Shown here in pieces: positions 1 through 64,000 of a stretch of DNA of 64,000 bases. Location: contig JBDRIV010000002.1 of the NCBI GenBank assembly GCA_043815505.1, forward strand, positions 182,943 through 246,942. The letters are read 5' to 3'. The position numbers and the translations under genes are program-made. This DNA is from a bacterium. GTDB taxonomy: Bacteria; Patescibacteriota; JABMPQ01; JBDRIV01. Every line of letters begins with the position of its first letter. Positions within the stretch are counted from its first letter, which is position 1. Below the pieces are notes generated by a model, which saw nothing but the letters and a program-made list of their open reading frames with translations, did not search any database and was not told the DNA's origin.

Positions 1-1960
1 TAAAAACATCAGGATGAGCTTTTTCAATTTCATCAAAGAGAATTACACTGTAAGGATTTTTTCTTACCTGTTCAGTTAACTTGCCACCATCTTCAAAGCC
101 AATGTAACCAGCCGGTGCACCAATCAATCTAGATATATTAAATTTCTCAGAAAATTCAGACATGTCAACTCGAATTAGTGCATTGTCATCACCATAAACC
201 TCACGAGCTAAAACTTTAGCCAATTCAGTTTTACCAACACCGGATGGGCCAAGGAACATGAAAGATCCATTTGGTCGGTCGGGATTAGAAATACCGGCAC
301 GTGATCGGCGAATGAAGCGAGCAATATCTTGAATAACATGATCTTGTCCGACAACATATTTGTTCAACGATTTCTCCAAATTCATTAATTTGTTTTGTTC
401 TTTTTTAACAAGTTTAGTAACAGGAATTTTTGTCATGGAAGCAATAATGTGAGCAATATCTTCCTCGGTAATTTCTTTCCAACCTTTGCGACTCTCACCA
501 GATAGTTTGCCTTTTACTTTTTCGTACTCATCTTCTAAGGTAATTTCTTGTTGGCGCAGAGCCAAAGCTTCTTCATAACACTCATTATTAACAGCCCCTT
601 CTTTTTGTTCGGAAATTTCGTCTAAGTTTTTTTCCAGCTCGGTAATTTTATTTATAACAGGAGATTCTTTGGCATGAACTTTTTTCTTGGAGCAAGCTTC
701 ATCAATTAAATCAATTGCTTTGTCGGGAAGATGGCGATCGTTAATATAACGAGCACTCATATGAACAGCGGCGTAAATTGCTTCATCAGAAATTATGACT
801 TGATGATAGTTTTCAAAGTTATCTTTTATACCGTTTAGAATTTGAACAGCATCATTTGGTTGTGGCTCTTCAATCATTACTGGTTGAAAGCGTCTTTCTA
901 AAGCTGGATCTTTTTCAATATGTTTACGATATTCATCAATAGTGGTGGCACCGATACAGCGAACTTCGCCACGAGCTAGCGATGGTTTAAGAATTGAGGC
1001 GGCGTCCATACTTCCGGAAGCATTTCCCAATCCAGCAATGGCGTGGATTTCGTCAATAAACAATATAATATCGTCATTTTGTTCAATTTCCTCTAAAAGC
1101 GCTTTCAAACGAGACTCAAATTCGCCTCTAAACATAGTGCCAGAGACAACTGAAGCTAAATCGAGGCTTAAAATTTTCTTATTTGCTAGTGATTTTGGTA
1201 CATCACCGTTGGTGATTTTCTTGGCTAATCCTTCTACCACAGCCGTTTTTCCCACTCCTGGTTCACCAATAATTACAGGATTGTTCTTTGAGCGTCGTCC
1301 TAATATGTTTAAAATTCTCTCAATTTCTTTATCACGTCCAATTACGGGATCAATTTTCTTTTGTTGTTTATCACTTGTTAAATCTTTGCAGAAAAATTCT
1401 AAGGAATTGTCAGCTGCTTTTGGTTCCGCTGGTGCCTGTTGATCATGTTCATTAAACATAGAAGTAAGGTCAGAAAATTTACCAGTTGATTTCATAACCG
1501 CAAATATTTGTTGGCGAATAAAAACCAAGTTGGAATCAGTCGAGCGCAAAATATTTTCGGCTTCAGTTTTATTTAACATTAAAATACCAAACATTAAATG
1601 TTCAGTGCCAGCAAATTTATGATTTTGTTTTTGCGCTTCGGTGATGGCTTTTAATATTGCTTTGGCAGCTTGATTGCCCAGTCGTAAATGATTCTGATCA
1701 GATGCAAGCTTCATCAATTTATTTGGGTTAGAAGCTTGATCTTTAGTTTGAATATATTTATAAATTGCTTCCGAGCTGGCGCCAGCTTTTTTTAGGATCT
1801 CATAAACAATTGAGCCTTCGTTTGTTACTAAGGCATATAAAAGATAACCAGTGCTGACTCTTACACTGCCATTTCTTTCGGCTGTATCTCGGGCGAGGGT
1901 TAGAACGTTGCGAAGTCGAGAAGAAAGTTTGGACGCAACACGAGGGGTTTTTTGTTTCAT
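1..1960 (-). CDS. Clp/Hsp100 AAA+ chaperone ATPase (ClpC/ClpB family). The C-terminus runs off the window start.
   Basis: The reverse strand translates to a Clp N-domain ([31 protein letters not shown]...). It has the D1 Walker [25 protein letters not shown], a short middle linker, and the D2 Walker [16 protein letters not shown]. The [14 protein letters not shown] motif sits at the window edge. The start ATG is at 1958-1960 on the minus strand. The track ORF 942..1442(+) is antisense to this gene. Confidence 0.85.
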
Positions 1961-2128
1961 AGTTTTAAATTGTGTTTTTGTTTTAGAGGTTGCCCTTTTG
2001 GTTTTGCAAGATTGAAGAAGACTTGCTAAACTAAGGGTACAAAAAAGAGTTATCTACTAGAACAACAATCTTGTTCGCCCTTCCTGTCCTTGTGCATAAC
2101 TCTTAGTGTCTACATTAAGTATAGCAAG

Positions 2129-2620
2129 ATGACAATAAAAAATCAAGAGGGAGCTGGGGATGAGCTATTTGAAGCTGAATTAAAGGCGGAAAAGTATTTG
2201 GCCTTAAGACAACGAACAATATTTGAAATAGAAAAATATTTGCTGAACAAAAACTTTTCACGTGAAACAATTACTAAAGTTATAAATATTTTAGTAGAGA
2301 AAAAATATTTAGATGATTCTAGATATGTAGATGACTATGTTCGGACAGTATTGCCACACAAACCAATGGGAAAAATATTGACCAAGCAACGTTTAATGAA
2401 ACGTGGTGTGCCAGTTGATATTATTGAAAAAAGATTTGCTAAAATATTTTCTGAAAAATTAGAAAATCGTTTAGCAAAAAAGTTAGCGGATAAAAAACTA
2501 AATATTATAAATCATTACCCCCGACAAAAAAAATACGAAAAGCTGGCAAGATATTTAAACAGCCGAGGTTTCCCGGCTGGAATTATTAAAGAGACTTTAG
2601 ATAATGTTATGGCAAAATAA
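2129..2620 (+). CDS. recX: Recombination regulator RecX
   Basis: Size and three-helix repeat pattern fit RecX (LALRQRTIFEIEKYLLNKNFSRETI..., DDSRYVDDYVRTVL..., ...EKLARYLNSRGFPAGII). I chose the internal Met at 2129; the track ORF starts at 2090. Confidence 0.7.
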   Translation: MTIKNQEGAGDELFEAELKAEKYLALRQRTIFEIEKYLLNKNFSRETITKVINILVEKKYLDDSRYVDDYVRTVLPHKPMGKILTKQRLMKRGVPVDIIEKRFAKIFSEKLENRLAKKLADKKLNIINHYPRQKKYEKLARYLNSRGFPAGIIKETLDNVMAK

Positions 2621-2683
2621 AAAACACCACGCTCAGTTTTATAAATTGGACTTAATAAAACTAGGGCGGGGTATTTAAAGAAT

Positions 2684-3160
2684 TTATTGTCCTTTAGAAT
2701 AGAGATATACACTGGTTGGAGTGAATTCTTCATAATCCATGATGTTTCCATCGTATCGTACATATAATGTATCACCAATTTCTATATCATCAATGGTAAT
2801 GATAGTAGTCTTGTTATCTTTAGATCCATTTTCAAGAATTGCGCTACGTGCTGTTAAATTAACGTCAGTAAGATCTAATGTTCGAGTAATAACAATATTG
2901 CCAGGATTGAATATATTATAAGATCTTACATAAGCATTCACAGTAATTTTAGAATTGTTAACTTCAGTTACGGTGCCAGTAATATCATCCAATATTGTGG
3001 ATTCTCCAAAAAGCTCTTCAGAGTTGTTTTCCAATGCAGTATCTACCATGGAATCATAATTGTTGTAACCAATATAGTATCCTCCCACAAAAATAGTGCA
3101 CGCTATAGATATAGCAATAATAATGTAAATTAATTTTGTTGTTACATGTATATCTTTCAT
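2684..3160 (-). CDS. Hypothetical membrane-anchored protein with an N-terminal TM helix
   Basis: 158-aa ORF with the hydrophobic segment LIYIIIAISIACTIFVGGYYIGY near the N-terminus. I recognise no family. Confidence 0.5.
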   Translation of the reverse strand: MKDIHVTTKLIYIIIAISIACTIFVGGYYIGYNNYDSMVDTALENNSEELFGESTILDDITGTVTEVNNSKITVNAYVRSYNIFNPGNIVITRTLDLTDVNLTARSAILENGSKDNKTTIITIDDIEIGDTLYVRYDGNIMDYEEFTPTSVYLYSKGQ

Positions 3161-3297
3161 ATTAATAAAATAATTATAATATATATTATTGTGTAATATA
3201 AAACATAATTTGTCAAAGTGGATAATAATGATTATGTTATAAACTTATTTTTTGTGGTATAATTAATTAACTGTTTTAACAAATTAACACAAAAAAT

Positions 3298-5394
3298 ATG
3301 CTTAAAAAGTATACATCGAAATATTTAATTTTTTTATTATTGTTGTCTTCAATATTTTTATTTACACCAACCTTGTCAAAAGCACAAGATTGGGCTGAAC
3401 CAACAGCAGATCCTCCTGAAAGCAATGTTTTTGCACCTCTTAACGTTGGTAATTTAGATCAGACTAAAACTGGAGCTTTAAACATTGGTAGTGCTGCTTC
3501 AGGATATCAACTACGAGTTATGGGTTCAGGTGATTATGGCGCACAGGTTTATAGTGATGGAATTACTTCACCTGTAGCTGGTTGGACCAGTGGTTTATTT
3601 GTTGGCAATAATGGGATTGTTTATGATCATGCCGCTGCTCTCTACGCAGAATCAAACAATTTTGGTTTGGTAGGAGTGTCCAATTCAAGCGGTGATGAGA
3701 GTGTGCGAGCAGGTGTACTGGGTGTTATAGAAGGTGAGCTTCCCTATATAAATGACGTTTCCAGGTATGGTGTTCATGGAATTTTGGCCGATGCTAATTT
3801 CCAAGGTGTTAATTATTATCATTCTAATGGTTTATATTACACTCCATTTGTAAAAAAGGCTGCTATGGCTGCAGAAACTTCTTTAACTAATTCTGTTGGC
3901 TTGTATGCATTTTCAGCGGAGAGCAGCGGTATTCAGGCGGTTAGCCAGGTTTTAAATTCAGAATCTGATGAGATAAGTAGAGGTGCTATTAAAGGAACTT
4001 TGAATTTTAAACCCAATCTACCATCAAGTCCAGGACTTGGTTATGACTCAATAAAAGGACATTTAGCTTATTTTGATTCAACTGGTAATGATGAGGCTTT
4101 TGGGGTATATGGAGAAACTGATGAAATCGGATATGGTGTAGCTGGGCGAGTAATTGGTTCTAATGGAAAAGCGGGTGTTTATGGTTATGCTGAAGAAAAT
4201 GAATTTGCTAATATTGGAGTAAGAGGAGGTGTGGGTGGATCTGGAATGCTTTCTGCGGCTCTTCCAGAAATGGCAGCAGGAGTGGCTGGCTTTTCAAGTT
4301 ATACAAATAACGCGCCTGGACTTGGTGAAGAAGATAATGATTATGGGTATAATGATACTACAATCAGGAACTTTGGAGTTACTGGAAGATTAACTGGAAT
4401 AAATGTAGCTCAAGTAGATGCAATGGAAGGTTTAGTGGAAAGACATAATTATGCCGGTTTTTTTCAAGGTCCACTGGTAGTTTCAAGTCAATATGAGCTA
4501 TGGGCTGAAGACGAGGACGGAAATGATGCTTACGATACAGGCGAAACAAGGTATGTTAATTTCGCTGTAGATCCACTAGATATATACGGAAATGAATCTG
4601 ACAATAAGTCCGGTGTTGTAGCTATTGGTACAGCTGCTATGGACTTCATCCAAAGAAAAAATTATTTGGTAAGTGAAAATCTCTCACAATATAGATTACA
4701 AGGTGCTTTGTCGGTGGCTGAAGACTCAGCAAAGAATGCAATTTATGCTCTTGTTGGTAGGGAGGATATGGGAGTTGGTTATTGTCCAGATGGTGAGTGT
4801 AGTCCGACTTTTGGTACAACAGGTGATAATGAGGTCGGATTTGATAATACTATAAGCACAAGTGTTTTTGATGAAATTCCTTTAGGGAGGGCGCCAATGT
4901 ATGCAATTAACATGTTGACTGCAGATACTGGCGGTGAAATAGCGGCCATGGTTGCTCGTCATGGAGGAAATGTTACAGGAACAGGAAAAAGTTATGGTTT
5001 ATATGCTGGTGCTGGAAAAATTCTTGATTCTACTCCTCCTAGTCAAGGAAAGGTATATGGTGTATATGCCAGAACAAATGAGGCAGAGGATCAAACAACA
5101 GGAAACTCATATGCTATTTATGGAGACGCAACTTCAGGACTTGGTTCTGGCTTGACTAAATGGGCTGGTTTCTTTGACTCATCTATAGATCAGGCTGGAG
5201 AAATTGCTAAGGTTGGACTTAGGTTCACAAATGGTCAAATAGCAAATTCGAGACTTGAAATACAAAGTCAAAATGGAGATGTTATAGCAACATTAGGAAT
5301 TGCACAAAATAAACTTGTTATTACACCTGGAGCAGCTGGTGAAGTTGTTATTCAGGGGAGTTTGCGCGTAACTGGAGACATTATTAATCCATAA
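3298..5394 (+). CDS. Secreted Gly/Tyr-rich repeat protein, function unknown
   Basis: The N-terminal signal peptide is MLKKYTSKYLIFLLLLSSIFLFTPTLSKA. The 698-aa ORF is rich in G, Y, A, S and N, with recurring GVYG / YGV / AGV-type motifs. It sits directly upstream of the pilus locus. Confidence 0.6.
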   Translation: MLKKYTSKYLIFLLLLSSIFLFTPTLSKAQDWAEPTADPPESNVFAPLNVGNLDQTKTGALNIGSAASGYQLRVMGSGDYGAQVYSDGITSPVAGWTSGLFVGNNGIVYDHAAALYAESNNFGLVGVSNSSGDESVRAGVLGVIEGELPYINDVSRYGVHGILADANFQGVNYYHSNGLYYTPFVKKAAMAAETSLTNSVGLYAFSAESSGIQAVSQVLNSESDEISRGAIKGTLNFKPNLPSSPGLGYDSIKGHLAYFDSTGNDEAFGVYGETDEIGYGVAGRVIGSNGKAGVYGYAEENEFANIGVRGGVGGSGMLSAALPEMAAGVAGFSSYTNNAPGLGEEDNDYGYNDTTIRNFGVTGRLTGINVAQVDAMEGLVERHNYAGFFQGPLVVSSQYELWAEDEDGNDAYDTGETRYVNFAVDPLDIYGNESDNKSGVVAIGTAAMDFIQRKNYLVSENLSQYRLQGALSVAEDSAKNAIYALVGREDMGVGYCPDGECSPTFGTTGDNEVGFDNTISTSVFDEIPLGRAPMYAINMLTADTGGEIAAMVARHGGNVTGTGKSYGLYAGAGKILDSTPPSQGKVYGVYARTNEAEDQTTGNSYAIYGDATSGLGSGLTKWAGFFDSSIDQAGEIAKVGLRFTNGQIANSRLEIQSQNGDVIATLGIAQNKLVITPGAAGEVVIQGSLRVTGDIINP

Positions 5395-5402
5395 TTTATA
5401 AA

Positions 5403-7148
5403 ATGCAATCATCAGAAAATCAGTCACAGCGGGAGGCTTTTGACTCAAATTCAAAAAAAGAAAAAAATCCTAAGCAGAAAATTCTAATTTCTGCTTTGGT
5501 GTTGCTGGTAATTTTTGCCGGTTGGCTTTTTTATCGCGAAATGCAAAAACAAGTCACCGTTGATGTTTGGGGAACTTCTGGAAGTGCATCAACGCAAAGC
5601 TTGGAAGATAATTTATCTTTACTAAAAGAAAAATTTGGCAGTCGCTTAACCATCAATTTACATTTAACTGCCAACTTAAATGGTGAAGAAACTGTCAGTT
5701 TACTTACAGGTTCTGTGGAAGATTCGGTGGCCCGACTTGATTTAACAGAAAACGAGCGCCAACTTCTGATAGCAAAATATGAAAAAGATAAATTTTGGGA
5801 GTATTTGAAATTTAGAAATGCCAACATAAATGATTTGGCTTGGGAGCGCTATGCCGAAATCGCTGGTGTTAATACCAATAAAATTAAAGAACTTTTAGAT
5901 GAAGGCAAGGGCAAGGAACTTCTAAAAGAATCTGCCGATGATTATAAAACTTTAAATGAAGAACAAGTAGAAACTTTAGCTGTGCCAGCTGTGTTTATAA
6001 ATGATGAACTTTATGTCGGTTCTTACGATTTACTTTCCTTGTCAGCTGCGGTTGTAAAACCGGTCTTAAGAATTGGCAAAGATAAATTAACAGTTCATCC
6101 ACGTTGGGGATTATTTGATGATGCGCTGTCCATTGGTTTGCCTTCCCGCACACAATATAAAGGTATTAACGAGTGTTATATTGATTTGGATTGTAATGAT
6201 AACGCCGATAAAAATGGAGCTTGTACCGACGCCAACACCGAGTCAGCCCATTGTGAGTACACCGAACCAAATTTTGTGGAACTGACAATTTTGACTGACG
6301 ACGAATGTTTGTCCTGTAACGAAAGTGATGTGTTTGATGTGCTAAAACTTAGCTTTAAAGGCTTAACCACAAAAACTGTTGACATTGATACCGAGGAAGG
6401 AAGTAATTTGGCTGACACCTACGGAATCACACTTTTACCTTCCTACATTTTTTCTAAAGACATTGAACAAACGGTAGCTTATGAAAGTTTTTCCCAAGCG
6501 CAGTACATCTCGCAATTAACAGACGGAAGTTATCTCTTAACTCAAAGCACGCCTTACATATCGCTCGAACGAACTTACACCGATAACACTTTGGATTTAT
6601 TTGTTATGAGTACTTGTCGTTATTCCATTGCTGCCACGAATGCCATTACCAAATTGGAAGAAGAAAAATTGGCTAAAGGAGAAACTTTTCCTAAACTAAC
6701 TCTCAATTATGTTTTGCCATTTGAACTGGATGAAAATAACGAGCCACAAATTAAAATGGAAAGTCTGGGTGGCGATTATGATTTGAACGAAGATAAAAGA
6801 CAATTGGTGATTCAAAAATATTTTCCTGATAGATTCTATGAATATTTGAGAAGTCGAGCAGAAAATATTACCGACGAAGAAGGTTGGAAAGAAGTAGCAG
6901 AAAACATGGGTCTGGATACTAAAATTATTGAAACCAGAGTTGCCTCTGAAGGCGAAGCTTTGCTTCTGGCTAGCGCTGAAAAAGGTGCCAGCATCGGTTT
7001 GCAAAATGTTCCTGCATACTTACGCAATAATGTAGAAATTGTAAATTCAATTCCTGACTTAAAAGAAATTCCTGGATTAGAAGAACTTAGCATTAACGAT
7101 GCTGAAATTGGACTTTGTTCACAAGTTGCCCAAACTCAATCAAATTAA
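5403..7148 (+). CDS. Membrane-anchored hypothetical protein with degenerate thioredoxin/DsbA-like segments
   Basis: N-terminal TM helix (ILISALVLLVIFAGWLFY). The segments AVPAVFINDELYVG and NVPAYLRNNVEIVN resemble the C-terminal PxFFING motif of the true DsbA proteins at 51269 and 52654. No CxxC is present. A Cys-rich stretch follows (CYIDLDCNDNADKNGACTD...CEY). Confidence 0.45.
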   Translation: MQSSENQSQREAFDSNSKKEKNPKQKILISALVLLVIFAGWLFYREMQKQVTVDVWGTSGSASTQSLEDNLSLLKEKFGSRLTINLHLTANLNGEETVSLLTGSVEDSVARLDLTENERQLLIAKYEKDKFWEYLKFRNANINDLAWERYAEIAGVNTNKIKELLDEGKGKELLKESADDYKTLNEEQVETLAVPAVFINDELYVGSYDLLSLSAAVVKPVLRIGKDKLTVHPRWGLFDDALSIGLPSRTQYKGINECYIDLDCNDNADKNGACTDANTESAHCEYTEPNFVELTILTDDECLSCNESDVFDVLKLSFKGLTTKTVDIDTEEGSNLADTYGITLLPSYIFSKDIEQTVAYESFSQAQYISQLTDGSYLLTQSTPYISLERTYTDNTLDLFVMSTCRYSIAATNAITKLEEEKLAKGETFPKLTLNYVLPFELDENNEPQIKMESLGGDYDLNEDKRQLVIQKYFPDRFYEYLRSRAENITDEEGWKEVAENMGLDTKIIETRVASEGEALLLASAEKGASIGLQNVPAYLRNNVEIVNSIPDLKEIPGLEELSINDAEIGLCSQVAQTQSN

Positions 7149-9550
7149 TGTTAAAAATCCTCACGGATAAAAAATTAAGAAAACTTTTTTTCACATCACT
7201 TATCTTTGTGGGGTTTGTTTTGGCGCTTAGTTTTATTCCCGCTCCCGATAAATTTACTCAAGCGGCGATTGATAATGAAGGTGCTGGCTGGGCGTGGTCA
7301 GAAAATATTGGTTGGATGAGTATGAATGATATTAATCCGGAAACTGCAACTGATGGTGAATATGGCTTAGATATAGACTTTTTTGGCCAGACGATGAGTG
7401 GTTGGGTTTGGTCGGGAATTGATGCAGGTGATGGTGCACCAGCTGAAGGCATGGGCTGGATTTGTGTTGGTGCTACTTGTCTTGATGAAGGTAATGAATA
7501 CGGAGATTTTCCTGGAAAAGGAGAAAATCCACCTGGAGCATCAATTGAAGGAACTGAAAATAATGATATTAATGTGTCTTTTGATGAAAACGGTAATTTT
7601 GTAACTGGTTGGGCTAGAATAATTTCTTTAGCAGAATATGAAGACGATATTTATAGTTCAGGCTCTTCTTGGGGATGGATAAGTTTAGCAGATAACAATG
7701 CGAGTGCGGATCCAGATTACGGTTTATATTTAAATACTTCCACTCGCCAAGTTGAAGGTTGGGCTTGGAGTGGGAATGGTTCAGATGCTTCAGAAAATCA
7801 GGTGGAACATACAGGTTTTGGTTGGATTACATTTAACGATGTTACAACTGGAACAAATGTAGGAACAATTACTGGAACGGTAACATATTTAAATGATGAA
7901 GATGTTAGAGTGCCAATTGCTAACGCTATAGTTACAGCGAGAATTGGTAATAATGTTGTAAGAAACGTAACTACTAACTCCAATGGTGATTATGTTATTT
8001 CGCAATTAGTTGATGGTAGTTACTCAATTGATGGATTTGCTTCAGGATACGAATCAATGATTGGAGCATCAGGGCTTTCATGTCCATCAACTAATATTTC
8101 AGGTGGTTCAAGTCGTGAATGTAATTTTAGTCTGAATTTTAATGATACAACGGGAGTAGAGTACCAAGATGTAGTTACGGGTCATGTGCAAGATAATGAT
8201 GAAAATAATATTGTTGGAGCATTAGTTTATTGTTCATCTTCAGTTTGTGCAAATTCAGATTTGAATAATGCCGCAGTTACTGATGTTAATGGAGATTTTG
8301 TAATAAAATGGCCAAGCGATATAACAGCCATTAATCTTGAAAGGGATTTTACAGCTGTTGCCTCAGGTTATTCACGACACGATCAGACAATAATATTAAA
8401 TTTGCCAGGATCAAATTCATTTCCTACTCCGTTTGTTTTACAGAGAACCGGCTTTCATACCACTTCCGGTTTGCCGTGGATGATGACTTGGGATGCTGAT
8501 ATTCATAGTAATAAGGCCGTGGGGTCAATTGCCACTTCTGGTCCTCCACTTGGCTTTGGTAATGCTACTTTCTTAATTACTTCCGGTGATGTAATTTCAG
8601 GTGGTGAAATTGTGAATTTTGACAGTTGGTCGGAACGTTATGCACAAGATCCAAAAACTTTGCAGGATTATCGCGAATTTAAAGCTGAATCCGTAAATGG
8701 CTCTTATGCTGATTTAGGTTTCCCATCCGATGGTGATGATCCATTTAGTGAAATCCCTTTTAATCAATATGTAGATATGTTGATTAGTGATGATGAGACC
8801 ATACAGTATAATAATACAATAGGTGGACAATCATTTGATTTACAGTATATACCTGAAGGAAATAATGTATTACATATTTCAGAAATATCAGAGCCTATTG
8901 CAAATGAATATGTTGCAATTAGAGGTGGGACATTACGTCCTGGTCATCACACAATAATTGCTGAAAATATAAATGTAATAATTAGAGGAGATATGTTTTA
9001 TGAAAGTGATCCATTAGGATATTTACCAGACGATCTACCATCACTGGGAATAATTGTTAGAAATGGAAATATATTAATTGTGGGCACTAGTGATGATCCG
9101 GATAATATAGTGAAACATACAATAGGTGCTTGGTATGTAGACGGAACACCTGATGGAGGCGCAACACCTGATGGTGAGTGTAATGATCTGGTCGTAGGTC
9201 TTAGTGGATACTATTTAGGAACAGACACAGGATGTATAGAAACTTCTATATATAAAGAAGATGGATATCATGATCAATCTGAATTTCCGAGTCATAGTCC
9301 AATGCAACTTGTTCACGAAGGTCTAATGGTAGCACGTGGTTTTGCTTTCAATCGACAAATCGATTATAGTATCGCTGGAAATTGTGATGATATAGAAATA
9401 AACAACCAAATCATTCCAACTGGCTTCAGTTGCGCAGCCCAAAATTCACCATCCGAATTCATTTTTTACGACGGCCGCGTTGTAGTAAATCCACCAGCCG
9501 GTTTCACCGATCCAACTTCCGACAAACCACATTTTCAAGAATCAAGATAA
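7148..9550 (+). CDS. Large membrane-anchored surface protein with GW-x-WS repeats and a carboxypeptidase-regulatory-like beta-sandwich
   Basis: I chose the Met at 7148; the track ORF starts at 7115 and overlaps the upstream gene. A TM helix is present (LFFTSLIFVGFVLALSFIPAP). The motif GWAWSENIGWMSM / GWVWSGID / GWARIISL / SWGWISLAD / GWAWSGNGS / GFGWITFND recurs about five times. The segment VTARIGNNVVRNVTTNSNGDYVISQLVDGSYSIDGFASGY is CarboxypepD_reg-like. Confidence 0.55.
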   Translation: MLKILTDKKLRKLFFTSLIFVGFVLALSFIPAPDKFTQAAIDNEGAGWAWSENIGWMSMNDINPETATDGEYGLDIDFFGQTMSGWVWSGIDAGDGAPAEGMGWICVGATCLDEGNEYGDFPGKGENPPGASIEGTENNDINVSFDENGNFVTGWARIISLAEYEDDIYSSGSSWGWISLADNNASADPDYGLYLNTSTRQVEGWAWSGNGSDASENQVEHTGFGWITFNDVTTGTNVGTITGTVTYLNDEDVRVPIANAIVTARIGNNVVRNVTTNSNGDYVISQLVDGSYSIDGFASGYESMIGASGLSCPSTNISGGSSRECNFSLNFNDTTGVEYQDVVTGHVQDNDENNIVGALVYCSSSVCANSDLNNAAVTDVNGDFVIKWPSDITAINLERDFTAVASGYSRHDQTIILNLPGSNSFPTPFVLQRTGFHTTSGLPWMMTWDADIHSNKAVGSIATSGPPLGFGNATFLITSGDVISGGEIVNFDSWSERYAQDPKTLQDYREFKAESVNGSYADLGFPSDGDDPFSEIPFNQYVDMLISDDETIQYNNTIGGQSFDLQYIPEGNNVLHISEISEPIANEYVAIRGGTLRPGHHTIIAENINVIIRGDMFYESDPLGYLPDDLPSLGIIVRNGNILIVGTSDDPDNIVKHTIGAWYVDGTPDGGATPDGECNDLVVGLSGYYLGTDTGCIETSIYKEDGYHDQSEFPSHSPMQLVHEGLMVARGFAFNRQIDYSIAGNCDDIEINNQIIPTGFSCAAQNSPSEFIFYDGRVVVNPPAGFTDPTSDKPHFQESR

Positions 9551-9561
9551 ATGAAAAATAA

Positions 9562-10629
9562 ATGGGATTTTTCTCAAGGCAAAGTAATAGTTTTGTGGGC
9601 GTAGACATAGGAACCGCATCCCTCAAAGTAGTCGAACTAGAAGATAAGGGAGGTAAAGCGCATTTAAAAACATACGGCATCACTCAAATTCCCAACGACC
9701 TAATTCGTAGTGAATCAGACAAGGTTGTACAAGAAATTGCCGAAGCGCTTAAAAAAACTATGCAACAAGCCCGCGTTTCATCAAAACAGGCAATCACCGC
9801 TTTGCCTGGTTTTTCGATTTTTACAGTTCTTTTGGATCTGCCCAAAATTCCTGAAAAAGAACTTCCTCGCGCCATTAAATTTGAAGCAGAAAAACATATT
9901 CCAGGTGCCACCTCAGAAATGGTTTTAGATTGGGAAATTGTTAATGAAGGAAGTATTAATAATACTGATACTAATAGCACTACCAAAGTAAAAGAATTCT
10001 ATAAAATTTTGCTCACAGCTGCTCCTAAAAAATTGGTTAACAGATATTTATCCATCTTCCAAAAAGCTGGTTTAAAACTTGATAGTTTAGAACCAGAATC
10101 CATGTCACTTGTTAGATCACTTGTTGGTGTGGATCCTAATCCCGTGATGCTAATTGATATGGGTGCTACGGCTACTGATATAATCATAGTTCTTAATGGT
10201 TCACCCCATTTAACCAGAAGTATTGATATTGGTGGTAATGTCATTACCGATTCTATTTCTAAAAGTTTAAATATCAGTGTGGAAAGAGCCGAGCAATTTA
10301 AAAAAGACATGGGTGTAAATCATCAAGCAGACGAAGGAATTCCTCAAACAATAATTCCAGTGGCGGAAAGAATTGTGACCGAAGTGAAACGTATCAACAA
10401 TATTTTTTCCGAAAAAGAAGGCGGTAAAATTGTTAAGGTAGTTTTAAGTGGTGGTAGCGCCAAATTACCAGGTTTTGCCAACATGATTGCCAAAGCTACT
10501 GACACCAAAGCTTATATTGGTGATCCGTGGGCTAGAGTTGTTTATCCAGATAAGCTAGCCTCAGTATTGAAAGAGGTAGGACCAGATTTATCTTCAGCCA
10601 TCGGACTGGCTATGCGCAATATTTACTAA
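9562..10629 (+). CDS. pilM: Type IV pilus assembly protein PilM (actin-like ATPase)
   Basis: The N-terminus SFVGVDIGTASLKVVELEDKG is typical of PilM. Size is 355 aa. PilN/PilO-like genes follow. Confidence 0.75.
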   Translation: MGFFSRQSNSFVGVDIGTASLKVVELEDKGGKAHLKTYGITQIPNDLIRSESDKVVQEIAEALKKTMQQARVSSKQAITALPGFSIFTVLLDLPKIPEKELPRAIKFEAEKHIPGATSEMVLDWEIVNEGSINNTDTNSTTKVKEFYKILLTAAPKKLVNRYLSIFQKAGLKLDSLEPESMSLVRSLVGVDPNPVMLIDMGATATDIIIVLNGSPHLTRSIDIGGNVITDSISKSLNISVERAEQFKKDMGVNHQADEGIPQTIIPVAERIVTEVKRINNIFSEKEGGKIVKVVLSGGSAKLPGFANMIAKATDTKAYIGDPWARVVYPDKLASVLKEVGPDLSSAIGLAMRNIY

Positions 10630-10684
10630 AAATTTAAAATAGGCTATAATTATATAAGATTTTAGGAGACAGAATAAAACAAAA

Positions 10685-11263
10685 ATGCCAATACTAAATC
10701 AAGAAGAATTCACCGGTGATATGCCACCAAAGGGTACGCAAACTAACCCTGTTTTGGTAGTTATTTTTGTGGTTATTGCCATTATTTTAGGTGGTGCATT
10801 AGCAGGGGCTTTTTTGCTTAAAGCAAGGCAAAACAACGAATTGGAAAGACTGGATACAAGACAAGCTGAAATTGTAAATCAAGCCAGCTCCATTGAAGAT
10901 ACAATTGCTGAAGCCCAAACCCTACAAAGTAAATTACAAATGGTTAAGGATATGTTGGATACTCACATTCATTGGACAAATTTCTTTGCCATGATTGAGA
11001 GATCAACCCTTACCGACACTTATATTGAAGCAGTTCAATTAAGCGACAGCACAAACAAGTTGGGGATAAGTGGACACACCAAGAGTTTTGATAGTGTGGC
11101 TGAGCAGGTTAAGGCTTACGAAACTGACAAAGAAATTGATGAATTTGATTTAGAAAGTGCTAAAGTAAATATTGGTGAAGATGCTGGAGTTTATATTGTT
11201 GATTTTACCGGGACACTAACTTATAACGAAGCACTAATTTATAATTTAAATAATACAGAATAA
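10685..11263 (+). CDS. PilN-like bitopic pilus alignment protein
   Basis: Short cytoplasmic N-terminus, one TM helix (VLVVIFVVIAIILGGALAGAFLL), then a coiled periplasmic part. It lies immediately after pilM. Confidence 0.5.
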   Translation: MPILNQEEFTGDMPPKGTQTNPVLVVIFVVIAIILGGALAGAFLLKARQNNELERLDTRQAEIVNQASSIEDTIAEAQTLQSKLQMVKDMLDTHIHWTNFFAMIERSTLTDTYIEAVQLSDSTNKLGISGHTKSFDSVAEQVKAYETDKEIDEFDLESAKVNIGEDAGVYIVDFTGTLTYNEALIYNLNNTE

Positions 11264-11964
11264 TGGCAAACAACGATGGTTTAAAAATGGTTTCTGGATA
11301 TGGAAATTTAATCTACGGTGTTCTAATTGTGGTCTTACTTATTGGTGGCTATTTTTTGCTTAAACCACAATACAATTCTTATCAGGAAAACGAAACAGCC
11401 ATCGAAGAAAAAACGGCCGTAGTAGAAAGTCAGGATAAAATATATCAAGATATGATTCGCCTTAAAAAGCAGTATGAAAGTGTTTCAACTAAAGCAGTTG
11501 CCGAATTAACCAACTTTTTACCAGAAGAAGACTTGGCTGAAGAAACCATGTTAAAACTGGACGGGATTGCTACTGACAATAGTATGTTAATTTCCGATTA
11601 TGGTTTCACCAAAGAAATCGTAGTTGATAATAGTTCCAGTGATTCAACAGAAGCCACAGCAACTTTAGACAACGATTTAGAGGATGATTTATTATTGGAA
11701 GAAACAACAACAGAAATCATCACCACTGAATACAAAGAAAAAAGTTTAGCCCAATTATCATTAAGTCTTACAGCAGAAGGTTCATACGAAAACTTCAAAA
11801 ACTTCTTATCAGAAATTCAGGACAATTTAAGACTTTATGAAATATCTTCTTTTACCTTTGCTGAAAGTTCAACTGAAGAAAATGTAACAGGTGTTTATAC
11901 CTATCAAATTAATCTTTACACATATTATTTAACTGACGAAGAAATAACAGCTTCAGCAAAATAA
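11263..11964 (+). CDS. PilO-like bitopic pilus alignment protein
   Basis: One TM helix (LIYGVLIVVLLIGGYFLL) followed by a coiled region. Its start overlaps the upstream stop. Confidence 0.45.
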   Translation: MANNDGLKMVSGYGNLIYGVLIVVLLIGGYFLLKPQYNSYQENETAIEEKTAVVESQDKIYQDMIRLKKQYESVSTKAVAELTNFLPEEDLAEETMLKLDGIATDNSMLISDYGFTKEIVVDNSSSDSTEATATLDNDLEDDLLLEETTTEIITTEYKEKSLAQLSLSLTAEGSYENFKNFLSEIQDNLRLYEISSFTFAESSTEENVTGVYTYQINLYTYYLTDEEITASAK

Positions 11965-12275
11965 TGAATATTTATAGCAATAAACAATCACAAAAAGGAG
12001 TATCTAGGCAGGTTATACTGGTTGTAATTTTAATTGTGTTAATTGTTGGTTTTGGCTTTTTTTGGTATTTCACATCCCGAGAAGGAGGATTTAGTTTATT
12101 TTCATCAAGTGAAGATGAATTTTTGGGAACAAAAACAGAAATTCGTTTAGCACCAATTGATGCCAATTTAAATGATGGTGTATTAGATGATGAAAGATTT
12201 AAAGCTCTAAAAGAAGGCGAAGACATTAAAATTGAAGTGGGCGAAACTGGCAGAGACAATCCTTTTGTACAATAA
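11964..12275 (+). CDS. Small membrane-anchored protein in the pilus operon
   Basis: 103-aa protein with a TM helix (VILVVILIVLIVGFGFFWYF). It is translationally coupled to the upstream gene. Confidence 0.4.
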   Translation: MNIYSNKQSQKGVSRQVILVVILIVLIVGFGFFWYFTSREGGFSLFSSSEDEFLGTKTEIRLAPIDANLNDGVLDDERFKALKEGEDIKIEVGETGRDNPFVQ

Positions 12276-12329
12276 AAGCAGCTCAAAGATTAAAAACAAG
12301 AGTTAGCTTTTGGAATTTGATCTACTTTT

Positions 12330-14195
12330 ATGTCTAATACAAATAGTAATTCAAAAAACCTGGCCAGCATTTTGCTGGCCCGTGGTAATATTACCCAGGC
12401 TCAACATGACGAGTTTTTGAAAGAGGCGGAAAAGCCCAACATTTCTCTAACTCAGTTAATTAAGGAGTCTGGTTTTGTGCAACCACGCGATTATGCTGAA
12501 GCTAGAGCCGAACTTTTGGAAATTCCTTTTATGGATTTACAAGGCAAACAATTGACTGACGATATTTTAAGTCTCATACCTTATGACGTGGCTTCTAATT
12601 ATCAGTTAGTTCCTTTTGATATTAAGAACAAGGTAATGAAAATAGCCATGCTTGATCCGGAAAATTTTAAAGCTATTGAAGCTTTAGAATTTGTTACCAA
12701 AAATAGTGGCTATGACACAGAAATTTATCTAACATACAAAGACAGTTACGAATTTGTAATTAAACAATACGCCAGCTTAAAATCAGAAATTGGCCAAGCT
12801 TTAGCTAATGCTGACATTGGTTTTAGCAAAACAAAAAAAGAAAAAGAAGCGGATAAAGAACAAATTGATATTACCGAACGTGACAAAGAATTGGAAAAAG
12901 TTATTCAGGAAGCACCAATTTCTAAAGCTGTGGCTGTTATTCTGCGTCACGCAGTTGATGGTCGTGCTTCTGATATTCATATCGAACCCATGGAAGATGA
13001 ATCTAAGGTTCGTTATCGTGTTGATGGTGTTTTGCATTCAACTTTAAAACTTCCTAAAGAAGTTCACTCGGCTATAATTTCTCGCATAAAAATTCTTTCC
13101 AATTTGAGAATTGATGAACAAAGAGTTCCCCAAGATGGTCGTTTTCGTTCTATAATTGATGGTAAAGACATTGACTTTCGTGTTTCCACTTTACCAATTG
13201 TAAATGGTGAAAAAGTGGTAATGCGTATTTTGGACAAATCGGAAGGTATTAAATCTTTGGAAGATCTGGGACTTTATGGTCGCGAACTAAAAATTATTCA
13301 GGAAAGTTCCAAAACTCCCCACGGAACAATTTTGGTTACTGGACCAACTGGTTCTGGTAAATCCACCACCCTTTATTCCGTGCTTTCAATTTTAAATGCA
13401 GAAGGTGTAAATATAATTACTTTGGAAGATCCAGTCGAATATTTTATTCCGGGAATAAATCAATCACAAATTCGTCCCGAAGTTGGTTTAAGTTTTGCTT
13501 CTGGTTTGCGTTCCATTTTACGTCAGGATCCAGACATTATAATGGTCGGTGAGATTCGCGATAATGAAACTGCAGAAATGGCTGTACACGCTGCTCTAAC
13601 TGGTCACTTAGTGCTTTCAACTCTACACACCAACAATGCTATTGGTGCCATTCCCCGTTTAATAGACATGGACATTGAACCTTTCTTATTAACAGCTGCT
13701 TTAACGGTAGTTTTGGCCCAACGTTTGGTAAGAAGCATATGTGATGGTTGCAAAGAAGAAATAGAAATTCCAGGCAATTTTAAATCAGAATTTGAAAAAG
13801 AAATTGAAGATATTAAAAAGGTCAGTCGCAAAGATATAAAAATTCCGAAAATGCGCATGTTTAAAGGAAAAGGTTGCCCTAAATGTGGTGGGCAAGGTTA
13901 CAAAGGTAGAATTGGAATTTTTGAGGTTTTACCCGTTACGCAAGCAATTCGCGATCTGATGGTTACTAATGCGACAGAAGATGCTATAATGGAGAAAGCT
14001 GTAGAAGAAGGATTTTTGAATATGAAGCAAAATGGTATATTGAAAGTATTTCAAGGATTGACTACAATGGAAGAGATAATACGTGTTACCAAAGCCGAAG
14101 AGGAGGATATAACAACAAATTTGCAGGAGGAAGCAAAAGAAAAACCATTAATAACACAAAATGGCGGAGAAGAAGCAACCTCTAAAGAACAATAA
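12330..14195 (+). CDS. pilB: Type IV pilus assembly ATPase PilB (GspE family)
   Basis: N-terminal GSPII_E N-domain, Walker A GPTGSGKSTTLYS, and a tetracysteine zinc motif (CDGCKEE...CPKCGG). Confidence 0.9.
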   Translation: MSNTNSNSKNLASILLARGNITQAQHDEFLKEAEKPNISLTQLIKESGFVQPRDYAEARAELLEIPFMDLQGKQLTDDILSLIPYDVASNYQLVPFDIKNKVMKIAMLDPENFKAIEALEFVTKNSGYDTEIYLTYKDSYEFVIKQYASLKSEIGQALANADIGFSKTKKEKEADKEQIDITERDKELEKVIQEAPISKAVAVILRHAVDGRASDIHIEPMEDESKVRYRVDGVLHSTLKLPKEVHSAIISRIKILSNLRIDEQRVPQDGRFRSIIDGKDIDFRVSTLPIVNGEKVVMRILDKSEGIKSLEDLGLYGRELKIIQESSKTPHGTILVTGPTGSGKSTTLYSVLSILNAEGVNIITLEDPVEYFIPGINQSQIRPEVGLSFASGLRSILRQDPDIIMVGEIRDNETAEMAVHAALTGHLVLSTLHTNNAIGAIPRLIDMDIEPFLLTAALTVVLAQRLVRSICDGCKEEIEIPGNFKSEFEKEIEDIKKVSRKDIKIPKMRMFKGKGCPKCGGQGYKGRIGIFEVLPVTQAIRDLMVTNATEDAIMEKAVEEGFLNMKQNGILKVFQGLTTMEEIIRVTKAEEEDITTNLQEEAKEKPLITQNGGEEATSKEQ

Positions 14196-14565
14196 TAAAA
14201 TTAAAATTGTTATTGTTGAAGATGATCCATTTCTATTGGGTATGTATGTTACCAAATTGGAAATGACTGGATTCGATGTGTCCGGAGTTGAAGACGGCAA
14301 AGAAGCTGTACCGATGGTAGAAAAAGAAATGCCGGATTTAGTCCTTTTGGATATAATTTTACCAAATGTTGATGGTTTCGAAATTTTAAAAAAATTGAAA
14401 AAACAAGATTCCACTAAAGATATTCCCATAATTATTTTCACCAATCTTGGTCAGCAAGCAGATGTTGAAAAGGGGTTAGAACTAGGAGCGGTGGATTATT
14501 TAATCAAAGCCCATTTCACACCATCAGAAGTTATTGAAAAAGTAAATAGAATAATTAAAAAATAA
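14161..14565 (+). CDS. Single-domain CheY-like response regulator receiver
   Basis: The sequence IKIVIVEDDPFLLGMYVTKL...LVLLDIILPNVDGFEILKKLKK...IPIIIFTNLG...DYLIK is a REC-domain pattern. There is no output domain. It overlaps the pilB 3' end by 35 nt in another frame, so the true start is uncertain. Confidence 0.75.
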   Translation: MAEKKQPLKNNNKIKIVIVEDDPFLLGMYVTKLEMTGFDVSGVEDGKEAVPMVEKEMPDLVLLDIILPNVDGFEILKKLKKQDSTKDIPIIIFTNLGQQADVEKGLELGAVDYLIKAHFTPSEVIEKVNRIIKK

Positions 14566-14576
14566 AATCAAAACAC

Positions 14577-15656
14577 ATGTCAACCAAAGGAATTTTTGCT
14601 GGTGCATCCATCAGTGAATATTTAACAAATGTTGCAAAAAAAGGCGCTTCCGATTTACATATTAATGTTGGTAAGCCTCCTGTTTATCGTATTGACGATG
14701 AGTTAGTTCAGGGTAATTCTCCTGTGCTCACTCCCGATCAAACTAAAGACTTGCTTTTTCATTTGCTTTCACCCGATCAACTAAAACGTCTAGAAAAAGA
14801 AAAAGAATTGGATTTTGCTTATTGTCATGAAGATAAGTTGCGTTTTCGTGCCAATGTTTATTATCAAAGCGGATATTTGTCTGGAGCTTTTCGATTAATT
14901 CCCAATGAAATTAAAACTTTGGAACAATTGAATTTACCTCAAGTTTTAGCAAAATTTCCCGAACACCAACAAGGTTTTGTTTTATGCGTTGGTCCGATGG
15001 GACATGGTAAATCAACTACGTTGGCTTCTTTAATTAATATGATTAACAAAAATCGCAACGACCATATTGTTACCATTGAAGATCCAATTGAATATGTTTT
15101 TACGCCAGAGAAATGTATAATTGATCAACGAGAATTGTATCGCGATACCAATTCTTTTCCCCGCGCCTTAAAATCTGTTTTGCGTGAAGATACCGACGTC
15201 GTTATGGTTGGGGAAATGCGTGATTTGGAAACTATGGCAGCAGCTGTAACGTTAGCAGAAACTGGTCATTTAGTTTTTTCAACTCTTCACACTAACGATG
15301 CTCCCCAAGCTATTGATAGAATAATTGATGCTTTTCCTCCTCATCAGCAAAACCAAATTAGAATGCAAATCGCTAATACTTTATTAGGTGTAATTTCTCA
15401 ACGCTTGATTCCGCGTATTGGTGGTGGCAGAATCGCTGCTCTAGAAATTATGATGAGTAACGCCGCCGTTAGAAACCTGATTCGCGAAAACAAAGTTCAC
15501 CAAATAAAATCTGTTATTCAAACATCGGCTGAAGAAGATATGATTTCTATGGACAAATCACTGGCTAATTTGGTGGCCAGCGGTGATATTCAAATGGAAG
15601 ATGCTCTAGCCTTTACAACTGATCAAAGGAATTTTGAATTATTAATGAAGGATTAA
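14577..15656 (+). CDS. pilT: Twitching-motility retraction ATPase PilT
   Basis: Walker A GPMGHGKSTT. Size is 359 aa. It matches the PilT/PilU family over its whole length. Confidence 0.85.
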   Translation: MSTKGIFAGASISEYLTNVAKKGASDLHINVGKPPVYRIDDELVQGNSPVLTPDQTKDLLFHLLSPDQLKRLEKEKELDFAYCHEDKLRFRANVYYQSGYLSGAFRLIPNEIKTLEQLNLPQVLAKFPEHQQGFVLCVGPMGHGKSTTLASLINMINKNRNDHIVTIEDPIEYVFTPEKCIIDQRELYRDTNSFPRALKSVLREDTDVVMVGEMRDLETMAAAVTLAETGHLVFSTLHTNDAPQAIDRIIDAFPPHQQNQIRMQIANTLLGVISQRLIPRIGGGRIAALEIMMSNAAVRNLIRENKVHQIKSVIQTSAEEDMISMDKSLANLVASGDIQMEDALAFTTDQRNFELLMKD

Positions 15657-16867
15657 TGCCCGTATTTGCTTATCAAGGAAGAGATTCCGAAGGAAAAATT
15701 AAAGCGGGGAAAATTGACGCTTCCTCACCCAAGGCTGCTAGAGAGCAACTACAAGGTCGAGGTATTATAATAACTGCTTTGCAATTGCAAAGTACGGAAA
15801 ATTTTAAGGATGGTTTGGAAAAAATATTAAATCGCGTTAAAGGAAAAGATATAGCCGCTTTTGCCAGACAATTTGCCACCATGATTGAAGCTGGCTTACC
15901 TCTGGTGCAGGCAATTAATGTATTACGCGATCAAACCGACAACCCCTATTTTAAAAGAGTTATTCAACAAATAGTCATTGATATTGAAGGCGGTACTAAA
16001 TTATCGGTGGCGATGCAACAGTATCCCAATATTTTTACAGAGTTTTTTATCGCTTTAATTAGAACTGGTGAAACTTCCGGACGTTTATCAGAAGTTTTAG
16101 TTTATTTAGCTGATCAACTGGAAAGAGACGAAATGATAAAATCCGAAATTAGAGGCGCTCTTACTTATCCTATATTTATTTTTTCTGTCATGATTGTTAT
16201 GGGAATGTATGTTTTTATAGCTATTATTCCCCAGCTAGAAGATGTTTTAACTCAAGGCGGGGTGGAATTGCCGATTCAAACAAAAATAATGGTTGCCATT
16301 TCTCATGTATTAGCTTCTTGGTGGTGGCTAATCATTATTGGTTTGGTTATTAGTGTTTCTATGATTGTTTATTACATTCGCCGAACAATAACTGGTAGAA
16401 CGCAATGGGATGCCTTAAAATTACACCTCCCAATTTCCGGCAAGTTTTCCACTCAACTTTATATGGCCAGATTTGGCAGAAGTTTATCCACCTTGTTGAT
16501 TGGTGGCCTTTCCATTGTGCAGGCAATTATTATTGTTTCTGATGTGGTTAACAATGTAATTTACAAAAACATATTTTTAGATGCAGCTAACAAAGTAAAA
16601 AATGGTGATTCCATTACCGATTCTTTTAAAGGTAAGAAAGAAATTCCTAATTTGGTAACGCAATTGGTGAACGTAGGTGAAAAAACAGGGCGCTTATCCG
16701 ATGTGTTAAAAAAACTGGCAGATTTTTATGAAGATTCTGTAACGCGAGCCATTAAGAATATGGTAAAGTTAATTGAACCGTTTCTAATTGCTCTAATTGG
16801 TGTAGCGATTGGGTTTGTAGTAATTTCGATTATTCAGCCTATTTATTCCATCAGTTCCGCTTTTTAA
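15656..16867 (+). CDS. pilC: Type IV pilus inner-membrane platform protein PilC (GspF family)
   Basis: 403 aa with a duplicated T2SF-type domain and three TM regions. Its start overlaps the pilT stop. Confidence 0.85.
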   Translation: MPVFAYQGRDSEGKIKAGKIDASSPKAAREQLQGRGIIITALQLQSTENFKDGLEKILNRVKGKDIAAFARQFATMIEAGLPLVQAINVLRDQTDNPYFKRVIQQIVIDIEGGTKLSVAMQQYPNIFTEFFIALIRTGETSGRLSEVLVYLADQLERDEMIKSEIRGALTYPIFIFSVMIVMGMYVFIAIIPQLEDVLTQGGVELPIQTKIMVAISHVLASWWWLIIIGLVISVSMIVYYIRRTITGRTQWDALKLHLPISGKFSTQLYMARFGRSLSTLLIGGLSIVQAIIIVSDVVNNVIYKNIFLDAANKVKNGDSITDSFKGKKEIPNLVTQLVNVGEKTGRLSDVLKKLADFYEDSVTRAIKNMVKLIEPFLIALIGVAIGFVVISIIQPIYSISSAF

Positions 16868-16944
16868 AATAAACAAGTGTACAAAACATTAAATATTTGC
16901 TATAATATAATAAAATCTACTCATCGAAAGGAGGTGAGAAAAAA

Positions 16945-17382
16945 ATGAAAAACAAAAAAGTTATGGGTTTTACCCTTATTGAGCTCTTGGTAGTTATCGC
17001 TATCATCGCTATTCTCGCCGCTGTTGTGTTGGTTGCTTTAGGAAACGCTCGTGCTGGCGCTCGTGATGCATCACGCAAGAGCGATCTTAATTCAATGATG
17101 ACGGCTGCTGAATTGTATCTTACAGGTGATTCTGCGCCAACCTACGCTTCTTTAGCTGCCAATGATTGTGGTGCTGCTGGAACATATTTATGTGATTTAG
17201 ATGGTTTAGTTGTTTGTGAAGGTTTAGCATTTCAAACCTATTTGGCAAAAATTCCTGCAGATCCCGGTGGAACACTTCACTACGGTTGCACAGTTACTGC
17301 CAATGATTATACTTTAACAGCGCAACTTGAAGGAGATGGTAATTGGGCATGTAAAAATGGAAGTTGTTATGCAACACCATAA
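16945..17382 (+). CDS. Type IV pilin (major pilin candidate)
   Basis: Class-III signal with leader MKNKKVMG, then [24 protein letters not shown]. Two Cys pairs are near the C-terminus. A Shine-Dalgarno sequence (aaaggaggtgag) and an extended -10 (tgctataat, 16898-16906) lie upstream. Confidence 0.9.
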   Translation: MKNKKVMGFTLIELLVVIAIIAILAAVVLVALGNARAGARDASRKSDLNSMMTAAELYLTGDSAPTYASLAANDCGAAGTYLCDLDGLVVCEGLAFQTYLAKIPADPGGTLHYGCTVTANDYTLTAQLEGDGNWACKNGSCYATP

Positions 17383-17401
17383 ATTTGATTGAAATAATTA
17401 A

Positions 17402-17435
17402 AGAAAGTCCTTAAAAAGGGCTTTCTTTTTTTTGC
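17402..17435 (+). terminator. Rho-independent terminator after the first pilin
   Basis: Stem gaaagtcc...gggctttc followed by tttttttt. Confidence 0.65.
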
Positions 17436-17473
17436 AATTATTGTATAATTAATATATAATTAACTTTCTAATT

Positions 17474-18064
17474 ATGCTAATAAACAAACATAAAAACAGA
17501 AAAATTATGGGTTTTACCCTTATTGAGCTCTTGGTAGTTATTGCTATCATCGCTATTCTCGCCGCCGTTGTGTTGGTAGCTGTTGGCAATGCAAGAGAAA
17601 GAGCTAGGGATGCTAAACGTAAGGCTGATCTGGTTGAAGTTTCTAAAGCTATTGAACTTTTTAGGAATTCAGCAGAAACAGATGAATTATTAAACAGACT
17701 TATTCCTGATGGTACTAATTGTGAAAATGCCGATTCAGAAATTTTGTGTGATGGTGACAGAGAGATACGATATCCTGGTGGTTCTAATGAATATTATAGA
17801 CCAATGTGTAACTCGTATTCTTCTGGTAGTGTAGACACTCCAAAAAGTTTTGGTATAAATGGAGGAGAAACTTTTTTAGAACAAATACCTGTTGACCCTA
17901 ACAACGTTTGGGTATCATTACACAGAGAAGCGTATCTGTGTAAGACGGGGACGGGAGTAGGAGACACAATTTTTGATAATAATGGAAATTATAACATTCT
18001 CGTTCTTGACTTAGAAAGTGGCGGTGGCGGTCGGTTTGCATGCAGTAACGGTGGTTGCGAATAA
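17474..18064 (+). CDS. Second type IV pilin, whose first ~25 codons are near-identical to the first pilin
   Basis: [37 protein letters not shown]. About 75 nt of 5' coding DNA is ~97% identical to 16963-17037. Confidence 0.85.
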
Positions 18065-18378
18065 AAATGAACATATTTGTTAATAATAAGCGTTTACCAG
18101 CCTTAGTAATAATCTCCTCAATTCTCATACTAATACTTGGTGGATTGATTGCTTATCAATACTGGTATTTGCCAAAACAAACAACTCTTTTCTTTCAAAC
18201 TGAACCATCAGAAGCAACGGTTTATATAGACGGCAAACAAGTTGGTAAAACACCATATGAACAAGATATATGGAAAGGTGAACATACTATAAAATTGGAA
18301 AAAGACGACTTAGTTTATGAAGAAACAGAAAATTATGATCAGTTAATGTATAGTATAAATCGGGTTCTGACAGAATAA
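18055..18378 (+). CDS. Small membrane-anchored PEGA-like domain protein
   Basis: TM helix ([21 protein letters not shown]), then [38 protein letters not shown], which is PEGA-like. Confidence 0.45.
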
Positions 18379-18387
18379 AAAAATCTT

Positions 18388-19218
18388 GTGGAGATATTAA
18401 ACGAATATAAAATACTAATAGCAATATTTATCTTCTTATTCGGACTCGGAATGGGAAGTTTTTTAAATGTGGTGATTTTCCGCGTACCAAAGAAAATTTC
18501 GGTAAATAAATCACGTTCTGCCTGCCCATATTGCCATCGCCAACTGACTTGGTATGACCTAATTCCTTTACTAAGTTTTCTGTTGCTTAAAGGGCGTTGT
18601 CGCTACTGCCAAAAGAAAATATCTTGGCAATATCCCATTGTCGAATTTATTACCGCTACATTGTTTGTAGTTTTATTTCTTTTTCCACCACTAAACGGAA
18701 CCAGTCAGATTTTTGATTTAGTATACTTATTTGCAATTTGCTCTTTGCTTTTAGCTCTCTTCGTGATTGATTTAAAAACCTATTTGCTCCCGAATGTTCT
18801 AACATTTTTAGGAATTGCTATTTCTATAATTTATTTGTTGATAGAAGATATTATTTTATTTGCCAATCAAACAAATATAGAAATTTTAGACTGGCATATT
18901 GTAAATGGATTATTGGCAGCAATAATCGGCGGTGGCTTCTTTTGGATTTTATATTTCTTTTCCAAAGAGAAATGGATGGGCGGTGGCGATGTGAAGCTGG
19001 TAATTTTGATGGGATTATTTTTAGGATACCCAGTAATTCTAATTGCCTTGTTTATTGCCTTTTTTACCGGCGCTATTTTTGGTTTAGTTCTAATTGCGCT
19101 GGGAAAGAAGAAAATGAGCTCCAAAATACCATTTGGCACCTTTTTAGTACCAGGGACTCTAATCGCTTTATTCTACGGCCAAGCAGTAATTGATTGGTAT
19201 TTGGGGATGATTTTATAG
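18388..19218 (+). CDS. pilD: Prepilin peptidase PilD (A24 family)
   Basis: N-terminal CPYC...CRYC zinc motif and a polytopic membrane region containing the GGGDVKLV motif. Confidence 0.85.
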   Translation: MEILNEYKILIAIFIFLFGLGMGSFLNVVIFRVPKKISVNKSRSACPYCHRQLTWYDLIPLLSFLLLKGRCRYCQKKISWQYPIVEFITATLFVVLFLFPPLNGTSQIFDLVYLFAICSLLLALFVIDLKTYLLPNVLTFLGIAISIIYLLIEDIILFANQTNIEILDWHIVNGLLAAIIGGGFFWILYFFSKEKWMGGGDVKLVILMGLFLGYPVILIALFIAFFTGAIFGLVLIALGKKKMSSKIPFGTFLVPGTLIALFYGQAVIDWYLGMIL

Positions 19219-19270
19219 CCTAGGCAAAAGAACGATTTTATTGTAAAATAAAAGTACTTAGTTCCTCATT

Positions 19271-19921
19271 ATGGAAAAAAACAAAAAAACATCAAAAGGA
19301 TTTACACTCGTAGAATTACTCGTTTTTGTAGCTATTTTAGCTATCGTTTCAGTTACAGTTACAGTTTCTTATAGAGAAACTGCCAAAAAGGAATTTGTGT
19401 ATTCCGAAGCACAAAAATTAGCGCAATTCATTCGTAAAGCACAAAACAATACAGTTAATGGAATTGAGTGTGTGGAAGATCCTGTTTATGGAAATGGGCC
19501 AACCGCACCAAATTGTATTACAGACAAACCACCGGAATGGGGTTATGCTGTTTTGATTGATGAGTCACTTAGTAATATTGCACGAATGCGAGGAAATTTT
19601 GGTAATTCAGGGATTGTTGCCGAAGAAGATCCAATTGTTGAAGTTCTTACATTGGACACCGATACATCTCTGTCACCCGGATCTATTTCCAAAGGGGTTG
19701 TATTTGAAAGACCGTATGGGAATCCAATTTATCGGGGGAATCATGATCCTTGGATTGGTGATTGTGCCTACACTGTAGAATACGCTAATGATCCAAGAGA
19801 TTCCTATTATGTATATATTAATGGCGAATCAGGAAGAATATTTATAAGCGATGATCCAAGTTTAGAGCATGAGGCTTGTGATCCAGAATTTGGCGGAACA
19901 CTAAAAGATGGAGAAAAATAA
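19271..19921 (+). CDS. Minor pilin / pseudopilin
   Basis: KGFTLVELLVFVAILAIVSV prepilin motif. Confidence 0.75.
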   Translation: MEKNKKTSKGFTLVELLVFVAILAIVSVTVTVSYRETAKKEFVYSEAQKLAQFIRKAQNNTVNGIECVEDPVYGNGPTAPNCITDKPPEWGYAVLIDESLSNIARMRGNFGNSGIVAEEDPIVEVLTLDTDTSLSPGSISKGVVFERPYGNPIYRGNHDPWIGDCAYTVEYANDPRDSYYVYINGESGRIFISDDPSLEHEACDPEFGGTLKDGEK

Positions 19922-20495
19922 AAATAATATGATAACTTTTAAAAATAAAAAAGGATTTACATTAATTGAGGTTATGGTAGTAACCGTTGTTTTAGTTGTG
20001 GGGTTGCTCGGGATTTTAGGAATGTTGGTTTATTCTATTCGCGCCGGGGCGACCAGTCAGAATCGGGCGGTAGCAACCTATTTAGCCCAAGAAGGTTTAG
20101 AAGCTGTTAGAAATATTCGCGATACTAATGTTTTTATTGATGGACCTGAGGCTTGGGATGATAGTTTTAGTGAATCAGATGATGAAAGGTATTACAGAGT
20201 AGAATTTGATTTTAGTTCAAATCGTAAATGGTCATTAGTTGGTGGCGTAGGACCTACACAAAGGTTGAATGAAGCTGCTCCTCAAGCTGGATACAGACTA
20301 TATATAGATCCAGATTTGAATGGATATTGGAACCAAGGAAATACAACTGATGAACCAACAAATTTTTACCGTGAAATAGCTGTTGACAGAGATTCGGCTC
20401 AAGACTTACTTGAAGTAGTTTCTAAGGTTCTCTGGATTGATCAATACGGAACTCACACTATCAAAATGCAAGAAGATTTATATAATTGGTTTTAA
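19908..20495 (+). CDS. Minor pilin (PilV-like)
   Basis: KKGFTLIEVMVVTVVLVVGLLGILGML prepilin motif. Confidence 0.7.
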   Translation: MEKNKNNMITFKNKKGFTLIEVMVVTVVLVVGLLGILGMLVYSIRAGATSQNRAVATYLAQEGLEAVRNIRDTNVFIDGPEAWDDSFSESDDERYYRVEFDFSSNRKWSLVGGVGPTQRLNEAAPQAGYRLYIDPDLNGYWNQGNTTDEPTNFYREIAVDRDSAQDLLEVVSKVLWIDQYGTHTIKMQEDLYNWF

Positions 20496-21101
20496 ATGAA
20501 AAGTTTTAAGAAACAATTTGGTTTTTCAACTATGGAAATGCTCGTGGCAGTAACAATTTTTGCTATTGTTGTAACAGTTGTTACCTCAACTTTTATATGG
20601 ATAATTAGATCCAAAGAAAAAACTGAAACTTTAACTAAAGTTGAACAAGATGCCAGATTCACTCTAGACACTATTGCCAGAACTGTTAGAGAAAGATTTA
20701 TTGATTATAATGCTTATGCGGGCGGAGAAACTTCAGACACAATATGTAGTACAATAAATCTAGAGGATCCATCACAAAACCCGGTACAAATAATTTGTTT
20801 GCTAGGAGAAGAAAATAATTCCGATCCGTTTGTTATTCAATACAAACCGGAGGATAACGAAATAACTTATGGTTATGATCCAATTTTTGATATTATAACA
20901 CCAGAAGATATTGATATTACCAGTTTTTATGCTTACATATCTCCAACAAGTTCACCTTATTTTTTGGCCAATAATCCTCAAGGATCAATTACTATTGTAA
21001 TTGAAGCCACTGCTCCGAACTATCCTGACATGTCTAGTGAATCAGTTCACTTGCAAACTACCGTTTCCGCGCGCGATTATACACGAGCACCAAAAGAATG
21101 A
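20496..21101 (+). CDS. Minor pilin / pseudopilin with an atypical processing motif
   Basis: FGFSTMEMLVAVTIFAIVVTVV is a prepilin-like N-terminus, but it reads G-F-S-T-M-E where GFTLIE is canonical. Confidence 0.6.
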   Translation: MKSFKKQFGFSTMEMLVAVTIFAIVVTVVTSTFIWIIRSKEKTETLTKVEQDARFTLDTIARTVRERFIDYNAYAGGETSDTICSTINLEDPSQNPVQIICLLGEENNSDPFVIQYKPEDNEITYGYDPIFDIITPEDIDITSFYAYISPTSSPYFLANNPQGSITIVIEATAPNYPDMSSESVHLQTTVSARDYTRAPKE

Positions 21102-21898
21102 ACGAAAAAGGTTCTATCATTTTTGGTATAATTATTCTCACAGCTGTTCTGGTTACAGGTATAGCAGCTGGCATTTTAGTTGTGCAAGAGGTTCAACTCA
21201 CAGCCAATTTTGAAAATTCCGTTACTGCTTACTATACAGCCGAATCGGGAATCGAAGACACTTTATATCAAATTAAAGTTGATCCAGAAAGTATTCCCGA
21301 AACGGTTCCAGGAACTGTTTTAGGTGGGGATGGATCATATTTAGTCACAATCACCAATCCACAAACAGATTGTTTGATAAAAGACAAAACTCAACAAATA
21401 TATATAGATAGAACTTTAGACCCAGAGATTAGTTGTGTAAAAATTACTTGGGTTCCTCCACCTGCTCCATATTTAACTTGCGGTTATACTAGCGATACAC
21501 CAAATCCTTGGATAGAATATAAAACTTACAGTGTAAATAATTCTCTTTCAACAAGCGGAGTATTGGTAGAAAAAGACAGCGGTACGGGGTTAACAGATTT
21601 TGGTACTGTTGAAATAAAAAACTTAGAGGCTAATAAAAACTATTATATTCGTTTCAAACCTTTATACAACGATGCGCAAGATGTCGTAGTTGAAGGCTTT
21701 GCTGCCACAGATTGTTCTGGCACAAGTCAATTAATCCATACCGAAATTCAGCTCAATGCCGAGGGAATTTACAATTTCAATATAGACAATAACAGACAAG
21801 CTATCAGAAATATTCAAGTAAACAAAGGTTCCAGCTCACTACATGGTGTTTTCGATTATGCTATCTTTTCTGACTTAGACTTAGAAAAAGCGCCATAA
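21098..21898 (+). CDS. PilX-N-domain minor pilin-like protein
   Basis: TM helix followed by QLTANFENSVTAYYTAESGIEDTLYQIKV, which resembles the PilX N-terminal domain. Confidence 0.55.
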   Translation: MNEKGSIIFGIIILTAVLVTGIAAGILVVQEVQLTANFENSVTAYYTAESGIEDTLYQIKVDPESIPETVPGTVLGGDGSYLVTITNPQTDCLIKDKTQQIYIDRTLDPEISCVKITWVPPPAPYLTCGYTSDTPNPWIEYKTYSVNNSLSTSGVLVEKDSGTGLTDFGTVEIKNLEANKNYYIRFKPLYNDAQDVVVEGFAATDCSGTSQLIHTEIQLNAEGIYNFNIDNNRQAIRNIQVNKGSSSLHGVFDYAIFSDLDLEKAP

Positions 21899-21914
21899 AG
21901 AGCTTCAATAAGCT

Positions 21915-24043
<2,129 letters not shown>

Positions 24044-24068
24044 AAGTTCTTTTCAGGGAGGAAAAATC

Positions 24069-24293
24069 ATGTTAGTTGATTGGAGTGAAATAGTAACTTG
24101 TCCAAATTCCGCATGTGGATCAAATGTTCCCAAGCCTAATATTATGATTTGCCCCGAATGCGGAAAAGGTATGTGTCCAATTTGTACCAAATCTGCTTTT
24201 GCAACTGATAGCAGTCAAGTTATATGTCCACATGAAAGTTGCAAAAGAACAATAAAATTAAAAGTGAAGCAAGTATTCTGTCTGAATACATAG
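24069..24293 (+). CDS. Small zinc-ribbon protein (several CxxC pairs)
   Basis: 74 aa with CPNSAC, CPECGKGMCPIC and CPHESC. A strong Shine-Dalgarno sequence (agggagg) lies upstream. Confidence 0.5.
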   Translation: MLVDWSEIVTCPNSACGSNVPKPNIMICPECGKGMCPICTKSAFATDSSQVICPHESCKRTIKLKVKQVFCLNT

Positions 24294-24367
24294 AATCACA
24301 CAATTTCCGACCAGAGCAATCTGGTCTTTATTTTTATCAAAATTTGAGTTAAAATAATAACATTATG

Positions 24368-24474
24368 CCCGGTAGTACAACCGGGTTAGTAAAGAATAGA
24401 ATAATCCTTTTAATGAATTATATACAGAAGAAAGGTTAGCTAATATCAATTAAACAGTAAGTTGTACTACCGGG
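24368..24474 (+). promoter_or_regulatory. Long-range 14-bp perfect inverted repeat enclosing ~79 nt and abutting the gatC start codon
   Basis: cccggtagtacaac (24368-24381) and gttgtactaccggg (24461-24474) are exact reverse complements. The 5' arm can also form a local hairpin (cccgg...ccggg). Confidence 0.5.
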
Positions 24475-24762
24475 ATGGCAAAAATCACTAAACAAGACAT
24501 TGAATATCTGGCTCGCCTGGCGCGGCTGGAATTATCAGAGGAAGAAAAGGAAAAATTCACATCAGAAATATCCTCAGTTTTAGAGTACATCGAAAAACTA
24601 AATGAGGTTGATACCAAAGGAATTGAAGATTTAGATCAAGTCACCGGTCTTAAACAATCGGGCCGAGTAGACTCTGTTCGAAAAAGCATTTCACGTGATG
24701 AAATGTTAAAAAACGCTCCACATAAAAAAGATGGTTTGGTAAAAGCAAAGGCAGTTAAATGA
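24475..24762 (+). CDS. gatC: Asp/Glu-tRNA amidotransferase subunit C
   Basis: 95 aa. ITKQDIEYLARLARLELSEEEKEKF is the GatC pattern. It is followed by gatA with a 4-nt overlap. Confidence 0.85.
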   Translation: MAKITKQDIEYLARLARLELSEEEKEKFTSEISSVLEYIEKLNEVDTKGIEDLDQVTGLKQSGRVDSVRKSISRDEMLKNAPHKKDGLVKAKAVK

Positions 24763-26219
24763 ATTTACACGAACTAACAATTGCCGAAGCCAATGATAAG
24801 TTGGAACAAAAAGAAATTTCTTCTCTTGATTTAACAGAAGCTGTTTTAGGTCGGATTGAAGTTGTTAATGACGATTTAAACGCCTATCTTAAAGTTACAG
24901 CTGACGAAGCTTGCGCTCAAGCAAAAATAGTTGACGACAAGGCAGCCCGCAACGAAAAATCAACTCCGCTAGGTGGTATTCCTCATGCTTTGAAAGATAA
25001 TTTTCTAACCAAAGGAATTGTAACCACCAATGGTTCCAAAATTTTGAAAGATTATATTCCACCTTATGATGCGACAGTAGTGGCTAGGTTAAAAAAAGAA
25101 GAAGCGGTTTTGCTCGGAAAATGTAATCAGGATGAATTTGCCATGGGGTCTTCCAATGAGCAATCGGCGTTTGGTGCTGTAAAAAATCCATACGATTTGG
25201 AAAGAGTGCCCGGAGGTTCGTCTGGAGGTTCAGCAGCCGCCGTGGCAGCTGATGCCGCCATATTTGCTCTCGGAACTGACACCGCCGGTTCCATCAGACA
25301 ACCAGCTTCTTTTTGTGGCGTCGTTGGTATGAAACCAACTTATGGTCGAGTTTCTCGTTATGGTGTGATGGCGCTTGCTTCTTCATTAGATGTAATTGGA
25401 CCAATTACTAAAACTGTGGCCGACAATGCTCTGGTTTTAAATTATTTGGCCGGTCAGGACAGACAAGATTCTACCACCTATCCTGAACCAGTTCAGGATT
25501 ACACTTCCGCTTTGCGCCCTGATGTTAAGGGGATAAAAATTGGCATTCCTAAAGAATATTTTGCCGAAGGTGTTGATGCCAAGGTTAAATCAACAATTAA
25601 AGAAGCTATTAAAAAATTAGAAGAACTGGGTGCTAAAACAGAAGAAGTTAGCCTACCAACTTCTAAATATGCGGTTCCTTGCTATTACATTATTTGTCCC
25701 GCCGAAGCTTCTTCTAACCTTGCTCGCTATGACGGCATTCGCTATGGACATTCCACTAAAGAAGCCAACGAATTATACGAAGTTTATACCAAATCGCGAT
25801 CAGAAGGTTTTGGTGACGAACCAAAACGTAGAATTATAATTGGAACTTATGCTTTGTCGGCTGGTTATTTTGATGCTTATTATGGGAAAGCCCAAAAAGT
25901 GCGAGCCAAGATAAAACAAGAATTTGAAGAAGTATTTAAAAAAGTAGATGTGTTGGTGGCGCCAACCACACCAACTACCGCTTTCAAATTGGGAGAAAAA
26001 GTTACCGATCCTTTATCACTTTATTTAGCAGATATTTTAACTGTTCCGCAGAACTTAGCCGGCGTGCCCGCACTTTCGGTTCCTGCTGGCTACATCGACG
26101 GCTTACCAATTGGAATGCAAATCATGGGACCGCAGTTTTCCGAAAGCAGATTGTACCAAGTGGGATTTGCCTACGAACAAGCCACTAACTGGCGTAAACA
26201 AAAACAATTAAAAGTTTAG
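24759..26219 (+). CDS. gatA: Asp/Glu-tRNA amidotransferase subunit A (amidase)
   Basis: Amidase signature GGSSGGSAAAVAA. Size is 486 aa. Confidence 0.9.
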   Translation: MNLHELTIAEANDKLEQKEISSLDLTEAVLGRIEVVNDDLNAYLKVTADEACAQAKIVDDKAARNEKSTPLGGIPHALKDNFLTKGIVTTNGSKILKDYIPPYDATVVARLKKEEAVLLGKCNQDEFAMGSSNEQSAFGAVKNPYDLERVPGGSSGGSAAAVAADAAIFALGTDTAGSIRQPASFCGVVGMKPTYGRVSRYGVMALASSLDVIGPITKTVADNALVLNYLAGQDRQDSTTYPEPVQDYTSALRPDVKGIKIGIPKEYFAEGVDAKVKSTIKEAIKKLEELGAKTEEVSLPTSKYAVPCYYIICPAEASSNLARYDGIRYGHSTKEANELYEVYTKSRSEGFGDEPKRRIIIGTYALSAGYFDAYYGKAQKVRAKIKQEFEEVFKKVDVLVAPTTPTTAFKLGEKVTDPLSLYLADILTVPQNLAGVPALSVPAGYIDGLPIGMQIMGPQFSESRLYQVGFAYEQATNWRKQKQLKV

Positions 26220-26258
26220 TTATTTTACATTTTTATCTTTACATTTTAATCTTTTAAT

Positions 26259-27011
26259 ATGGGCAGAGCACAAAAATTAAAGGAGGAAAGAAAACTGCAA
26301 AGAGAATTGGACGAGCAAACAAAGCAGGATAAAAAATCCAAGTTCGGTCTCCTCTTTTTTATAACATTAATTGTGGTATTAATTGCTTTAGGCGCAATTG
26401 CTTATTTCAATCAAAATGATGCCACCGAGGATGAATCAATGGCAACCACTACCGAAAACACTTCCGATAAACCAAATAAATGTATCACAGCAGATGTGAT
26501 GGCAAAAAATGAAATTACCGCCACCATAAAAACTGATAAAGGTGATATTAAATTGAATCTCTTTAAGGACAACGCTCCCCAGACCGTTGAAAACTTTGTA
26601 AAATTAGCTTGCGAGAACTTTTATGATGGTCTAACTTGGCATCGCGTTGTTGATGGTTTTGTAATTCAAGGCGGTGATCCATCTGGTGATGGTTCGGGTG
26701 GTCCCGGATATTCTTTTGAAGATGAAATAAATTCTCAAAGTTTAGGATTATCGAGTGATGCCATCAGCGCTTTGGAAGCAGAAGGTTATATGTATAATTC
26801 TGAATTGGAATCAAAGAAGATGGAAAAAGGATCGTTAGCGATGGCCAATTCCGGACCAAATACCAATGGCTCGCAATTCTTCATTGTAACTGACGAAGCT
26901 CAACCTCATTTAGACGGCCGTCATACTGTTTTTGGAGAAGTTTTAGAAGGAATGGATGTTGTAGCGCAAGTTCAGCAGGGAGATGTAATAAATGAAATTA
27001 TTGTAGAATAG
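26259..27011 (+). CDS. Membrane-anchored cyclophilin-type peptidyl-prolyl isomerase
   Basis: TM helix, then [14 protein letters not shown]...[13 protein letters not shown], which is the cyclophilin pattern. Confidence 0.85.
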
Positions 27012-27033
27012 ACCAAGATTTAAAATTTATTGT

Positions 27034-27075
27034 CCCGCTCCAGTTTTTGTAAAAATTGGAGCGGGGGTTTATTTA
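27034..27075 (+). terminator. Rho-independent terminator
   Basis: cccgctcca...tggagcggg stem followed by a T-rich run. It shares the cccgctccagttttt core with the terminator at 28085. Confidence 0.65.
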
Positions 27076-27147
27076 ATTGACAAAAACAACAAAAACTATA
27101 TATTAGAAATAATTATTCGTACTTTTCAATCAATAGGGAGGTAGAAA

Positions 27148-27861
27148 ATGAGTGTAATCAAAAAAAGATTGCAGCGCATGTACCGACCGAAAATGAGATT
27201 AAATATTGCCTTTGTTTTGCTGACGACATTTCTTCTTATTGTGTCATTTTGTTCTCAACATAATGTACAAGGAGCAAACAAAGAACTGAAAGACACTGAA
27301 GATGAACAGAAATTTTTACAAGCACAAAACGAATTAAATCGTATTATTCTCAATCATCCTAAATCAGAGATTAGTAGCGATTTAAAAAAATTTTTGCAGA
27401 AAGAGGAGGTAAAGCTTAGCATAAATGTTGGTGATGTGCCATATAACCTAAAGACAAAACTGGTTAAAATGAGACTAATTGTTCTTACTGCAGAAATGGA
27501 CTATTTAATCAGTAGTAGGTGGTCTGATTGTCATAAGTTTTGCTCCATTTGGCATGAATATCAGCACATCTTGCAAATTCAGGCAGGTCATTACCCTGTC
27601 TTTGATAACGATAGAAAAATCAGTTGGGAAGACGTAAAGCTCAATTTCGAAAATGAATTAGAAGCGTACGCGGCGCAATTTGAATTAGCTACCGAACTTG
27701 GTTGTTTAGAAGAATTTGATGCCGGCAAAGCTTTCATGAAGAATGGTAAAAAAGGTTTGATTTTGTATCTCATGTATAGAGGCCGACCCGATCTATATCT
27801 GAAGTATGAAGATAAACTGTTAGAAGAGTTTTTGGAAAAGGAGGAATTATGGCTAAGATAA
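27148..27861 (+). CDS. Hypothetical signal-anchored protein with an HExxH motif
   Basis: Strong Shine-Dalgarno sequence (agggaggtag). N-terminal hydrophobic segment. WHEYQHILQ may be a zincin-like motif. Confidence 0.5.
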   Translation: MSVIKKRLQRMYRPKMRLNIAFVLLTTFLLIVSFCSQHNVQGANKELKDTEDEQKFLQAQNELNRIILNHPKSEISSDLKKFLQKEEVKLSINVGDVPYNLKTKLVKMRLIVLTAEMDYLISSRWSDCHKFCSIWHEYQHILQIQAGHYPVFDNDRKISWEDVKLNFENELEAYAAQFELATELGCLEEFDAGKAFMKNGKKGLILYLMYRGRPDLYLKYEDKLLEEFLEKEELWLR

Positions 27862-28058
27862 GACACGCTTCAAATAAACGCAAAAGAGGGAATCGTTGGC
27901 TCAAGGGTCGAAACAAAATGATGGAATTATTTGCGGCGATAGAAGATCGTCCTTTCAAGGAAGAAGCAGAAAGAACCAGATTTTATCATCCTGAGTCACG
28001 CAGACACAAGCTTCCCCTTCCTCCTGGGTCCACGCAGACACAAGCTTCCTCTTCCTGA
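27849..28058 (+). CDS. Small basic protein (69 aa). The coding call is uncertain.
   Basis: A perfect aaggagg Shine-Dalgarno sequence lies 4-5 nt upstream of the ATG. The N-terminus is KR-rich (KRKRGNRWLKGRNK). The 3' part contains a 19-bp tandem duplication, cacgcagacacaagcttcc, repeated twice. Confidence 0.35.
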   Translation: MAKIRHASNKRKRGNRWLKGRNKMMELFAAIEDRPFKEEAERTRFYHPESRRHKLPLPPGSTQTQASSS

Positions 28059-28084
28059 AGAAAATGATCTCTGGTAACAAAAAT

Positions 28085-28133
28085 TCCCCGCTCCAGTTTT
28101 TGCTTTCGCAAGAAACTGGGGCGGGGTTTTTCT
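28085..28133 (+). terminator. Rho-independent terminator
   Basis: 14-bp stem ccccgctccagttt / aaactggggcgggg followed by tttttctttt. Confidence 0.7.
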
Positions 28134-28175
28134 TTTCTGTAATAAAATCCGACAAATCATTACGACTCAATAAAC

Positions 28176-28206
28176 CTTGACATTTTAAACCCATATGCTA
28201 ATATAC
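28176..28206 (+). promoter_or_regulatory. Sigma-70-like promoter (TTGACA, 16-nt spacer, TAATAT) ahead of a ~300-nt leader
   Basis: ttgacattttaaacccatatgctaatat. Confidence 0.45.
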
Positions 28207-28619
28207 CTTGATTCGCAACTTTATAAGTGCGGATTTTTAATAAGACAATTTGGCTTAAAATAAAGGAAAAGTGATAATAAATCGCTTTTTATTATTGAGG
28301 ATAGCGAGTGAAGTAAGCATGCTTGCATGATTACTTCCAAGCGACGCAAATGACAAAGGATCGAAAATCCTTTCTTGTGGGGTAAAAGCCCACAAATAAG
28401 CCAAAATGCTAACAATTAGCCTTCTTCCTGGAATACGAGTGAAACCCAGTCCTACACTAGAAAACGCGCTACAGGAGGAAATAGAGGGCTTAAAAACCCC
28501 TCACACATATGCGTTTATCTGAAAACCGTTTCAGAATAAACAAACAAAAAAACATTCTAAATAACCTAGCGAAGAAGTCTAAATTCTTGCTAGTTTTTTG
28601 TAGGAAAAATTACAAAAAA

Positions 28620-29636
28620 ATGTTGGCATTGCGCATGACTTATGTTATGTTAACCGCCATGCCACTAGGATTTATTGGTTCTGTTGGTGCTATAGATTCT
28701 AATATTCTATTTACGAACCCAACTGAAAAAGTTGTGATAGAAACAGTTAAGGTGGACAATCTTGCTTATCACTCAGATTCATTCACTACCGATTCTCTAA
28801 AATCTGCTTCTGGATTTATTGGATCAACAATGAGCGTACAATCTATTAATGATACCGAACCAATTCTTCTAGCATCCGTTCAAGGAGATTCCTTAATGAA
28901 ATTTAGTTCCCCTACTGGTGAATTAATTTCAACTGGATTTGCAAGTAAGCAGGCCAAGATGATTAATTATATTGTTCGTCCTGGCGATACGTTAAGTTCA
29001 ATTGCTTCTGCTTATAATGTTTCACCTGAAACAATTTTTACTCAAAACAGAAACAAGCTGGCTTCTAGCGACCGTATTTCCATCGGCGACGAATTAGAAG
29101 TTCCTAACTATGAAGGTTTAGCTCACACCGTTAAGTCTGGTGAAAGCGTTGCTAGTATTGCATCCAAATATGGAGTATCAGAAGATAGTATAATTTCTTT
29201 TAATGATTTAAATTCTGCTTCAGATATTTCTGCTGGCGATGTTTTGCACATCAAAAATGCTAAAAATATACCCTCAGCATCAACTTCTATTAAGAAAACC
29301 ACTGCTACTCAAATTACCAGATCAGCTGGGTCAAATTCATTTCCTTATGGTTACTGTACATACTACGTTGCTTCTAAAAGAAATGTAGTTTGGAGCGGTA
29401 ATGCTAAAAGCTGGTTAACAAATGCAGCTAGAGCTGGATACGCCATTGGCAAAACTCCCGAGACTGGATCTATTGTTGTAACTTATGAATCAGGTTGGGG
29501 ACACGTTGCTTATGTTGAATCTGTAAATGGAGATGGAAGTTTTACGGTTTCGGAAATGAATTATGTTGGTTGGGGCGTGGTAAACACCCGCACCATGAGC
29601 GCCGGAAGTGGAATGGTAGCCGGATTCATTTACTAA
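28620..29636 (+). CDS. Secreted peptidoglycan hydrolase with LysM repeats and a C-terminal CHAP domain
   Basis: LysM repeats (YIVRPGDTLSSIASAYNVS, HTVKSGESVASIASKYGVS). The C-terminus GYCTYYVASK...GWGHVAYVESV is a CHAP Cys/His pattern. The track ORF starts at 28509; I prefer the Met at 28620 ahead of the signal peptide MLALRMTYVMLTAMPLGFIGSVGA. Confidence 0.75.
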   Translation: MLALRMTYVMLTAMPLGFIGSVGAIDSNILFTNPTEKVVIETVKVDNLAYHSDSFTTDSLKSASGFIGSTMSVQSINDTEPILLASVQGDSLMKFSSPTGELISTGFASKQAKMINYIVRPGDTLSSIASAYNVSPETIFTQNRNKLASSDRISIGDELEVPNYEGLAHTVKSGESVASIASKYGVSEDSIISFNDLNSASDISAGDVLHIKNAKNIPSASTSIKKTTATQITRSAGSNSFPYGYCTYYVASKRNVVWSGNAKSWLTNAARAGYAIGKTPETGSIVVTYESGWGHVAYVESVNGDGSFTVSEMNYVGWGVVNTRTMSAGSGMVAGFIY

Positions 29637-29647
29637 ATTTGATTTTA

Positions 29648-29680
29648 AAAACCCCTTCAAGAATTTGAGGGGGTTTTTGT
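29648..29680 (+). terminator. Terminator-like hairpin
   Basis: aaaccccttcaagaatttgagggggttttt. Confidence 0.5.
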
Positions 29681-29804
29681 TATATCTATTTAACTATAAA
29701 ATTCACTTTTTGACAGCAAAAGGTGGTAGATTAAAATAAATGGTGAAAAAGATATATTATTATAAAATTATGATAAAAAATATTCTCCTTAAGAATATTT
29801 TAAA

Positions 29805-30395
29805 TTATTTATGATCCTTCTGGTATTCCGCATCATTCTCCATCATTTCTTTTAAAAGTTCACGCAGATAAACTGCTTTAGATTTTCCTCGGCCCGTAGC
29901 TTTCCAGTGCAAATAACTTTCAATCCGTTCCGAAATGCGCAAAGTAAATTTAATATTAGGAACATCTTTAGCTTGTGATTTTTGAACCTTGCGTAAAAAT
30001 GAAATTAATACTTTGGGTAAATTCTCTTCAGTATAAGGTTTTACTGCCACTCCACTTATTTTGCCAGCGTTTTGCAAATTTTCAGGAATTCCTTGAGGCT
30101 GGCCAGATTCTTTATATAAACACAAAACTGGCTTCTTTTGCAAAGCCGCAAATGCCAGAATATAAGAAACTTCGTTACTTAGAGTAGAAACTTCAATAAT
30201 AAAGCCATCAGTGCCGGCAAACAGTACGCCATTTTTCTTACTATCTCGTTTTACAGTTTCAGTTGAAAAGTTTTGTTCCTCACCAATTTTTCTGGCGTAC
30301 TCAATATTTTCGCGATCCAAAGTGTGCTCTGCAATTTCGTAAGCAGCTTTTATTTTATAATCTTCAGTTTGTGGTCCGTAGAAGTAAACTCTCAT
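29805..30395 (-). CDS. Hypothetical protein with an N-terminal Rossmann-like domain fused to a C-terminal ribbon-helix-helix-like segment
   Basis: RVYFYGPQ...GVLFAGTDGFIIEVS...AFAALQKKPVLCLY resembles the nucleoside-deoxyribosyltransferase-like fold. The C-terminus IKFTLRISERIESYLHWKA...AVYLRELLKEM looks like a CopG/RHH. Confidence 0.4.
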   Translation of the reverse strand: MRVYFYGPQTEDYKIKAAYEIAEHTLDRENIEYARKIGEEQNFSTETVKRDSKKNGVLFAGTDGFIIEVSTLSNEVSYILAFAALQKKPVLCLYKESGQPQGIPENLQNAGKISGVAVKPYTEENLPKVLISFLRKVQKSQAKDVPNIKFTLRISERIESYLHWKATGRGKSKAVYLRELLKEMMENDAEYQKDHK

Positions 30396-30413
30396 AATCT
30401 ATTTTATAAAACT

Positions 30414-31445
30414 TTAGGTGGTGGTAATTTCACCAGCCAAATTTGTTTGCAAAAATTCACTGAAGCGCGATGGTGTTTTTGTTTGCGCCAGTGCCAACAT
30501 CGATTTAATAAGCGTACTTTCCAAAGTCATATTATTTACAACTGTTGCTTCAATTCCCATTTCATCCAATTGTTTCACCAGATGTTGTTTGTTATTTTCA
30601 TCCAACATAATGTCGCGATAAATCAAACGTTTTCCTTGCTTGGTAATTTCAAGCATGGCTTTTTGGTGCTCTGGAGAAATGTTAGTTTGAATTGTGGACT
30701 GAATTAGAATTGCCCGAGCATCAGTTTCAGCTAAATTTTCCAAAAGTTTAGCCGGCAGAGAAGGATACAAATAAATTACCTGAATATTATTATCCATTTC
30801 TGTTGCGATATTAGTATTTGTTTGTTCAGTTTTCAAAATGTTATTTGCTAACTTTACTCCAAAATCAATTTGTCCAATTGGATCCATGCGAAAGCTGGAA
30901 AAGATATTTATAGGATTGTTGGGTGAGCGAAAAGCCCGGTTGGCACGCACCAACTGATTGCCAAACATTAAAGAAACATCGCGGTGCGGAAGAGTAGCCA
31001 CTTGAACGGCGTTGATTAAATTTGCCTTAGTTCCTAAAAATTCAAATTTTTGCAGAGAAGTTTCATCGTACTTATTATGAATCGCAAAATTGTAATTTCC
31101 TGTGCAGACAAGTGGTTTGTTAAAATCTGCCAAAAGAAAAGACAACGCCGTTGCGGTGTAGGTGATATTTTCAATATTATGTACCAGCACAAAGCCATCA
31201 AAATCATTTTCGTGTTTTTTTATAGTTCTCGCAAAATCAATCCAGTCGGTTTGGCTAACTTGTTCAGGTTCCTTTGGTAAAAGCAAAATTGGTTGAACAT
31301 CACAAATAAGCTCAAGTTCAGGAATGAATTTAAGCCACTTTTTTATATCTTTCTCGTTTTTAATGGAAGTAGACTCTGGGTCGTTGTAAGAAAGCGTTGT
31401 TCCAGAAGAAAGAAATAATCCAATTTTAGTATTCTTTTTAGGCAA
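30414..31445 (-). CDS. L-asparaginase family protein (type I-like)
   Basis: IGLFLSSGTTLS corresponds to TGGTI. VLVHNIENITYTATALSFLLADFNKPLVCTGN corresponds to HGTDTMAYTASALSFML..KPVV.TGSQ. Confidence 0.6.
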   Translation of the reverse strand: MPKKNTKIGLFLSSGTTLSYNDPESTSIKNEKDIKKWLKFIPELELICDVQPILLLPKEPEQVSQTDWIDFARTIKKHENDFDGFVLVHNIENITYTATALSFLLADFNKPLVCTGNYNFAIHNKYDETSLQKFEFLGTKANLINAVQVATLPHRDVSLMFGNQLVRANRAFRSPNNPINIFSSFRMDPIGQIDFGVKLANNILKTEQTNTNIATEMDNNIQVIYLYPSLPAKLLENLAETDARAILIQSTIQTNISPEHQKAMLEITKQGKRLIYRDIMLDENNKQHLVKQLDEMGIEATVVNNMTLESTLIKSMLALAQTKTPSRFSEFLQTNLAGEITTT

Positions 31446-31460
31446 AATACAAGTTTAATA

Positions 31461-31489
31461 TTGACATACCTTTTGGCTCTGCTATAATG
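31461..31489 (+). promoter_or_regulatory. Perfect consensus sigma-70 promoter (TTGACA, 17 nt, TATAAT), about 380 nt upstream of the 31869 start codon
   Basis: ttgaca at 31461-31466 and tataat at 31484-31489. Confidence 0.55.
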
Positions 31490-31679
31490 AAAACAGTATA
31501 TAGGGCCGTCGCAGATAAAGAGCCGTCTATATTATATCAAAAAGATAAATCTTTGTAAAATATTCAGCACATTTCAAAATATTATTGGAAAAATAGAGCC
31601 GTCGCAAATTTCTATAAAATTGTTAAAAAGAGTTGTGGATAAGTTTAGATTATTAGCAATCTGTGAGGTTTTTAAATTC

Positions 31680-31731
31680 TGCTCATAGTTCTCCCGTCTT
31701 CCCCCAGTTCAGGACGGGAGAACTATGAGCA
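31680..31731. promoter_or_regulatory. 18-bp perfect inverted-repeat hairpin with a 14-nt loop inside the long leader
   Basis: gctcatagttctcccgtc-ttcccccagttcag-gacgggagaactatgagc. It is unusually GC-rich for this genome. Confidence 0.6.
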
Positions 31732-31868
31732 GAAAAGATGGCCATATCGGCCAGCGCTCTTTTGAAAATAGGAGACTATATGGAGAAAGTATTTTTCGAA
31801 CTTGTCTTAGTATGAAGTATGCGCCTAGGACGTAACCAACAACAGACCAAATTATAGGAGCAAGAAAA

Positions 31869-32729
31869 ATGCGATCTTTCAAAAACCTGTTTTGTCTAGT
31901 GGCGCTCATTATGTGCACGCTCATGTGCATGATGGCGCCAAACCTGGTCACCGCTCAGCAACTTCAGAATGATGAACGAATGATCGACGAAGCCATGGCA
32001 AACTTAATGGCTGCTGAAGAAGGTGAGGAAACCATTGATCTTTTCGCAAGTTATCCGCAAGAATTGCGAAAGAAAATTCAGGAAAGAATCGTTGATGAGG
32101 GAATAGAATTGCATCCGGACGTTCCTGATTGGACATTGCCCTCTGCACAAGTAGTTATCGAGGAGATGTCATTGAATCCTGATGATGTCATCGCGGTTCA
32201 GCACATGGTATTTTATGATGAGGATGATACCATTTTGGGTGATTATGATACTGTTATCACTAATAACAATTGGTATTATCTTAATCTTAATACTGGCTCC
32301 ATCAGGTTAAAAGAACCTCGAACCACTGATGGGCGAGTGATATCTGATGTTTATGGTGTTAGCTGTCAACGAACTGAAGGTTCGTGTACATCATCAGAAT
32401 GGGTTGTGAATTTCTGGTTTCCAACTTGTTTTGAAATGCACCCAGACTATGACGGTAGAATTAGTGGTGTAGTTGATGCTTGGTTCAACTTATCACCGAA
32501 TTGCTGGATTTGCTGTGGTCACCCATGTACATATGGTTTTTGTAGCAGTAAAGCTTGGCCAGAATTTGGATATGATGGTTGGTACTCTTTTCAAGATTGT
32601 AGTCCGCGCTGGTCAATAAAGAATGGTAAGCAAGTACAAAAACGTTGGTACTACTCACTAAGAAATTGTGGGTTTTCCAGTCGATATATCGCCAGTAGGA
32701 TTCATACTAGGATCGAGTACACTCCATAA
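31869..32729 (+). CDS. Secreted Cys/Trp-rich protein of unknown function, with locally higher GC
   Basis: Signal peptide MRSFKNLFCLVALIMCTLMCMMAPNLVTAQQ. The C-terminal half has about 12 Cys and many Trp (CWICCGHPCTYGFC...). Its codon usage looks different from the neighbouring genes. Confidence 0.6.
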   Translation: MRSFKNLFCLVALIMCTLMCMMAPNLVTAQQLQNDERMIDEAMANLMAAEEGEETIDLFASYPQELRKKIQERIVDEGIELHPDVPDWTLPSAQVVIEEMSLNPDDVIAVQHMVFYDEDDTILGDYDTVITNNNWYYLNLNTGSIRLKEPRTTDGRVISDVYGVSCQRTEGSCTSSEWVVNFWFPTCFEMHPDYDGRISGVVDAWFNLSPNCWICCGHPCTYGFCSSKAWPEFGYDGWYSFQDCSPRWSIKNGKQVQKRWYYSLRNCGFSSRYIASRIHTRIEYTP

Positions 32730-32739
32730 AAACAATGAT

Positions 32740-32775
32740 GTCACCTGCTCAATAAAATGGGCAGGTGACACTTAA
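32740..32775. terminator. Hairpin after the Cys-rich gene, flanked by A-rich sequence on both sides
   Basis: gtcacctgc-tcaataaaatgg-gcaggtgac. Confidence 0.4.
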
Positions 32776-32788
32776 AAAATAAAATCAC

Positions 32789-33076
32789 ATGGTTAAGAAA
32801 ATTCTATATCCATTATTAGCAATAATTTCATTTATGCTATTTAGCCTAATAATATCTTATGTTATTGGGCTTGGTTTTGCTTTGTACGATCATTTTAGTG
32901 GCCAATCTATCAATGAAGATTATTTGTTTAAAATGCACTATTATATATCTTTATTAATGACATTAATAGTAGTTACCATAATAATGTTAAGCAAGAAGCC
33001 GAAGTGGTTGGCATATTGTGCTCTTATTGGTTTTTTTATTGAGTTTTCGTTATTCTCGGGATTTCCATTTATTTAA
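32789..33076 (+). CDS. Small polytopic membrane protein
   Basis: 95 aa with three hydrophobic segments. Confidence 0.45.
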   Translation: MVKKILYPLLAIISFMLFSLIISYVIGLGFALYDHFSGQSINEDYLFKMHYYISLLMTLIVVTIIMLSKKPKWLAYCALIGFFIEFSLFSGFPFI

Positions 33077-33087
33077 TTAATCAAAAC

Positions 33088-33564
33088 ATGAAATATAGGC
33101 ACATAATAAATATAGGGTTAACTGCTTTCTTTTTAGCATTAATAATTGGTGGTTGGTATTTTGTTAATTATCACTCTCTCTGGAGTTTTGGTAATAAGGT
33201 TGTAGAACCATACAAAGATTTTCAATATCAGAATGAATTGACTTGTTATATTGTTCATTCAACCAGAAGTGATGCAACCGCTTGGCAACGATACAATTTT
33301 ATAGAGAAAGAATTTAAATTAAAAGATTTAAATTCTGATAATCCCAAGATTAATATGAGAGAAGATTATTGGTATGATCTAAAGAAAGTAAATGATGATG
33401 AATACTATGTTTTATTGCAGAACACTGATCCTGGTTTCTTAACTCAGACAATAGGAATAATGAAAGACAATGGATCAATGGTAAGAACAAAAACTGAAAC
33501 AAATGGAGGTACGTGGAAATTTCATGACGCCGTTGCTCAAAAGGGTAGATGTTTAAATAAATAA
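33088..33564 (+). CDS. Membrane-anchored hypothetical protein
   Basis: N-terminal TM helix followed by a soluble domain. I recognise no family. Confidence 0.45.
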   Translation: MKYRHIINIGLTAFFLALIIGGWYFVNYHSLWSFGNKVVEPYKDFQYQNELTCYIVHSTRSDATAWQRYNFIEKEFKLKDLNSDNPKINMREDYWYDLKKVNDDEYYVLLQNTDPGFLTQTIGIMKDNGSMVRTKTETNGGTWKFHDAVAQKGRCLNK

Positions 33565-33577
33565 TTAATCAAACAAA

Positions 33578-34507
33578 ATGAAAAAAATCTTTCTAACACT
33601 TTTTGTAATAATTGTTTGTGGTTTGGGGATTTACATATATCTAGATTCCTATAATCCACCAGTAGAAATAAGTGCCCAATTAGACGAATTGGAAATAAAG
33701 AAACCAGTTTTAGTTTACATGAATGCTGTTGAAGGCGCAGATAAAAATGATGTTAAACCTGGTGTATATATTAAAAGCATTGATGGAAGGGTTTCTGCTA
33801 GGTTTAATACTTTTGCCTATGCAAATATGGAATTTATAACTCCGACCGAAATGTTAATCTATGGAAATATGAATGACAATGAAAAAGCTGGTTTGTATAA
33901 AATTTCAGTCAGCGGTATAGAAGAAACTGACGTGGCTGATAATTACGTTTTTGAAAAACCGTCTATTTCGCCGACAAAAGAATTTATACGATCAGGAGAA
34001 GATGAAAATTTGTGTATTGCGACTTATGATGAAAAAGAAAAATTAGTTGGTTCTTGTCAAAAAGTGGTAGATAAAATTCCCGGTGAATGGAATTGGGAAG
34101 ATGATTATTATGTTGATAGTAACTGGAAAACAGGAGTAGATGAATATGTAATAAGAATTAGAAGTAAGAAAGAAAGCTATTTTGAATCATCACCAAATTC
34201 CGGTCAGCTTCCATTGCAACTACAAAAAGAAGTAGCTCGCTATGTTTATAATGCTAAAAGCCAAACACTGGTAGAAGATGATTTAGACAATCCAATATCT
34301 TTAAAGGGTTCTAACGAATTTATGCAAGAAAACGATTGGCAAAAAATAAATAAATTTAGAGAAAACTATAAAATTACTGGAAATTATAAGGAAAAAGCTG
34401 TTATAATCAAAGATCTAAATACTGAACAAGTTGCCAAACTATTTGATGCACCGTATATGAAAGACATTCCTATTTTTGATATGAAATACTTCGGTGGATA
34501 TTTGTAA
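33578..34507 (+). CDS. Membrane-anchored hypothetical protein
   Basis: N-terminal TM helix (IFLTLFVIIVCGLGIYIYL). 309 aa. Confidence 0.5.
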   Translation: MKKIFLTLFVIIVCGLGIYIYLDSYNPPVEISAQLDELEIKKPVLVYMNAVEGADKNDVKPGVYIKSIDGRVSARFNTFAYANMEFITPTEMLIYGNMNDNEKAGLYKISVSGIEETDVADNYVFEKPSISPTKEFIRSGEDENLCIATYDEKEKLVGSCQKVVDKIPGEWNWEDDYYVDSNWKTGVDEYVIRIRSKKESYFESSPNSGQLPLQLQKEVARYVYNAKSQTLVEDDLDNPISLKGSNEFMQENDWQKINKFRENYKITGNYKEKAVIIKDLNTEQVAKLFDAPYMKDIPIFDMKYFGGYL

Positions 34508-34627
34508 AATAAAATCCCTAGCACTTTTGAAAAAGTCTGGGGTTGATATAGAGTCGAATATAATCTAAAACCTAAAACTTCTGTCTAAAACCTAAATCAA
34601 ATTTCAAAAATTCTGGAGGGTGAGAAA

Positions 34628-36022
34628 ATGTTGAAGAAAGTTGCGTGTTTGTTTGTGTTGTTGATGTCGGTTTCGTTTTCAATAATAACTGGGGAGCAAT
34701 ATCTCCCTTTTATTATTGACGAAATTTGGCGATGTGATCAGGGTAATAATTCTAGTCCCTCTCATTATGGTCGTTTAGCCTACGCTTGGGATTTTAACCA
34801 AGGGAGTGGTTGGGACGATTTCAAAAAACCTTGCATAGCAACTGCTTCTGGCTCTATAGTTTATAGAGGTTGGAAATCTGGTTGGGGCTACTGCGTTGTG
34901 CAAAAATTTGGTGATTTCCAATATGGTTTGTATGCGCATTTGCAGGAAATTTTTGTGCATACCGGTGAATATGTGGATCGGAGTCAAATAATTGGTTTGA
35001 TAGGAAATTCTGGAACCAGTTCACCACACTTGCACTATCAAAGACAAAAAGGAGCTGACCCTAACAGCTGGTCAATCCCTTCAAGTTTCAATGATGCTGG
35101 CGTTCCAATTGAAGGAGGTTACTACACTTCACAAAACAGACTTCTACTTGACTGGGCCTTTAATCGTTATGGGTCAAACAAATTAGGTTACTACGAAGGT
35201 GGTGGCGTAAATCCCAACCATCCTTGGTATGAATCATGGGACAGATTCAATTTACGCGATGTCAACCGAGGCAATGTGGCCACCAATTGCGTAATCAATC
35301 ACTACAACGGAGGTGACTTTTGGGATTCAGCTTTAGTTTATGATGCCATCAACGGAGCGCGCGAAGCGCGCGTGCTTCATTCTGGTTTTTGGGTTAATTG
35401 GACCAACCAAGGTGGTCCAAATTCTTCTTTGGGGATGCCAATAACTGATGAATATGATCAGACGCATTTCGGTGGACCAGCTGAAGCGCGGCAGGATTTT
35501 CAGCTTGGTTATTTATATTACAAAGACGGGCAGGGAATATCACAGCATCAATATCCATATGGCAATTGTCCAGGGATGTTTGAAACTGGTTGGATGCCGG
35601 AGTTTTCTTACCTTTTTGCCGATGAATATAATCGGCAAGGTGCGCGCAATGTGGTAGGAGAGCCGTGGTCAATGAATGGTGTGACGGCCGCTGCTCATTT
35701 TTGGCAAGGAATTCCTGTTCAAGATTTTTATAATCCCGAAACTGGCCATTGGTCACTGCTGATGTTTTGTCCGGAAACTGGTGATGTTTATCGTATCAAA
35801 GAACCTTTTTGGTCATGCTACCGCGGGCAAAGTGGAATGGATGGTTGGATGGGATATGTAACTTGTGATGAATTTTCAGTCGGTAGTAATCCGAATCATC
35901 TGCAACAAAACTTTCATCATGGTTACATTGAAGTTATAGATGATATAGCTGAAGTGCATGAATGGGGAGGAAGAATTCATAGTGTTAGTTTTGTTGACCG
36001 CAGTGATGTAATTTCAGACTAA
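34628..36022 (+). CDS. Secreted M23-family metallopeptidase with C-terminal LGFP-like repeats
   Basis: Shine-Dalgarno sequence ggagggtgag. Signal peptide present. GNSGTSSPHLHYQ is the M23 HxH-region pattern. Later, GGPNSSLGMPITDEY...QLGYLYY is LGFP-like. Confidence 0.7.
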   Translation: MLKKVACLFVLLMSVSFSIITGEQYLPFIIDEIWRCDQGNNSSPSHYGRLAYAWDFNQGSGWDDFKKPCIATASGSIVYRGWKSGWGYCVVQKFGDFQYGLYAHLQEIFVHTGEYVDRSQIIGLIGNSGTSSPHLHYQRQKGADPNSWSIPSSFNDAGVPIEGGYYTSQNRLLLDWAFNRYGSNKLGYYEGGGVNPNHPWYESWDRFNLRDVNRGNVATNCVINHYNGGDFWDSALVYDAINGAREARVLHSGFWVNWTNQGGPNSSLGMPITDEYDQTHFGGPAEARQDFQLGYLYYKDGQGISQHQYPYGNCPGMFETGWMPEFSYLFADEYNRQGARNVVGEPWSMNGVTAAAHFWQGIPVQDFYNPETGHWSLLMFCPETGDVYRIKEPFWSCYRGQSGMDGWMGYVTCDEFSVGSNPNHLQQNFHHGYIEVIDDIAEVHEWGGRIHSVSFVDRSDVISD

Positions 36023-36045
36023 CTCGTTCATTTAAATAAAAAAAA

Positions 36046-36080
36046 GCGGCGGTTTCTATAAAAGAAACCGCCGCACTTCT
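36046..36080. terminator. Bidirectional terminator between convergent genes
   Basis: gcggcggtttct-ataaa-agaaaccgccgc. A-rich sequence lies upstream and T-rich downstream, so it would serve both strands. Confidence 0.7.
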
Positions 36081-36299
36081 TTAAAACAATCATTTCCCCA
36101 ACCTGGGATGAGCCCTCCTACGCTAAAGCTTCGGGCGGGCAGGGTCGAGCTGATAGTGAGCTTCAAAAATCAACCACCGCGAGGCGCTTTTAGCTACCTT
36201 TTGGCGGTAAAAGGTAGAGGAAAAACATTATTGCTAAAGAGTGAAAATCTCAGAAAAATTAAAATACCTTTCGTTTTAAGGCATATTAATTTGAATTAT
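36081..36299. ncRNA. Candidate structured RNA or 3'UTR element: a GC-rich ~220-nt intergenic block with several hairpins
   Basis: GC is much higher than the surrounding sequence (gagccctcctacgctaaagcttcgggcgggcagggtcgagc...). Hairpins include ctacctttt-ggcggt-aaaaggtag. I see no Shine-Dalgarno sequence or plausible ORF. The track ORF 36108..36320 is probably an artefact of the GC-rich stretch. Confidence 0.3.
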
Positions 36300-39014
36300 T
36301 TATTTCTGATCACTAGCTAATAAGTGAGGGGAATCACTTTTTGGTGCTTTAATAGGCACCAATAATGTGAAGGTGGTTCCGTGTCCTTTCCCTTTACTAT
36401 TAACAACAACCTTGCCACCATGAGTCTCAATAATTTTCTTGATAATATATAATCCCAAACCAGAACCGTCAGCATTAACTTTAGCAATTCCACGGGCGCG
36501 CACAAATTTTTCAAACAGTTTATCAACTTCATTCGGATCAATTCCCACACCAGTGTCTCTCACATTTATATGAACATATTTTTCGTCAATATCACAAGTC
36601 ACATCCACACTTCCTTTTAGTGTATATTTAATAGCGTTATCTAAAAGGTTGGTAACAGCAATGCGCATTTTGTCTGGATCAACAAATAGAACTGGATATT
36701 TTTTGTGAGGTTTTTTCCAATTTAGTTTAAGACCTTTGTTTTTAGCGCGAATTTGAAACTCGCTTACCACACTGGTTACTAAATCTGTTATTTGAATTTC
36801 GGTTCTATCCAAACGGAAACGACTGGATTCTATGCGGGAAACATTTAAGAATATATCAATAAGTCGGACCAAGCGTTCAATATTTTCCAAGTTAGTATTA
36901 ACAATTCTTTTTTGTTCTTTGGTCATTTTACCGAAGTCGCCTTCAGAAAGCATAGAAAGATAGCCTTTAATTCCTGATACCGGTGTGCGCAATTGGTGAG
37001 CAGCCACCGATAAAAATTCTGACTTGGCTTCATCAAGCTCTTTCAAGTGAGCATTAGCTTCAGCTAATTTAGCGGTAGCTTTCTTAACTTCAATTTTTAG
37101 TTTATCAGCAAATTGTTGAGTTTCACTATAAAGACGGGCGTTTTCAATAGCAATAGCTGCTTGGTTAGCTAAAGCTTTTAAGATGCTTAAATTAATCTCT
37201 GAAAGCGGACGGTTTGTTTTGGCATTATCAACTCCAATTACACCCAAAACCTTATCTTTGGTCATCAGAGGAAGGGCGATAAAAGCCTTGGTGCCCAGTT
37301 TCTGAATATGTTCTTTATTAACAAATTTATTTGCTTCAGCATTTTCGACTACTACAGTTTTACGGCGATCAATTACTTGGCCTAAGATACTAGTTTTTGG
37401 ATCAATGCAAATATTTTTGTAGAGATTTTCATCATCACCTCGTCCCATGGTGGCATACAGGCAATTATCTTCTTCTTTAAGTAAATAAAGCAAAGCGCGG
37501 TCGGAATTGGAAGAATCAATTACAGCATCCATAACATAATTTAAGGTTTTTTCTTCTTCCAAAGTAGCGTTAATAGCCTTACCTAAATCATACAATGTAG
37601 AAAGTTCCTTAACGCGTTGTTTTGTTTCTTCGTAAAGATTAGCGTTGTCTATGGAGGTAGCAATTTGTGGTGACAAAGTATCAAGTAACTCCAAATCTTC
37701 TGGCGAAAACATGTCTCCGGAAAGTTTGGCACCAATTACCAATGTTCCAATTAAGCGACCTTTCAAAATTATGGGTGTTACTAAATCTGAATCTAAATCT
37801 CGTAAATAGTCTGTAACTTCCTCAACTGTTTTTTTGTAAGTTTCATCTGGAGAACTTTCCATTTTGTGTTCCAGCTCATTAAAAACCACTGTACTTTTTT
37901 CTTTATTTAAAAATTTGTACAGTGGGGAATTGAATTCAAGTTTTTCTAATTTTTCATGCTTAAAACCATCGTTAGCTATAGCTTCGTTACCAGCCTGATG
38001 ATTCCAAAGTACCAGTGCAATGCTGTCTATTTTTAATATGTGTTTTAAATCTTTGATTATGCTTTTTGAAAGTTGTTTTAATTCAATGGTTTGGCTTACT
38101 TTGCGGCTTAAATCTTTCAAAGTTTCGTTGTAATCGTATTTGTCTTTGAAAAAGATTTTATCAGTTGCCTTACGCAACCAATCACGTAGGGGATTATACC
38201 CAATAGCAACTAGTACAGCGCTTATAATGGCACCAGTCATAGTTCCGCCAAACAACTGACCGAAAAATATAATAGACACAGCAAAAACGGAAGTAATAAT
38301 TAGAACCAGAACCGAATATGTTATAGACCGTACGATAAAGATTCGAATGTCCATTAAACGGTGTTTTACAATTGCGTATGTTGCAAAGGAAACAAAAAAT
38401 ACTAAAGCATAAGGTCCAAATTTACTATATATAAAATTTCCTGTAATACTTGGCAATATAAGATTTGTAAGTAAACCAATGGTTAAGCTAATAAATAATC
38501 CTAATGCAAAATACTTAAATTGAATTCTAACGTTACCTTTTGTTTTTATATAGCTGCGAATTAAAGCATATATTGATCCTATGAAGAAAATTAAAGCATA
38601 TATCAAGAAAAGGAAATATAGTTTTCCAGTTATAACTGTTACCCCAGATTCATATCTTTCAACATTTTCAATAATCAAATCGGTTAGAAGTAAAATAGAA
38701 ATTAATAAAGGTAATATATTTGTAAAATAGAAGAAGTACTTATTAAGATTAAATATTCTTTTTGGAAAGATAATAGAAAATCTTAATAGTGACCATGCAA
38801 TGAAAATTGCAGCCATGAATGTAATCCTTGTCCAAACTAAGCCATTATTAAGTGAATTATCAGACATGTAATTAGATACTGACCAAAAAATAATAAAAAG
38901 AATTAACAGGGCAAAGTAAATATTAATTTTATTTTTCCTGTTTTTATACAAGACAATAGCTCCAAGGGAAGCATTGATTATTTGTAGTATTATTAAATAG
39001 AATATTTCACTCAT
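36300..39014 (-). CDS. Sensor histidine kinase: N-terminal multi-TM sensor, two GAF domains, HisKA and HATPase_c
   Basis: About seven N-terminal TM helices. H-box LSVAAHQLRTPVSGIKGYLSML. G-boxes DTGVGIDP...GSGLGLYIIKKI. No adjacent response regulator. Confidence 0.85.
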   Translation of the reverse strand: MSEIFYLIILQIINASLGAIVLYKNRKNKINIYFALLILFIIFWSVSNYMSDNSLNNGLVWTRITFMAAIFIAWSLLRFSIIFPKRIFNLNKYFFYFTNILPLLISILLLTDLIIENVERYESGVTVITGKLYFLFLIYALIFFIGSIYALIRSYIKTKGNVRIQFKYFALGLFISLTIGLLTNLILPSITGNFIYSKFGPYALVFFVSFATYAIVKHRLMDIRIFIVRSITYSVLVLIITSVFAVSIIFFGQLFGGTMTGAIISAVLVAIGYNPLRDWLRKATDKIFFKDKYDYNETLKDLSRKVSQTIELKQLSKSIIKDLKHILKIDSIALVLWNHQAGNEAIANDGFKHEKLEKLEFNSPLYKFLNKEKSTVVFNELEHKMESSPDETYKKTVEEVTDYLRDLDSDLVTPIILKGRLIGTLVIGAKLSGDMFSPEDLELLDTLSPQIATSIDNANLYEETKQRVKELSTLYDLGKAINATLEEEKTLNYVMDAVIDSSNSDRALLYLLKEEDNCLYATMGRGDDENLYKNICIDPKTSILGQVIDRRKTVVVENAEANKFVNKEHIQKLGTKAFIALPLMTKDKVLGVIGVDNAKTNRPLSEINLSILKALANQAAIAIENARLYSETQQFADKLKIEVKKATAKLAEANAHLKELDEAKSEFLSVAAHQLRTPVSGIKGYLSMLSEGDFGKMTKEQKRIVNTNLENIERLVRLIDIFLNVSRIESSRFRLDRTEIQITDLVTSVVSEFQIRAKNKGLKLNWKKPHKKYPVLFVDPDKMRIAVTNLLDNAIKYTLKGSVDVTCDIDEKYVHINVRDTGVGIDPNEVDKLFEKFVRARGIAKVNADGSGLGLYIIKKIIETHGGKVVVNSKGKGHGTTFTLLVPIKAPKSDSPHLLASDQK

Positions 39015-39108
39015 CGTAAATAAGCAATATAATAAGTAATTTATTATATTTTACCTTTTTCATTATATAAAAACAAACCAGACTCAACCTTGTGGATATA
39101 TTGTCTGG

Positions 39109-39684
39109 TTATATAGCAATCTTCTGGAGGACGATTCTTTCTGGATATCTTCTTGAATAATGTTCCACCGCTTCATATATATTTATATATATAGAAACAC
39201 TTTTAGATCCCATATACTCTTTTTTCCCTCCTAAGCGATGAAAAACAATATTAAGACTTCGAAGTAATCTGATCAAACGTACATCGGCAGCAGCATACCA
39301 ATGAACAAGACCATGATTGAAACCAACCTCACAAGCTTTTATGAGTAATCCAATCATTACATCGTGATTCTCATTGCTGCCCTTTTTGACTACTAGGCGC
39401 GAAACTTCCACACTGGGTACTTTCTTGTCATCAATTGGAAAATGGGATTCCATTGGGAACGTATCACAGACAATCAACCTAACTCCTCCAACTACTTTAT
39501 CCCTTTCATTATTCAAACGTGCAATAATGTGAAGTGACTTTTTATCGAACTCGTCGGTTTCAAGAGGTTCTGGATATATCGACGGATCGATATAATTCTG
39601 TTCCTTATATACTTCGTATCTCAGTTTGTAGAAAAGTTTAAGATCCTCTGGCGTTGCAAGCCTGAACATTATTTCTTTAGACAC
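39109..39684 (-). CDS. GNAT-fold acyltransferase-like protein (N-acyl amino acid / autoinducer-synthase-like)
   Basis: FRLATPEDLKLFYKLRYEVYKEQ...VVGGVRLI resembles the LuxI / N-acyl-amino-acid-synthase N-terminal signature. Confidence 0.4.
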   Translation of the reverse strand: MSKEIMFRLATPEDLKLFYKLRYEVYKEQNYIDPSIYPEPLETDEFDKKSLHIIARLNNERDKVVGGVRLIVCDTFPMESHFPIDDKKVPSVEVSRLVVKKGSNENHDVMIGLLIKACEVGFNHGLVHWYAAADVRLIRLLRSLNIVFHRLGGKKEYMGSKSVSIYINIYEAVEHYSRRYPERIVLQKIAI

Positions 39685-39701
39685 CTAGTCATCACCTCCT
39701 C

Positions 39702-40376
39702 TCAGTACTTTGCAATCACTAAGTAGTCAGAATCACCGTATGTTTTGGTGATTTTTACATGGTTAAAGTTAGAGAACAACCTTTTTATGTCATTCTCACT
39801 CATAAAATCATACGGACCTCTTTTGCAAAGAAAGGTTAGTATTGAATCAAAAAACCATACAAGAATAAGCGAAGGTATCGCTTTCAGGCTTGTGATTTGA
39901 TTCAAGGGATTTTTTGAGATTAGTTTTTTAATGTTCCAATCCTTGCTTGGAAATGTTGCTATGACCACCCCGTTTTTATTGAGAATGGTATGTAATCTGT
40001 TAACAACTTGAAGTCTATTAGGTTCTGTATAAAGAGAATCAATGATGATAATTCTATCAAAACTGATATTCTGATCATGAAAATGGCTTATCCCTTCAAA
40101 AAAATTACCTCTAACAAAGATCCCATTAGGGCAATTTTTCCTAGCAAACTTAATCATAATTTCCGAGATATCCACACCAAACCATTTGGTTTTTATATAA
40201 TCAGGCCATCTTTTTGTAATCGTGCTTGTGCCACAACCAAGGTCTAAAATATAGCTATTATTTAGCAGGTTATGCTGGAGATGTAAAATTACATCATCAA
40301 GTTTCTGGATATAGGGCCTAAAGTAATATAGACCCCCATATACAATTGCATACAGGTTCCAAAAAAGCTTTAACAT
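39702..40376 (-). CDS. Class I SAM-dependent methyltransferase
   Basis: Motif I ILDLGCGTSTIT and a Rossmann-type layout. Confidence 0.7.
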   Translation of the reverse strand: MLKLFWNLYAIVYGGLYYFRPYIQKLDDVILHLQHNLLNNSYILDLGCGTSTITKRWPDYIKTKWFGVDISEIMIKFARKNCPNGIFVRGNFFEGISHFHDQNISFDRIIIIDSLYTEPNRLQVVNRLHTILNKNGVVIATFPSKDWNIKKLISKNPLNQITSLKAIPSLILVWFFDSILTFLCKRGPYDFMSENDIKRLFSNFNHVKITKTYGDSDYLVIAKY

Positions 40377-40458
40377 TTTTCTACTCCCTATGTGAATGTG
40401 CGTATTTTTCTTATTTTATAGCCAAAGCATAATACAATAGTTAGGAATTGTCAATACT

Positions 40459-40486
40459 TTGACAAGACCTTATAAAAATATATAAT
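40459..40486 (+). promoter_or_regulatory. Sigma-70-like promoter (TTGACA, 16 nt, TATAAT) for the sensor paralogs
   Basis: ttgacaagaccttataaaaatatataat. Confidence 0.45.
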
Positions 40487-40581
40487 ATAATCACAATCAT
40501 GAAAGCTTGTTTCAACCATAGAATAGGGAAAAGGTACATGTTATAATATCTGGGGAACAGCTTTTTTATTTTATAGATTTT

Positions 40582-41952
40582 ATGAAGATAGATTTTATAT
40601 ATATTTTACAAATTATCGTAGCTGTTTTTGATTTACTTTTAGCTTTATATGTTTTTGCCAAAGGAAATAAGAATAATAAAAATATATTTTATGCTTTAAA
40701 TATTTTGGCGATTATTTTTTGGACGATTGGATTAATTTTGTTCCAATCGTTTTCTTTTGTTGGAGATAAACTTTGGATTACTATTTTGTATATAGCACCA
40801 ACCTTTACAGCTAGTACATTTTTAGCATTTTCATATTTTTTCCCCACTAAAGATAAGAGATATTCTAAAACAAAGATTATTTCAATATTTATTATAAATT
40901 TATCACTAATTATATTAATTCTAATACCCGATTTAATTGTAATTGAAGGAAGTGTTTTTGATGGAATTAAGGGAATAACACTTGGTCCTGCTTATTTTTT
41001 ATATGTTTTATATATTTTTGGATTTTATACAATCGCATTTACAAGAATATTTTTAAAACATTTTCAAGTTAATCGAATAGAGAAAAAACAGATAAAAATT
41101 CTATTAATTGGTTATATGATTGCAGCCAATGCAGCATTTATTACAAATCTATTTTTACCATGGATAGGCAATTTCTATTTTAATAGATTCGGACCAATGT
41201 TTTCATCAATTATGGTAGCAGTTGTTGCAATAGCCATCATCCGTTATCGCTTCATGGATATTCGAGTGGTAATTAAAAGAAGTTCAATTTACATTATAAC
41301 GGTTGTAATTGCCTTAGTTATTTATGCGGCGTTAATATTTTTATTTCAAACAGAAATATTTTCCAATTTAAATTTAAATAGCACAACCGCCACTCTAATT
41401 TTAACTGCTCTCATTATTGCCGGTGTGCCACTAATTCAAAAAGGAATTAAAACATTAACAGAAAAGGTTTTTACTAAGGAAGAATATGATCCGCAAAAAG
41501 CATTAGACAAGTTAGAAAAAATTACAATAGATAATCAATCACAAAATGTTATAGAAAAAGCAGAAGAAATTATCAAAAAACAATTAGGCGTAGAAAGCGT
41601 TAAAACAGAGACCAAGGATTTTAACAATGATCTTCTGACTAAATATTTAAATAAGAGAGGGGAGTCTGTGATTGTGAAAGAGGAGTTGGAATTTATTCAG
41701 CAGAGAAATTCTGATTTGAAAGAAGTTTTGGAAAGACTAAAATTATGGTTTAAATATAATCAATCTGATGTTGGAGTGATTCTTCAGAATCAGCAAAAAA
41801 TTATTGGAGTGGTGTTGCTTGGACCCAAAGAAAACAAAAAACCATATTCCGTGCAAGACATAGAATTTTTAAATCAATTCCAAGTACGAATTTCTATCGT
41901 GCTGGCCAATACACTTTTATATGAAAGTACAATTAATCAATTAAAGAAATAG
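40582..41952 (+). CDS. Truncated sensor paralog A: histidine-kinase-like multi-TM sensor domain plus a GAF-like C-terminal domain, with no transmitter
   Basis: It is homologous to the N-terminal region of the kinase at 36300-39014. FYALNILAIIFW matches YFALLILFIIFW. NRFGP...IRYRFMDIRVVIKRSSIY matches SKFGP...VKHRLMDIRIFIVRSITY. KVFTKEEYDPQKALDKL matches KIFFKDKYDYNETLKDL. It ends ...VRISIVLANTLLYESTI, like the end of a GAF domain. Confidence 0.75.
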   Translation: MKIDFIYILQIIVAVFDLLLALYVFAKGNKNNKNIFYALNILAIIFWTIGLILFQSFSFVGDKLWITILYIAPTFTASTFLAFSYFFPTKDKRYSKTKIISIFIINLSLIILILIPDLIVIEGSVFDGIKGITLGPAYFLYVLYIFGFYTIAFTRIFLKHFQVNRIEKKQIKILLIGYMIAANAAFITNLFLPWIGNFYFNRFGPMFSSIMVAVVAIAIIRYRFMDIRVVIKRSSIYIITVVIALVIYAALIFLFQTEIFSNLNLNSTTATLILTALIIAGVPLIQKGIKTLTEKVFTKEEYDPQKALDKLEKITIDNQSQNVIEKAEEIIKKQLGVESVKTETKDFNNDLLTKYLNKRGESVIVKEELEFIQQRNSDLKEVLERLKLWFKYNQSDVGVILQNQQKIIGVVLLGPKENKKPYSVQDIEFLNQFQVRISIVLANTLLYESTINQLKK

Positions 41953-41953
41953 C

Positions 41954-43315
41954 ATGGAGTATGTTGAACATATTTTGTTTAGTTTAATGTTAATTGCAAA
42001 TTTTGTAATTGCTTTTTACGTTATTTTAAAATCAAAAAACAGAATTATTGGAGGTTTGTATTTTATAATGTCATCCAGTTTGTCAATTTGGGGTATTAGT
42101 TCATATATTTTAGACCTTTTTCAATCTATACAAACAAGATTATTTTTAGCTAGACTAGATTATGTTTTGGGTGTTATACCAACATTATTCTTTGTAATAT
42201 TTTCAATATATTTCCCAAATAAGTTGAAAAACCTGAAAAGCAAAATATTAGAGATAATTTTATTCTTAATATCTTTTTTTGTATTAATACTATCAATCAC
42301 AGATTTAATTATAAAAAATATTAGTATTGAGAATAATTTCACAATTATTGAAAGAGGGTCGTTTCATATTGTATATACTTTATTTTTATCTTTGTTTATA
42401 TTATTTGGTAGTTTTTTGATGCTATACAAATATAGAAAAAGTGAAAGTATAGAAAAATCACAAATATTTTATTATTCCTTAGGAGGTATTTCAACTGCTA
42501 TATATATTGTAATTTTGGATCAAATTCTCCCTTATTTTTATAAATATCCAACAAAGTGGGGATTGTTAGCAATACCAATATACATTGCAACAGCTGCCTA
42601 TGCCATAATTCGCTATCGTTTCATGGACATTCGAATAATTATCAAGCGTAGTTCTATTTATATAGCTACCGTGGCCTTGGCAATTTTGATTTATATTTTG
42701 ATAGTTTATTTATTGCAAACATATTTTGTGACTAATAGTTTAAATAATAATGCCACAGTTATTTCTGCATTAATTGTAATTATTGGTATTCCCTTCATTC
42801 AAAAAGGCTCAAAGAATTTGGTAGAAAAGGTTTTTACCAAAGAAGAATACGATCCACAAAAGGCCTTAACCGAACTTGAAAGCAAATCAACAGATCGGCA
42901 TTCGGCAGAAGTTATAAAAGAAATAGAAAACATTTTAAAGAAACAATTTAGTCTGGAATTTGTAAAAACAGAATTGGCTGATGTAAATAAAAACTTATTA
43001 CTGGATTATTTAAAACAACAAGGAGAATCTATCATTATAAAAGATGAAATCAAGTTCTTGCATCAAAAAGATCCTCACAGCAAAGATTTATATGAAAAAT
43101 TGGCCATGTGGTTTAAATACAATAAAGCTAAGGTTGGTGTGATTCTAACAAATCAAGAAAATATTATTGGTGTAGTTTTATTAGGTGCAAAAAAACAAAA
43201 TGAAACCTACTCAGTCCAAGACATAGAATTACTAAATCAATTCCAAGTACGAATTTCTATCGTGCTGGCAAATACGCTTCTTTACGAAAGCACAATAGCT
43301 CAACTGAAAAAATAG
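41954..43315 (+). CDS. Truncated sensor paralog B: same architecture as paralog A, in tandem
   Basis: About 50% identical to paralog A at protein level. The last ~60 nt are ~93% identical to paralog A at DNA level. Confidence 0.75.
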   Translation: MEYVEHILFSLMLIANFVIAFYVILKSKNRIIGGLYFIMSSSLSIWGISSYILDLFQSIQTRLFLARLDYVLGVIPTLFFVIFSIYFPNKLKNLKSKILEIILFLISFFVLILSITDLIIKNISIENNFTIIERGSFHIVYTLFLSLFILFGSFLMLYKYRKSESIEKSQIFYYSLGGISTAIYIVILDQILPYFYKYPTKWGLLAIPIYIATAAYAIIRYRFMDIRIIIKRSSIYIATVALAILIYILIVYLLQTYFVTNSLNNNATVISALIVIIGIPFIQKGSKNLVEKVFTKEEYDPQKALTELESKSTDRHSAEVIKEIENILKKQFSLEFVKTELADVNKNLLLDYLKQQGESIIIKDEIKFLHQKDPHSKDLYEKLAMWFKYNKAKVGVILTNQENIIGVVLLGAKKQNETYSVQDIELLNQFQVRISIVLANTLLYESTIAQLKK

Positions 43316-43322
43316 CCAAAAA

Positions 43323-43362
43323 GTGTTATAATAAAACAAAACATTAACATCAAAACTATGAG
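43323..43362 (+). repeat. Copy 1 of a 40-bp direct repeat that includes an extended -10 element (TGnTATAAT) and an ATG
   Basis: gtgttataataaaacaaaacattaacatcaaaactatgag. Copy 2 is at 45627-45666 with one mismatch. Confidence 0.8.
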
Positions 43363-43407
43363 TATGGTTTTGACTATAGAATGTTATTTTGATAAACTAC
43401 AAATTAC

Positions 43408-43437
43408 TGGGGTATTTTGCCCCATTTTTGTTTTTTG
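43408..43437 (+). terminator. Rho-independent terminator
   Basis: tgggg-tattttg-cccca followed by tttttgttttttg. Confidence 0.6.
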
Positions 43438-43553
43438 AAAATGCTCTCTTGATAACTCAATCCTCAGTACACAATGTTAATTTAGATGCTCATTATGAGT
43501 AGCTAGCTTAGGATTTGCAGTTATCAGGTTAAGCAGGAAAGGAGGATAGCGAG

Positions 43554-43694
43554 ATGGAAGAGTTAAAAATGATCCAGGAACAAGAAACGGAGTATCAGGG
43601 AAGTCGGTTTGCCAGCATGGAAGTATTCGACACCGATACATCCTGTTGCGATTGTGACTGCGATTGTGATTGCGGTGACACCGACAACTACTGA
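43554..43694 (+). CDS. Candidate RiPP precursor peptide: 46 aa, six Cys, an acidic leader and a CCDCDCDCDC core
   Basis: A strong Shine-Dalgarno sequence (aaaggagga) lies 7 nt upstream of the ATG. Translation: MEELKMIQEQETEYQGSRFASMEVFDTDTSCCDCDCDCDCGDTDNY. It sits immediately upstream of a radical-SAM/SPASM gene. The opposite-strand 100-aa ORF (43477..43779) is its mirror image and has no ribosome-binding site. Confidence 0.6.
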   Translation: MEELKMIQEQETEYQGSRFASMEVFDTDTSCCDCDCDCDCGDTDNY

Positions 43695-43708
43695 TCCGAT
43701 TGTCCGGC

Positions 43709-43740
43709 GTGGGAGGGGTCAATAAAATGACCCCTCCCAC
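43709..43740 (+). promoter_or_regulatory. 13-bp perfect GC-rich stem-loop between the precursor and the radical-SAM gene, with no U-tract
   Basis: gtgggaggggtca-ataaaa-tgacccctcccac. This is the placement typical of the precursor/enzyme decoupling hairpins seen in RiPP operons. Confidence 0.55.
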
Positions 43741-43766
43741 AATCATCTTATGAAAGGAGGTGTGAA

Positions 43767-45050
43767 ATGATACCAGCATTAGCCCAATGGGAAATATCAG
43801 ATAAGTGTCAGTATCGATGTCAACATTGTTACTACACTAGTCCGGAAGAGGTTTCATTATCACCAGGCATTTTGAATGACGAGCAAATGTGGCAAATTGC
43901 CAATATAATCGTATATCACCAACTCTTCTTCGTAACTTTTACAGGAGGAGAACCGCTAGTTATAAGTGCATTACTTGTACAGTTGGCCAAGTATTTGCAT
44001 GAGCACAATGTCTCGTTGTCTTTAAATACCAACTTGGCATTAATGAATGAAAGTCTTTTTGCAGATTTGCATGTTGATCGAATGTTAATTTCCTGTCCAG
44101 CAACAGATCCTTCGGTGTATCGAGAAGTAACTGGAAACGGTAATTATCACCTCTTCGAACAAAAGCTCAAGCTTCTGATTGAAGCTGATGCAAATTTCAC
44201 TGTAAACATGGTTGTTAGCAAATTAAATCACTTACTAATCAGAGAAACAGCTTCTCATTTAGCAAACCTGGGAGTGAAAAGATTTGCTGCAACACCGACA
44301 AGTATCAATCCCACAAATCCAAATTTTTCGTTGTTGCTTGATTTAAATGAGGTCCAACAAGTTATTTTTGATCTCATTTGGGCTTACGAAGAATTGGGAT
44401 TAGAAGTTGATATTATGGAGTCAATTCCGAAATGCGTGATGCCGCTTAGAGCATTCGAGCTCGAGTTGCCGTTTGTATATAGGTCTTGTCATGCCGGTAA
44501 AAGAAACGGCACAATATCTGCCAATGGTGACGTTCGTCCTTGCGGACATAATCCTCGTGTTTTCGGTAATATACTTACAGATAAAGTTGAAACTATTTGG
44601 AATCGAATGCACGATTGGAGAGAAGCCAGTGGTAATTTTCACACAGACTGTCTTGGTTGCGATATTTTCAGCAATTGCGGTGGCGGATGCCGAGTTGATG
44701 CCGCTACGCGGGAAGGAGAAACAGCAGCTAAACACCCTTATATGACTCATAAGCTGACAGCTCCACCTGTAAAGCCGAAAGAGATAACTCTTTTACCAGA
44801 CACGGTAATTCGGCCGTCTAGATCTTTCCACTTTAGATCTGAAGATGGTGGGTGGCTCGTTGCTCCTGGATCGCCGAGAAACATAATTCATGTCAACCAA
44901 GTATTGTATGAATTCTTGGTTTCCAGCAGAGATTTGAATCCGATGCCAGTTGCAGAATTGGCAACTAAGTATAATACCACAGCAAACGATTATAATTTTC
45001 AGCGAGTTTTAAATGAAGTGATCAAGAAAAAGTTCTTTGTTATAATGTAG
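43767..45050 (+). CDS. Radical SAM enzyme with a C-terminal SPASM/twitch domain (peptide-modifying maturase candidate)
   Basis: Shine-Dalgarno sequence aaaggagg. The CxxxCxxC motif is at the very N-terminus (CQYRCQHCYY). GGEPL motif present. SPASM cysteines: CHAGKRNGTISANGDVRPCGH...CLGCDIFSNCGGGCRVDA. A ~110-aa C-terminal extension of unknown function follows. Confidence 0.8.
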   Translation: MIPALAQWEISDKCQYRCQHCYYTSPEEVSLSPGILNDEQMWQIANIIVYHQLFFVTFTGGEPLVISALLVQLAKYLHEHNVSLSLNTNLALMNESLFADLHVDRMLISCPATDPSVYREVTGNGNYHLFEQKLKLLIEADANFTVNMVVSKLNHLLIRETASHLANLGVKRFAATPTSINPTNPNFSLLLDLNEVQQVIFDLIWAYEELGLEVDIMESIPKCVMPLRAFELELPFVYRSCHAGKRNGTISANGDVRPCGHNPRVFGNILTDKVETIWNRMHDWREASGNFHTDCLGCDIFSNCGGGCRVDAATREGETAAKHPYMTHKLTAPPVKPKEITLLPDTVIRPSRSFHFRSEDGGWLVAPGSPRNIIHVNQVLYEFLVSSRDLNPMPVAELATKYNTTANDYNFQRVLNEVIKKKFFVIM

Positions 45051-45130
45051 TCTTATGGGGAAGTATGTATAATAGCATCTTCCCTGTTTCTTTATGGAGC
45101 TGTATAATAAATATGGAGTAACTTAAAAAC

Positions 45131-45613
45131 ATGAATAAATATTTACAACTTGGAAAGTATTCTAAAGATTGTCCGAAAGAACTTTTAGTTGAAGTTAAAA
45201 AAATTAAAAAAGAAAATAATCAAAAGGATTATATATTGGAGATATTTAAATTGGTTAAGGAAGAATTTAATCCTCAAAAACATGACATTACGACCACGAA
45301 TGATTTTAAAATATCGCGTTTTATATCTGCGAATGAGGTATATAAAAAAAGACAACGGTCATGTGGTTCAATCGCTACAGTTATGGCTTCGTTGTTAAGA
45401 ACTCTTGGATATCCAACAAAGCTTGTTAATGGATTTTATATTAAAAACAATCCCCAAATGCGTCATGCGTGGAATGAAGTGATGATTAATGGAAAATGGG
45501 TAGCAATTGATATAATGAGAAATGATTTTAAATTAGATAAGTATCATGTTAGAAACGATGAGTGGGTAGATTGGAACGATTTGGAAAAAGAAATGCAAAA
45601 AAGTGAGAAATAA
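45131..45613 (+). CDS. Transglutaminase-like cysteine peptidase domain protein
   Basis: Cys-His-Asp core: RSCGSIATVMASLLRTLGYPTKLVNGFY...HAWNEVMINGKWVAIDI. This matches the transglutaminase-core pattern. Confidence 0.7.
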   Translation: MNKYLQLGKYSKDCPKELLVEVKKIKKENNQKDYILEIFKLVKEEFNPQKHDITTTNDFKISRFISANEVYKKRQRSCGSIATVMASLLRTLGYPTKLVNGFYIKNNPQMRHAWNEVMINGKWVAIDIMRNDFKLDKYHVRNDEWVDWNDLEKEMQKSEK

Positions 45614-45626
45614 ATTTTATAAGATT

Positions 45627-45666
45627 GTGCTATAATAAAACAAAACATTAACATCAAAACTATGAG
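45627..45666 (+). repeat. Copy 2 of the 40-bp direct repeat. It overlaps the start codon of the 1075-aa surface protein gene.
   Basis: gtgctataataaaacaaaacattaacatcaaaactatgag. Confidence 0.8.
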
Positions 45667-48600
45667 GAGAATTTTAAAATCCGTAGCCATCTTCACTTTA
45701 GTAGTGGCTTTTATTTTTGGCATAATGCCTTTTAATACTAAACAAGCAAAGGCGACTTCATTTGGAGATGCTTCAACCTTTGTTGGTAGAATTTATGCTG
45801 GCGATGGCAATACTGGCAATAATGCTTATTTGGACTTTGCTCGCGGTATGGATATTGATGATGACGGCAAAATCTATTATGCCGACACCTATAACAATGT
45901 CATTCGCAAACAAAGTAAAATTTCTGGTGGCACCGTGAGTACTTTGGCTGGCACTGGTGATTATGGTGATATTACAGGAGCAACATCCAAAGCTAAATTT
46001 GCTTATCCTAAAGATGTTGATGTTGATTCAGACGGAACAGTTTATGTAGCCGACACCTACAACAATAAAATCAAAAAAATAAAAAATGGACAGGTAACAA
46101 CGCTCGTATCTTCTGGTTTGAAATATCCTCAAGGTTTACATTTGGTCGGTAGCTATCTGTACATTACCGACACCGGCAACAATCAGATTAAAAGAGTCAA
46201 TAAAAATGGCGGCTCGGTAACAACCCTAGTAACAGGATTAAATGCTCCAGAAAAATTGCGAGTTGATTCTTCCCAAAATTATGCTTACATTGCCAACACC
46301 GGCGCTGGTTCAGTTGTAAAAGCCAGATTATCAAATGGCAGTAAATCTACATTGGCTTCAGGATATCAGACAGTGACTGGTGTTGAACTTTACAACAACA
46401 AGGTTTATTTTTCTGACGAAAAAAACGAAGCAGTGAGAAAAGTGAGCATTAACGGCGGTAGCGTATCTTTATTTGCCAACGATCCCGGTCAAGTTCAGGT
46501 TCACAAACCAACCGATCTAAAAAGACGAGGCAACTACATGTATGTTTTAAACACCGGATCCTCCGACATGCGTCGTTTTAATTTAAGCAACGGCAATTAC
46601 GATACAAAAATTACTGGCGCAAGAGTTTTTCAATATCGGAATGGTTCTAAATCATCAGCCTTACTTGGTCGTCCCACTGATATAATAATGACTTCTGATA
46701 GGAAATATTTGTATGTGGCCGAAAATAATCAAATTAGAAGAATTACCAGAAGCTCAGGATACACAACTCATATTGCTGGTAACACCTCCGATAATTTTCG
46801 TGATGACGTCGGCTTAGCCGCCCGCTTTTCAACCATCGGGAGTATTGTTATTGATTCCAACAATCATTTTATTTATGCCACTGATCGCTGGAACAACCGT
46901 ATCAGAAAAATTAATGTAAATACTGGCCGAGTAACTACTTTGGCTGGCGGCGGTTTAATTAACACTACCGGTTCCCAAAGAAATGGCTACAAAGAAGCCA
47001 CTGGAACGGCTGCTCGTTTTGATAATCCCGTTGGTCTGGCAATTTCTCCTGACGACAAATATTTATATGTGGCCGACACCAACAACAAACGCATCAGGCG
47101 CGTTATCATTGCCACCGGCAAAACCGAATTTATTGCCGGCTCCGGAACTGATGGTTTTGCCGACGGCACAGGCTCTACTGCCAAATTTAACACACCTTAT
47201 GGTTTAACCATTGATAGCAGTGGCAATAATTTATATCTGGCTGACCGCAATAATCATCGTATCAGAAAAATAAATCTAGCTACAAAAGCTGTAACCACAT
47301 TAGCTGGCACTGGAGAAATTGGTGCTCGCGACGGATTGGGTGACACCGCAGTCTTTTCTTATCCTACCTACGTTAAAATGGGCTCGGACGGAAATTTGTA
47401 CGTCAGTGAAGCTGGCTCACATAACATTCGTTTTATAAAAACTTCTACCACCAGCGTTAGATTACTGGCCGGATCTGGAACTAAAGGATTTAAGAACAGT
47501 ACTCGTTTTGCTTCCAAATTCCACAATCCTGCTGGTATGGTTTTAGATGACGCTGGTGATACGCTTTACGTTTGTGATTTTTACAACGATCAAATTCGCT
47601 CGGTAGCAGTTACGGGAGAAACTCCTTTTGCTGAAGCTGCTCCTAATATAAATTCCATTTCACCCAATAATTACGCCGCCCAATCACAATCACTTAAACT
47701 TGGATTGGCAATTACTGGTTCAGGATTTAGAATTGGTGCTAGAGTTTATATTGGTTCTCATGAAACTTCACCAACTTATGTGCAATCCGATTCCAGCATT
47801 GGTGGAGAAATTGACATTAATAACTGGTCGCCTGGTTATTACGATGTGAAAGTTACAAATCGTGATGGTCAAACAACCACCATGTCGCAAGGTTTTGTAA
47901 TTAGAAACGCCGACGGTTCTTATCCACCAAGACCTGTAGATATAATTCCACCTGCCCCCGGCGATTCTTTCATGGCCTACACCGATAATTTACGTGGTGG
48001 TTACTATTTGGGCAGTGGAAATATTTCTGGTTCTAACAAAGCAGAAATTATTACTGGCACCATGCAAGGACTTGGTCCGCAAGTTTTGGTTTACAACAAC
48101 AGCGGATCATTGATGAGCAATTTCTTTGTTTATGCTACCTACTTGCGTTCCGGTGTTCGTTTAGCAACAGGCAATGTGGATGGTAGTGGCACTGATGAAA
48201 TAGTTACTGTGGCCGGCCCAGGTGGTCGACCACACGTTAGAATTTTCAATTCTGATGGTACACCGCGCTATCCCGGTTTCTTTGCACTTGATGGAAAATT
48301 TATGGGCGGTTCTCATGTCGCAGTAGGCGATGTGTTGGGTAGAGGTTATGACCAGATTCTAATTTCGGCTGGTTCTGGTGGCGGTCCGCAAATTACAGTT
48401 CATGATAAATTGGGAAATGTCTTAGGAATCTTTTATGCTTACGAAAGTACTTTCCGCGGTGGCGTGCGTATAGCCACAGCTGATTTTGATGGTGATGGCA
48501 TTGATGAAATTATTACTGGTCCCGAAAATGGTTCTTCTCATGTGCAAATCTTTTCCATGAAGAACGGTATTAAAAGACTAACTCCCGGCTTCATGGCCTT

Positions 48601-48889
48601 TCATCCTAATTTCAACGGTGGCCTTTCGGTAGCTGGTGGAGACATTGACGGCGACGGCCGAGATGAAATAATTGTGGCTCAAGCTAAAGCTGGCCAAGCC
48701 TGGGTAAAAGTTTACAACGGCACCACACAGGAAATTAGAAAAACTTTTATGGCCTACGCTTCCAATTTTGAAGGGGGTGCCAACGTGGCTGCTGCTGACG
48801 TCGATTCTGATGGTAAAGCTGAAGTTATAACTATGCCGGGTTCAAATGGTTCACCGCAAGTCAGAATTATGCATTTAGACCAGTTTTAA
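45662..48889 (+). CDS. Large secreted surface protein: NHL-repeat beta-propeller(s), an Ig-like segment and C-terminal FG-GAP/VCBS-like repeats
   Basis: Signal peptide present. About 12 NHL-type repeats (YYADTYNNVIRK, YVADTYNNKIKKI, LYITDTGNNQIKRV, LYVADTNNKRIRRV, ...). C-terminal repeats DGDGIDEIITGPENGSSHVQIF and DGDGRDEIIVAQAKAGQAWVKVY. Confidence 0.8.
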   Translation: MRRILKSVAIFTLVVAFIFGIMPFNTKQAKATSFGDASTFVGRIYAGDGNTGNNAYLDFARGMDIDDDGKIYYADTYNNVIRKQSKISGGTVSTLAGTGDYGDITGATSKAKFAYPKDVDVDSDGTVYVADTYNNKIKKIKNGQVTTLVSSGLKYPQGLHLVGSYLYITDTGNNQIKRVNKNGGSVTTLVTGLNAPEKLRVDSSQNYAYIANTGAGSVVKARLSNGSKSTLASGYQTVTGVELYNNKVYFSDEKNEAVRKVSINGGSVSLFANDPGQVQVHKPTDLKRRGNYMYVLNTGSSDMRRFNLSNGNYDTKITGARVFQYRNGSKSSALLGRPTDIIMTSDRKYLYVAENNQIRRITRSSGYTTHIAGNTSDNFRDDVGLAARFSTIGSIVIDSNNHFIYATDRWNNRIRKINVNTGRVTTLAGGGLINTTGSQRNGYKEATGTAARFDNPVGLAISPDDKYLYVADTNNKRIRRVIIATGKTEFIAGSGTDGFADGTGSTAKFNTPYGLTIDSSGNNLYLADRNNHRIRKINLATKAVTTLAGTGEIGARDGLGDTAVFSYPTYVKMGSDGNLYVSEAGSHNIRFIKTSTTSVRLLAGSGTKGFKNSTRFASKFHNPAGMVLDDAGDTLYVCDFYNDQIRSVAVTGETPFAEAAPNINSISPNNYAAQSQSLKLGLAITGSGFRIGARVYIGSHETSPTYVQSDSSIGGEIDINNWSPGYYDVKVTNRDGQTTTMSQGFVIRNADGSYPPRPVDIIPPAPGDSFMAYTDNLRGGYYLGSGNISGSNKAEIITGTMQGLGPQVLVYNNSGSLMSNFFVYATYLRSGVRLATGNVDGSGTDEIVTVAGPGGRPHVRIFNSDGTPRYPGFFALDGKFMGGSHVAVGDVLGRGYDQILISAGSGGGPQITVHDKLGNVLGIFYAYESTFRGGVRIATADFDGDGIDEIITGPENGSSHVQIFSMKNGIKRLTPGFMAFHPNFNGGLSVAGGDIDGDGRDEIIVAQAKAGQAWVKVYNGTTQEIRKTFMAYASNFEGGANVAAADVDSDGKAEVITMPGSNGSPQVRIMHLDQF

Positions 48890-48927
48890 ACTTTGTGCTA
48901 GAATAAGGCATTATTAAGAGAAAAAAA

Positions 48928-49380
48928 ATGAGTAAAATTTATGAACAGATAGAAGCTGACATTAAACAAACTATGAAGGACCAAGACTCAGAAAAGCTGG
49001 TTGTTTTGCGAGTCCTAAGTTCCGATCTAAAAAACGCTCTAAAAGAAAAAGGTAAAGAATTGGAAGACAAAGATGTGACGCAAGTTTTGAAAAAAACCTT
49101 GAAGCGCTTAAAAGATACAATCGATTCTGCTACCCAGGCTGGTCGCGATGATTTAATTGCTAAAGCGGAAAAAGAAAAGGAAATTGTAAATGTTTATATG
49201 CCCGAACAGATATCGGATGCAGATTTGGAAAAAATTGTTGATGAAGTTTTAGAATCTATGGATGAAGGCGCCAAAGCAAATTTTGGCAAAGTTATGGGTG
49301 CTATTATGGCCAGAACTAAAGGCGAGGCTGACGGCAACAAAGTAAGTCAGCTGGTAAAAAATAAATTAGAAGAACAGTGA
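48928..49380 (+). CDS. yqeY: GatB/YqeY-domain protein
   Basis: 150 aa with the YqeY-type pattern (IKQTMKDQDSEKLVVLRVLSSDLKN...). Confidence 0.7.
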   Translation: MSKIYEQIEADIKQTMKDQDSEKLVVLRVLSSDLKNALKEKGKELEDKDVTQVLKKTLKRLKDTIDSATQAGRDDLIAKAEKEKEIVNVYMPEQISDADLEKIVDEVLESMDEGAKANFGKVMGAIMARTKGEADGNKVSQLVKNKLEEQ

Positions 49381-50423
49381 AATATTTAATAATTACTGTA
49401 TTTGTAATTGTTATATTTGGAGTTTCTTATTTTGTTGGTTCAAGAATTGTAAGTTCACTTATGGACAAAGACACAACTGAAACTAGCGTTAATATCCCTG
49501 AGAAAAAATCTATCACCACCACTATCGTCTGCGGTGGTGATGTTATGTTATCACGCACGGTTGGTGCCAAAATTGTGGCCGCCGGTGATAATGTTTTACC
49601 TTTTAAAAATATTGCTGAAGAATTTTCTGCAGTAGATATTTCTTTTGTAAATTTAGAAGCTCCTTTTTACGATCAAGGACCGAGCGTTACCGAAGGCATT
49701 GTTTTTAAATCTGAACCAGAAACAATTGCTGGCTTGAAATTCGCGGGCATTGATATTGTTTCGTTGGCCAACAATCACTTTGGTAATCAAGGACAAGCGG
49801 GAATGAAATACACTTATAATTATTTAGATGAAAATAATATTGCTTATACTGGTGCGGGCAATAATTACACCGAAGCACACACAGTTAAAGTTTTAGAAAA
49901 AAATGGTATTAAGTTTGGTTTTCTAGCCTACAATGGTATTGCTCCTAGATCTTATGAAGCCACCGCCGATTCAGCTGGCCTAGCTTGGTCTCATCCTGAT
50001 GAAATTGCAGCCGACGTTGAAAAAAGTCGTCCTAATGTGGATGTTCTACTTGTTTCTATTCATGCCGGCACCGAATACACTCATACTCCAAACGAAAATC
50101 AAATTGTGGTAGCTAGACGTGCCATTGATGCCGGTGCTGACATTATAGTTGGTCACCATCCGCACGTAGTGCAAACAATTGAAAAATATAAAGAGGGATT
50201 AATAATTTATTCTCTAGGCAATTTGGTTTTTGATCAAATGTGGTCTCAAGCGACGCGCGAGGGAGCATATGTAACTCTAAATTTTGAAAACAAGAAATTG
50301 AAAGATTTGAAAATTACACCAGTTGTAATTGAAAATTATAATCAACCTCGTAAGGCAAATAATGAAGAAGCTAACAAAATTTTGGCTGATATGCAATTAG
50401 ATTCAGCTGAACTTGAAATTTAA
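49377..50423 (+). CDS. CapA/PgsA-family metallophosphatase-like protein
   Basis: GGDVMLSR, VSLANNHFGNQG, YTGAGNNYTEAH and HAGTEY...GHHPHVVQ motifs. Confidence 0.75.
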   Translation: MKYLIITVFVIVIFGVSYFVGSRIVSSLMDKDTTETSVNIPEKKSITTTIVCGGDVMLSRTVGAKIVAAGDNVLPFKNIAEEFSAVDISFVNLEAPFYDQGPSVTEGIVFKSEPETIAGLKFAGIDIVSLANNHFGNQGQAGMKYTYNYLDENNIAYTGAGNNYTEAHTVKVLEKNGIKFGFLAYNGIAPRSYEATADSAGLAWSHPDEIAADVEKSRPNVDVLLVSIHAGTEYTHTPNENQIVVARRAIDAGADIIVGHHPHVVQTIEKYKEGLIIYSLGNLVFDQMWSQATREGAYVTLNFENKKLKDLKITPVVIENYNQPRKANNEEANKILADMQLDSAELEI

Positions 50424-50453
50424 AGAGATTTTTAGTATGCTAATTAAGCAATT

Positions 50454-51269
50454 ATGTTAACTTATTTACTTCCAGCTATACCATATTTTTCTTTCATCCA
50501 GTTCGAACTGGGCCCTTTTCGTGTTTATACTTGGGGCTTAATGGTTGGTTTGGGATTTTTAGTAGGTATTATAACTATTGTTGTTTTAGCCAATAAAGAC
50601 AAAATTGATATTGATCATGTTTTAAACTTAGCGATCTATATTTTTATTGGTTCATTTATAGGTGCCCGACTTTTTTATATTCTGCTTTTTACTGAAGAGT
50701 TTTCTGCTGATTGGATGGAAGTGTTTAGAATTTGGAATGGTGGCATGGTTTTCTATGGTGGATTAATTGGCGCTTTGCTAGCTAGCTACATTTATATAAA
50801 AGTGAAGAAACTTAAATTTTGGGAAATGGCCGATGTTTTTACTCCCGGACTTGCCATTGGAATTGCCATTGGACGCTTAGGCTGTTTCTTTATTCATGAT
50901 CACATTGGAAAAGAAACCAGTATGCCGTGGGGGTTATCATATTTTGAAGACACTGTTCGTCACGAACCATCTATGTACGGGGTTTTAAGTGCGCTAGCTA
51001 TGTTTGTAGTATTTCTGATTATTAGAAAGAAAATGAAATTTCACGGACAACTTTTTGTAATTTTCACTCTCTGGTATTCTTTTGCGCGTTTGATCTTTGA
51101 TGGTTTTCGTTCTACCGATTTACCATTTTCTGATCCGCGTTTCATTGGTCTAACAATCTCCCAACACATTTCAATTATTCTGATAATTATTTTTGCTTAT
51201 CTATGGTGGGAACGTGATAGATTTCTTACTCCTAAAACTTTAAGTAGTGCAACTAAAAAGGATGATTAA
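50454..51269 (+). CDS. lgt: Prolipoprotein diacylglyceryl transferase
   Basis: Polytopic membrane protein with RLFYIL, NGGMVFYGGLIGA, GRLGCFF, H..G and PWG motifs. Confidence 0.8.
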   Translation: MLTYLLPAIPYFSFIQFELGPFRVYTWGLMVGLGFLVGIITIVVLANKDKIDIDHVLNLAIYIFIGSFIGARLFYILLFTEEFSADWMEVFRIWNGGMVFYGGLIGALLASYIYIKVKKLKFWEMADVFTPGLAIGIAIGRLGCFFIHDHIGKETSMPWGLSYFEDTVRHEPSMYGVLSALAMFVVFLIIRKKMKFHGQLFVIFTLWYSFARLIFDGFRSTDLPFSDPRFIGLTISQHISIILIIIFAYLWWERDRFLTPKTLSSATKKDD

Positions 51270-51901
51270 TGAATAAATTCTTACCAATTTTTATAATCAT
51301 TATAATAACCGCTTGTGTGATAGGGGTTATTGTTTTCTTATCTAATAATAAAGACAACGAAACATCAGACAATACTGTTTTCAATCAAGATTATAGTCAG
51401 GATTGGAAAAAGGGAGCAAAAGATCCTAAAGTTGTTTTAGTTGAGTACGCTGATTTTGAATGCCCGGCTTGTGCTAGTGTAAAAGGTGTTCCTGACGCAC
51501 TGCTTAGAAAATATCCTGACGAATTACAATTTGTTTACCGGCATTATCCTTTGCAAAATTCTCACCTCCATGCTTTTAAGGCAGCCGAGGCTGCTGAAGC
51601 GGCTGGTGCGCAAGGAAAGTTTTGGGAAATGCATGATATTTTATTTGATAATCAAACTGATTTAACCGAAGATTCTTTGAGAGTTTATGCTTCCCGAATT
51701 GATTTAGATATGTCCATTTTTATCCGCGATTTGAATAATGAAACTTATGCTCCTAATGTCCAAAGTGATTATGATTCTGGACGTGCAGTTGAAGTTCGCA
51801 GAACACCAACATTTTTTGTAAATGGTGAAGAATATACTGGCAATATTACCTTACAAGGCTTAAGTTCGGCCATTGAAGATGTTATTTCGACAGCTAATTA
51901 A
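51269..51901 (+). CDS. Membrane-anchored DsbA-like thiol:disulfide oxidoreductase
   Basis: TM helix, CPAC active site, and the C-terminal RTPTFFVNGEEYTG motif. Confidence 0.8.
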   Translation: MNKFLPIFIIIIITACVIGVIVFLSNNKDNETSDNTVFNQDYSQDWKKGAKDPKVVLVEYADFECPACASVKGVPDALLRKYPDELQFVYRHYPLQNSHLHAFKAAEAAEAAGAQGKFWEMHDILFDNQTDLTEDSLRVYASRIDLDMSIFIRDLNNETYAPNVQSDYDSGRAVEVRRTPTFFVNGEEYTGNITLQGLSSAIEDVISTAN

Positions 51902-51918
51902 TATGTTATAATATCAAT

Positions 51919-52653
51919 ATGAATAAAAAAGTAATTATAATAATTATAATTATTGCTACACTGATTCTAATTGGAATCGGATCGTTTGTTTTTATAAGGT
52001 TAGGAAAGAACGAGGTTGTGCCAGCAGAAATCGTTACCGAAGAGGTTTTTACAATTGATGATGACGAGGAAGATTCAGTCGATTTGGAATCAAGTGATAC
52101 AGAAGGAAGTGATTTTGATGATGTTGATAATGATGGTTTAACAGCTGATGAGGAAGAGGAATTAGGAACTGATCCTAAAAAAGTTGACACCGATGGTGAT
52201 GGTTATAATGATGGTCTGGAAGTAAGCAAGGGTTTTGATCCTTTGACCAAATCAACTGCCACTGGAATTGTAACTGAAGTACCAGACGAGGACGCTAATT
52301 TAAAAACTACTGCTACCAAAGTATTTGCCGATACTGCCAACAGCGGAGCTACCGGAACAGTTTCAATTCAAAAAGATGGTGACATTGAATATCTTTATAT
52401 CAAAATTTCAAATTTGTTTAGTGACGGTGAAAATAATTGGTTTATTCCAGTTATAACCAGTGGTGAAAACAATAGTTTATTAAGACCATTTACGGTTGAC
52501 AATACTGGCGTAGTCGATCATACTGTAAAACTAAGCGGAATTAGCCCCGAGGTTTCAACGGACATAGATAAATTAGAAATTATAAATAGTACCGAATTTT
52601 CTCAAAGTAATCCTGGAGGATTAACGGTATCTTTAACAGCTAACTTTAAATAA
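51919..52653 (+). CDS. Membrane-anchored acidic protein with thrombospondin-type-3-like Asp-rich repeats
   Basis: TM helix, then DDDEEDSVDLESSDTEGSDFDDVDNDGLTADEEEELGTDPKKVDTDGDGYNDGLE. Confidence 0.5.
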   Translation: MNKKVIIIIIIIATLILIGIGSFVFIRLGKNEVVPAEIVTEEVFTIDDDEEDSVDLESSDTEGSDFDDVDNDGLTADEEEELGTDPKKVDTDGDGYNDGLEVSKGFDPLTKSTATGIVTEVPDEDANLKTTATKVFADTANSGATGTVSIQKDGDIEYLYIKISNLFSDGENNWFIPVITSGENNSLLRPFTVDNTGVVDHTVKLSGISPEVSTDIDKLEIINSTEFSQSNPGGLTVSLTANFK

Positions 52654-53550
52654 ATGAAGAAAAATAATTTATATGCGCTCGTTTCGATAATTCTCGTTTT
52701 GGGTTTTATTGCCGGGTACCTAACACAAATTTACAATTTATGGTTTATGGTTACAGCCATTTTTGTAATTGGTGTGCTAGCAATTTTTATTGTGGGCATG
52801 AAAAAAACTAAATCTGAAGTAAGAGTTGAAAGTAGCTCGACGCCGTGGGTAATTACAACCTTGTTGTTTGCGGTCCTTACCATTGGTTCGTTGATGGTTG
52901 ATATTGATTTGTCAAAAACAGACACTTTAGCAGGTTCGGCCGATAAAGCAGCTGATGATGTTGTTGCTGCTACTGCTGATGATGATGACACAGTTAAACC
53001 AGAAGCCGTTAAAGCTGATGTATCTGTGGATGATGATTATGTTTTGGGAGATGCTGATGCGCCAGTTACGATGATAGAATTTTCTGATTATCAGTGTCCT
53101 TATTGTGAACGTCATTTTTCTCAAACTACTCCAGAAATAAAAAAGAATTATGTTGATACTGGCAAAGTAAAACTGATCTTTCGTGATTTTCCGCTTTCTT
53201 TTCATCCTAACGCCTTTCCGGCTGCAACTGCTGCCAATTGTGCTGGTGAACAAGGAGAGTACTGGAATATGCACGACGCTTTATTTGAAAGTCAAGCTGA
53301 TTGGACAGAATTAGCCGATCCAAATACAGAATACAAAAAACTTGCTTCTAACCTTGGTTTAAATACCTCGGAATTTGCTACTTGCTTGGAATCAGGTGAT
53401 CAAGAAGCAGAAATAGAAAAAGATTTTAAAGATGGTCAAGTGGCTGGCGTAAAAGGCACACCAGCTTTCTTCATAAATGGCGAATTTATTTCTGGCGCTC
53501 AACCTTACGCCAATTTCTCTGCTGTTATCGACAAATATCTTGCCAACTAA
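52654..53550 (+). CDS. Second membrane-anchored DsbA-like thioredoxin-fold protein
   Basis: Two TM helices, a YQCPYCERHF CxxC motif, and GTPAFFINGEFISG. Confidence 0.75.
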   Translation: MKKNNLYALVSIILVLGFIAGYLTQIYNLWFMVTAIFVIGVLAIFIVGMKKTKSEVRVESSSTPWVITTLLFAVLTIGSLMVDIDLSKTDTLAGSADKAADDVVAATADDDDTVKPEAVKADVSVDDDYVLGDADAPVTMIEFSDYQCPYCERHFSQTTPEIKKNYVDTGKVKLIFRDFPLSFHPNAFPAATAANCAGEQGEYWNMHDALFESQADWTELADPNTEYKKLASNLGLNTSEFATCLESGDQEAEIEKDFKDGQVAGVKGTPAFFINGEFISGAQPYANFSAVIDKYLAN

Positions 53551-53562
53551 AAAAGTTTAAGT

Positions 53563-53625
53563 AAAACACCAATGACATACTGAAATAAAACTGAATTAGA
53601 ATTAATTGGTGTTTTAACTTAAATT
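53563..53625 (+). promoter_or_regulatory. 11-bp perfect hairpin with a ~41-nt loop, ending 3 nt before the yhhQ-like start codon
   Basis: aaaacaccaat (53563-53573) pairs with attggtgtttt (53615-53625). Confidence 0.4.
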
Positions 53626-53627
53626 AA

Positions 53628-54278
53628 ATGACAAAAAATCAACAGAAAAAATTCACTCTACTAACTAGTATTTTTATAACCGCTTTGGTAGCGGCTAATT
53701 TATTAGGGAGTAAAATTACTGTGCTGGCTGGTATTTCAGTTTCGGTGGCAATTTTTGCTTACCCACTGACATTTTTAGTGACAGACATTGTAGAAGAAGT
53801 ACTGGGCAAAAAGGTAGCCAAACAATTAATAGTGGCTGGTTTTCTATCGTTATTTATTTTATTGTTCCTAACATGGTTATCAGTGATTTTACCGGCAGCT
53901 GACAGATATGAATTTAACAATGAATACAAAACAATATTTTCCAGTTCATTGCGCATGATAATTGCTTCGCTAGTAGCATTTTTGCTTAGTCAGTTTCATG
54001 ATGTGTGGGCCTTTAATTTCTGGAAAGAAAAAACCAAAGGAAAATTGCTTTGGTTGAGAAATAATTTTTCGACCGTGATTTCTCAGTTTATAGATACTTC
54101 AGTTTTTATGTTTATCGCTTTCTACATGATAACGCCCAAATTTGATGTATCTTTTATTATTTCGCTCATAATTCCTTATTGGTTGTTTAAAATTGCTTTT
54201 GCAGTTATAGACACGCCGTTTGTTTATTTGGGTGTTAAATGGTTAAAAGAAAAAGAAGAACTAAATGAAACTAAATAA
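53628..54278 (+). CDS. YhhQ/VUT-family queuosine-precursor transporter-like membrane protein
   Basis: 216 aa and polytopic. The N-terminus KFTLLTSIFITALVAANLLGSKI...PLTFLVTDIVEEVLGKK matches the YhhQ/DUF165 pattern. Confidence 0.6.
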   Translation: MTKNQQKKFTLLTSIFITALVAANLLGSKITVLAGISVSVAIFAYPLTFLVTDIVEEVLGKKVAKQLIVAGFLSLFILLFLTWLSVILPAADRYEFNNEYKTIFSSSLRMIIASLVAFLLSQFHDVWAFNFWKEKTKGKLLWLRNNFSTVISQFIDTSVFMFIAFYMITPKFDVSFIISLIIPYWLFKIAFAVIDTPFVYLGVKWLKEKEELNETK

Positions 54279-55791
54279 AAAACATTATTTGTACTTAACC
54301 GGATTTTTTTCCGGCATGTCGGTAACCGCCATAGAAATTTCTGCTTCGCGTTTACTGGCGCCATATTTTGGTACTTCTGTTTATGTTTGGACTTCGGTGA
54401 TTGGAATAACTTTGTTAGCCTTGGCACTGGGATATTATTTTGGTGGGAGATTTATTGACAGAAAACCACAAGTTGGTGTTTATTTTATGGTTTTATTAAT
54501 GGCGGGAATTTTTGGCATGTTGATACCAGTTCTAGCTAAGCCAATATCTACTTTTGCTATTGCAGTTACGAGTAATATTTTTAATACTTCAGCTGTTATA
54601 ATCTTGGGCTCCTTTTTGGCCATGTTAATCTTGTTTGCTCTGCCTTTAATACTTTTAGGAATGGTAAGTCCTTCTCTAATAAGGCTTATTACCAAAGATA
54701 AAGAAGAATCGGGTAGAGTAGCAGGGTCGGTGTTTTTTATAACCACGCTTGGTAGTTTGGTCGGAACATTTTTGCCCGCTCTTTTGTTTATTCCTTTCTT
54801 GGGAACCAAAAAAACTATTGTAATATTCTCTGCTGTATTAATATTTTTTGGTTTAAGCTTTTTTAGTAAGTGGCAACGCTGGTCACTGGTGGGAATTCTG
54901 CTTCTCGGATTAACAGGTTCTATGTTGTCACCAAGTGTTGTTCGGGCTGATGTTTTATATGAAACAGAAAGTGCTTATCAATATATTTCAGTGCTGGAAG
55001 CGGGCGGCAATCGTTATTTAACTTTTAATGACTCCAGCGGTTACCAGTCAGTTTACAACGCCAACAATTTACTCATTGATAACACTTACTACAATTATTA
55101 TCTAACCCTTCCGTATTTAGCTCAAAAAAATCCAGGTGCAAATCTGGATGTTTTAATTATTGGACTGGCTGGTGGAACCATATCTCGTCAATACCATGAA
55201 TTGTTAGCAGACGAATTTAATTTACACATTGATGGAGTAGAGATTGATAAAAAGGTTATTGATGTGGGGAAAGAATATTTTGAATTGGACAACCCGTCTC
55301 TAGATATTATAAATGAAGATGGCCGAATGTATTTGGCGCAAACTGATAAAAAATATGACATTATAATTATTGATGCTTATTCGCAACAACTTTATATTCC
55401 TTTTCATCTTTCCACTAAAGAATTCTTTACCAATGTAGCAGATCATTTGCAAGAGGGAGGATTAATGGCTATTAATGTAAATGCTTTTAGTAACAAATCG
55501 CGTCTTCTAAATAGTTTTTATGCTACCATTGAGGCTGTTTTTAAAAACACTAATGCTTACAAAGCTACAGCCTATTCCAATCATATTATTATTGGTAGTA
55601 AAGATAATTATTTGTATGATGATGTTTCAGATCCTGACAACCAACAAATAAAAATCTACATAAATGATTTATATGATCAAAAAGTTGATATGGAACCACA
55701 AACGGAAAATATATTTACAGATGACAAGGCTCCAATTGAATTATTAACTGACAAAGAATATTTCAATTATTGGTTGGAAAATAGAAAATAA
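54265..55791 (+). CDS. Membrane-bound spermidine-synthase-like protein: polytopic N-domain plus an aminopropyltransferase/methyltransferase fold
   Basis: About seven or eight TM helices. DVLIIGLAGGTISRQY...IDGVEIDKKVIDVGKEYF...DIIIIDAY matches the spermidine-synthase fold. Confidence 0.65.
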   Translation: MKLNKKHYLYLTGFFSGMSVTAIEISASRLLAPYFGTSVYVWTSVIGITLLALALGYYFGGRFIDRKPQVGVYFMVLLMAGIFGMLIPVLAKPISTFAIAVTSNIFNTSAVIILGSFLAMLILFALPLILLGMVSPSLIRLITKDKEESGRVAGSVFFITTLGSLVGTFLPALLFIPFLGTKKTIVIFSAVLIFFGLSFFSKWQRWSLVGILLLGLTGSMLSPSVVRADVLYETESAYQYISVLEAGGNRYLTFNDSSGYQSVYNANNLLIDNTYYNYYLTLPYLAQKNPGANLDVLIIGLAGGTISRQYHELLADEFNLHIDGVEIDKKVIDVGKEYFELDNPSLDIINEDGRMYLAQTDKKYDIIIIDAYSQQLYIPFHLSTKEFFTNVADHLQEGGLMAINVNAFSNKSRLLNSFYATIEAVFKNTNAYKATAYSNHIIIGSKDNYLYDDVSDPDNQQIKIYINDLYDQKVDMEPQTENIFTDDKAPIELLTDKEYFNYWLENRK

Positions 55792-55992
55792 TGGCTTATC
55801 CCCTTGACTTTAGATAAAAATTATAGTATACTTAAAGGAGTTACATACTAATGAGGGGTATGTCTCCAAAAACAAAAAATCACAATTCGTTATCAAAAAC
55901 ACAAATAGCTTTCCAGCCGAAGGGAGCTTTTATTTGTAAATAAACGAGCATTTAAGCTCGTTTTTCTTTTATCTAAAATTAAAAACAAAAAT

Positions 55993-58900
55993 ATGATAAA
56001 AATTATCAAAAAATCATTCATCAAAACGTCACAAATTGCCCTAGTTGGTATTGTGGCTTTTAGTATGTTAATGATTCCTACTCCCAATGTAGGAAAAACT
56101 GAAGCCGCCAGTGCTTCCGCAATGACTGGCATTCAAAAAGTGAGTGTTAGTTTAGCCAGTAGCACTAAAAGTGCTAATACAAATTACATCTATACTTTAC
56201 AGGGTGTGGGACCAGTAGCTGACAATTCTGATATGCATATCAATGCTCATTTTATGGGTGATCATAATAATGGTGGTCATGTCAATTTTAACAATGCTAC
56301 CTTTTCATCTGCTACTATCAGCGGAACTGTTTTTAATCATGATAATGATTACTTGATGGTGAGAATTACTTCTGGAACAAACGATCCCAATTGGAGTTTT
56401 ACTTTATCTGGTGTAATAAATCCATCAGTTGAAGGAGCTTACAACACAGAAGTTAGAATTTATGCTCCCGGTGAACAACCAGGACAAAACGAAATGGGAA
56501 CTAGTGCCATATTTGCAGTTGGTAATCCTAGTGTTATGGGTACTGTGAGATTGGCAGATAATTCTCCACTAAATGGTGGATATTTGAACTTATTCTCAGA
56601 GAATAATCCTGAAGCTAACTACGGATCAAATATTTCCGATGGAAATTATATGATTTTTAATGTCCCAGCTGGAACATATACAATGAATGTTTGGGCAAAT
56701 CCTGGTGATATAATTGGTCAAATTGCTCCGATGGGACAAAAAGTCACAGTGGTAAATAATCAAACCGTAACTAAAAACTTAAAATTTACTGAAGCAACAA
56801 AATATGTAGTCGGAAAAGTCCAAAGAAAAAATGGAGAAGCAATCACCAATGCTACAGTTGAAGCTCATAGTAAATCAGGCTCCCATGTTGAAGCTAATAC
56901 AAATTCTAATGGACGCTTCAGTTTAGCTTGTGGTCCGGGCGAATGGGATTTGCAAGTTAGCCCTCGACGTAACAATCAGGGTCAACAAATAGCAGTTGAT
57001 TGGATATTCAGTAATAATGGTCGTAATGTTGTAAATTTTGCTAATAATTCAAGCGATGAAACTGTTACACAAAATTTTAAAGTTGACACCACCGACGCTC
57101 GTCTTAAAGGAAAAATTGTAAAACCAAATGGTCAACCCGCTAAATGGGGCTGGGTTAATGTTATGAATCCTATGAGTCATGGCGGTTCTGGAATTAGCAC
57201 CAATGAACAAGGTGAATTTAATATTTCCGTAATGTCAGGAACTTACATTCTAGAATATAGTAGTCAAGATCAGTCAATGTATTTAGATTCTGTAAAAACA
57301 ACTGTGGGAACAAACCAGACAAAAGATCTTGGTACTCTTACTTTAAAACAAAAAACATCTCGTCTTACTGGAAAAATTGTTAACAAACAAGGTCAGGGAA
57401 TAAGTGATATTGAAATGAATTTTTGGTCACCTAGAGGAGCTGGCTGGGGACGTGGTATCTCTAATGGCAGTGGTGAATTTTCGGTATTAATGGCTCCTGG
57501 AACTTATGAAGGTCAACCTTGGATGGGCGACAATGCCGATTACGTTTATATGGGTGAGCCAAAATCTGTAACAGTAGTTGCTAACCAAACTAAAAGTTTG
57601 GGAAATGTTGTTTTAACAGATGCTGATGCCACAATTAATATTACAGTTCAAAACGCAGAAAACAATCAAACTTTAAGTGATTTATTTGGCTTCGCCTTTG
57701 TTATATCTGAAAACGGAGGTTTTATTGGATCCGATATTCAAAGAGGTCAAGTTTCTCTGCGCGTCCCCCATGGTACGTATAAATACAATGTTGATACTTG
57801 GGATTCTGAATATACAATTCTAAGTGGTGATCAACTAACCGTTGCTAAAGACGCATCTAAAAATGTAACAGTTAAAGCTTATCCAAATAATTCAAATATC
57901 TCTGGACATTTAGTTGATGAAAACGGCAAAACAATTACGGGAGTACAAGCATTTGTTTTTGCTGAAACTGCTGGTACTTGGAAGGAAACCATGATTGATC
58001 CAAAAGACGGGTCTTATTCCTTAGGCGTACTTGGTGGTGATGATATGAATTATTTCATAGGTGCTCATAGTGAATCTCAAGACTATATAAACCAGGAACC
58101 ATTTGGAAAACCTCCAGTTAATGTTCCTGCCAATAAAACAGTTGCCAACGATATACTGATGCTAAAAGCAGATGCAACCATTGAAGTAGAAATCCTTGAT
58201 CCTGATGGTAATAGAATTCCTTGGGGATTTGCTTGGGCTTCTAACCGTTTCCATGTTGAGGAAAATGATTTGGATGTTCCAGTGATTGACACTGGTAGTG
58301 AAGGTAAGGGTGGAAGTGCCTTAATCGGCGTAAAAGGTAATGCTCCTGGTACTAATAATTATGTTTATGAAGTAGGTACGGGTATGGGACCAGAATTTTC
58401 AACCTACCTTCCTCCCGAGATGCAGGAAGTCACACCAGCTATTGGCGAAACTGTGAAAATAACAATGCAGATGGAAAAAGCAGATGCCTATATAATTGGA
58501 ACAATTACAACTTCTAGTGGTTCATCAATTCGTGATGCAGGTGTTTGGGCTTACACAGAAAATGGTCGCGATACTTTTGTACCAACTTTTGGTGGTAACA
58601 CCTACCGCTTGCCAGTAAAAAGTGGTGAGACTTGGTATATAGGTGCCGATGCTATGGCTAACAAAAAACATTATCGTGTTTCACCAGAAGCTGTTGCGGT
58701 TCCAAGTCCGGGAGAATATTCAAAAGATTTAGTGCTTTTAGAATCAAGTTATATTCTACCTGATCCAATTACTGTAAACTTTGATTCGGCCAGTCCCTAT
58801 TCTATTCTTTTAGATGAAGAAGGTTTGAGTCGAATTGAAATACCAGCTGGTGCAATGGCAGACGAAGGCAATGTTACCGTTACTGTTACTCCGAAAGTTG

Positions 58901-60141
58901 ATTTAATGCATGAAAAAGGCAAAGAACCTCTGGCATTTGCGCTTGATATTGAAGCTCGTGATTCTGATGGACAGGAAATAACCCAGCTAAATCAAAATAT
59001 CTCAATTACTTTTAAAGTAACTGATGCTATGTTGGCTGAAGCTGGTGCAAATTCAATTTCTGAATTATCTGCCGCTTATGTTGACGAATCAACTAATCGC
59101 TGGAGTAACATTGACCGAGTTACAATCGATCAAGAAAATTACACAGTTACTATGAGCGTGAATCACTTAACAGTATTCTCACCAATCACTTCTTCCGGTT
59201 CACAAGGTCAAAGAACACCTAAGAAAATTGTGACTGGCGTAGGAACTGGCGATGGTCCACACGTCCAAGTGTTTGGTGATAAAGACGACGGTCCAATTGC
59301 TTCCTTCTTTGCTTACGATTCCAATGCTCGTTTTGGTGTCAATGTTGCTTCTGGCGATTTAAATGGTGATGGTAACACTGAAATTATAACTGGTCCTGGA
59401 GAAGGTGGCAGTCCCGAAGTTAAAATATTCAACGATCAAGGTTCGATTCTAGGACAATTCATGGCTTATGATTCCAATTCTCGCTTTGGTGTTAGGGTTG
59501 CAGTTGGTGACACTAATGGTGACGGTACAAAAGAAATTGTAACAGTTCCTGGTGATGGCGCCCCTGGTCATGTAAAAGTTTGGAACGATTCCGGTACTCT
59601 CCTTTCAAGTTTCTTTGCTTTTGACACAACCGACACTAATTCTGCGCACATTGCTTTAGGAGATACTTCTGGTAATGGCAAAGAAGAAATAATTGTTGGC
59701 TCCGGTGGAAAAGGTGAAGAGCCAGCTCATGTTCGTATCTATAATGATAGTGCAGCCTTAGTTTCCGAATGGAGTGCTTATGAAGATGATGGTTGGAATA
59801 CTGGAGTAACAGTTGCTGCTGGCGATTTAAATGGCGATGGTACAACTGAAGTTGTAACCGGAACCCAAACTGGTAAAGGGCCTCATGTTAAAGTATGGAA
59901 TCCGATTAATGCTCAGCTACTTTCATCCTTTATGGCTTATGAATCTACCGCTCGCTTCGGTGTTAATGTTGCTGTTGGTGATTTAAATGCTGATGGTAAC
60001 ACAGAAATTATAACCGCTCCAGGTCAGGGCGGTGGTCCTCATATTAAGACCTGGGATTATAACGCTAAATTGCTAATGAGTTTCTTTCCTTATAATTTCA
60101 ATTTGCGTAGTGGAGTGAACCTTGCTACTGGAGACCTTTAG
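55993..60141 (+). CDS. Very large secreted surface protein (1382 aa): many carboxypeptidase-regulatory-like beta-sandwich repeats plus a C-terminal FG-GAP module
   Basis: Signal peptide present. Repeated segments of the form ...NGGYLNLFS.../GKIVKPNGQP.../GKIVNKQGQG.... The C-terminal NGDGNTEIITGPGEGGSPEVKIFN and NGDGTKEIVTVPGDGAPGHVKVWN repeats are paralogous to the C-terminus of the 45662 protein. Confidence 0.8.
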   Translation: MIKIIKKSFIKTSQIALVGIVAFSMLMIPTPNVGKTEAASASAMTGIQKVSVSLASSTKSANTNYIYTLQGVGPVADNSDMHINAHFMGDHNNGGHVNFNNATFSSATISGTVFNHDNDYLMVRITSGTNDPNWSFTLSGVINPSVEGAYNTEVRIYAPGEQPGQNEMGTSAIFAVGNPSVMGTVRLADNSPLNGGYLNLFSENNPEANYGSNISDGNYMIFNVPAGTYTMNVWANPGDIIGQIAPMGQKVTVVNNQTVTKNLKFTEATKYVVGKVQRKNGEAITNATVEAHSKSGSHVEANTNSNGRFSLACGPGEWDLQVSPRRNNQGQQIAVDWIFSNNGRNVVNFANNSSDETVTQNFKVDTTDARLKGKIVKPNGQPAKWGWVNVMNPMSHGGSGISTNEQGEFNISVMSGTYILEYSSQDQSMYLDSVKTTVGTNQTKDLGTLTLKQKTSRLTGKIVNKQGQGISDIEMNFWSPRGAGWGRGISNGSGEFSVLMAPGTYEGQPWMGDNADYVYMGEPKSVTVVANQTKSLGNVVLTDADATINITVQNAENNQTLSDLFGFAFVISENGGFIGSDIQRGQVSLRVPHGTYKYNVDTWDSEYTILSGDQLTVAKDASKNVTVKAYPNNSNISGHLVDENGKTITGVQAFVFAETAGTWKETMIDPKDGSYSLGVLGGDDMNYFIGAHSESQDYINQEPFGKPPVNVPANKTVANDILMLKADATIEVEILDPDGNRIPWGFAWASNRFHVEENDLDVPVIDTGSEGKGGSALIGVKGNAPGTNNYVYEVGTGMGPEFSTYLPPEMQEVTPAIGETVKITMQMEKADAYIIGTITTSSGSSIRDAGVWAYTENGRDTFVPTFGGNTYRLPVKSGETWYIGADAMANKKHYRVSPEAVAVPSPGEYSKDLVLLESSYILPDPITVNFDSASPYSILLDEEGLSRIEIPAGAMADEGNVTVTVTPKVDLMHEKGKEPLAFALDIEARDSDGQEITQLNQNISITFKVTDAMLAEAGANSISELSAAYVDESTNRWSNIDRVTIDQENYTVTMSVNHLTVFSPITSSGSQGQRTPKKIVTGVGTGDGPHVQVFGDKDDGPIASFFAYDSNARFGVNVASGDLNGDGNTEIITGPGEGGSPEVKIFNDQGSILGQFMAYDSNSRFGVRVAVGDTNGDGTKEIVTVPGDGAPGHVKVWNDSGTLLSSFFAFDTTDTNSAHIALGDTSGNGKEEIIVGSGGKGEEPAHVRIYNDSAALVSEWSAYEDDGWNTGVTVAAGDLNGDGTTEVVTGTQTGKGPHVKVWNPINAQLLSSFMAYESTARFGVNVAVGDLNADGNTEIITAPGQGGGPHIKTWDYNAKLLMSFFPYNFNLRSGVNLATGDL

Positions 60142-60167
60142 AATTTAAAGAAGTAAAAAAATTTGAT

Positions 60168-60204
60168 CCCAGCCCTTTCCTAATTAAAGGGCTGGGTTTC
60201 TTTT
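60168..60204 (+). terminator. Rho-independent terminator
   Basis: cccagcccttt-cctaatt-aaagggctggg followed by tttctttt. Confidence 0.75.
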
Positions 60205-60460
60205 AAACTACTGGGTGTGGATAGTTGCCCTTGAAAAAGGTTAAAATATTTGCTATAATAAAGGTAGAAAGTGAGTAAAAAGTAACTTGCTTTCAAATGG
60301 GGTTGAAAACTGGCAAAAAAACAAAAAGACAATTGAAGAATGTACAATGCCTCTTTCTAATGAAGGAGGTATTGTACTTTTAGGGCAAAATTAAAGAGCA
60401 AAGAGTGAAATTTCGAGTTTTTATTCTTTGCTCTTTAAATTTTGAATTTTAATCTAGCTA

Positions 60461-62143
60461 TTACCAGCTACCGCCACCACCACCACCAAAACCACCACCA
60501 GAAAATCCACCACCGCCTACACCACTACCACCACTGGAAGCGGTGGTACCTAAATTGCTTTGTGAAGCAGCAGCAAAATTGGAAATTGATGATGCAAAGA
60601 GAACAGAATTAAATGTTCCGTAGTTGCCATGGTACCAATCTGGTTCTGACATTTGTAAATCCTTAAAAGCTTCAGCCCATTTTTCTTCAACTCCAAGAGC
60701 AATAGCATAGGGAAGTAATCTTTCAAATTCTTTGGGCGATTTCTCGGGAGCATTATGAAATTCTAAACGATCTTTTTCGGCTACTGTTAAATACAATTCC
60801 AAACCTTTAATATGTTCTTTCGCCAACACTCCTTTTTTTGTACGCTTGCCCATAAAGAAACTAAAAACAGTAATAATAGCACCACAAGTTACAACACTAA
60901 AAACAGTTACACCTTGATTAAGAAAACCACCCAACATCGGAGCAACGAAAGAAGCTACAATTATTCCTACAACCAAATACAATATTTTACTGGTGCTAGG
61001 ATTTTTTATAAAGTAACCCTTGGTGATTACTGTTTTGTAAACTTCTTTTAGAAAGTTTTGGACATGAGTGGCAAATTTTTGTTTATGATCTGAAAGATCT
61101 TTGGTTCCACCAGGAGTAGGAACTAAATTATTTAACAAATCAGTTTCATATTGAGAAAGTCCCGCCACTTCTTTTTTGGTTCTCGTGAAAGAGAAATCTT
61201 TTTTACCTTTTTGTGCAATTGTTAAATATCCTTTGACAGCCAAATTAATTATGGTGGAAGTTAATTCTCGGTAGCTAGCTTTTTCATCTACTATTGTTCC
61301 CACTTCTTCTGGATTTAAATTATCTGGGGGATCAAACTGCGCAATTATTGTACCTCGGCCTTTGGGGTCGCGACCTTTTTTCATATACAGCCAAATCATT
61401 AAAAACAAAGTGAAGGGAATAAGAATAATAGACCAGTTATCTTGAACAAAAAATATCCAAACGCTGGGATGTTCAACAATTCCTTTAGGCCAAGCTGCCG
61501 AAATTGTTAAACCTTCATAATGAGAAAGAGGGGAAGTAATAGCAAAAGCATATGTGTCTTCAGCAAAAACACCCTGACAAAGACCAGTATTTTCACCATA
61601 AGCACCAGTGTAACAAGAAACTTGCGCTTCTTCATTATTAATTGTCTGAGGCAAAACCACGCGAGCGCTGACTTGATTTATGGGCACTTCCCACATATCG
61701 CCAGTTACGTTCCAATAAAGTTCATCATAAGTTTCAGCTGATCCAATAGCACGCAAAACATTATATTTTATAATATAAGTTTGTTCGCCGGTTACCAACG
61801 TATTAGCATCACCAATCTTTATATATTGATAGCCGTTATTTTTGTAAGTTTCATAATTCCAAGGAATATCGTTTTCATCTTTTACAGATTGAACTTTCAA
61901 TCGTAACTTAAAATCTCCTTTGGCATCCTGATATTTATAGGGAATTGATCTATAAATGCCGTGACTTTCCTGATCGCCGAAATTGTAGACTATGGTTTCC
62001 GTAACATCAAAAGAAGCGTCCTCGTTTATTTCAATTAACACATCAAAACCATCAATTTGCTCTTTATAACTTTGAGCTCTTGATGATAGGGGCAAGAAAA
62101 ATAACAATAACACCAGAAAGTAAACTATCTTTTTTATATTCAT
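60461..62143 (-). CDS. DUF2207-like membrane protein with a C-terminal Gly-rich tail
   Basis: Signal peptide, an extracellular N-domain, TM helices in the middle, and a GGSGVGGGGFSGGGFGGGGGGSW tail. This is the layout typical of DUF2207-family proteins. Confidence 0.6.
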   Translation of the reverse strand: MNIKKIVYFLVLLLFFLPLSSRAQSYKEQIDGFDVLIEINEDASFDVTETIVYNFGDQESHGIYRSIPYKYQDAKGDFKLRLKVQSVKDENDIPWNYETYKNNGYQYIKIGDANTLVTGEQTYIIKYNVLRAIGSAETYDELYWNVTGDMWEVPINQVSARVVLPQTINNEEAQVSCYTGAYGENTGLCQGVFAEDTYAFAITSPLSHYEGLTISAAWPKGIVEHPSVWIFFVQDNWSIILIPFTLFLMIWLYMKKGRDPKGRGTIIAQFDPPDNLNPEEVGTIVDEKASYRELTSTIINLAVKGYLTIAQKGKKDFSFTRTKKEVAGLSQYETDLLNNLVPTPGGTKDLSDHKQKFATHVQNFLKEVYKTVITKGYFIKNPSTSKILYLVVGIIVASFVAPMLGGFLNQGVTVFSVVTCGAIITVFSFFMGKRTKKGVLAKEHIKGLELYLTVAEKDRLEFHNAPEKSPKEFERLLPYAIALGVEEKWAEAFKDLQMSEPDWYHGNYGTFNSVLFASSISNFAAASQSNLGTTASSGGSGVGGGGFSGGGFGGGGGGSW

Positions 62144-62152
62144 TGATTTGAG

Positions 62153-62950
62153 TTACTTTTTAGAAAAGAAAAGGGAAATTAAATAAATTCCTGTACCGAC
62201 TAAAATAATGGCTGGACCAGAAGGAATGTCAAAATAGAAGGAAAAAACAATTCCGGTGATGGTTGAAATTAAGCTTATGAGAATTGCTAATCCAACCATT
62301 TGTCTGAAACTGGAAGCAATATTTTTTGCAGCAGCAGCTGGAATTATTAAAAATCCTGTGATTAAAACTATGCCGATAATTTTAAAACTAAGAGCAATGG
62401 TTAAGGCGGTAATTAAGAAAAACCAGTATTCTAATCTTTTAGTTTTAACTTGAGCCACCTCAGCAAATTCTTGAGAAAAAGTTGAGAGCAGAAGTTCGCG
62501 TGTAAATCTAAATAAGAAAATTAAAATTATAGCAGCAATGGCTAGTGATAAATAAATATCATTTACTGTAACGGCTAGAATGTCACCAAACAGCAGGGTA
62601 AACAAGTCGGTTCTGTAGCCTGATAAAAAGCTAATAATAACCACACCCAGAGCAACACTGCCAGCAAAAATAACACCAATAACAGTATCAATTGAAGCTA
62701 AGGACTTATTTTTCAGAGCCACAATTCCTAAAGCTAATAAACAACAAAAAACAATAGCAGAAATAAAGGGAGAAATATTTAGCAATAAGCCAATGGCAAC
62801 ACCAGCTAGAGCGGCATGAGCGATAGCGTCGGAAAAGAAAGACATGCCGCGCAAAATCACAAATGTTCCTAAGAAAGCTGTAGTGGTTCCAATCAGCAGA
62901 CCGGATACTAAAGCTCTTTGTATAAAGGGAAAATCAAGAAACTCAATCAT
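62153..62950 (-). CDS. Metal (Zn/Mn) ABC transporter permease, ABC-3 family
   Basis: Polytopic membrane protein. The pattern FSDAIAHAALAGVAIGLLL is typical of ZnuB/TroC-type permeases. Confidence 0.75.
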   Translation of the reverse strand: MIEFLDFPFIQRALVSGLLIGTTTAFLGTFVILRGMSFFSDAIAHAALAGVAIGLLLNISPFISAIVFCCLLALGIVALKNKSLASIDTVIGVIFAGSVALGVVIISFLSGYRTDLFTLLFGDILAVTVNDIYLSLAIAAIILIFLFRFTRELLLSTFSQEFAEVAQVKTKRLEYWFFLITALTIALSFKIIGIVLITGFLIIPAAAAKNIASSFRQMVGLAILISLISTITGIVFSFYFDIPSGPAIILVGTGIYLISLFFSKK

Positions 62951-63665
62951 GGGCGTGGTCTTTATGTCTTTCTAGTTTGGTTAGAGGCATGCCATACATT
63001 TCTTCTAAAACTTTAGCATTTAAAACATCGCGTGGTTTACCTACACAAACCATTTTTTTGTTTAAACACAAAACTTGGGTGGCGTAGGTGTAGGCGACAT
63101 CCAAATCATGGGAAATCATTATAATGGTGGTTTTTTCGTCGCGATTCACTTCGGCTAAATAATCAAACATGTTTTTTTGTCCACCCACATCAACTCCAGC
63201 AGCAAACTCATCTAAGAAAAGCACTTTTGGTTTTTTAGTTAAAACTGCAGCCAGAAGAATTCTTTGAAACTCTCCACCAGATAACTGGCCGAGTCTTTTG
63301 TTAAATAGTTTTTCTACACCAAAAATTTCTCTAAATTTGATTAATTCTTTTGGCAACCAAAAACCGCAGTCCTTCAAATAACTGCGGAAGAATTCTTTAA
63401 CAGTAATTGGAATGGTGGGATCTACCGCCAAACGCTGGGGGACATAGCCAACTTCATCCAATGTAAAATTTGTTTCTAAACCTCCACTATTGGGACTTTG
63501 TAATCCCAGCATTACTCGCATTAATTGTGTTTTGCCGGCACCATTAGGACCAATAATTATGGAAAAACTTTCCTCAGGAACAGAAAAGCTAATATTGGAA
63601 AATATTTCTACCTCCCCATATTTAAGGGAAAGACCCTTGAGATTAATCAGATTATTTGTATTCAT
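62943..63665 (-). CDS. Metal ABC transporter ATP-binding protein (ZnuC-like)
   Basis: Walker A GPNGAGKT, signature LSGGEFQR and Walker B LFLDE. Confidence 0.85.
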   Translation of the reverse strand: MNTNNLINLKGLSLKYGEVEIFSNISFSVPEESFSIIIGPNGAGKTQLMRVMLGLQSPNSGGLETNFTLDEVGYVPQRLAVDPTIPITVKEFFRSYLKDCGFWLPKELIKFREIFGVEKLFNKRLGQLSGGEFQRILLAAVLTKKPKVLFLDEFAAGVDVGGQKNMFDYLAEVNRDEKTTIIMISHDLDVAYTYATQVLCLNKKMVCVGKPRDVLNAKVLEEMYGMPLTKLERHKDHAHD

Positions 63666-63745
63666 ACTTTATATTATAGTAGGCAAAAAGCTTTTTGTAT
63701 AGCAACTTTACAAATTACCAATTTAAACTTAAACTGAAAAAAGTA

Positions 63746-64000
63746 TGAGGAAAACTATTCAAAATCTACCAGCCTTAATTATGCTTTCAATATTTGTGGG
63801 TGTTTTTTTGTTTATGTCTTTGGGATCAATCTTTGCTTCCGAGTTTTGGTATGATGAAGCCTTCACCGGCATTGTCATAAGACAAGATTGGGGAGAAATG
63901 TTTAAGCTTTTACAAGGTGATGTTCATCCGCCACTTTATTATACTGGTTTAAAACTTTATAGTATGTCTGGTGCCGGCGGCGACGGACTTTTACGCAGCT
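63746..64000 (+). CDS. PMT_2 / ArnT-like glycosyltransferase. Only the N-terminus lies in the window.
   Basis: TM helix, then FWYDEAFTGIVIRQDW...DVHPPLYY, which is characteristic of the GT39/GT83 family. It is truncated at the window end. Confidence 0.55.

Follow-up and report, generated by a model that had tools for sequence, protein, structure and literature searches.

In an uncultured, small-genome Patescibacteria (CPR) bacterium, we found sensor genes adjoining a modified-peptide cassette: a complete membrane sensor kinase, together with two copies of its sensor half that lack the kinase part (Table 1; the window is the whole 64,000-nucleotide stretch of DNA analysed). Our preferred but tentative reading is that the locus may elaborate, in a lineage-specific way, on a module conserved in Patescibacteria (CPR), in which HisKA_7TM receptors stand beside a radical-SAM/SPASM CDCDCDCDxGDxDNY-peptide cassette; the sensor genes most likely encode receptors tied to the modified peptide, with the acyl enzymes most likely being lineage-specific accessories. 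The support for this peptide-receptor reading is entirely genomic, coming from homology and from the genes that lie nearby. Not one HisKA_7TM protein has a known ligand (PMC5847659, PMC6944256), and the recurrent pairing of sensor and cassette suggests a first candidate signal for this very large family.

Table 1 Features of the locus (positions in the window).
Feature	Position	Strand	Basis
Single-domain response-regulator receiver, inside type IV pilus operon	14161..14565	+	Only receiver in window
Complete sensor histidine kinase, 904 aa	36300..39014	-	Pfam domains; boxes in translation; PrsK alignment
GNAT/kinase spacer: CCAGAC...GTCTGG hairpin then T-run; TTTATA-17-TATAAT promoter-like site	39043..39108	-	Consensus matches only
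Minimal N-acyl-amino-acid-synthase-type GNAT, 191 aa from GTG start (NCBI: 186 aa)	39109..39684	-	Pfam, NCBIfam, relatives
Class I SAM-dependent methyltransferase, 224 aa	39702..40376	-	Methyltransf_31/25/11/12/23 matches
Divergent promoter region	40448..40486	.	Palindrome + sigma-70 consensus
Kinase-less sensor paralogue 1, 456 aa: HisKA_7TM, two TM helices, shortened GAF	40582..41952	+	Pfam, alignments, AlphaFold model, GAF profile
Kinase-less sensor paralogue 2, 453 aa, architecture as paralogue 1	41954..43315	+	Pfam, alignments
Terminator-like hairpin with T-run, after paralogue pair, upstream of precursor	43408..43424	+	Sequence prediction
Peptide precursor, 46 aa, MEELKMIQEQETEYQGSRFASMEVFDTDTSCCDCDCDCDCGDTDNY	43554..43694	+	RBS-like AGGAAAGGAGGA upstream; conserved C-terminal motif
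Perfect 13-bp hairpin, precursor/rSAM interval	43709..43740	+	dG -34.4 kcal/mol for 77-nt stretch, z -4.45
Radical SAM/SPASM peptide maturase (rSAM), 427 aa	43767..45050	+	Radical_SAM and SPASM domains
Transglutaminase-like cysteine-protease-fold protein, 160 aa	45131..45613	+	Transglut_core 3e-15

Sensor kinase and kinase-less paralogues

Every gene of the signalling island is an intact open reading frame, placed as in a first-pass annotation of this DNA. The kinase carries, in order, HisKA_7TM (residues 7–223; 51 bits, Pfam cut-off 28.6), two further TM helices, GAF1 (approximately 290–465), GAF2 (485–625), HisKA (663–730) and HATPase_c (779–888), and its translation shows an H-box (AAHQLRTP), an N box, and G1 and G2 boxes. 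PrsK (TIGR02916) is the sole named family colinear with the sensor half of the kinase (residues 1–470; 17–463 versus 13–465, E = 1e-16), and the sensor halves of the kinases at related loci L008, L011 and L080 are also colinear with it. The estimate of about seven TM helices in the first-pass annotation holds for the Pfam domain but not for the whole membrane region, in which the AlphaFold model and the sequence suggested nine helices, with an extracellular beta-hairpin at 120–134 and two extra hydrophobic helices at approximately 228–297, both modelled with low confidence.

Alignments revealed that kinase residues 1–470 match paralogue 1 (28% identity, E = 1e-37) and paralogue 2 (25% identity, E = 1e-23) end to end, and that the paralogues, the second of which starts 1 nt past the stop codon of the first, share 44% identity (E = 3e-101). 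Both pass the HisKA_7TM Pfam threshold, confirming the proposed homology of the three membrane domains, and Pfam detected neither HisKA nor HATPase domains in either. The single GAF-like domain ascribed to each was recovered as well: a profile of the C-terminal domain matched solved GAF domains (4mcw, 6e-5; 5w10, 7e-5, nearly full length; DevS and others) and the second GAF of the kinase (hhalign E = 4e-5), with approximately 22 residues missing relative to the kinase and other relatives. The membrane parts of the two paralogues are strongly diverged (13–28% identical), and their GAF parts stayed similar (55–83%).

Kinase-less forms of 448–533 aa made up 33 of the best 150 family representatives and covered all 469 positions of the sensor profile; the length distribution among these 150 was bimodal, with a second mode at approximately 690–765 aa. 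Kinase-less members were also seen in unrelated contexts (L001, L006 and L007), those of L001 and L006 standing away from any peptide cassette. Since the reading frames are intact and the kinase-less architecture is recurrent and common, the paralogues are not the pseudogenes that would have undone the earlier interpretation.

Peptide cassette and transcription signals

A RiPP cassette does lie immediately downstream of the paralogues, as had been noted, and comprises precursor, rSAM/SPASM and transglutaminase-like genes. The precursor ends in CCDCDCDCDCGDTDNY, and wherever the DNA preceding an rSAM relative with at least 44% identity was present, it encoded the C-terminal motif CDCDCDCD[AG]GD[IT]D[ND]Y. 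The CX3CX2C cysteines of the maturase were invariant in 20 relatives, and its scores fell below every named NCBIfam cut-off, GeoRSP, StsB and PapB being nearest. A transglutaminase-like gene, whose product is a candidate leader peptidase, also lies 3' of the rSAM gene in L007, L008, L012, L013, L038, L040, L043, L045 and other loci. No exporter or immunity gene for the peptide was recognisable at the cassette.

Three or four separate transcription units were predicted. The kinase may have its own promoter, since the spacer between it and the GNAT gene holds a hairpin followed by a T-run, as well as a promoter-like site, and co-transcription of the two genes is therefore uncertain. Upstream of paralogue 1, the palindrome TTGTCAATACTTTGACAA (40448–40465), unique within the window, is made up of two back-to-back -35 boxes, and a promoter with 12/12 matches to the sigma-70 consensus lies on the + strand (40459–40486). 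GC content is 28–31% over 40–44 kb versus approximately 36% elsewhere. Two features count against the peptide-receptor reading: the predicted terminator splits the paralogue pair from the peptide operon, and neither a peptide exporter nor an adjacent response regulator was found. The latter agrees with the first-pass annotation; a type IV pilus operon holds the sole receiver domain of the window, whose partnership with the kinase would be speculative.

Linkage of sensor genes to the cassette

We compared 98 distinct related rSAM loci, grouped by rSAM identity (at least 44%, n = 14; 33–42%, n = 38; below 33%, n = 46). A sensor-family or kinase gene lay within 5 kb at 8 of the 14 closest loci, and at 5 of the 6 for which both flanks were visible over at least 1.9 kb, whereas more distant rSAM genes had a sensor gene at only 3/38 and 0/46 loci, i.e., 3/84 (Fisher p = 2.6e-6, for loci that are not phylogenetically independent and with p uncorrected for kinship). 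The co-occurrence of this sensor domain with RiPP cassettes, which the first-pass annotation had put forward as a check, is thus seen around close rSAM relatives.

In L044, L042 and L007 the sensor gene immediately precedes that of the precursor; it lies downstream of the cassette in L011, L040, L043 and L080, and divergently in L024, and this variation in position and orientation argues against frozen synteny. Furthermore, the linkage is kept in more loci than a syntenic asparaginase/196-aa pair. In most close relatives the sensor family stands next to the orthologous cassette, as a TM-only, TM-GAF or full-kinase form; in L040, L043 and L080, TM-only copies (220–243 aa) form tandem arrays of two to three that begin shortly after the cassette. 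At L019, a close relative with good coverage, no sensor gene lies within 10 kb, which counts against the peptide-receptor reading.

GNAT and methyltransferase

A GNAT fold was found for the acyltransferase, which is best assigned, from its sequence, to the FeeM / N-acyl amino acid synthase / LuxI-like clan, in line with the earlier suggestion and not with an unrelated acetyltransferase family. It scored above the Pfam cut-offs for FeeM (40.8 bits, 2.4e-10) and Acetyltransf_5 (33.5 bits, 7e-8), and below that for Autoind_synth (17.3 versus 24). Its best named family in NCBIfam is the exosortase-associated acyltransferase TIGR03694 (97.7 bits, E = 7e-28, below the 111.95 cut-off), its match to OlsB is weak (E = 0.0026; 17.5 bits versus a cut-off of 350), and its best solved sequence relative is, also by a weak match, the CoA-dependent AHL synthase 6wns. 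A word-index search of 5.8 billion clustered proteins returned 10 relatives only, none above 37% identity, the nearest being PEP-CTERM/exosortase-associated acyltransferases (30–37%). The protein shares the motifs LRYEVY, LETDE[FY]D, GxVRL and E[VI]SRLVV with its relatives, and lacks their N-terminal extension and approximately 40-aa central insert (186–191 versus 247–291 aa). It also keeps the charged residues of the alignment (R22, E42, D44, D47, R69, E93, S95, R96), which we take to be LuxI-family signature residues.

The methyltransferase gave no equivalog-level NCBIfam match, and its best solved relatives are generic or small-molecule methyltransferases. Both genes lie between the kinase and the paralogues, as previously described, but their place in a recurrent signal module did not hold: homologues were present at 0 of the 98 related rSAM loci, so the acylated-metabolite half of the model is specific to this genome. 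At two related loci (L008 and L080), FadD-like ligase, PlsC-type LPAAT and HAD-IB genes form one operon-like run with the kinase, with PlsC directly upstream of it; FadD is also present in L009 and L024.

Proposed mechanism and alternative explanations

Under the peptide-receptor reading, the ligand of the membrane domain would be the mature Cys/Asp-rich peptide, which is probably cross-linked by thioethers, or else a membrane cue associated with that peptide, and the kinase would signal to a response regulator whose gene lies elsewhere. The two paralogues without a kinase part may be accessory receptors, acting as co-sensors or as decoys that pair with the kinase via the shared TM/GAF module, or alternatively peptide-binding, immunity-like proteins; the partner-switching role put forward in the first-pass annotation would be equally conjectural. 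The GNAT would be a minimal N-acyl amino acid synthase, and together with the methyltransferase it would most likely make an amino acid or aminolipid that is N-acylated and possibly methylated; the acyl module would be a variable accessory and not core, relatives having non-homologous FadD/PlsC/HAD lipid genes in the equivalent position. A precedent for a peptide signal is the effect of ranthipeptides on quorum-sensing circuits (Chen et al. 2020, as cited in PMC8102284).

The acyl enzymes could instead supply the signal themselves, with the kinase and paralogue 7TM domains sensing a diffusible N-acyl amino acid, methylated or not. Such a LuxI/LuxN-like loop, with the cassette as neighbour or target, would be a miniature of the PrsK and N-acyl-amino-acid-synthase pairing in PEP-CTERM/exosortase systems, to which both TIGR03694 and PrsK belong as parts of one regulon. 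It is favoured by the matches to these two families, the single-strand run of methyltransferase, GNAT and kinase (gaps of 17 and 94 bp), the conserved charged motifs and 6wns match of the GNAT, the non-homologous PlsC acyltransferases directly upstream of orthologous kinases in L008 and L080, and the 2011 study as cited in PMC7293339 and PMC11072679. However, we regard it as unlikely, given the absence of GNAT homologues from all 98 loci, their scarcity among clustered proteins, GNAT scores that fall short of the cut-offs for both TIGR03694 and Autoind_synth, the promoter-like and terminator-like signals between GNAT and kinase, and the failure to find exosortase, PrsR, PrsT or PEP-CTERM genes in the window. 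CPR bacteria usually lack fatty-acid synthesis, which also puts the acyl donor in question. A lipid ligand also fits the recurrent lipid genes beside kinases. The 7TM sensors might monitor the bilayer or lyso-lipid state, while the GNAT and methyltransferase, OlsB/OlsG-like, make and methylate an aminolipid, the FadD, PlsC and HAD enzymes of relatives re-acylate scavenged lipids, and the cassette is close by inherited synteny with no shared function. The Acetyltransf_5 assignment (the OlsB-type Pfam family), the weak OlsB match, the lipid genes at L008, L080, L009 and L024, and some real synteny of the asparaginase/196-aa pair around the cassette are consistent with such membrane-lipid homeostasis; we nevertheless judge it unlikely, as sensors adjoin the cassette with no lipid genes in view (L007, L011, L040, L043 and L044), changing in position and orientation, and are rare around distant rSAM relatives from similar organisms (3/84).

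The TM-only forms cannot signal alone, so that an immunity or transport role fits them at least as well as a receptor role. Extended to all kinase-less and TM-only HisKA_7TM proteins, which would then bind, sequester or pass the peptide while only the full kinase signals, this idea draws on the lack of a recognisable exporter or immunity gene in the cassette, the tandem output-less copies downstream of it in L040, L043 and L080, and the fast divergence of the paralogue TM parts. It appears improbable against the conserved cytoplasmic GAF, which implies a cytoplasmic function or partner, the occurrence of kinase-less members away from any cassette (L001 and L006), and a family otherwise known only as a kinase sensor domain (PMC5847659, PMC6944256). 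The genes might even form no functional unit, each lying independently of the others in an AT-rich, variable part of a small genome, and the separate predicted transcription units, the local drop in GC and the uniqueness of the GNAT and methyltransferase to this genome among the 98 loci would fit; the strong, position-independent enrichment of sensors near close rSAM orthologues makes this very improbable.

Comparison with known systems

The Prs/PEP-CTERM/exosortase system (2006, PMC1569441; Craig, Cherry and Brady 2011, as represented in citing papers) resembles this locus in the colinearity of PrsK with the sensor halves of this kinase and those of L008, L011 and L080, in its exosortase-associated acyltransferases, which come nearest to the GNAT among named families and among database proteins alike, and in encoding a same-clan acyltransferase near Prs-type regulatory genes. 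The locus differs in scoring far below the family cut-offs for PrsK (112 bits for the whole kinase and 61 for the sensor half; cut-off 300) and TIGR03694 (GNAT, 97.7 versus 111.95 bits), its shorter GNAT, which lacks the extension and insert, its second kinase GAF, the absence from the window of the sigma-54 regulator PrsR, PrsT, exosortase and a PEP-CTERM protein, and its Patescibacteria-type host, which is not a Gram-negative exopolysaccharide producer. The kinase-less paralogues and peptide cassette are no part of Prs.

FeeM/LuxI-like synthases share with the GNAT its fold, above-threshold FeeM and Acetyltransf_5 matches, relatives' motifs and a weak 6wns match, although the GNAT is shorter (186–191 versus 247–291 aa) and below the Autoind_synth cut-off (17.3 < 24). 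The OlsB/OlsA/OlsG comparison rests on Acetyltransf_5, the adjacent methyltransferase, and the PlsC/OlsA-like O-acyltransferases in the equivalent place at L008 and L080; however, the OlsB match is marginal (E = 0.0026, 17.5 versus 350 bits), no OlsA-type gene lies in the window, and the methyltransferase has no specific similarity to a characterised lipid methyltransferase.

As in AgrC/AgrA, NisK/NisR and SCIFF-type ranthipeptide systems, modified-peptide genes here adjoin a polytopic kinase without a large extracellular domain. Quorum sensing in clostridia has been linked to SCIFF-type ranthipeptides (Chen et al. 2020, as summarised in PMC8102284). A further resemblance is the Cys-rich precursor paired with an rSAM/SPASM enzyme akin to StsB and PapB, which mature sacti/ranthipeptides. 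Unlike AgrC (HPK10-type) and NisK (two-TM), this kinase is HisKA-type with a HisKA_7TM sensor; no adjacent response regulator or exporter is present, peptide modification and secretion are putative, and kinase-less receptor paralogues are added. Non-enzymatic histidine-kinase-like sensor proteins, with a sensor and no transmitter, have been noted for archaea (PMC5847659), and the paralogues similarly keep a kinase-type sensor module without HisKA and HATPase; here, however, that module is a membrane HisKA_7TM domain plus GAF, in tandem copies next to a peptide cassette and to a complete kinase from their own family.

Organisation of the island and its peptide cassette

The island consists of three minus-strand genes (methyltransferase, GNAT and histidine kinase) and two plus-strand genes (the tandem kinase-less sensor genes, paralogues 1 and 2) diverging from a 205-bp spacer, followed by a plus-strand peptide cassette; coordinates are collected in the table. 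Its transcription signals were assessed as consensus matches only. These comprise a perfect TTGACA-16-TATAAT promoter 5' of paralogue 1, a terminator-like hairpin 3' of paralogue 2, a bidirectional terminator 3' of the kinase gene, and a short hairpin with a T-run plus a promoter-like site in the gap between the GNAT and kinase genes. Given such signals between its genes, the island is probably organised as three or four transcription units and not as a single operon. The palindrome in the spacer could be a candidate operator; no second copy was found elsewhere in the window, and it therefore offers no evidence of a regulon. GC content is 28-31% across the paralogue pair (40001-44000) vs ~36% for the window, and reaches 37-41% in the cassette and the next gene, above that of the paralogue pair. 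The window also encodes two giant, secreted proteins with NHL / FG-GAP repeats, which are mutually related (E 7e-46); one of them lies directly 3' of the cassette.

Features of the island, its surroundings and the related loci (L handles, fetched loci, mostly around relatives of the window's radical-SAM gene)
Feature	Location	Strand	Details
Type IV pilus operon	9562-21101		PilM, PilO, PilB-like and PilT-like ATPases, PilC, several pilins, prepilin peptidase
Receiver	14161-14565		134 aa, single domain, between the PilB-like and PilT-like ATPases
Asparaginase and uncharacterised 196-aa gene	29805-31445	-
Bidirectional terminator	36046-36074		consensus match
Histidine kinase	36300-39014	-	904 aa
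GNAT	39109-39684	-	191 aa
Methyltransferase	39702-40376	-	class I, SAM-dependent
Exact palindrome	40448-40465		TTGTCAATACTTTGACAA; at back-to-back -35 boxes of divergent promoters
Paralogue 1	40582-41952	+	456 aa
Paralogue 2	41954-43315	+	453 aa
Terminator-like hairpin	43408-43424		consensus match
Precursor ORF	43554-43694	+	46 aa; good ribosome-binding site; end CCDCDCDCDCGDTDNY
Perfect hairpin	43709-43740		13 bp, GC-rich, between precursor and maturase gene
Radical-SAM/SPASM gene	43767-45050	+
Transglutaminase-like gene	45131-45613	+
NHL / FG-GAP repeat proteins	45662-48889; 55993-60141
~215-aa family	L011 9343-9987; L009 9339-10004; L080 11528-12181		also at ~25 other loci
Second radical-SAM/SPASM gene	L040 6760-8109; L013 4122-5477	-	one lineage
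HTH-nucleotidyltransferase gene	L040 12842-13806; L043 3508-4525
Tandem acyltransferase region	L002 10001-17173		Massilia-type PEP-CTERM locus

In the cassette, the precursor and maturase genes are separated by a hairpin (dG -34.4 kcal/mol for the 77-nt stretch, z -4.45), which could set the ratio of precursor to enzyme transcripts, as happens in other operons for modified peptides; after it come the radical-SAM/SPASM enzyme and then a transglutaminase-like protein. The CX3CX2C motif, the SPASM domain and the adjoining short Cys-rich precursor mark a cassette of the sacti/ranthipeptide type, with predicted thioether chemistry. The maturase scores far under the cut-offs of named families (best NCBIfam match GeoRSP, 79.9 bits vs 400; PapB, 56 vs 340), and no NCBIfam model matched the precursor or the ~215-aa or ~200-aa cassette partners. 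Assemblies of Patescibacteria, Komeilibacteria, Falkowbacteria and Kerfeldbacteria contain many relatives of the enzyme. A precursor ending in CDCDCDCD[AG]GD[IT]D[ND]Y was present for every relative of at least 44% identity with visible upstream DNA, and a CDCD precursor lies upstream of the radical-SAM gene in L007, L008, L009, L011, L012, L019, L038, L040, L042, L043, L044, L072 and L077; this family carries a PF[AS]xM-like leader motif. More distant cassettes have ...SGCDCD... precursors. The ~215-aa family, which has no Pfam or NCBIfam match, adjoins the radical-SAM gene in cassettes without the transglutaminase-like gene and is probably an alternative cassette component. In L040 and L013, a second, distantly related radical-SAM/SPASM gene stands divergently upstream of the cassette.

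The sensor kinase and its intact kinase-less paralogues

By Pfam, the kinase is composed of HisKA_7TM (PF16927; residues 7-223, 51.4 bits, gathering threshold 28.6), two GAF stretches, HisKA (E 3e-17) and HATPase_c (E 4e-27), thus carrying the domains of a two-component kinase. The H-box histidine, the N box and the G boxes are all readable in the translation, and the kinase therefore looks active. No response regulator is adjacent to it, as the first-pass annotation had stated, so that the arrangement departs from a classical two-component gene pair; a receiver HMM scan of all six frames detected a sole receiver in the window, which belongs to the type IV pilus operon at a distance of 22 kb. 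A link between this receiver and the kinase is speculation.

The two paralogues share 44% identity (E 3e-101), and each aligns over its full length with kinase residues 1-470 (paralogue 1, 28% identity, E 1e-37; paralogue 2, 25%, E 1e-23). Their HisKA_7TM scores are 52.3 and 49.1 bits, respectively (threshold 28.6), and the kinase and each paralogue cover positions ~2-222 of the 224 in the profile. Pfam detected no transmitter domain in either. A six-sequence alignment revealed an invariant cytoplasmic R-x-M-D-I-R motif after the seventh helix and a deletion of ~22 residues within the C-terminal domain of both paralogues. Pfam alone gave no GAF match for this domain in either protein; its profile nevertheless matched solved GAF structures (4mcw, 6e-5; 5w10, 7e-5, query 12-173; also DevS and PDE GAFs) and aligned with GAF2 of the kinase (E 4e-5, hhalign), so that its earlier description as GAF-like proves correct, though the domain is shortened. 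The arrangement of a membrane sensor with tandem transmitter-less paralogues likewise holds, and the accompanying count of about seven transmembrane helices rises to about nine in the AlphaFold model of paralogue 1 (mean pLDDT 73): seven helices and a beta-hairpin at 120-134 are followed by two more hydrophobic helices modelled at low confidence, and then by an alpha/beta domain. When the full model was compared with the PDB by Foldseek, the only hits were weak ones of a generic 7-TM (GPCR) kind (E ~2e-4, TM-score ~0.3-0.57), which are uninformative about homology or ligand.

Decay of the paralogues into pseudogenised fragments was weighed as an alternative. It is rejected, since both genes retain full-length ORFs whose products align from one end to the other with many relatives of equal length. 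Since 44% amino-acid identity implies saturated synonymous sites, dN/dS was set aside in favour of identity in 30-codon windows; the membrane parts of the pair are 13-28% identical and the GAF parts 55-83%, a pattern that does not fit decay and fits diversified ligand binding with a common cytoplasmic partner. Over the last ~36 codons (41845-41949 vs 43208-43312), nucleotide identity is 82%, with third positions 63% identical vs 33-53% elsewhere, which suggests that gene conversion acted locally or that constraint is unusually strong here. We also searched a profile of the sensor module (469 positions) against 1.84 billion representative proteins, obtaining 62,357 matches at E<=0.001, of which 5,977 reached E<=1e-30. 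Among the best 150, 33 were 448-533 aa long and spanned the entire profile, most others measured ~690-765 aa, corresponding to sensor plus kinase, or ~1,080 aa, where an N-terminal extension is added, and intermediate lengths were very few. These separate length classes, together with the full profile coverage, indicate that the kinase-less 7TM-GAF form is a recurrent architecture and not a decay product. Single genes of this kind stand alone in two Patescibacteria-like contigs (L001, L006).

Sensor genes accompany the CDCD peptide cassette

HMMs derived from the sensor alignment, along with the proteins of the window, served as queries against six-frame translations of 98 distinct loci around radical-SAM relatives, the window itself being left out. 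A sensor-family or kinase gene lay within 5 kb in 8 of 14 distinct loci whose radical-SAM identity was at least 44% (in five of the six where at least 1.9 kb of each flank was visible), in 3 of 38 at 33-42% identity, and in none of 46 below 33% (one at 6 kb). The closest group differs from the other two combined (8/14 vs 3/84) at p = 2.6e-6 in a Fisher test that ignores shared ancestry. Co-occurrence of the sensor domain with radical-SAM peptide cassettes, one of the checks set by the first-pass annotation, is thus borne out.

The arrangement of the sensor genes varies. The kinase is directly upstream of the precursor in L044 and L042 and downstream of the cassette in L011; a kinase-less 7TM-GAF gene is directly upstream of the precursor in L007; two or three TM-only copies follow the cassette in L040/L013, L043 and L080; L024 has a divergent TM-only gene; and L008 and L009 contain mixtures. 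In the well-covered close relative L019, no sensor-family gene was found. Between the cassette and the TM-only copies of L040 and L043, an HTH-nucleotidyltransferase gene is inserted, followed by a HEPN-domain gene in L043 and, in the corresponding position, an unannotated 132-aa ORF in L040, an arrangement that is toxin-antitoxin-like.

The association might reflect synteny only, in which case the island would be an ordinary set of poorly characterised genes. The asparaginase gene and the uncharacterised 196-aa gene of the window are syntenic with the cassette in L007, L008, L009, L024 and L080, that is, in six loci including the window, so that inherited gene order accounts for part of the linkage. 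The linkage between sensor and cassette nonetheless persists where this pair is absent.

The GNAT and methyltransferase genes

The GNAT scored above the Pfam thresholds of FeeM / N-acyl amino acid synthase (PF21926; 40.8 bits, threshold 27) and Acetyltransf_5 (PF13444; 33.5 bits, threshold 22.4), and its initial assignment as N-acyl-amino-acid-synthase-like stands. Its best NCBIfam match was TIGR03694, a family of acyltransferases associated with PEP-CTERM/exosortase systems (97.7 bits, E 6.8e-28), below the cut-off of 111.95, and proteins of that family are its sole database relatives, at 30-37% identity. Alignment with nine relatives identified R22, E24, E42, D44, E45, R69, E93, S95 and R96 as invariant; compared with TIGR03694 proteins, the window GNAT keeps the conserved motifs but lacks the N-terminal extension and a central insert of ~40 residues. 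Its AlphaFold model is of moderate confidence (pLDDT 66), and Foldseek returned generic GNAT folds with AHL synthases interspersed; since the fold cannot separate the subfamilies, sequence profiles were used to assign the family. Searched against the PDB with phmmer, the GNAT recovered an AHL synthase (E 9e-4) and not FeeM itself. The methyltransferase is an unspecific class I enzyme.

In Massilia-type loci, the GNAT relatives form tandem pairs beside a PrsT-like TPR protein and PEP-CTERM genes. The TPR protein adjoining the tandem TIGR03694 acyltransferases in L002, L003 and L004 is 926 aa long, and the neighbourhood also carries a stand-alone GAF protein and ScmC / PqqD-like / NTP_transf_5 genes; acyltransferase, GAF and peptide-maturation-like genes thus cluster in a proteobacterial system as well.

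A LuxI-like autoinducer role for the GNAT is possible, but conservation lends it no support. The LuxI-type Autoind_synth model (PF00765) gave 17.3 bits (E 0.0037, threshold 24) and NCBIfam TraI models ~20 bits (cut-offs 250-292). No GNAT homologue was found in the 98 related loci, and the methyltransferase has just two marginal matches there (L007, E 9e-5; L092, E 4e-4), on which grounds we reject the two genes as core components of the peptide-linked module. Acyl or lipid enzymes beside HisKA_7TM kinases are a recurring theme, though the enzymes are non-homologous: a PlsC-type acyltransferase and a HAD-IB hydrolase stand directly upstream of the orthologous 7TM-GAF kinase in L008 and L080, and a FadD-like ligase is nearby in L008, L009, L024 and L080. 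This recurrence leaves a lipid or acyl ligand in contention. The most plausible view of the GNAT and methyltransferase is that they form a genome-specific accessory, which would make an N-acyl amino acid or aminolipid.

Proposed function

The island had been read as a module producing and sensing a signal, either a small acylated metabolite or the modified peptide. The gene arrangement was confirmed and this reading of it in part supported: co-occurrence favours the peptide, whereas the acyl-metabolite half loses ground by its non-conservation. The best-supported interpretation links the function of the HisKA_7TM proteins to the CDCD peptide. In the simplest form, these proteins would serve as membrane receptors for the peptide, with the full kinase passing the signal to a distant regulator and the kinase-less paralogues acting as accessory receptors, whether co-sensors, decoys or immunity-like binders. 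The position-independent, conserved linkage to one well-defined peptide family makes this a concrete, testable ligand hypothesis, with precursor, maturase and receptor all amenable to heterologous expression, and it raises the possibility of cell-cell or host-associated signalling among Patescibacteria. To our knowledge, almost nothing is known about signal transduction in these organisms. No peptide exporter was found in the 64 kb window.

A bolder version, which we consider unlikely, is that Cys/Asp-rich, radical-SAM-cross-linked peptides form a new class of pheromones in Patescibacteria, with the HisKA_7TM membrane domain as their receptor. The TM-only, TM-GAF and TM-GAF-kinase forms would then constitute a graded set of receptor, decoy and immunity proteins, and output might pass through the lone receiver of the type IV pilus operon. 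If true, the HisKA_7TM family would gain its first ligand, and these episymbiotic, reduced-genome bacteria their first cell-cell signalling circuit.

Comparison with known systems

HisKA_7TM is a very large sensor family, and the same sensor module occurs in PrsK, the regulator of PEP-CTERM/exosortase systems. In the literature found, the family figures solely as a sensor domain, and no ligand is reported for it. The sensor of PrsK, which acts as kinase in the PEP-CTERM/exosortase regulon, was described as novel (PMC1569441). PrsK is found with a tandem or nearby sigma-54-dependent response regulator, PrsR, and a TPR protein, PrsT, in genomes with exosortase and PEP-CTERM proteins (Haft 2006). 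No exosortase, PrsR, PrsT or PEP-CTERM gene was present among the ORFs of the 64 kb window. The PrsK model TIGR02916 scored 112 bits with the whole kinase and 60.7 bits with its sensor half alone (cut-off 300), and the sensor half is colinear with the model (17-463 vs 13-465, E 1e-16), as are those of the orthologous kinases in L008, L011 and L080. With scores so far under the cut-off, these profile comparisons indicate a common sensor module and not membership of the PrsK family. The component domain families, and the general design of a peptide cassette beside a membrane kinase, are already known; the conserved pairing of the HisKA_7TM sensor family with the Patescibacteria CDCD peptide family, and the kinase-less and TM-only paralogues spread around its cassette, appear to be new in the sources searched.

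Follow-up and report, generated by a model that had tools for sequence, protein, structure and literature searches.

Target-site duplications of transposons and insertion sequences are direct repeats of 2–14 bp. The att repeats of integrative elements are about 15–200 bp long, and islands moved by tyrosine or serine recombinases are often found at the 3' ends of genes. The attC sites of integrons are imperfect palindromes with RYYYAAC...GTTRRRY cores, and they belong to promoterless cassettes with IntI nearby. Promoters can also be duplicated. For instance, the rnk-citT duplication, a promoter capture by segmental duplication, reportedly underlies the Cit+ phenotype of Escherichia coli in the long-term evolution experiment. 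Moreover, repeated inducible promoters are characteristic of peptide-pheromone and bacteriocin regulons, such as those with nisA/nisF, the plantaricin pln operons and the ComE boxes. The operator shared within pheromone regulons consists of two 9–10-bp repeats upstream of the -35 box, which are bound by a response regulator. Finally, among the ribosomally synthesized peptides (RiPPs) that are matured by radical SAM (rSAM) proteins, ranthipeptides, e.g., PapB/freyrasin, carry Cys-Asp thioethers.

The repeat pair and the genes between its copies

The window, i.e., the whole 64-kb stretch of DNA analyzed in this study, is from an uncultured, probably episymbiotic Patescibacteria bacterium and contains a RiPP operon in a sensor-rich locus (Table 1). 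A first-pass annotation had described a 40-bp direct repeat with an extended -10 element and an ATG, whose copies differ by one mismatch and are 2.3 kb apart. This was confirmed. The two copies were in direct orientation, 39 of their 40 positions were identical (97.5%) and their start-to-start distance was 2304 bp. The sole mismatch was T at 43326 versus C at 45630. No 40-mer match was expected by chance (100 dinucleotide shuffles), and the E-value of the pair in a self-BLAST was 1e-12. The 40-mer was the only intergenic repeat pair within the window, and the remaining repeat pairs were the sensor paralogs, pilin paralogs and internal protein repeats. The same annotation had asked whether the 40-mer occurs in many genomic copies. 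It was found twice in the window, and its 28-mer core was absent from three public DNA collections (genome, metagenome and viral). Thus, the 40-mer as a widespread motif was rejected. Both copies contain TGnTATAAT, which was enriched in the window (21 observed vs. 5.2 expected), followed by a short leader without a Shine-Dalgarno sequence and then ATG. This arrangement is the usual gene-start style of this genome.

The RiPP cassette was previously thought to be bracketed exactly by the two copies. The right edge was indeed tight, as only about 13–14 nt separate the end of the transglutaminase-like gene (45613) from copy 2. The left edge, however, was loose: copy 1 is 191 nt away from the precursor ATG (43554), and this interval comprises the hairpin, the terminator and the 5'UTR. 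Copy 1 began 8 nt past the stop codon (43315) of the second sensor paralog, in agreement with its earlier placement after that gene.

Table 1. Features of the locus, with their positions in the 64-kb window.
Feature	Position	Strand	Remarks
7TM-GAF-HisKA-HATPase kinase	36300-39014	-	Pfam
FeeM/autoinducer-synthase-like GNAT	39109-39684	-	Pfam
SAM methyltransferase	39702-40376	-	Pfam
Two tandem 7TM (HisKA_7TM) sensor paralogs	40582-41952 and 41954-43315	+	GAF-like C-termini, without kinase domain
-35-like hexamer CTGAAA	43304-43309	+	17 nt upstream of copy-1 -10; 10/12 promoter match with TG
Repeat copy 1	43323-43362	+	GTGTTATAATAAAACAAAACATTAACATCAAAACTATGAG; extended -10, predicted transcription start, A/C-rich leader, ATG at 43358
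Copy-1 extended -10 TGTTATAAT	43324-43332	+	Sequence match
Nested leader hairpin (predicted)	43340-43385	+	AACAUU (43340-45) pairs with AAUGUU (43380-85); loop GAGU
26-codon ORF MSMVLTIECYFDKLQITGVFCPIFVF	43358-43438	+	Opened by copy-1 ATG, reads through terminator
Intrinsic-terminator-like hairpin (predicted)	43408-43436	+	TGGGGTA-TTT-TGCCCCA, then T-run
Weak second extended -10-like site TGTTAATTT	43475-43483	+	Downstream of terminator; pattern match only
RiPP precursor, 46 aa MEELKMIQEQETEYQGSRFASMEVFDTDTSCCDCDCDCDCGDTDNY	43554-43694	+	Strong Shine-Dalgarno
Strong hairpin TGGGAGGGGTCA / TGACCCCTCCCA	43710-43739	+	Between precursor and rSAM; without T-run
Radical SAM / SPASM peptide maturase, 427 aa	43767-45050	+	Pfam Radical_SAM, SPASM
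-10 boxes of the transglutaminase-like gene's own	45038-45046 and 45106-45111	+	Promoter pattern
Transglutaminase-like cysteine-protease-fold protein, 160 aa	45131-45613	+	Transglut_core; weak Transglut_core3
Repeat copy 2	45627-45666	+	GTGCTATAAT...ATGAG; same promoter, same 22-nt leader, ATG at 45662 of surface protein
Copy-2 extended -10 TGCTATAAT	45628-45636	+	Sequence match
NHL / FG-GAP / IPT-TIG surface protein, 1075 aa	45662-48889	+	Signal peptide; Pfam, homologs

The precursor, rSAM and transglutaminase-like genes were the only ORFs between the copies that had a family match or were gene-like in relatives. The precursor family was conserved in 12 loci as ..F[AS]xM.V..(CD)n.GDIDNY-stop. 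No match to the (CD)n-GDIDNY precursor was found among Pfam or NCBIfam families, and the searched literature held nothing relevant on the precursor motif, on RiPPs in Patescibacteria or on HisKA_7TM. The rSAM protein had 91 homologs, of which the nearest was 65% identical. Its scores were under the cut-off of every curated NCBIfam family (bits/cut-off: PapB, 56/340; StsB, 63/625; AlbA, 48/850; GeoRSP, 80/400). Solved structures similar to it were distant ones only, and an alignment search of the viral collection returned only distant rSAMs with identities of 23–36%. Equivalents of the hairpin between the precursor and rSAM genes were found in loci L031, L032, and L033. In addition, the transglutaminase-like gene came after the rSAM gene in 10 relatives, and its product is likely the leader peptidase. 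Together with the 7TM sensors, these genes define an uncharacterized RiPP family with about 90 members. No identical matches to the NHL, rSAM and YqeY proteins of the window were found. A contrast in GC content and Shine-Dalgarno usage within the cassette was considered as an insertion signature and rejected, as the identical contrast was present in all ten relatives and is a family trait.

Sensor homologs adjoined the cassette in L004, L005, L010, L014, L031, and L033, and the kinase, FeeM-like and methyltransferase families did so in L005, L031, and L033. By their gene neighborhoods, the 7TM sensors are therefore part of the conserved surroundings of the cassette and not a neutral left flank. 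Thus, an empty site, with the NHL gene directly after a sensor gene, is not what would be expected as the ancestral arrangement. Loci differed in where the cassette lies with respect to the sensors. In the contig carrying P0140, the cassette was between two GH57 genes. The only receiver protein in the window was encoded in a pilus cluster (14161–14565) and had no DNA-binding domain.

Predicted leader at copy 1 and gene start at copy 2

The -35-like hexamer of copy 1 is located in the final codons of the second sensor gene, outside the 40-mer, and aligns with CTTGACA of the leader promoters of L014 and L017. Similarly, the -10 region GTGTTATAATAAAA and the -35 region CTGAAAAAAT of copy 1 align with GTGTTAAAATAAAA and CTTGACAAAT of these two loci. 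This similarity sits in AT-rich, consensus-like sequence. Transcription from copy 1 is predicted to start near 43339–43340, about 7 nt downstream of the -10 element. The transcript would then fold into a nested hairpin whose inner stem is formed by UCAAAACUAU (43350–59) and AUGGUUUUGA (43364–73). The 5' arms of this hairpin are within the 40-mer and its 3' arms are within the unique flank, and the tip of the hairpin marks the end of the repeat. Altogether, 16 bases of the 40-mer form pairs with the single-copy sequence to the right of copy 1. The significance of this pairing is moderate (p about 0.011): an equally good fold was obtained with 22 of 2000 shuffled flanks and with 57 of 4921 actual segments of the window. 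The folding z-score of the copy-1 leader (43339–43440) was -3.85, and the minimum free energy of the nested hairpin was -11.7 kcal/mol. The corresponding RNA of copy 2 was unstructured (z = -0.04).

The terminator-like hairpin is 45 nt past copy 1 and 118 nt ahead of the precursor ATG. The region of 43324–43436 therefore has an attenuator-type layout, in which a putative promoter is followed by a hairpin and a U-run ahead of the first ORF. With this leader hairpin and terminator, transcription of the precursor, rSAM and protease genes from copy 1 would have to pass a hairpin-terminator gate. Inspection of the leader sequence revealed no complement to the terminator arm that could form an antiterminator, and Rfam had no family for the leaders of the window or of its relatives. 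The ATG of copy 1 is partly buried in the predicted hairpin stem, and the 26-codon ORF that it opens is probably a by-product and not a gene. The extended -10-like site downstream of the terminator is a possible alternative promoter of the precursor gene.

At copy 2, the 1075-aa ORF has no start codon ahead of the repeat ATG, and the protein read from this ATG begins with a typical signal peptide, whose region resembles that of NHL homologs. Only at this copy does a real gene start from the repeat, and copy 2 is the sole start codon and promoter-like element of this conserved gene. Copy 2 has no -35 box (AAATAA is found there), hairpin partner or terminator, and copy 1 has the better -35. The first-pass annotation regarded copy 2 as the native promoter, leader and start of the surface protein. 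Copy 2 would indeed supply all three, but we read it as a truncated copy of the cassette head. The nearest NHL homolog was 50% identical (L001) and its genomic context was unrelated. A search of genome contigs with the NHL protein found no relative.

The cassette and its head in related loci

L012 and L013 have in common one 2.2-kb block with 87% identity, whose left boundary is the -35 box of the promoter and whose right boundary is the 3' end of the transglutaminase-like gene. Downstream of the block the two loci are unrelated, and no direct repeats were found around it. Given that the block starts exactly at the -35 box, the promoter is part of the cassette rather than of its flank. In L031 and L032, the cassette unit was 83% identical, versus 74% for the flanking kinase gene. 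As judged from these sequence comparisons, relatives demonstrably carry the cassette as a discrete unit that is exchangeable. The order of sensor, precursor, rSAM and protease genes was the same in independent assemblies, and L005 to L009 came from several samples.

The leaders of L005, L014, and L017 have in common TTGACA-N17-TAAAAT/TATACT, followed by ATCAACAYAGCG...CTRTGTTTTTT, despite rSAM proteins that are only 57–70% identical. The window leader matched 8 of 12 positions of this leader motif. In L010, a promoter and then a long hairpin with a T-run come right after the sensor stop codon. Thus, the layout of promoter and hairpin/terminator ahead of the first ORF was also found in L005, L010, L014, and L017.

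Heads were also duplicated in relatives. In L005/L007, a head of about 200 bp was repeated 13 nt past the stop codon of the transglutaminase-like gene, before a methyltransferase-rSAM2 operon. The leader motif of this head was single-copy in the sister loci L014 and L017, which sets the polarity in L005/L007 as upstream copy to downstream copy. In L005, the repeated block overlapped the preceding kinase gene by 91 nt at the 3' end of that gene, and the three copies of the block bounded two successive operons. This arrangement resembles attachment sites more than regulatory reuse. In L010, a head of about 100 bp with promoter and hairpin was repeated before a gene for a secreted 300-aa protein, and the inner stems of the two copies differed by a compensatory change (CCUAG/CUAGG vs. 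CCGUA/UACGG). The repeated heads of L005 and L010 were 70–80% identical, and their sequences were unrelated to the 40-mer of the window. The repeat spacing was similar across the three lineages (2304, 2345, and 2446 bp). Among the twelve loci, five had no such flanking repeat and two more had repeats that did not flank the cassette. The comparative result of wider interest is that, in three divergent lineages, the same exchangeable 2.2–2.4-kb cassette has a duplicated head at its downstream edge. This suggests that promoter-leader modules can serve in regulation and, at the same time, as handles for recombination when operons are shuffled.

Origin of the duplication and known systems

The explanation that we prefer, with a probability of roughly 0.45, is that the surface-protein gene received a copy of the cassette's own promoter head. 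The 40-mer would be the head of the promoter-leader module of the RiPP operon, comprising the extended -10, the transcription start some 7 nt beyond it and the initial ~22 transcribed bases, with an AUG among them. At copy 1, this head would run into the structured leader and its intrinsic terminator. Copy 2 would be a truncated head that was joined to the surface-protein ORF exactly where the cassette ends on its downstream side, and it would supply the promoter, 5' end and start codon. Thus, the RiPP operon and the surface protein most likely share one start signal, with the same promoter and the same 5' RNA end, and the surface protein would be ungated and the RiPP operon gated. As the shared sequence contains no upstream operator, the co-regulation that we infer would have to act within -14 to +26. 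The event would have been local, either by tandem duplication of the 2.3-kb unit and subsequent deletion at a microhomology (ATGAG), or by a short templated copy or gene-conversion tract ending at the hairpin tip. As a by-product, the two copies would be a substrate for deletion of the cassette. Such deletion, already proposed in the first-pass annotation, is plausible.

The 40-mer resembles a promoter head of the cassette itself rather than a host target sequence: copy 1 is found where relatives have their promoter, leader hairpin and terminator, it pairs with the sequence on its right, and its -35 is better than that of copy 2. Copy 2 lacks the -35, hairpin partner and terminator of copy 1, which would fit a polarity from copy 1 to copy 2. 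Head duplications of unrelated sequence downstream of the cassette in two other lineages (L005/L007 and L010) support this reading. However, copy 2 could be the original, because the ATG of the repeat is used only there and an A/C-rich leader ending with ATG is the style of the host.

The repeat had also been taken for a target-site or homology duplication left by insertion of the cassette. The discrete, exchangeable unit and the sharp repeat agree with insertion, but signs of a transposon-type event were lacking and copy 1 appears to be the cassette's own. Similar to target-site duplications, the direct repeats are just outside the segment. Different from them, they are 40 bp instead of 2–14 bp. 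Moreover, no terminal inverted repeats were found (43363–43442 vs. the reverse complement of 45547–45626, p = 0.28 by local alignment), and a Pfam search with the long ORFs of the whole window gave no transposase, integrase or recombinase family. A transposon-type target-site duplication was thus ruled out. An integron attC was also ruled out, as the TCAAAAC / GTTTTGA arms misfit the cores on inspection of the sequence, the block has its own predicted promoters and the Pfam search of the long ORFs gave no integrase.

Recombination could nevertheless have left a scar of cassette mobility. This refined form of the earlier proposal is the main rival explanation, which we regard as possible but doubtful. 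The 2.3-kb unit would have (re-)entered via a circular or longer-than-unit-length intermediate that recombined in the 40-mer, homologously or site-specifically, leaving one copy per side. The repeats would also permit excision, and the junction of the excised circle would read ...ATTTTATAAGATT-40-mer-TATGGTTTTGAC... The sharp edges and 97.5% identity of the repeats point this way, as do the enclosure of exactly the unit that L012 and L013 have in common, the higher identity of the L031/L032 unit than of its flanking kinase gene, the similar spacing in three lineages, the triple block of L005 that bounds two operons like tandem attachment-site junctions, the varying position relative to the sensors and the use of the repeat ATG at copy 2 only. 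Homologous integration, however, needs the 40-mer at both partners beforehand, so that a prior duplication is still required. The pairing of copy 1 with its right flank and its conserved promoter position, the lack of recombinase families in the long ORFs of the window and of terminal inverted repeats, the absence of viral relatives of the cassette and the lack of direct repeats around the unit in L012/L013 also argue against a scar. In a related but unlikely scenario, the (CD)n-RiPP operon is a mobile operon cassette without its own recombinase, whose hairpin-forming promoter-leader head may be a portable homology or attachment-like site. Shuffling among Patescibacteria sensor loci may then leave head duplications of 40–200 bp at downstream junctions (in the window, in L005 with three copies and in L010), and whichever gene is downstream, here a giant surface protein, may be wired into the same control. 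A further possibility considered with it is a decoy, in which the ~95-nt terminated transcript of copy 1, whose first 22 nt are those of the surface-protein mRNA, titrates a leader-binding factor.

It is quite improbable that an old duplication of a longer promoter-leader module was restored to near-identity by a recent 40-bp gene-conversion tract. Diverged head duplications do exist in L005 and L010, and the right flanks of the two 40-mer copies retain a weak similarity (p = 0.015). This similarity, however, is marginal after four tests and consists of a T-run plus AATGC..., offset by 21 nt, in signal-peptide coding sequence. Moreover, the left flanks show no similarity beyond the repeat (p 0.5), and a 40-bp conversion tract that is sharp at both ends would be unusual. 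Least probable of all is a chance duplication without function or an erroneous joining of strain variants. The genome was assembled from a metagenome and the repeat length is within the k-mer range of assemblers, but the internal mismatch speaks against an overlap artifact, and copy 2 gives a conserved gene its only start codon and promoter-like element. Gene order and analogous duplications in independent assemblies, with several samples for L005 to L009, also argue against an artifact.

Similar to att-flanked integrative elements, direct repeats of tens of bp (40 bp) flank a discrete, exchangeable block, and the left repeat lies right behind a gene or, in L005, even overlaps the 3' end of the gene. 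Different from such elements, no integrase family was found by Pfam in or near the block, which is only 2.3 kb, and the repeat is a putative promoter with a start codon. Similar to rSAM-SPASM systems for Cys-rich RiPPs (ranthipeptides, sactipeptides, and SCIFF), the cassette has a small Cys/Asp-rich precursor, an rSAM-SPASM gene downstream, a protease-fold gene and an intergenic hairpin. Different from these systems, however, its rSAM is far under every curated cut-off and its (CD)n-GDIDNY precursor matches no family.

Similar to pheromone regulons, near-identical promoter regions precede several units of one peptide/sensor locus, with a sensor kinase alongside. What is shared here, however, is the -10 and the 5' leader. 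The similarity starts at -14 with nothing in common upstream, and no DNA-binding response regulator was seen adjoining the window locus. If the preferred reading, i.e., copying of the cassette's head, is true, a 40-bp event has brought a large NHL/FG-GAP surface protein under the start signal of a peptide-signal-like RiPP operon. This would provide a testable hypothesis for regulated surface remodeling in Patescibacteria, for which almost no regulation is known. Similar to the rnk-citT capture, a copy with a putative promoter is directly upstream of a neighbor gene, the two copies are in direct orientation and a few kb apart, and the junction coincides with the start of the captured gene or is close to it. 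Different from rnk-citT, however, only 40 bp (-14 to +26, start codon included) are duplicated, the intervening unit is single-copy, and similar events recur around the same cassette in three lineages.

The 40-bp direct repeat and its two settings

The two copies of the 40-bp direct repeat described in the first-pass annotation, with their single mismatch, were confirmed. Copy 1 (43323-43362) was GTGTTATAATAAAACAAAACATTAACATCAAAACTATGAG, and copy 2 (45627-45666) differed from it by one change, T43326 vs C45630. The spacing between the two copies was 2304 bp. When the full 64 kb was compared with itself by BLAST, the 40-mer was the sole intergenic repeat pair (E = 1e-12), while the remaining repeat pairs came from the two sensor paralogs, from two prepilin paralogs or from within one large protein. 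The prepilin pair is a 90-nt repeat (16948-17037 and 17492-17581) that corresponds to the prepilin N-terminus common to two adjacent pilin paralogs. Shuffles of the window yielded zero matches to the 40-mer. A chance origin of the pair was excluded. Searches of genome, metagenome and viral collections found neither a match to the 28-nt core of the repeat nor a strain-level relative that could reveal an empty site. Thus, the 40-mer is not a widespread promoter motif, an alternative that had been raised when the repeat was first noticed.

Each copy possessed an extended -10 element (TGTTATAAT and TGCTATAAT). TGnTATAAT was found 21 times in the window vs 5.2 times expected, a four-fold enrichment, and by our own reading of the listed positions approximately 8 of the 21 sites were 7-40 nt upstream of ORF starts. 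A site of this type at 51904-51912 precedes an ATG by a mere 7 nt, suggesting that this mRNA is leaderless. Because most window genes have A/C-rich leaders without a Shine-Dalgarno sequence, the 40-mer resembles a normal gene start of this genome. Strong GGAGG-type sites in the window were limited to few genes, including those for the precursor and the rSAM enzyme.

In copy 2, the 1075-aa NHL/FG-GAP ORF has its first start codon, ATG 45662, with which its signal peptide also begins; this peptide resembles those of NHL homologs. The closest NHL homolog was 50% identical, and its genomic context was unrelated. ATG 43358 in copy 1 opens merely a 26-codon ORF. To the left of the 40-mer, similarity between the copies ended abruptly (p = 0.5). 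To the right, a marginal similarity, offset by 21 nt (p = 0.015), was found between 43425-43460, the T-run region of the terminator that follows copy 1, and 45708-45742, which encodes the hydrophobic core of the signal peptide after copy 2. This similarity is probably due to chance; it would also fit an older, longer duplication.

At copy 1, the 3' half of the 40-mer is predicted to pair with the unique right flank (AACAUU/AAUGUU and UCAAAACUAU/AUGGUUUUGA), and the hairpin tip coincides with the exact end of the direct repeat. Equally stable folds were found in 22 of 2000 flank shuffles and in 57 of 4921 real window segments. Copy 2 had no pairing partner (z = -0.04) and no terminator, and its -35 position matched the consensus less well (AAATAA, 2/6) than that of copy 1 (CTGAAA, 4/6). 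For these reasons, copy 2 appears to be a shortened version of the complete module at copy 1.

Features in and around the interval between the two copies of the 40-mer
Feature	Position	Strand
Methyltransferase, FeeM/autoinducer-synthase-like GNAT and 7TM-GAF-HisKA-HATPase kinase	upstream, 36300-40376	-
Two tandem 7TM (HisKA_7TM) sensors with GAF-like tails	40582-43315	
Copy 1 of the 40-mer	43323-43362	
Nested hairpin with its 5' arms in copy 1	43340-43385	
Intrinsic-terminator-like hairpin with T-run	43408-43436	
5'UTR, 118 nt	between terminator-like hairpin and precursor	
Precursor, 46 aa, ...FASMEVFDTDTSCCDCDCDCDCGDTDNY	43554-43694	
Strong GC-rich hairpin without T-run, in the precursor/rSAM gap	43710-43739	
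rSAM-SPASM enzyme	downstream of hairpin 43710-43739	
Transglutaminase-like protease-fold protein, 160 aa, with its own -10 boxes	after rSAM-SPASM gene	
Spacer, 13 nt; copy 2 is fused to the NHL gene	protease gene to copy 2	

The GC-rich hairpin in the precursor/rSAM gap probably sets the precursor:enzyme ratio or stabilises the transcript, and it has positional counterparts in three relatives' loci (L031, L032 and L033). A search of Rfam matched no family. Elsewhere in the window, a type IV pilus cluster (9562-21900) encodes PilM, a PilO-like protein, two T2SSE ATPases, T2SSF, a prepilin peptidase and several N_methyl pilins, together with a stand-alone receiver-domain protein (14161-14565). 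Two near-perfect intergenic palindromes of 56-58 nt (31677-31734 and 60387-60442) are likely bidirectional terminators.

The RiPP cassette family and its neighbourhood

The window is from a Patescibacteria metagenome-assembled genome. Its rSAM enzyme had 91 homologs, the closest of which was 65% identical, and scored under the cut-off of every curated family; its solved relatives are all distant. The family set comprised twelve loci whose rSAM homologs were 46-65% identical to the window enzyme. The precursors of all twelve loci belonged to one family (..F[AS]xM.V..(CD)3-5.GDIDNY*), with a C-terminal end of (CD)3-5-x-GD(I/T)D(N/D)Y across the family. In ten loci a transglutaminase-like gene was directly downstream, its product being about 155 aa long in the family. 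Nothing on this RiPP family was found in the searchable literature. The family (43554-45613 of the window and loci L002, L004, L005, L010, L012-L014, L017 and L031-L033) is apparently uncharacterised. It occurs mostly in Patescibacteria, usually adjoining 7TM sensor or kinase genes.

The cassette was closely preceded by a 7TM sensor/kinase gene in the window, L004, L005, L010, L031 and probably L032, and had such a gene downstream in L014 and L033; none was seen in L002 or on the contig carrying P0140, a cassette variant. Moreover, genes for a methyltransferase, a FeeM-like protein and an asparaginase recur near the cassette. On the minus strand of the window, 36300-40376 and 30414-31445 encode a 7TM-GAF-GAF-HisKA-HATPase kinase, a FeeM-like GNAT, a methyltransferase and an asparaginase, and these kinds of gene were seen again near the cassette in L033, L031 and L004. 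These associations suggest that the cassette belongs to a larger conserved neighbourhood for signalling and biosynthesis, with a gene order that has been rearranged between genomes. The P0140 variant consists of a 43-aa precursor, a 215-aa protein and an rSAM, flanked by two Glyco_hydro_57 genes and by two GT5/GT1 glycosyltransferase genes; this may reflect insertion of the variant into a glycogen-metabolism locus that was duplicated or split.

In every relative, the precursor and rSAM genes were GC-richer and had Shine-Dalgarno sequences, and the protease gene was AT-rich with a TATAAT box near its ATG. This contrast is therefore a family trait, and it was rejected as a sign of a foreign insert. 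Upstream of the precursors in L004 (7590-7690), L031 (7660-7720) and L032 (2420-2470), the 5' sequence is AT-rich except for 2-3 copies of GC-rich motifs akin to GCCGTCG/CGACGGC, which may be operator sites.

Leaders, discrete cassette units and repeated heads in related loci

In L005, L014 and L017, whose rSAMs are mutually just 57-70% identical, a promoter (TTGACA-N17-TAAAAT/TATACT) was followed by an A-rich stretch of 25-45 nt and then by a conserved hairpin with a T-run (ATCAACAYAGCG...CTRTGTTTTTT). The precursor began about 200 nt past this hairpin, and no other promoter was evident between them. The leader element (ATCAACAYAGCG-loop-CTRTGTTTTTT, e.g., L014 6456-6552 and L017 171-262) had no match in Rfam and is a candidate RiPP-family-specific attenuator or small RNA. 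The -35 and -10 regions of copy 1 in the window aligned with their counterparts in L014 and L017. In L010, a promoter right after the sensor stop codon was followed by a long hairpin with a T-run (z = -5) and, 120 nt on, by the precursor. The window follows the layout of these loci: the sensor stop codon comes first, then copy 1 as the promoter, the hairpin and the terminator, and after 118 nt the precursor.

L012 (423-2644) and L013 (328-2550), whose rSAMs are 95% identical, shared one 2.2-kb block with 87% nucleotide identity that ran from precisely the promoter's TTGACA -35 box into the final codons of the protease gene. Downstream of the block, the flanks of the two loci (4.2 and 6.5 kb) had no shared sequence, tblastx included. 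Similarly, the cassette units of L031 (7646-9838) and L032 (2397-4587) were 83% identical and started at CTTGACA; the flanking kinase gene was 74% identical, and a 1.3-kb indel separated the kinase and cassette blocks. The unit size matched the repeat spacing in the window. These blocks are evidence that the operon travels as a unit, and the comparison shows the promoter to be part of the cassette module.

Direct repeats also flanked the cassette in two further lineages; they have no sequence relationship to the window 40-mer. In L005/L007, the head spanned about 200 bp and was repeated 13 nt after the protease stop codon and before a methyltransferase-rSAM2-143-aa operon. Its first part was the 3'-terminal 91 nt of the kinase gene (96% identity), followed by the -35, the -10 and the ATCAACATAGCGCGCCA leader (~70%). 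Given that this leader motif was single-copy in L014 and L017, the downstream copy in L005 derives from the ancestral upstream one. The methyltransferase-rSAM2 operon of L005 was followed by a third copy, limited to the 91-nt block. The block (L005 7337-7427, 9682-9772 and 12426-12515; also in L007) codes for the C-terminal 30 aa of a 7TM-GAF histidine kinase. The further copies were 96% and ~88% identical, each 12-13 nt past an operon-final stop codon, and the shared promoter and leader followed just the first two copies. This arrangement is similar to a tandem cassette array with its attachment-site junctions.

The repeated head of L010 was about 100 bp long (promoter, hairpin and T-run; 80% identity), and its second copy came after the rSAM terminator and before the gene for a secreted 300-aa protein. 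Both heads (6912-7010 and 9358-9460) had a TTGACR-N17-TATACT promoter and a hairpin with z about -5. Their inner stems differed by a compensatory change (CCUAG/CUAGG vs CCGUA/UACGG), which indicates maintenance of both copies.

In L013, inverted copies of a terminator-like element of about 75 nt flanked the cassette (240-315 and 2574-2646); the element's flanks were conserved and its central hairpins differed (ATCCCGCCAGTGGCGGGAT vs TGTTTTGCGAAGCAAAACA). No flanking repeat of the head-duplication kind was found in L002, L004, L017, L032 or L033, and the sole weak repeat pair of L031 is probably coding paralogy. Such repeats were also absent from the 23-kb control locus L001 and from the remaining 60 kb of the window. 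L012 and L014 carried other intergenic repeats that did not flank the cassette, and thus some of these genomes are repeat-rich in general. In L012, a 63-nt GC-rich palindromic element (…GCCTGCCTGCGCAGGCAGGG…) was present twice (2737-2799 and 6728-6790) with 100% identity and is similar to a repetitive extragenic palindrome (REP). Visual inspection showed further GC-rich hairpin elements in L013 and past the third block of L005.

Origin of the repeat pair

We tentatively favor, with a probability of about 45%, the reading that the 40-mer belongs to the RiPP operon itself, as the head of its promoter-leader module, and that a partial duplication carried it onto the next gene. The NHL surface-protein gene and the RiPP operon would then share a promoter and a 5' RNA end, and the operon would be additionally gated by its leader hairpin and terminator. 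The partial copy could plausibly have arisen by tandem duplication of the unit followed by deletion between ATGAG microhomologies, by short templated copying that stopped at the hairpin, or as a gene-conversion tract between older paralogous heads.

The first-pass annotation had read the repeats as a scar of cassette insertion or a substrate for its deletion, and this reading is partly supported. The idea of the bracketed segment as a moving module gains from the L012/L013 and L031/L032 blocks, and the insertion scar stands as the main rival to a duplicated head. In that rival, the repeats are the footprint of recombination that moves the unit via a circular intermediate or an attachment-like site. 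This explanation stays viable through cassette modularity in these two pairs and through the three copies in L005 of a block that overlaps the kinase gene, but it requires pre-existing homology, copy 1 is integrated with its flank, and Pfam scans of long ORFs across the window found no transposase, integrase or other recombinase family. We consider it the less likely of the two. It would predict a deletion junction of sensor-2 stop-CCAAAAA-[one 40-mer]-GAGAATTTTAAAATCC and a circle junction of ATTTTATAAGATT-[40-mer]-TATGGTTTTGAC. A classical target-site duplication, as initially proposed, was excluded, given that the Pfam scans of long ORFs yielded no transposase family and the inter-repeat segment had no terminal inverted repeats. 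An integron attC site was also excluded, and an assembly artefact behind the pair is unlikely.

The repeat is located in an uncharacterised RiPP-sensor locus of candidate-phyla-radiation (CPR) bacteria, and it would gain in interest if recurrent head duplications do mark a cassette-shuffling mechanism. With regard to known systems, the arrangement resembles, on one side, promoter capture or repeated regulon promoters and, on the other, direct repeats that bracket a gene cassette.

Follow-up and report, generated by a model that had tools for sequence, protein, structure and literature searches.

PapB joins the sulfur of Cys to the beta-carbon of Asp and accepts Cys-Asp spacings of 0 to 6 residues (PMC9413430, PMC12373016). 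QhpD forms both Cys-Asp (S-C-beta) and Cys-Glu (S-C-gamma) thioethers (PMC8326336), and a signalling role has been proposed for the SCIFF peptides (Chen et al. 2020, as cited in PMC8326336). Here we describe a locus in a 64-kb stretch of patescibacterial DNA (the window), in which a small Cys- and Asp-rich peptide, a radical-SAM/SPASM (RS-SPASM) enzyme and a transglutaminase (TGase)-fold protein are encoded one after the other. The three genes, the hairpin and repeats around them and the sensor genes upstream all lie on the + strand. The original prediction of a compact RiPP-like cassette with just these components was borne out, as all three are conserved together. With a probability of about 80%, we consider the locus to be a three-gene RiPP operon of an uncharacterised family found mainly in Patescibacteria, in which a leader is held by an RRE, the core receives thioethers and a protease follows. 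The operon reading is based on observation of the genes and their co-conservation, on intact catalytic motifs, and on the domain architecture with its RRE fold.

Concerning the precursor, the first gene (43554-43694) encodes 46 residues, MEELKMIQEQETEYQGSRFASMEVFDTDTSCCDCDCDCDCGDTDNY, with the leader motif F19-A-S-M22-E-V and the core SCCDCDCDCDCGDTDNY. A Shine-Dalgarno sequence, GAAAGGAGG (43537-43545), is located 8 nt 5' of the ATG. The gene is without annotation in the GenBank record of the window. CD-rich small ORFs adjoin homologues of the radical-SAM gene in 44 of the 51 independent loci that were fetched, which places the precursor far beyond chance, and 31 distinct homologous precursors were found beside such homologues. 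The leader motif F-x-x-M-x-(I/V/L) is common to the precursor family, its Phe and Met being nearly invariant or invariant. Most of the 15 precursor loci that were aligned have an AAAGGAG-type Shine-Dalgarno sequence at the matching position, and in the aligned homologous ORFs the codons TGC/TGT and GAC/GAT interchange with the amino acids unchanged. Judged from the aligned sequences, the small ORF is a real gene under protein-level selection. The ORF with its strong ribosome-binding site was one of four features in the original prediction (with the hairpin, the enzyme gene and the peptidase gene), all of which are present at the positions given, and the conservation in relatives that had been proposed as a check on it was found. 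The description of a six-Cys precursor of about 45 residues held only for the window. Its peptide does contain six Cys, but this number is peculiar to it; the count ranges from 3 to 6 in the family and from 3 to 5 in close relatives (CDCDCDCDAGDIDNY and variants), and is not a family trait.

The second gene (43767-45050) encodes a 427-residue protein with a radical-SAM domain (PF04055, E 3e-11) and a SPASM domain (PF13186, E 9e-8), in agreement with the enzyme originally proposed, whose CxxxCxxC motif was placed at the N-terminus. The CX3CX2C motif is formed by C14, C18 and C21 (43806-43829). Its Cys residues are nearly invariant in an alignment of 29 enzyme sequences, one of which (P0058) is without this N-terminal region. 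The SPASM region (44433-44690) holds the elements GX4C and CX2CX5CX3C, with seven conserved Cys residues (C223, C241, C259, C295, C298, C304 and C308), and the protein scored 42.8 bits against the SPASM model TIGR04085 (cut-off 27). No exact match to the sequence of the enzyme was present in the contig index.

The enzyme is extended at its C-terminus by about 90-110 residues that are conserved across the family, as had been noted for the window (~110 residues). Pfam gave no match in the C-terminal 87 residues. Structure prediction and a fold search indicated three strands followed by three helices, a PqqD-like winged helix spanning residues ~338-427 (44778-45047), in line with the earlier suggestion that an RRE/PqqD fold might be found here. 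The assignment rests on fold comparison, since a search of the PDB by sequence alone gave just marginal winged-helix matches (e.g. eS25, E 0.07). According to the predicted structure, the extension adopts the fold of a RiPP recognition element, which gives the domain order radical-SAM, SPASM, RRE. This domain was found solely as the C-terminal part of enzymes of this family.

The third gene (45131-45613) encodes a 160-residue transglutaminase-core (papain-like) protein (PF01841 Transglut_core, E 3e-15). Its score of 56.8 bits against a cut-off of 23 places it in the superfamily, and the Cys-His-Asp triad, C78 (45362-45364), H112 and D127, is invariant in 11 sequences; a peptidase of this kind had been anticipated as the third member of the cassette. 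The protein has no signal peptide. A TGase-like gene with 43-62% identity is located 3' of the radical-SAM gene in every close relative for which downstream sequence is available. In distant clades, an HExxH metallopeptidase is present in the cassette instead, and locus L008 has both. The replacement of one peptidase type by another supports a role in leader removal, and we regard the TGase-like protein as a putative leader peptidase, while a protein of this fold could also catalyse a reaction other than leader cleavage. The analogy originally drawn to the leader proteases of lasso peptides stands at the level of the superfamily, but does not extend to the family itself: the lasso B2 protease models were not matched (NF033537, 13.8 bits against 33; PF13471, 23.8 against 26).

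Between the precursor and enzyme genes lies the 13-bp perfect hairpin that had been pointed out after the precursor ORF (43709-43740). Its G+C-rich arms (43709-43721 and 43728-43740) are 100% complementary over 13 nt and enclose a 6-nt loop. A canonical terminator was ruled out in the window, as a T-run is absent. A strong hairpin is found at the equivalent position in all 12 close loci examined; the sequences vary, and a T-run follows 3' of several of them. The hairpin is probably an attenuator or a transcript-stabilising element that sets the ratio of precursor to enzyme. The cassette as a whole is bracketed by a direct repeat (36 nt exact, 49 nt at 90%) whose copies are 2304 nt apart. Copy 1 (43323-43371), upstream of the cassette, is promoter-like, with an extended -10 (TGTTATAAT) and ATGAG, and copy 2 (45627-45675) runs into the start codon of a gene for a 1075-residue NHL/FG-GAP protein. 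Exactly two copies are present in the 64 kb, where none would be expected by chance. The best promoter-like site upstream of the cassette is at 43304-43332. The G+C content of the peptide and radical-SAM genes (0.38-0.48) exceeds that of the flanks (0.22-0.31). We rejected this contrast as strong evidence for horizontal acquisition because AT-richness is shared by the TGase-like gene and the flanks, which code for membrane proteins, and the downstream NHL gene is as GC-rich as the radical-SAM gene.

The cassette was then compared with curated families. It displays the general hallmarks of a RiPP locus: a precursor with leader and core beside a co-conserved modifying enzyme (44/51 loci), and an RRE (PqqD-like wHTH) within that enzyme. 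It also combines an RS-SPASM maturase with a core of Cys donors and acceptors of the Asp/Glu/Asn/Thr type, as in ranthipeptides. On the other hand, assignment to the SCIFF class, put forward in the original prediction, had to be abandoned. Neither the window's peptide nor 26 relatives matched any NCBIfam peptide model at E<=1, including SCIFF TIGR03973, and the SCIFF maturase TIGR03974 was not among the best 25 of the enzyme's 84 partial matches and thus scored below the weakest of these 25 (36.6 bits). Moreover, the number of Cys residues lies anywhere between 3 and 6, the CX3CX2C motif begins at residue 14 and the RRE is located at the C-terminus. The best NCBIfam match of the enzyme was the GeoRSP system radical-SAM protein TIGR04303, at 79.9 bits against a cut-off of 400. 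Membership was likewise rejected for the PapB family NF047865 (56.2 against 340), the mycofactocin maturase MftC TIGR03962 (55.5 against 265) and the anaerobic sulfatase maturase anSME TIGR03942 (55.6 against 349), the last of which had been named from the outset as the competing assignment. Non-RiPP proteins among the best partial matches include AhbD (76 bits), NirJ2 (63) and anSME (56). As far as profile matching can tell, no curated family accommodates the locus, which represents an uncharacterised RiPP family.

The family is rare (95 clusters in 1.84 billion proteins) and mostly found in Patescibacteria, so that the arrangement, once considered unusual for a CPR-like bacterium, in fact occurs mainly in this group. 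The cassette is conserved in several lineages of the CPR, among them Komeili-, Falkow- and Kerfeldbacteria. No published description of the cassette family was found in the open-access literature on RiPPs of Patescibacteria/CPR, an absence that is no proof. The conserved cassette contains no transporter/exporter or immunity gene. Directly upstream in the window are two tandem paralogues (40582-43315; 456 and 453 residues) with a 7TM region (PF16927) and a GAF-like domain. They are without kinase domains and align to residues 43-469 of a 904-residue kinase. Homologous 7TM-GAF(-HisKA-HATPase) genes adjoin the cassette in loci L047, L048, the L049 lineage, L004 and L003. From this association, the sensors are a possible functional partner of the cassette, as receptor or regulator. 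None of the methyltransferases encoded 3' of the cassette in L048 and L049 proved homologous, at E<=1e-5, to the methyltransferase encoded in the window (39702-40376).

We propose the following scheme. The strong ribosome-binding site would drive translation of the 46-residue precursor, and the hairpin would keep precursor mRNA in excess over enzyme mRNA. The F-x-x-M-x-(I/V/L) motif of the leader would dock on the C-terminal RRE of the maturase, and the Cys-Asp core would be modified by means of a SAM-derived 5'-deoxyadenosyl radical and two auxiliary Fe-S clusters. A bond between Cys sulfur and the Asp beta-carbon would yield thioethers of the ranthionine type, each with a loss of 2 Da, and the cytoplasmic TGase-fold Cys-His-Asp protease would finally remove the leader. 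By analogy with PapB and QhpD, cross-linking of Cys sulfur to Asp C-beta is most likely the chemistry of the enzyme, and ranthipeptide-type chemistry is plausible for the cassette. The strictly alternating CDCD core makes the natural CX3D spacing of PapA impossible, and allows only CX0D, CX2D and CX4D.

Homology, as far as these comparisons reach, does not discriminate the chemistry, and it is possible, if rather unlikely, that the cassette is a RiPP system whose enzyme carries out another reaction on the core. The candidates, which share this estimate jointly, are thioethers to the alpha-carbon (sactionine), C-C cross-links in which the conserved C-terminal Tyr takes part, epimerisation, MftC-like oxidative decarboxylation of the terminal Tyr and anSME-like Cys oxidation. 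In profile comparison with solved enzymes, the closest relatives by sequence were SuiB, SkfB and PqqE, all weak (E ~1e-22) and none of them a ranthipeptide synthase; SuiB and PqqE make C-C cross-links and SkfB makes an alpha-thioether. The MftC and anSME models, too, score like that of PapB (55-56 bits), but every named model lies far below its cut-off. A C-terminal ...D-(N/D)-Y is invariant in the clade of the window and in the L003/L004/L006 clade, which would suit a reaction at Tyr. The residue is, however, missing from more distant clades, whose cores end in ...CDCDSPN, ...CDCDRD or ...CDNN, and the sole element found in every family core is Cys followed by Asp; both points count against these alternatives.

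Less probable still, indeed improbable in our estimation, is that the peptide mainly binds a metal or Fe-S cluster through metallothionein-like CxCxC and Asp carboxylates, or serves as a metallophore, its thiols staying free and the enzyme and protease tailoring or releasing it. In family cores, nearly all residues are Cys, Asp, Gly or Ser and the Cys are spaced as C-x-C, and the case for metal binding is one of composition; a cassette without an exporter and a protease without a signal peptide would agree with it. Against this, every precursor is accompanied by a conserved, dedicated RS-SPASM enzyme that carries an RRE of its own, which implies that the peptide is modified covalently and does not simply chelate, and Cys number and spacing vary, as would be unusual at a defined metal site. 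Finally, that the small ORF arose by chance and the enzyme has its substrate elsewhere, be it a protein or a small molecule, in the manner of anSME or of heme or cofactor maturases, can be effectively dismissed: the best partial matches do include non-RiPP AhbD, NirJ2 and anSME and the peptide is absent from the GenBank annotation, but the conservation of the ORF at protein level, its synonymous codon variation and the RRE of the enzyme refute it, and the non-RiPP models all score 4- to 7-fold under their cut-offs.

Returning to the thioether-forming RiPP operon, its product may function as a signal or be linked, as a ligand, to the 7TM-GAF sensors encoded nearby. That it is a new cross-linked Cys-Asp peptide acting as signal or ligand for the adjoining sensors and histidine kinases, in a form of communication specific to Patescibacteria, is a doubtful extension. 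Such a peptide might, for example, carry thioether rings between vicinal Cys(i) and Asp(i+1), or CX2D rings arranged as a ladder. If true, it would constitute a sensing or communication system of ultra-small Patescibacteria, founded on an enzyme with the permuted order RS-SPASM-RRE. The Patescibacteria (CPR) have minimal genomes that are often reported to be without biosynthetic gene clusters. Retention of the cassette in such reduced genomes suggests that it likely matters for CPR biology, with host or partner interaction, metal handling and signalling as candidate roles, and the recurring linkage to 7TM-GAF sensors is a testable lead on function. For enzymology, the permuted architecture and the small TGase-fold putative leader peptidase are of interest, and the minimal, repetitive CD substrate suits dissection of thioether-forming radical chemistry.

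Taken together, the cassette resembles several known systems, each in part. Freyrasin PapA-PapB from Paenibacillus polymyxa shares the RS-SPASM maturase and an acidic Cys- and Asp-rich core, but here the core is CD/CDCD rather than CX3D, the domain order is RS-SPASM-RRE, a TGase-fold protease is present and the hosts are mainly Patescibacteria. The SCIFF systems (CteA/CteB, Tte1186a; TIGR03973/TIGR03974) likewise pair a multi-Cys precursor of about 45 residues with an RS-SPASM enzyme having seven SPASM Cys; the RRE of CteB is N-terminal whereas that of the cassette maturase is C-terminal, and the six-Cys count is variable in the present family. QhpD, the maturase of the quinohemoprotein amine dehydrogenase gamma-subunit, is also an RS-SPASM enzyme, but the cassette enzyme scores 37 bits against its cut-off of 453, and QhpD acts on an enzyme subunit and has no C-terminal RRE. 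In the lasso B1/B2 split protease, a TGase-fold Cys-His-Asp protease works with a leader-holding RRE, which in the cassette is fused to the radical-SAM enzyme instead of the protease, and a lasso cyclase is absent. The proteusin epimerases of the PoyD/OspD type are radical-SAM RiPP enzymes with a C-terminal RRE (PMC8326336), but these are without SPASM and auxiliary clusters and act on precursors with nitrile-hydratase-like leaders. The solved peptide-modifying relatives have a domain order opposite to the RS-SPASM-RRE of this maturase.

All of the features described in the original prediction were found in the region as stated. A precursor peptide ORF (43554-43694, + strand), encoding MEELKMIQEQETEYQGSRFASMEVFDTDTSCCDCDCDCDCGDTDNY, is preceded by the Shine-Dalgarno sequence GAAAGGAGG located 8 nt 5' of its ATG. 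It is followed by the gene of a 427-aa radical-SAM/SPASM enzyme (43767-45050, + strand; Pfam Radical_SAM, E 3.4e-11; SPASM, E 9.4e-8), whose CX3CX2C motif corresponds to residues 14-21, and by that of a 160-aa Transglut_core (TGase) protein (45131-45613, + strand; Pfam E 3.1e-15). Scans of the whole 64-kb window identified neither a second CD-repeat ORF nor a second CX3CX2C protein. The precursor gene is unannotated in the source record, where the 7TM, enzyme and TGase proteins are numbered consecutively (MFH1508753, -54 and -55).

Genomes and metagenomes supplied 51 loci around enzyme homologues. In 44 of these, the enzyme gene is adjoined by an ORF of 30-60 aa whose C-terminus is rich in Cys and Asp; most of the others were truncated by contig ends. 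Among the 31 distinct peptide sequences, those of close relatives (at least 50% enzyme identity) follow the consensus ...F-x-x-M-x-(I/V)...(A)EY..CDCDCDCD(A/S/D)G(D/N)IDN/DY, and examples from distant clades are MNFNFNDMEV...GCDSDGSESSGCDCDSPN, MRFDFNKMEI...CNCDADGSESSGCDCDRD and ...VVENCYNCDSGDG..GGGCDNN. Across the aligned peptides, the leader Met never varies, the Phe three residues earlier is nearly invariant, and Cys followed by Asp is the sole core feature common to all. TGC/TGT and GAC/GAT codons swap freely while the amino acids are fixed, and a correctly spaced AAAGGAG-type ribosome-binding site is present in most of 15 aligned loci, indicating that selection acts on the protein. This conservation marks the small ORF as a genuine gene. 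The window peptide is an outlier of its own clade, with six Cys (CC...C) against three to five in relatives; the six Cys in 45 residues, which the original prediction linked to the SCIFF/ranthipeptide class, are therefore coincidental. Only 15 peptides of this family have been called in a large protein collection, none with a functional name.

A search of 5.8 billion proteins revealed approximately 90 full-length enzyme homologues (425-460 aa), the named ones mostly from Patescibacteria (Komeilibacteria, Falkowbacteria and 'Patescibacteria group'). One homologue, on a Hyphomicrobiales-labelled MAG contig (L011, 3609-5792), appeared as two separated tblastn pieces with no precursor nearby, and may be a pseudogene or a binning/assembly artefact outside Patescibacteria. 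The window enzyme reached no NCBIfam equivalog cut-off (GeoRSP, 79.9 bits against 400; AhbD, 76 against 500; StsB, 63 against 625; PapB, 56 against 340; anSME, 56 against 349; MftC, 55.5 against 265; QhpD, 37 against 453), and passed that of the generic SPASM domain (42.8 against 27). The closest solved proteins in a profile-to-sequence search were SuiB, SkfB, PqqE and TigE, with weak matches (E 1e-23 to 1e-18). Homology therefore assigns the enzyme only to the peptide- or protein-modifying RS-SPASM enzymes, and gives no pointer to its reaction. The radical-SAM Cys triad is kept throughout the family, as are seven Cys in the SPASM half (C223, C241, C259, C295, C298, C304 and C308) with GX4C and CX2CX5CX3C spacings; seven SPASM Cys are also reported for TigE, CteB and SuiB (PMC10878394).

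The last ~90 residues of the enzyme are conserved across the whole family. This extension was predicted (pLDDT 94.4) to begin with three to four beta-strands and end in three helices, and Foldseek with this domain returned the same set of matches as the fold comparison. On this structural model the extension is a RiPP recognition element (RRE), one undetectable by sequence methods alone. A profile of this domain, run against 1.84 billion representatives, matched only 95 clusters (at 50% identity); in these, the domain invariably forms the C-terminus of a ~430-460 aa protein or of a fragment of one. Whereas the RRE is N-terminal in the structurally characterised RS-SPASM RiPP maturases TigE, CteB, SkfB and SuiB (PMC10878394), the order here is radical-SAM, SPASM, RRE. 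Proteusin epimerases, which have no SPASM domain, are also reported to carry a C-terminal RRE (PMC8326336). The conserved leader segment F-x-x-M-x-(I/V/L) is the obvious candidate for the RRE ligand.

Wherever the locus of a close relative extends past the enzyme gene, a Transglut_core gene (152-162 aa, 43-62% identity) comes next, and the genes beyond it vary from locus to locus. All of 11 TGase sequences keep Cys78 (QRSCGS), His112 (HAWNE) and Asp127 (FD), and the TGase protein carries no signal peptide. Lasso B2 membership was rejected (13.8 bits versus 33; PF13471, 23.8 versus 26); the likeness to that protease is mechanistic only. In clades at 33-49% enzyme identity, a ~190-240 aa HExxH protein of one of two types takes the place of the TGase, one type matching Peptidase_MA_2 (35 bits against 32) with a gluzincin-like NEGLA motif. 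Its gene usually lies between the peptide and enzyme genes; in L005 and L008 both peptide and HExxH genes are 3' of the enzyme gene. L008 bridges the two protease types, with the precursor 3' of the enzyme, then an HExxH peptidase (6495-7205) and a TGase-core homologue (7669-8217) within 6265-8217. That non-orthologous proteases fill the same slot argues for the third gene encoding the leader peptidase.

We consider it probable (about 0.8-0.85) that this is a RiPP cassette. The leader would bind the RRE fused to the enzyme, the RS-SPASM enzyme would abstract hydrogen from the core, forming cross-links, and the TGase-fold protease would remove the leader. By analogy, Cys-S to Asp-C-beta thioethers are a tentative proposal for the chemistry, somewhat short of an even chance. 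They are favoured because CD is the sole universal core element, because PapB and QhpD (PMC8326336) provide precedent, and because PapB tolerates anything from 0 to 6 residues between Cys and Asp in vitro (PMC9413430, PMC12373016). Alternatively, the enzyme may perform other radical chemistry, including reactions at a clade-specific C-terminal Tyr, or the peptide may have a metal-binding role.

Between the precursor and enzyme genes is an inverted repeat (43709-43740; perfect 13-bp stem, 6-nt loop), with no T-run after it in the window. A stable hairpin is found at this position in 12 of 12 close loci; stem sequences vary, and several are followed by a T-run. Its position fits a leaky terminator or a stabiliser raising the precursor:enzyme ratio. 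An exact direct repeat of 36 nt (43327-43362 and 45631-45666; 49 nt at 90%) flanks the entire cassette on both sides, present in only these two copies in the window, with none expected by chance. Within it are an extended -10 box, a 5' UTR and the sequence ATGAG; in the second copy this ATGAG starts a downstream gene (45662-48889), whose product is a secreted protein of 1075 aa combining NHL repeats, one TIG domain and FG-GAP repeats. That gene lies directly 3' of the cassette and is not conserved there in relatives. Among promoter-like sites in the region the first copy ranks best, and only a 26-codon vestigial ORF follows it. The arrangement may stem from duplication of a promoter that now drives the cassette, or from insertion of the 2.3-kb cassette at this site. 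The first copy is separated from the precursor gene by a small terminator-like hairpin (43408-43424, within 43408-43434; TGGGGTATTTTGCCCCA then TTTTTGTTTT), and the duplicated promoter therefore may not read into the cassette.

Directly 5' of the cassette, two 7TM genes in tandem (PF16927; 40582-41952 and 41954-43315, + strand) encode proteins whose C-terminal half is GAF-like and which lack a kinase domain. A 904-aa 7TM-GAF-GAF-HisKA-HATPase kinase (36300-39014, - strand) is encoded ~4.5 kb 5' of the cassette, beside a FeeM-like N-acyl amino-acid synthase (39109-39684, - strand), with a methyltransferase (39702-40376, - strand) in the same sensing-gene cluster (36300-43315). Homologous 7TM-GAF(-kinase) genes occur directly 5' of the cassette in L047, L048 and the L049 lineage (L049-L051) and 3' in L004, with a partial one in L003; none adjoins the cassette in L002/L014. 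This recurrent linkage suggests that these candidate partners may be regulated by the product or may sense it. Candidate tailoring genes were also observed: a class-I methyltransferase 3' of the TGase gene in L048 (7874-8323), L049 (8120-9836) and L051 (3981-5697), a second, 343-aa radical-SAM gene in the same L049 and L051 intervals, and a further rSAM/SPASM-like gene 5' of the cassette on the opposite strand in L002/L014 (2689-3642, -). Further along the window, PGA_cap (49377-50423) and Lgt (50454-51269) genes lie just 5' of two DsbA-like thioredoxin-fold genes (51269-51901 and 52654-53550) flanking a TSP3-repeat protein (51919-52653); these look like envelope or oxidative-folding genes with no evident tie to the cassette.

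We found no published description of this family in the searchable literature. The original prediction had placed the cassette with SCIFF/ranthipeptide systems. The cassette would work like these, yet every family membership test available failed to return a match. What sets it apart from ranthipeptide or SCIFF-type systems is a new family of precursors whose core is a CD repeat, an enzyme of permuted RS-SPASM-RRE order, transglutaminase-fold or HExxH protease partners, and a predominantly Patescibacterial distribution.
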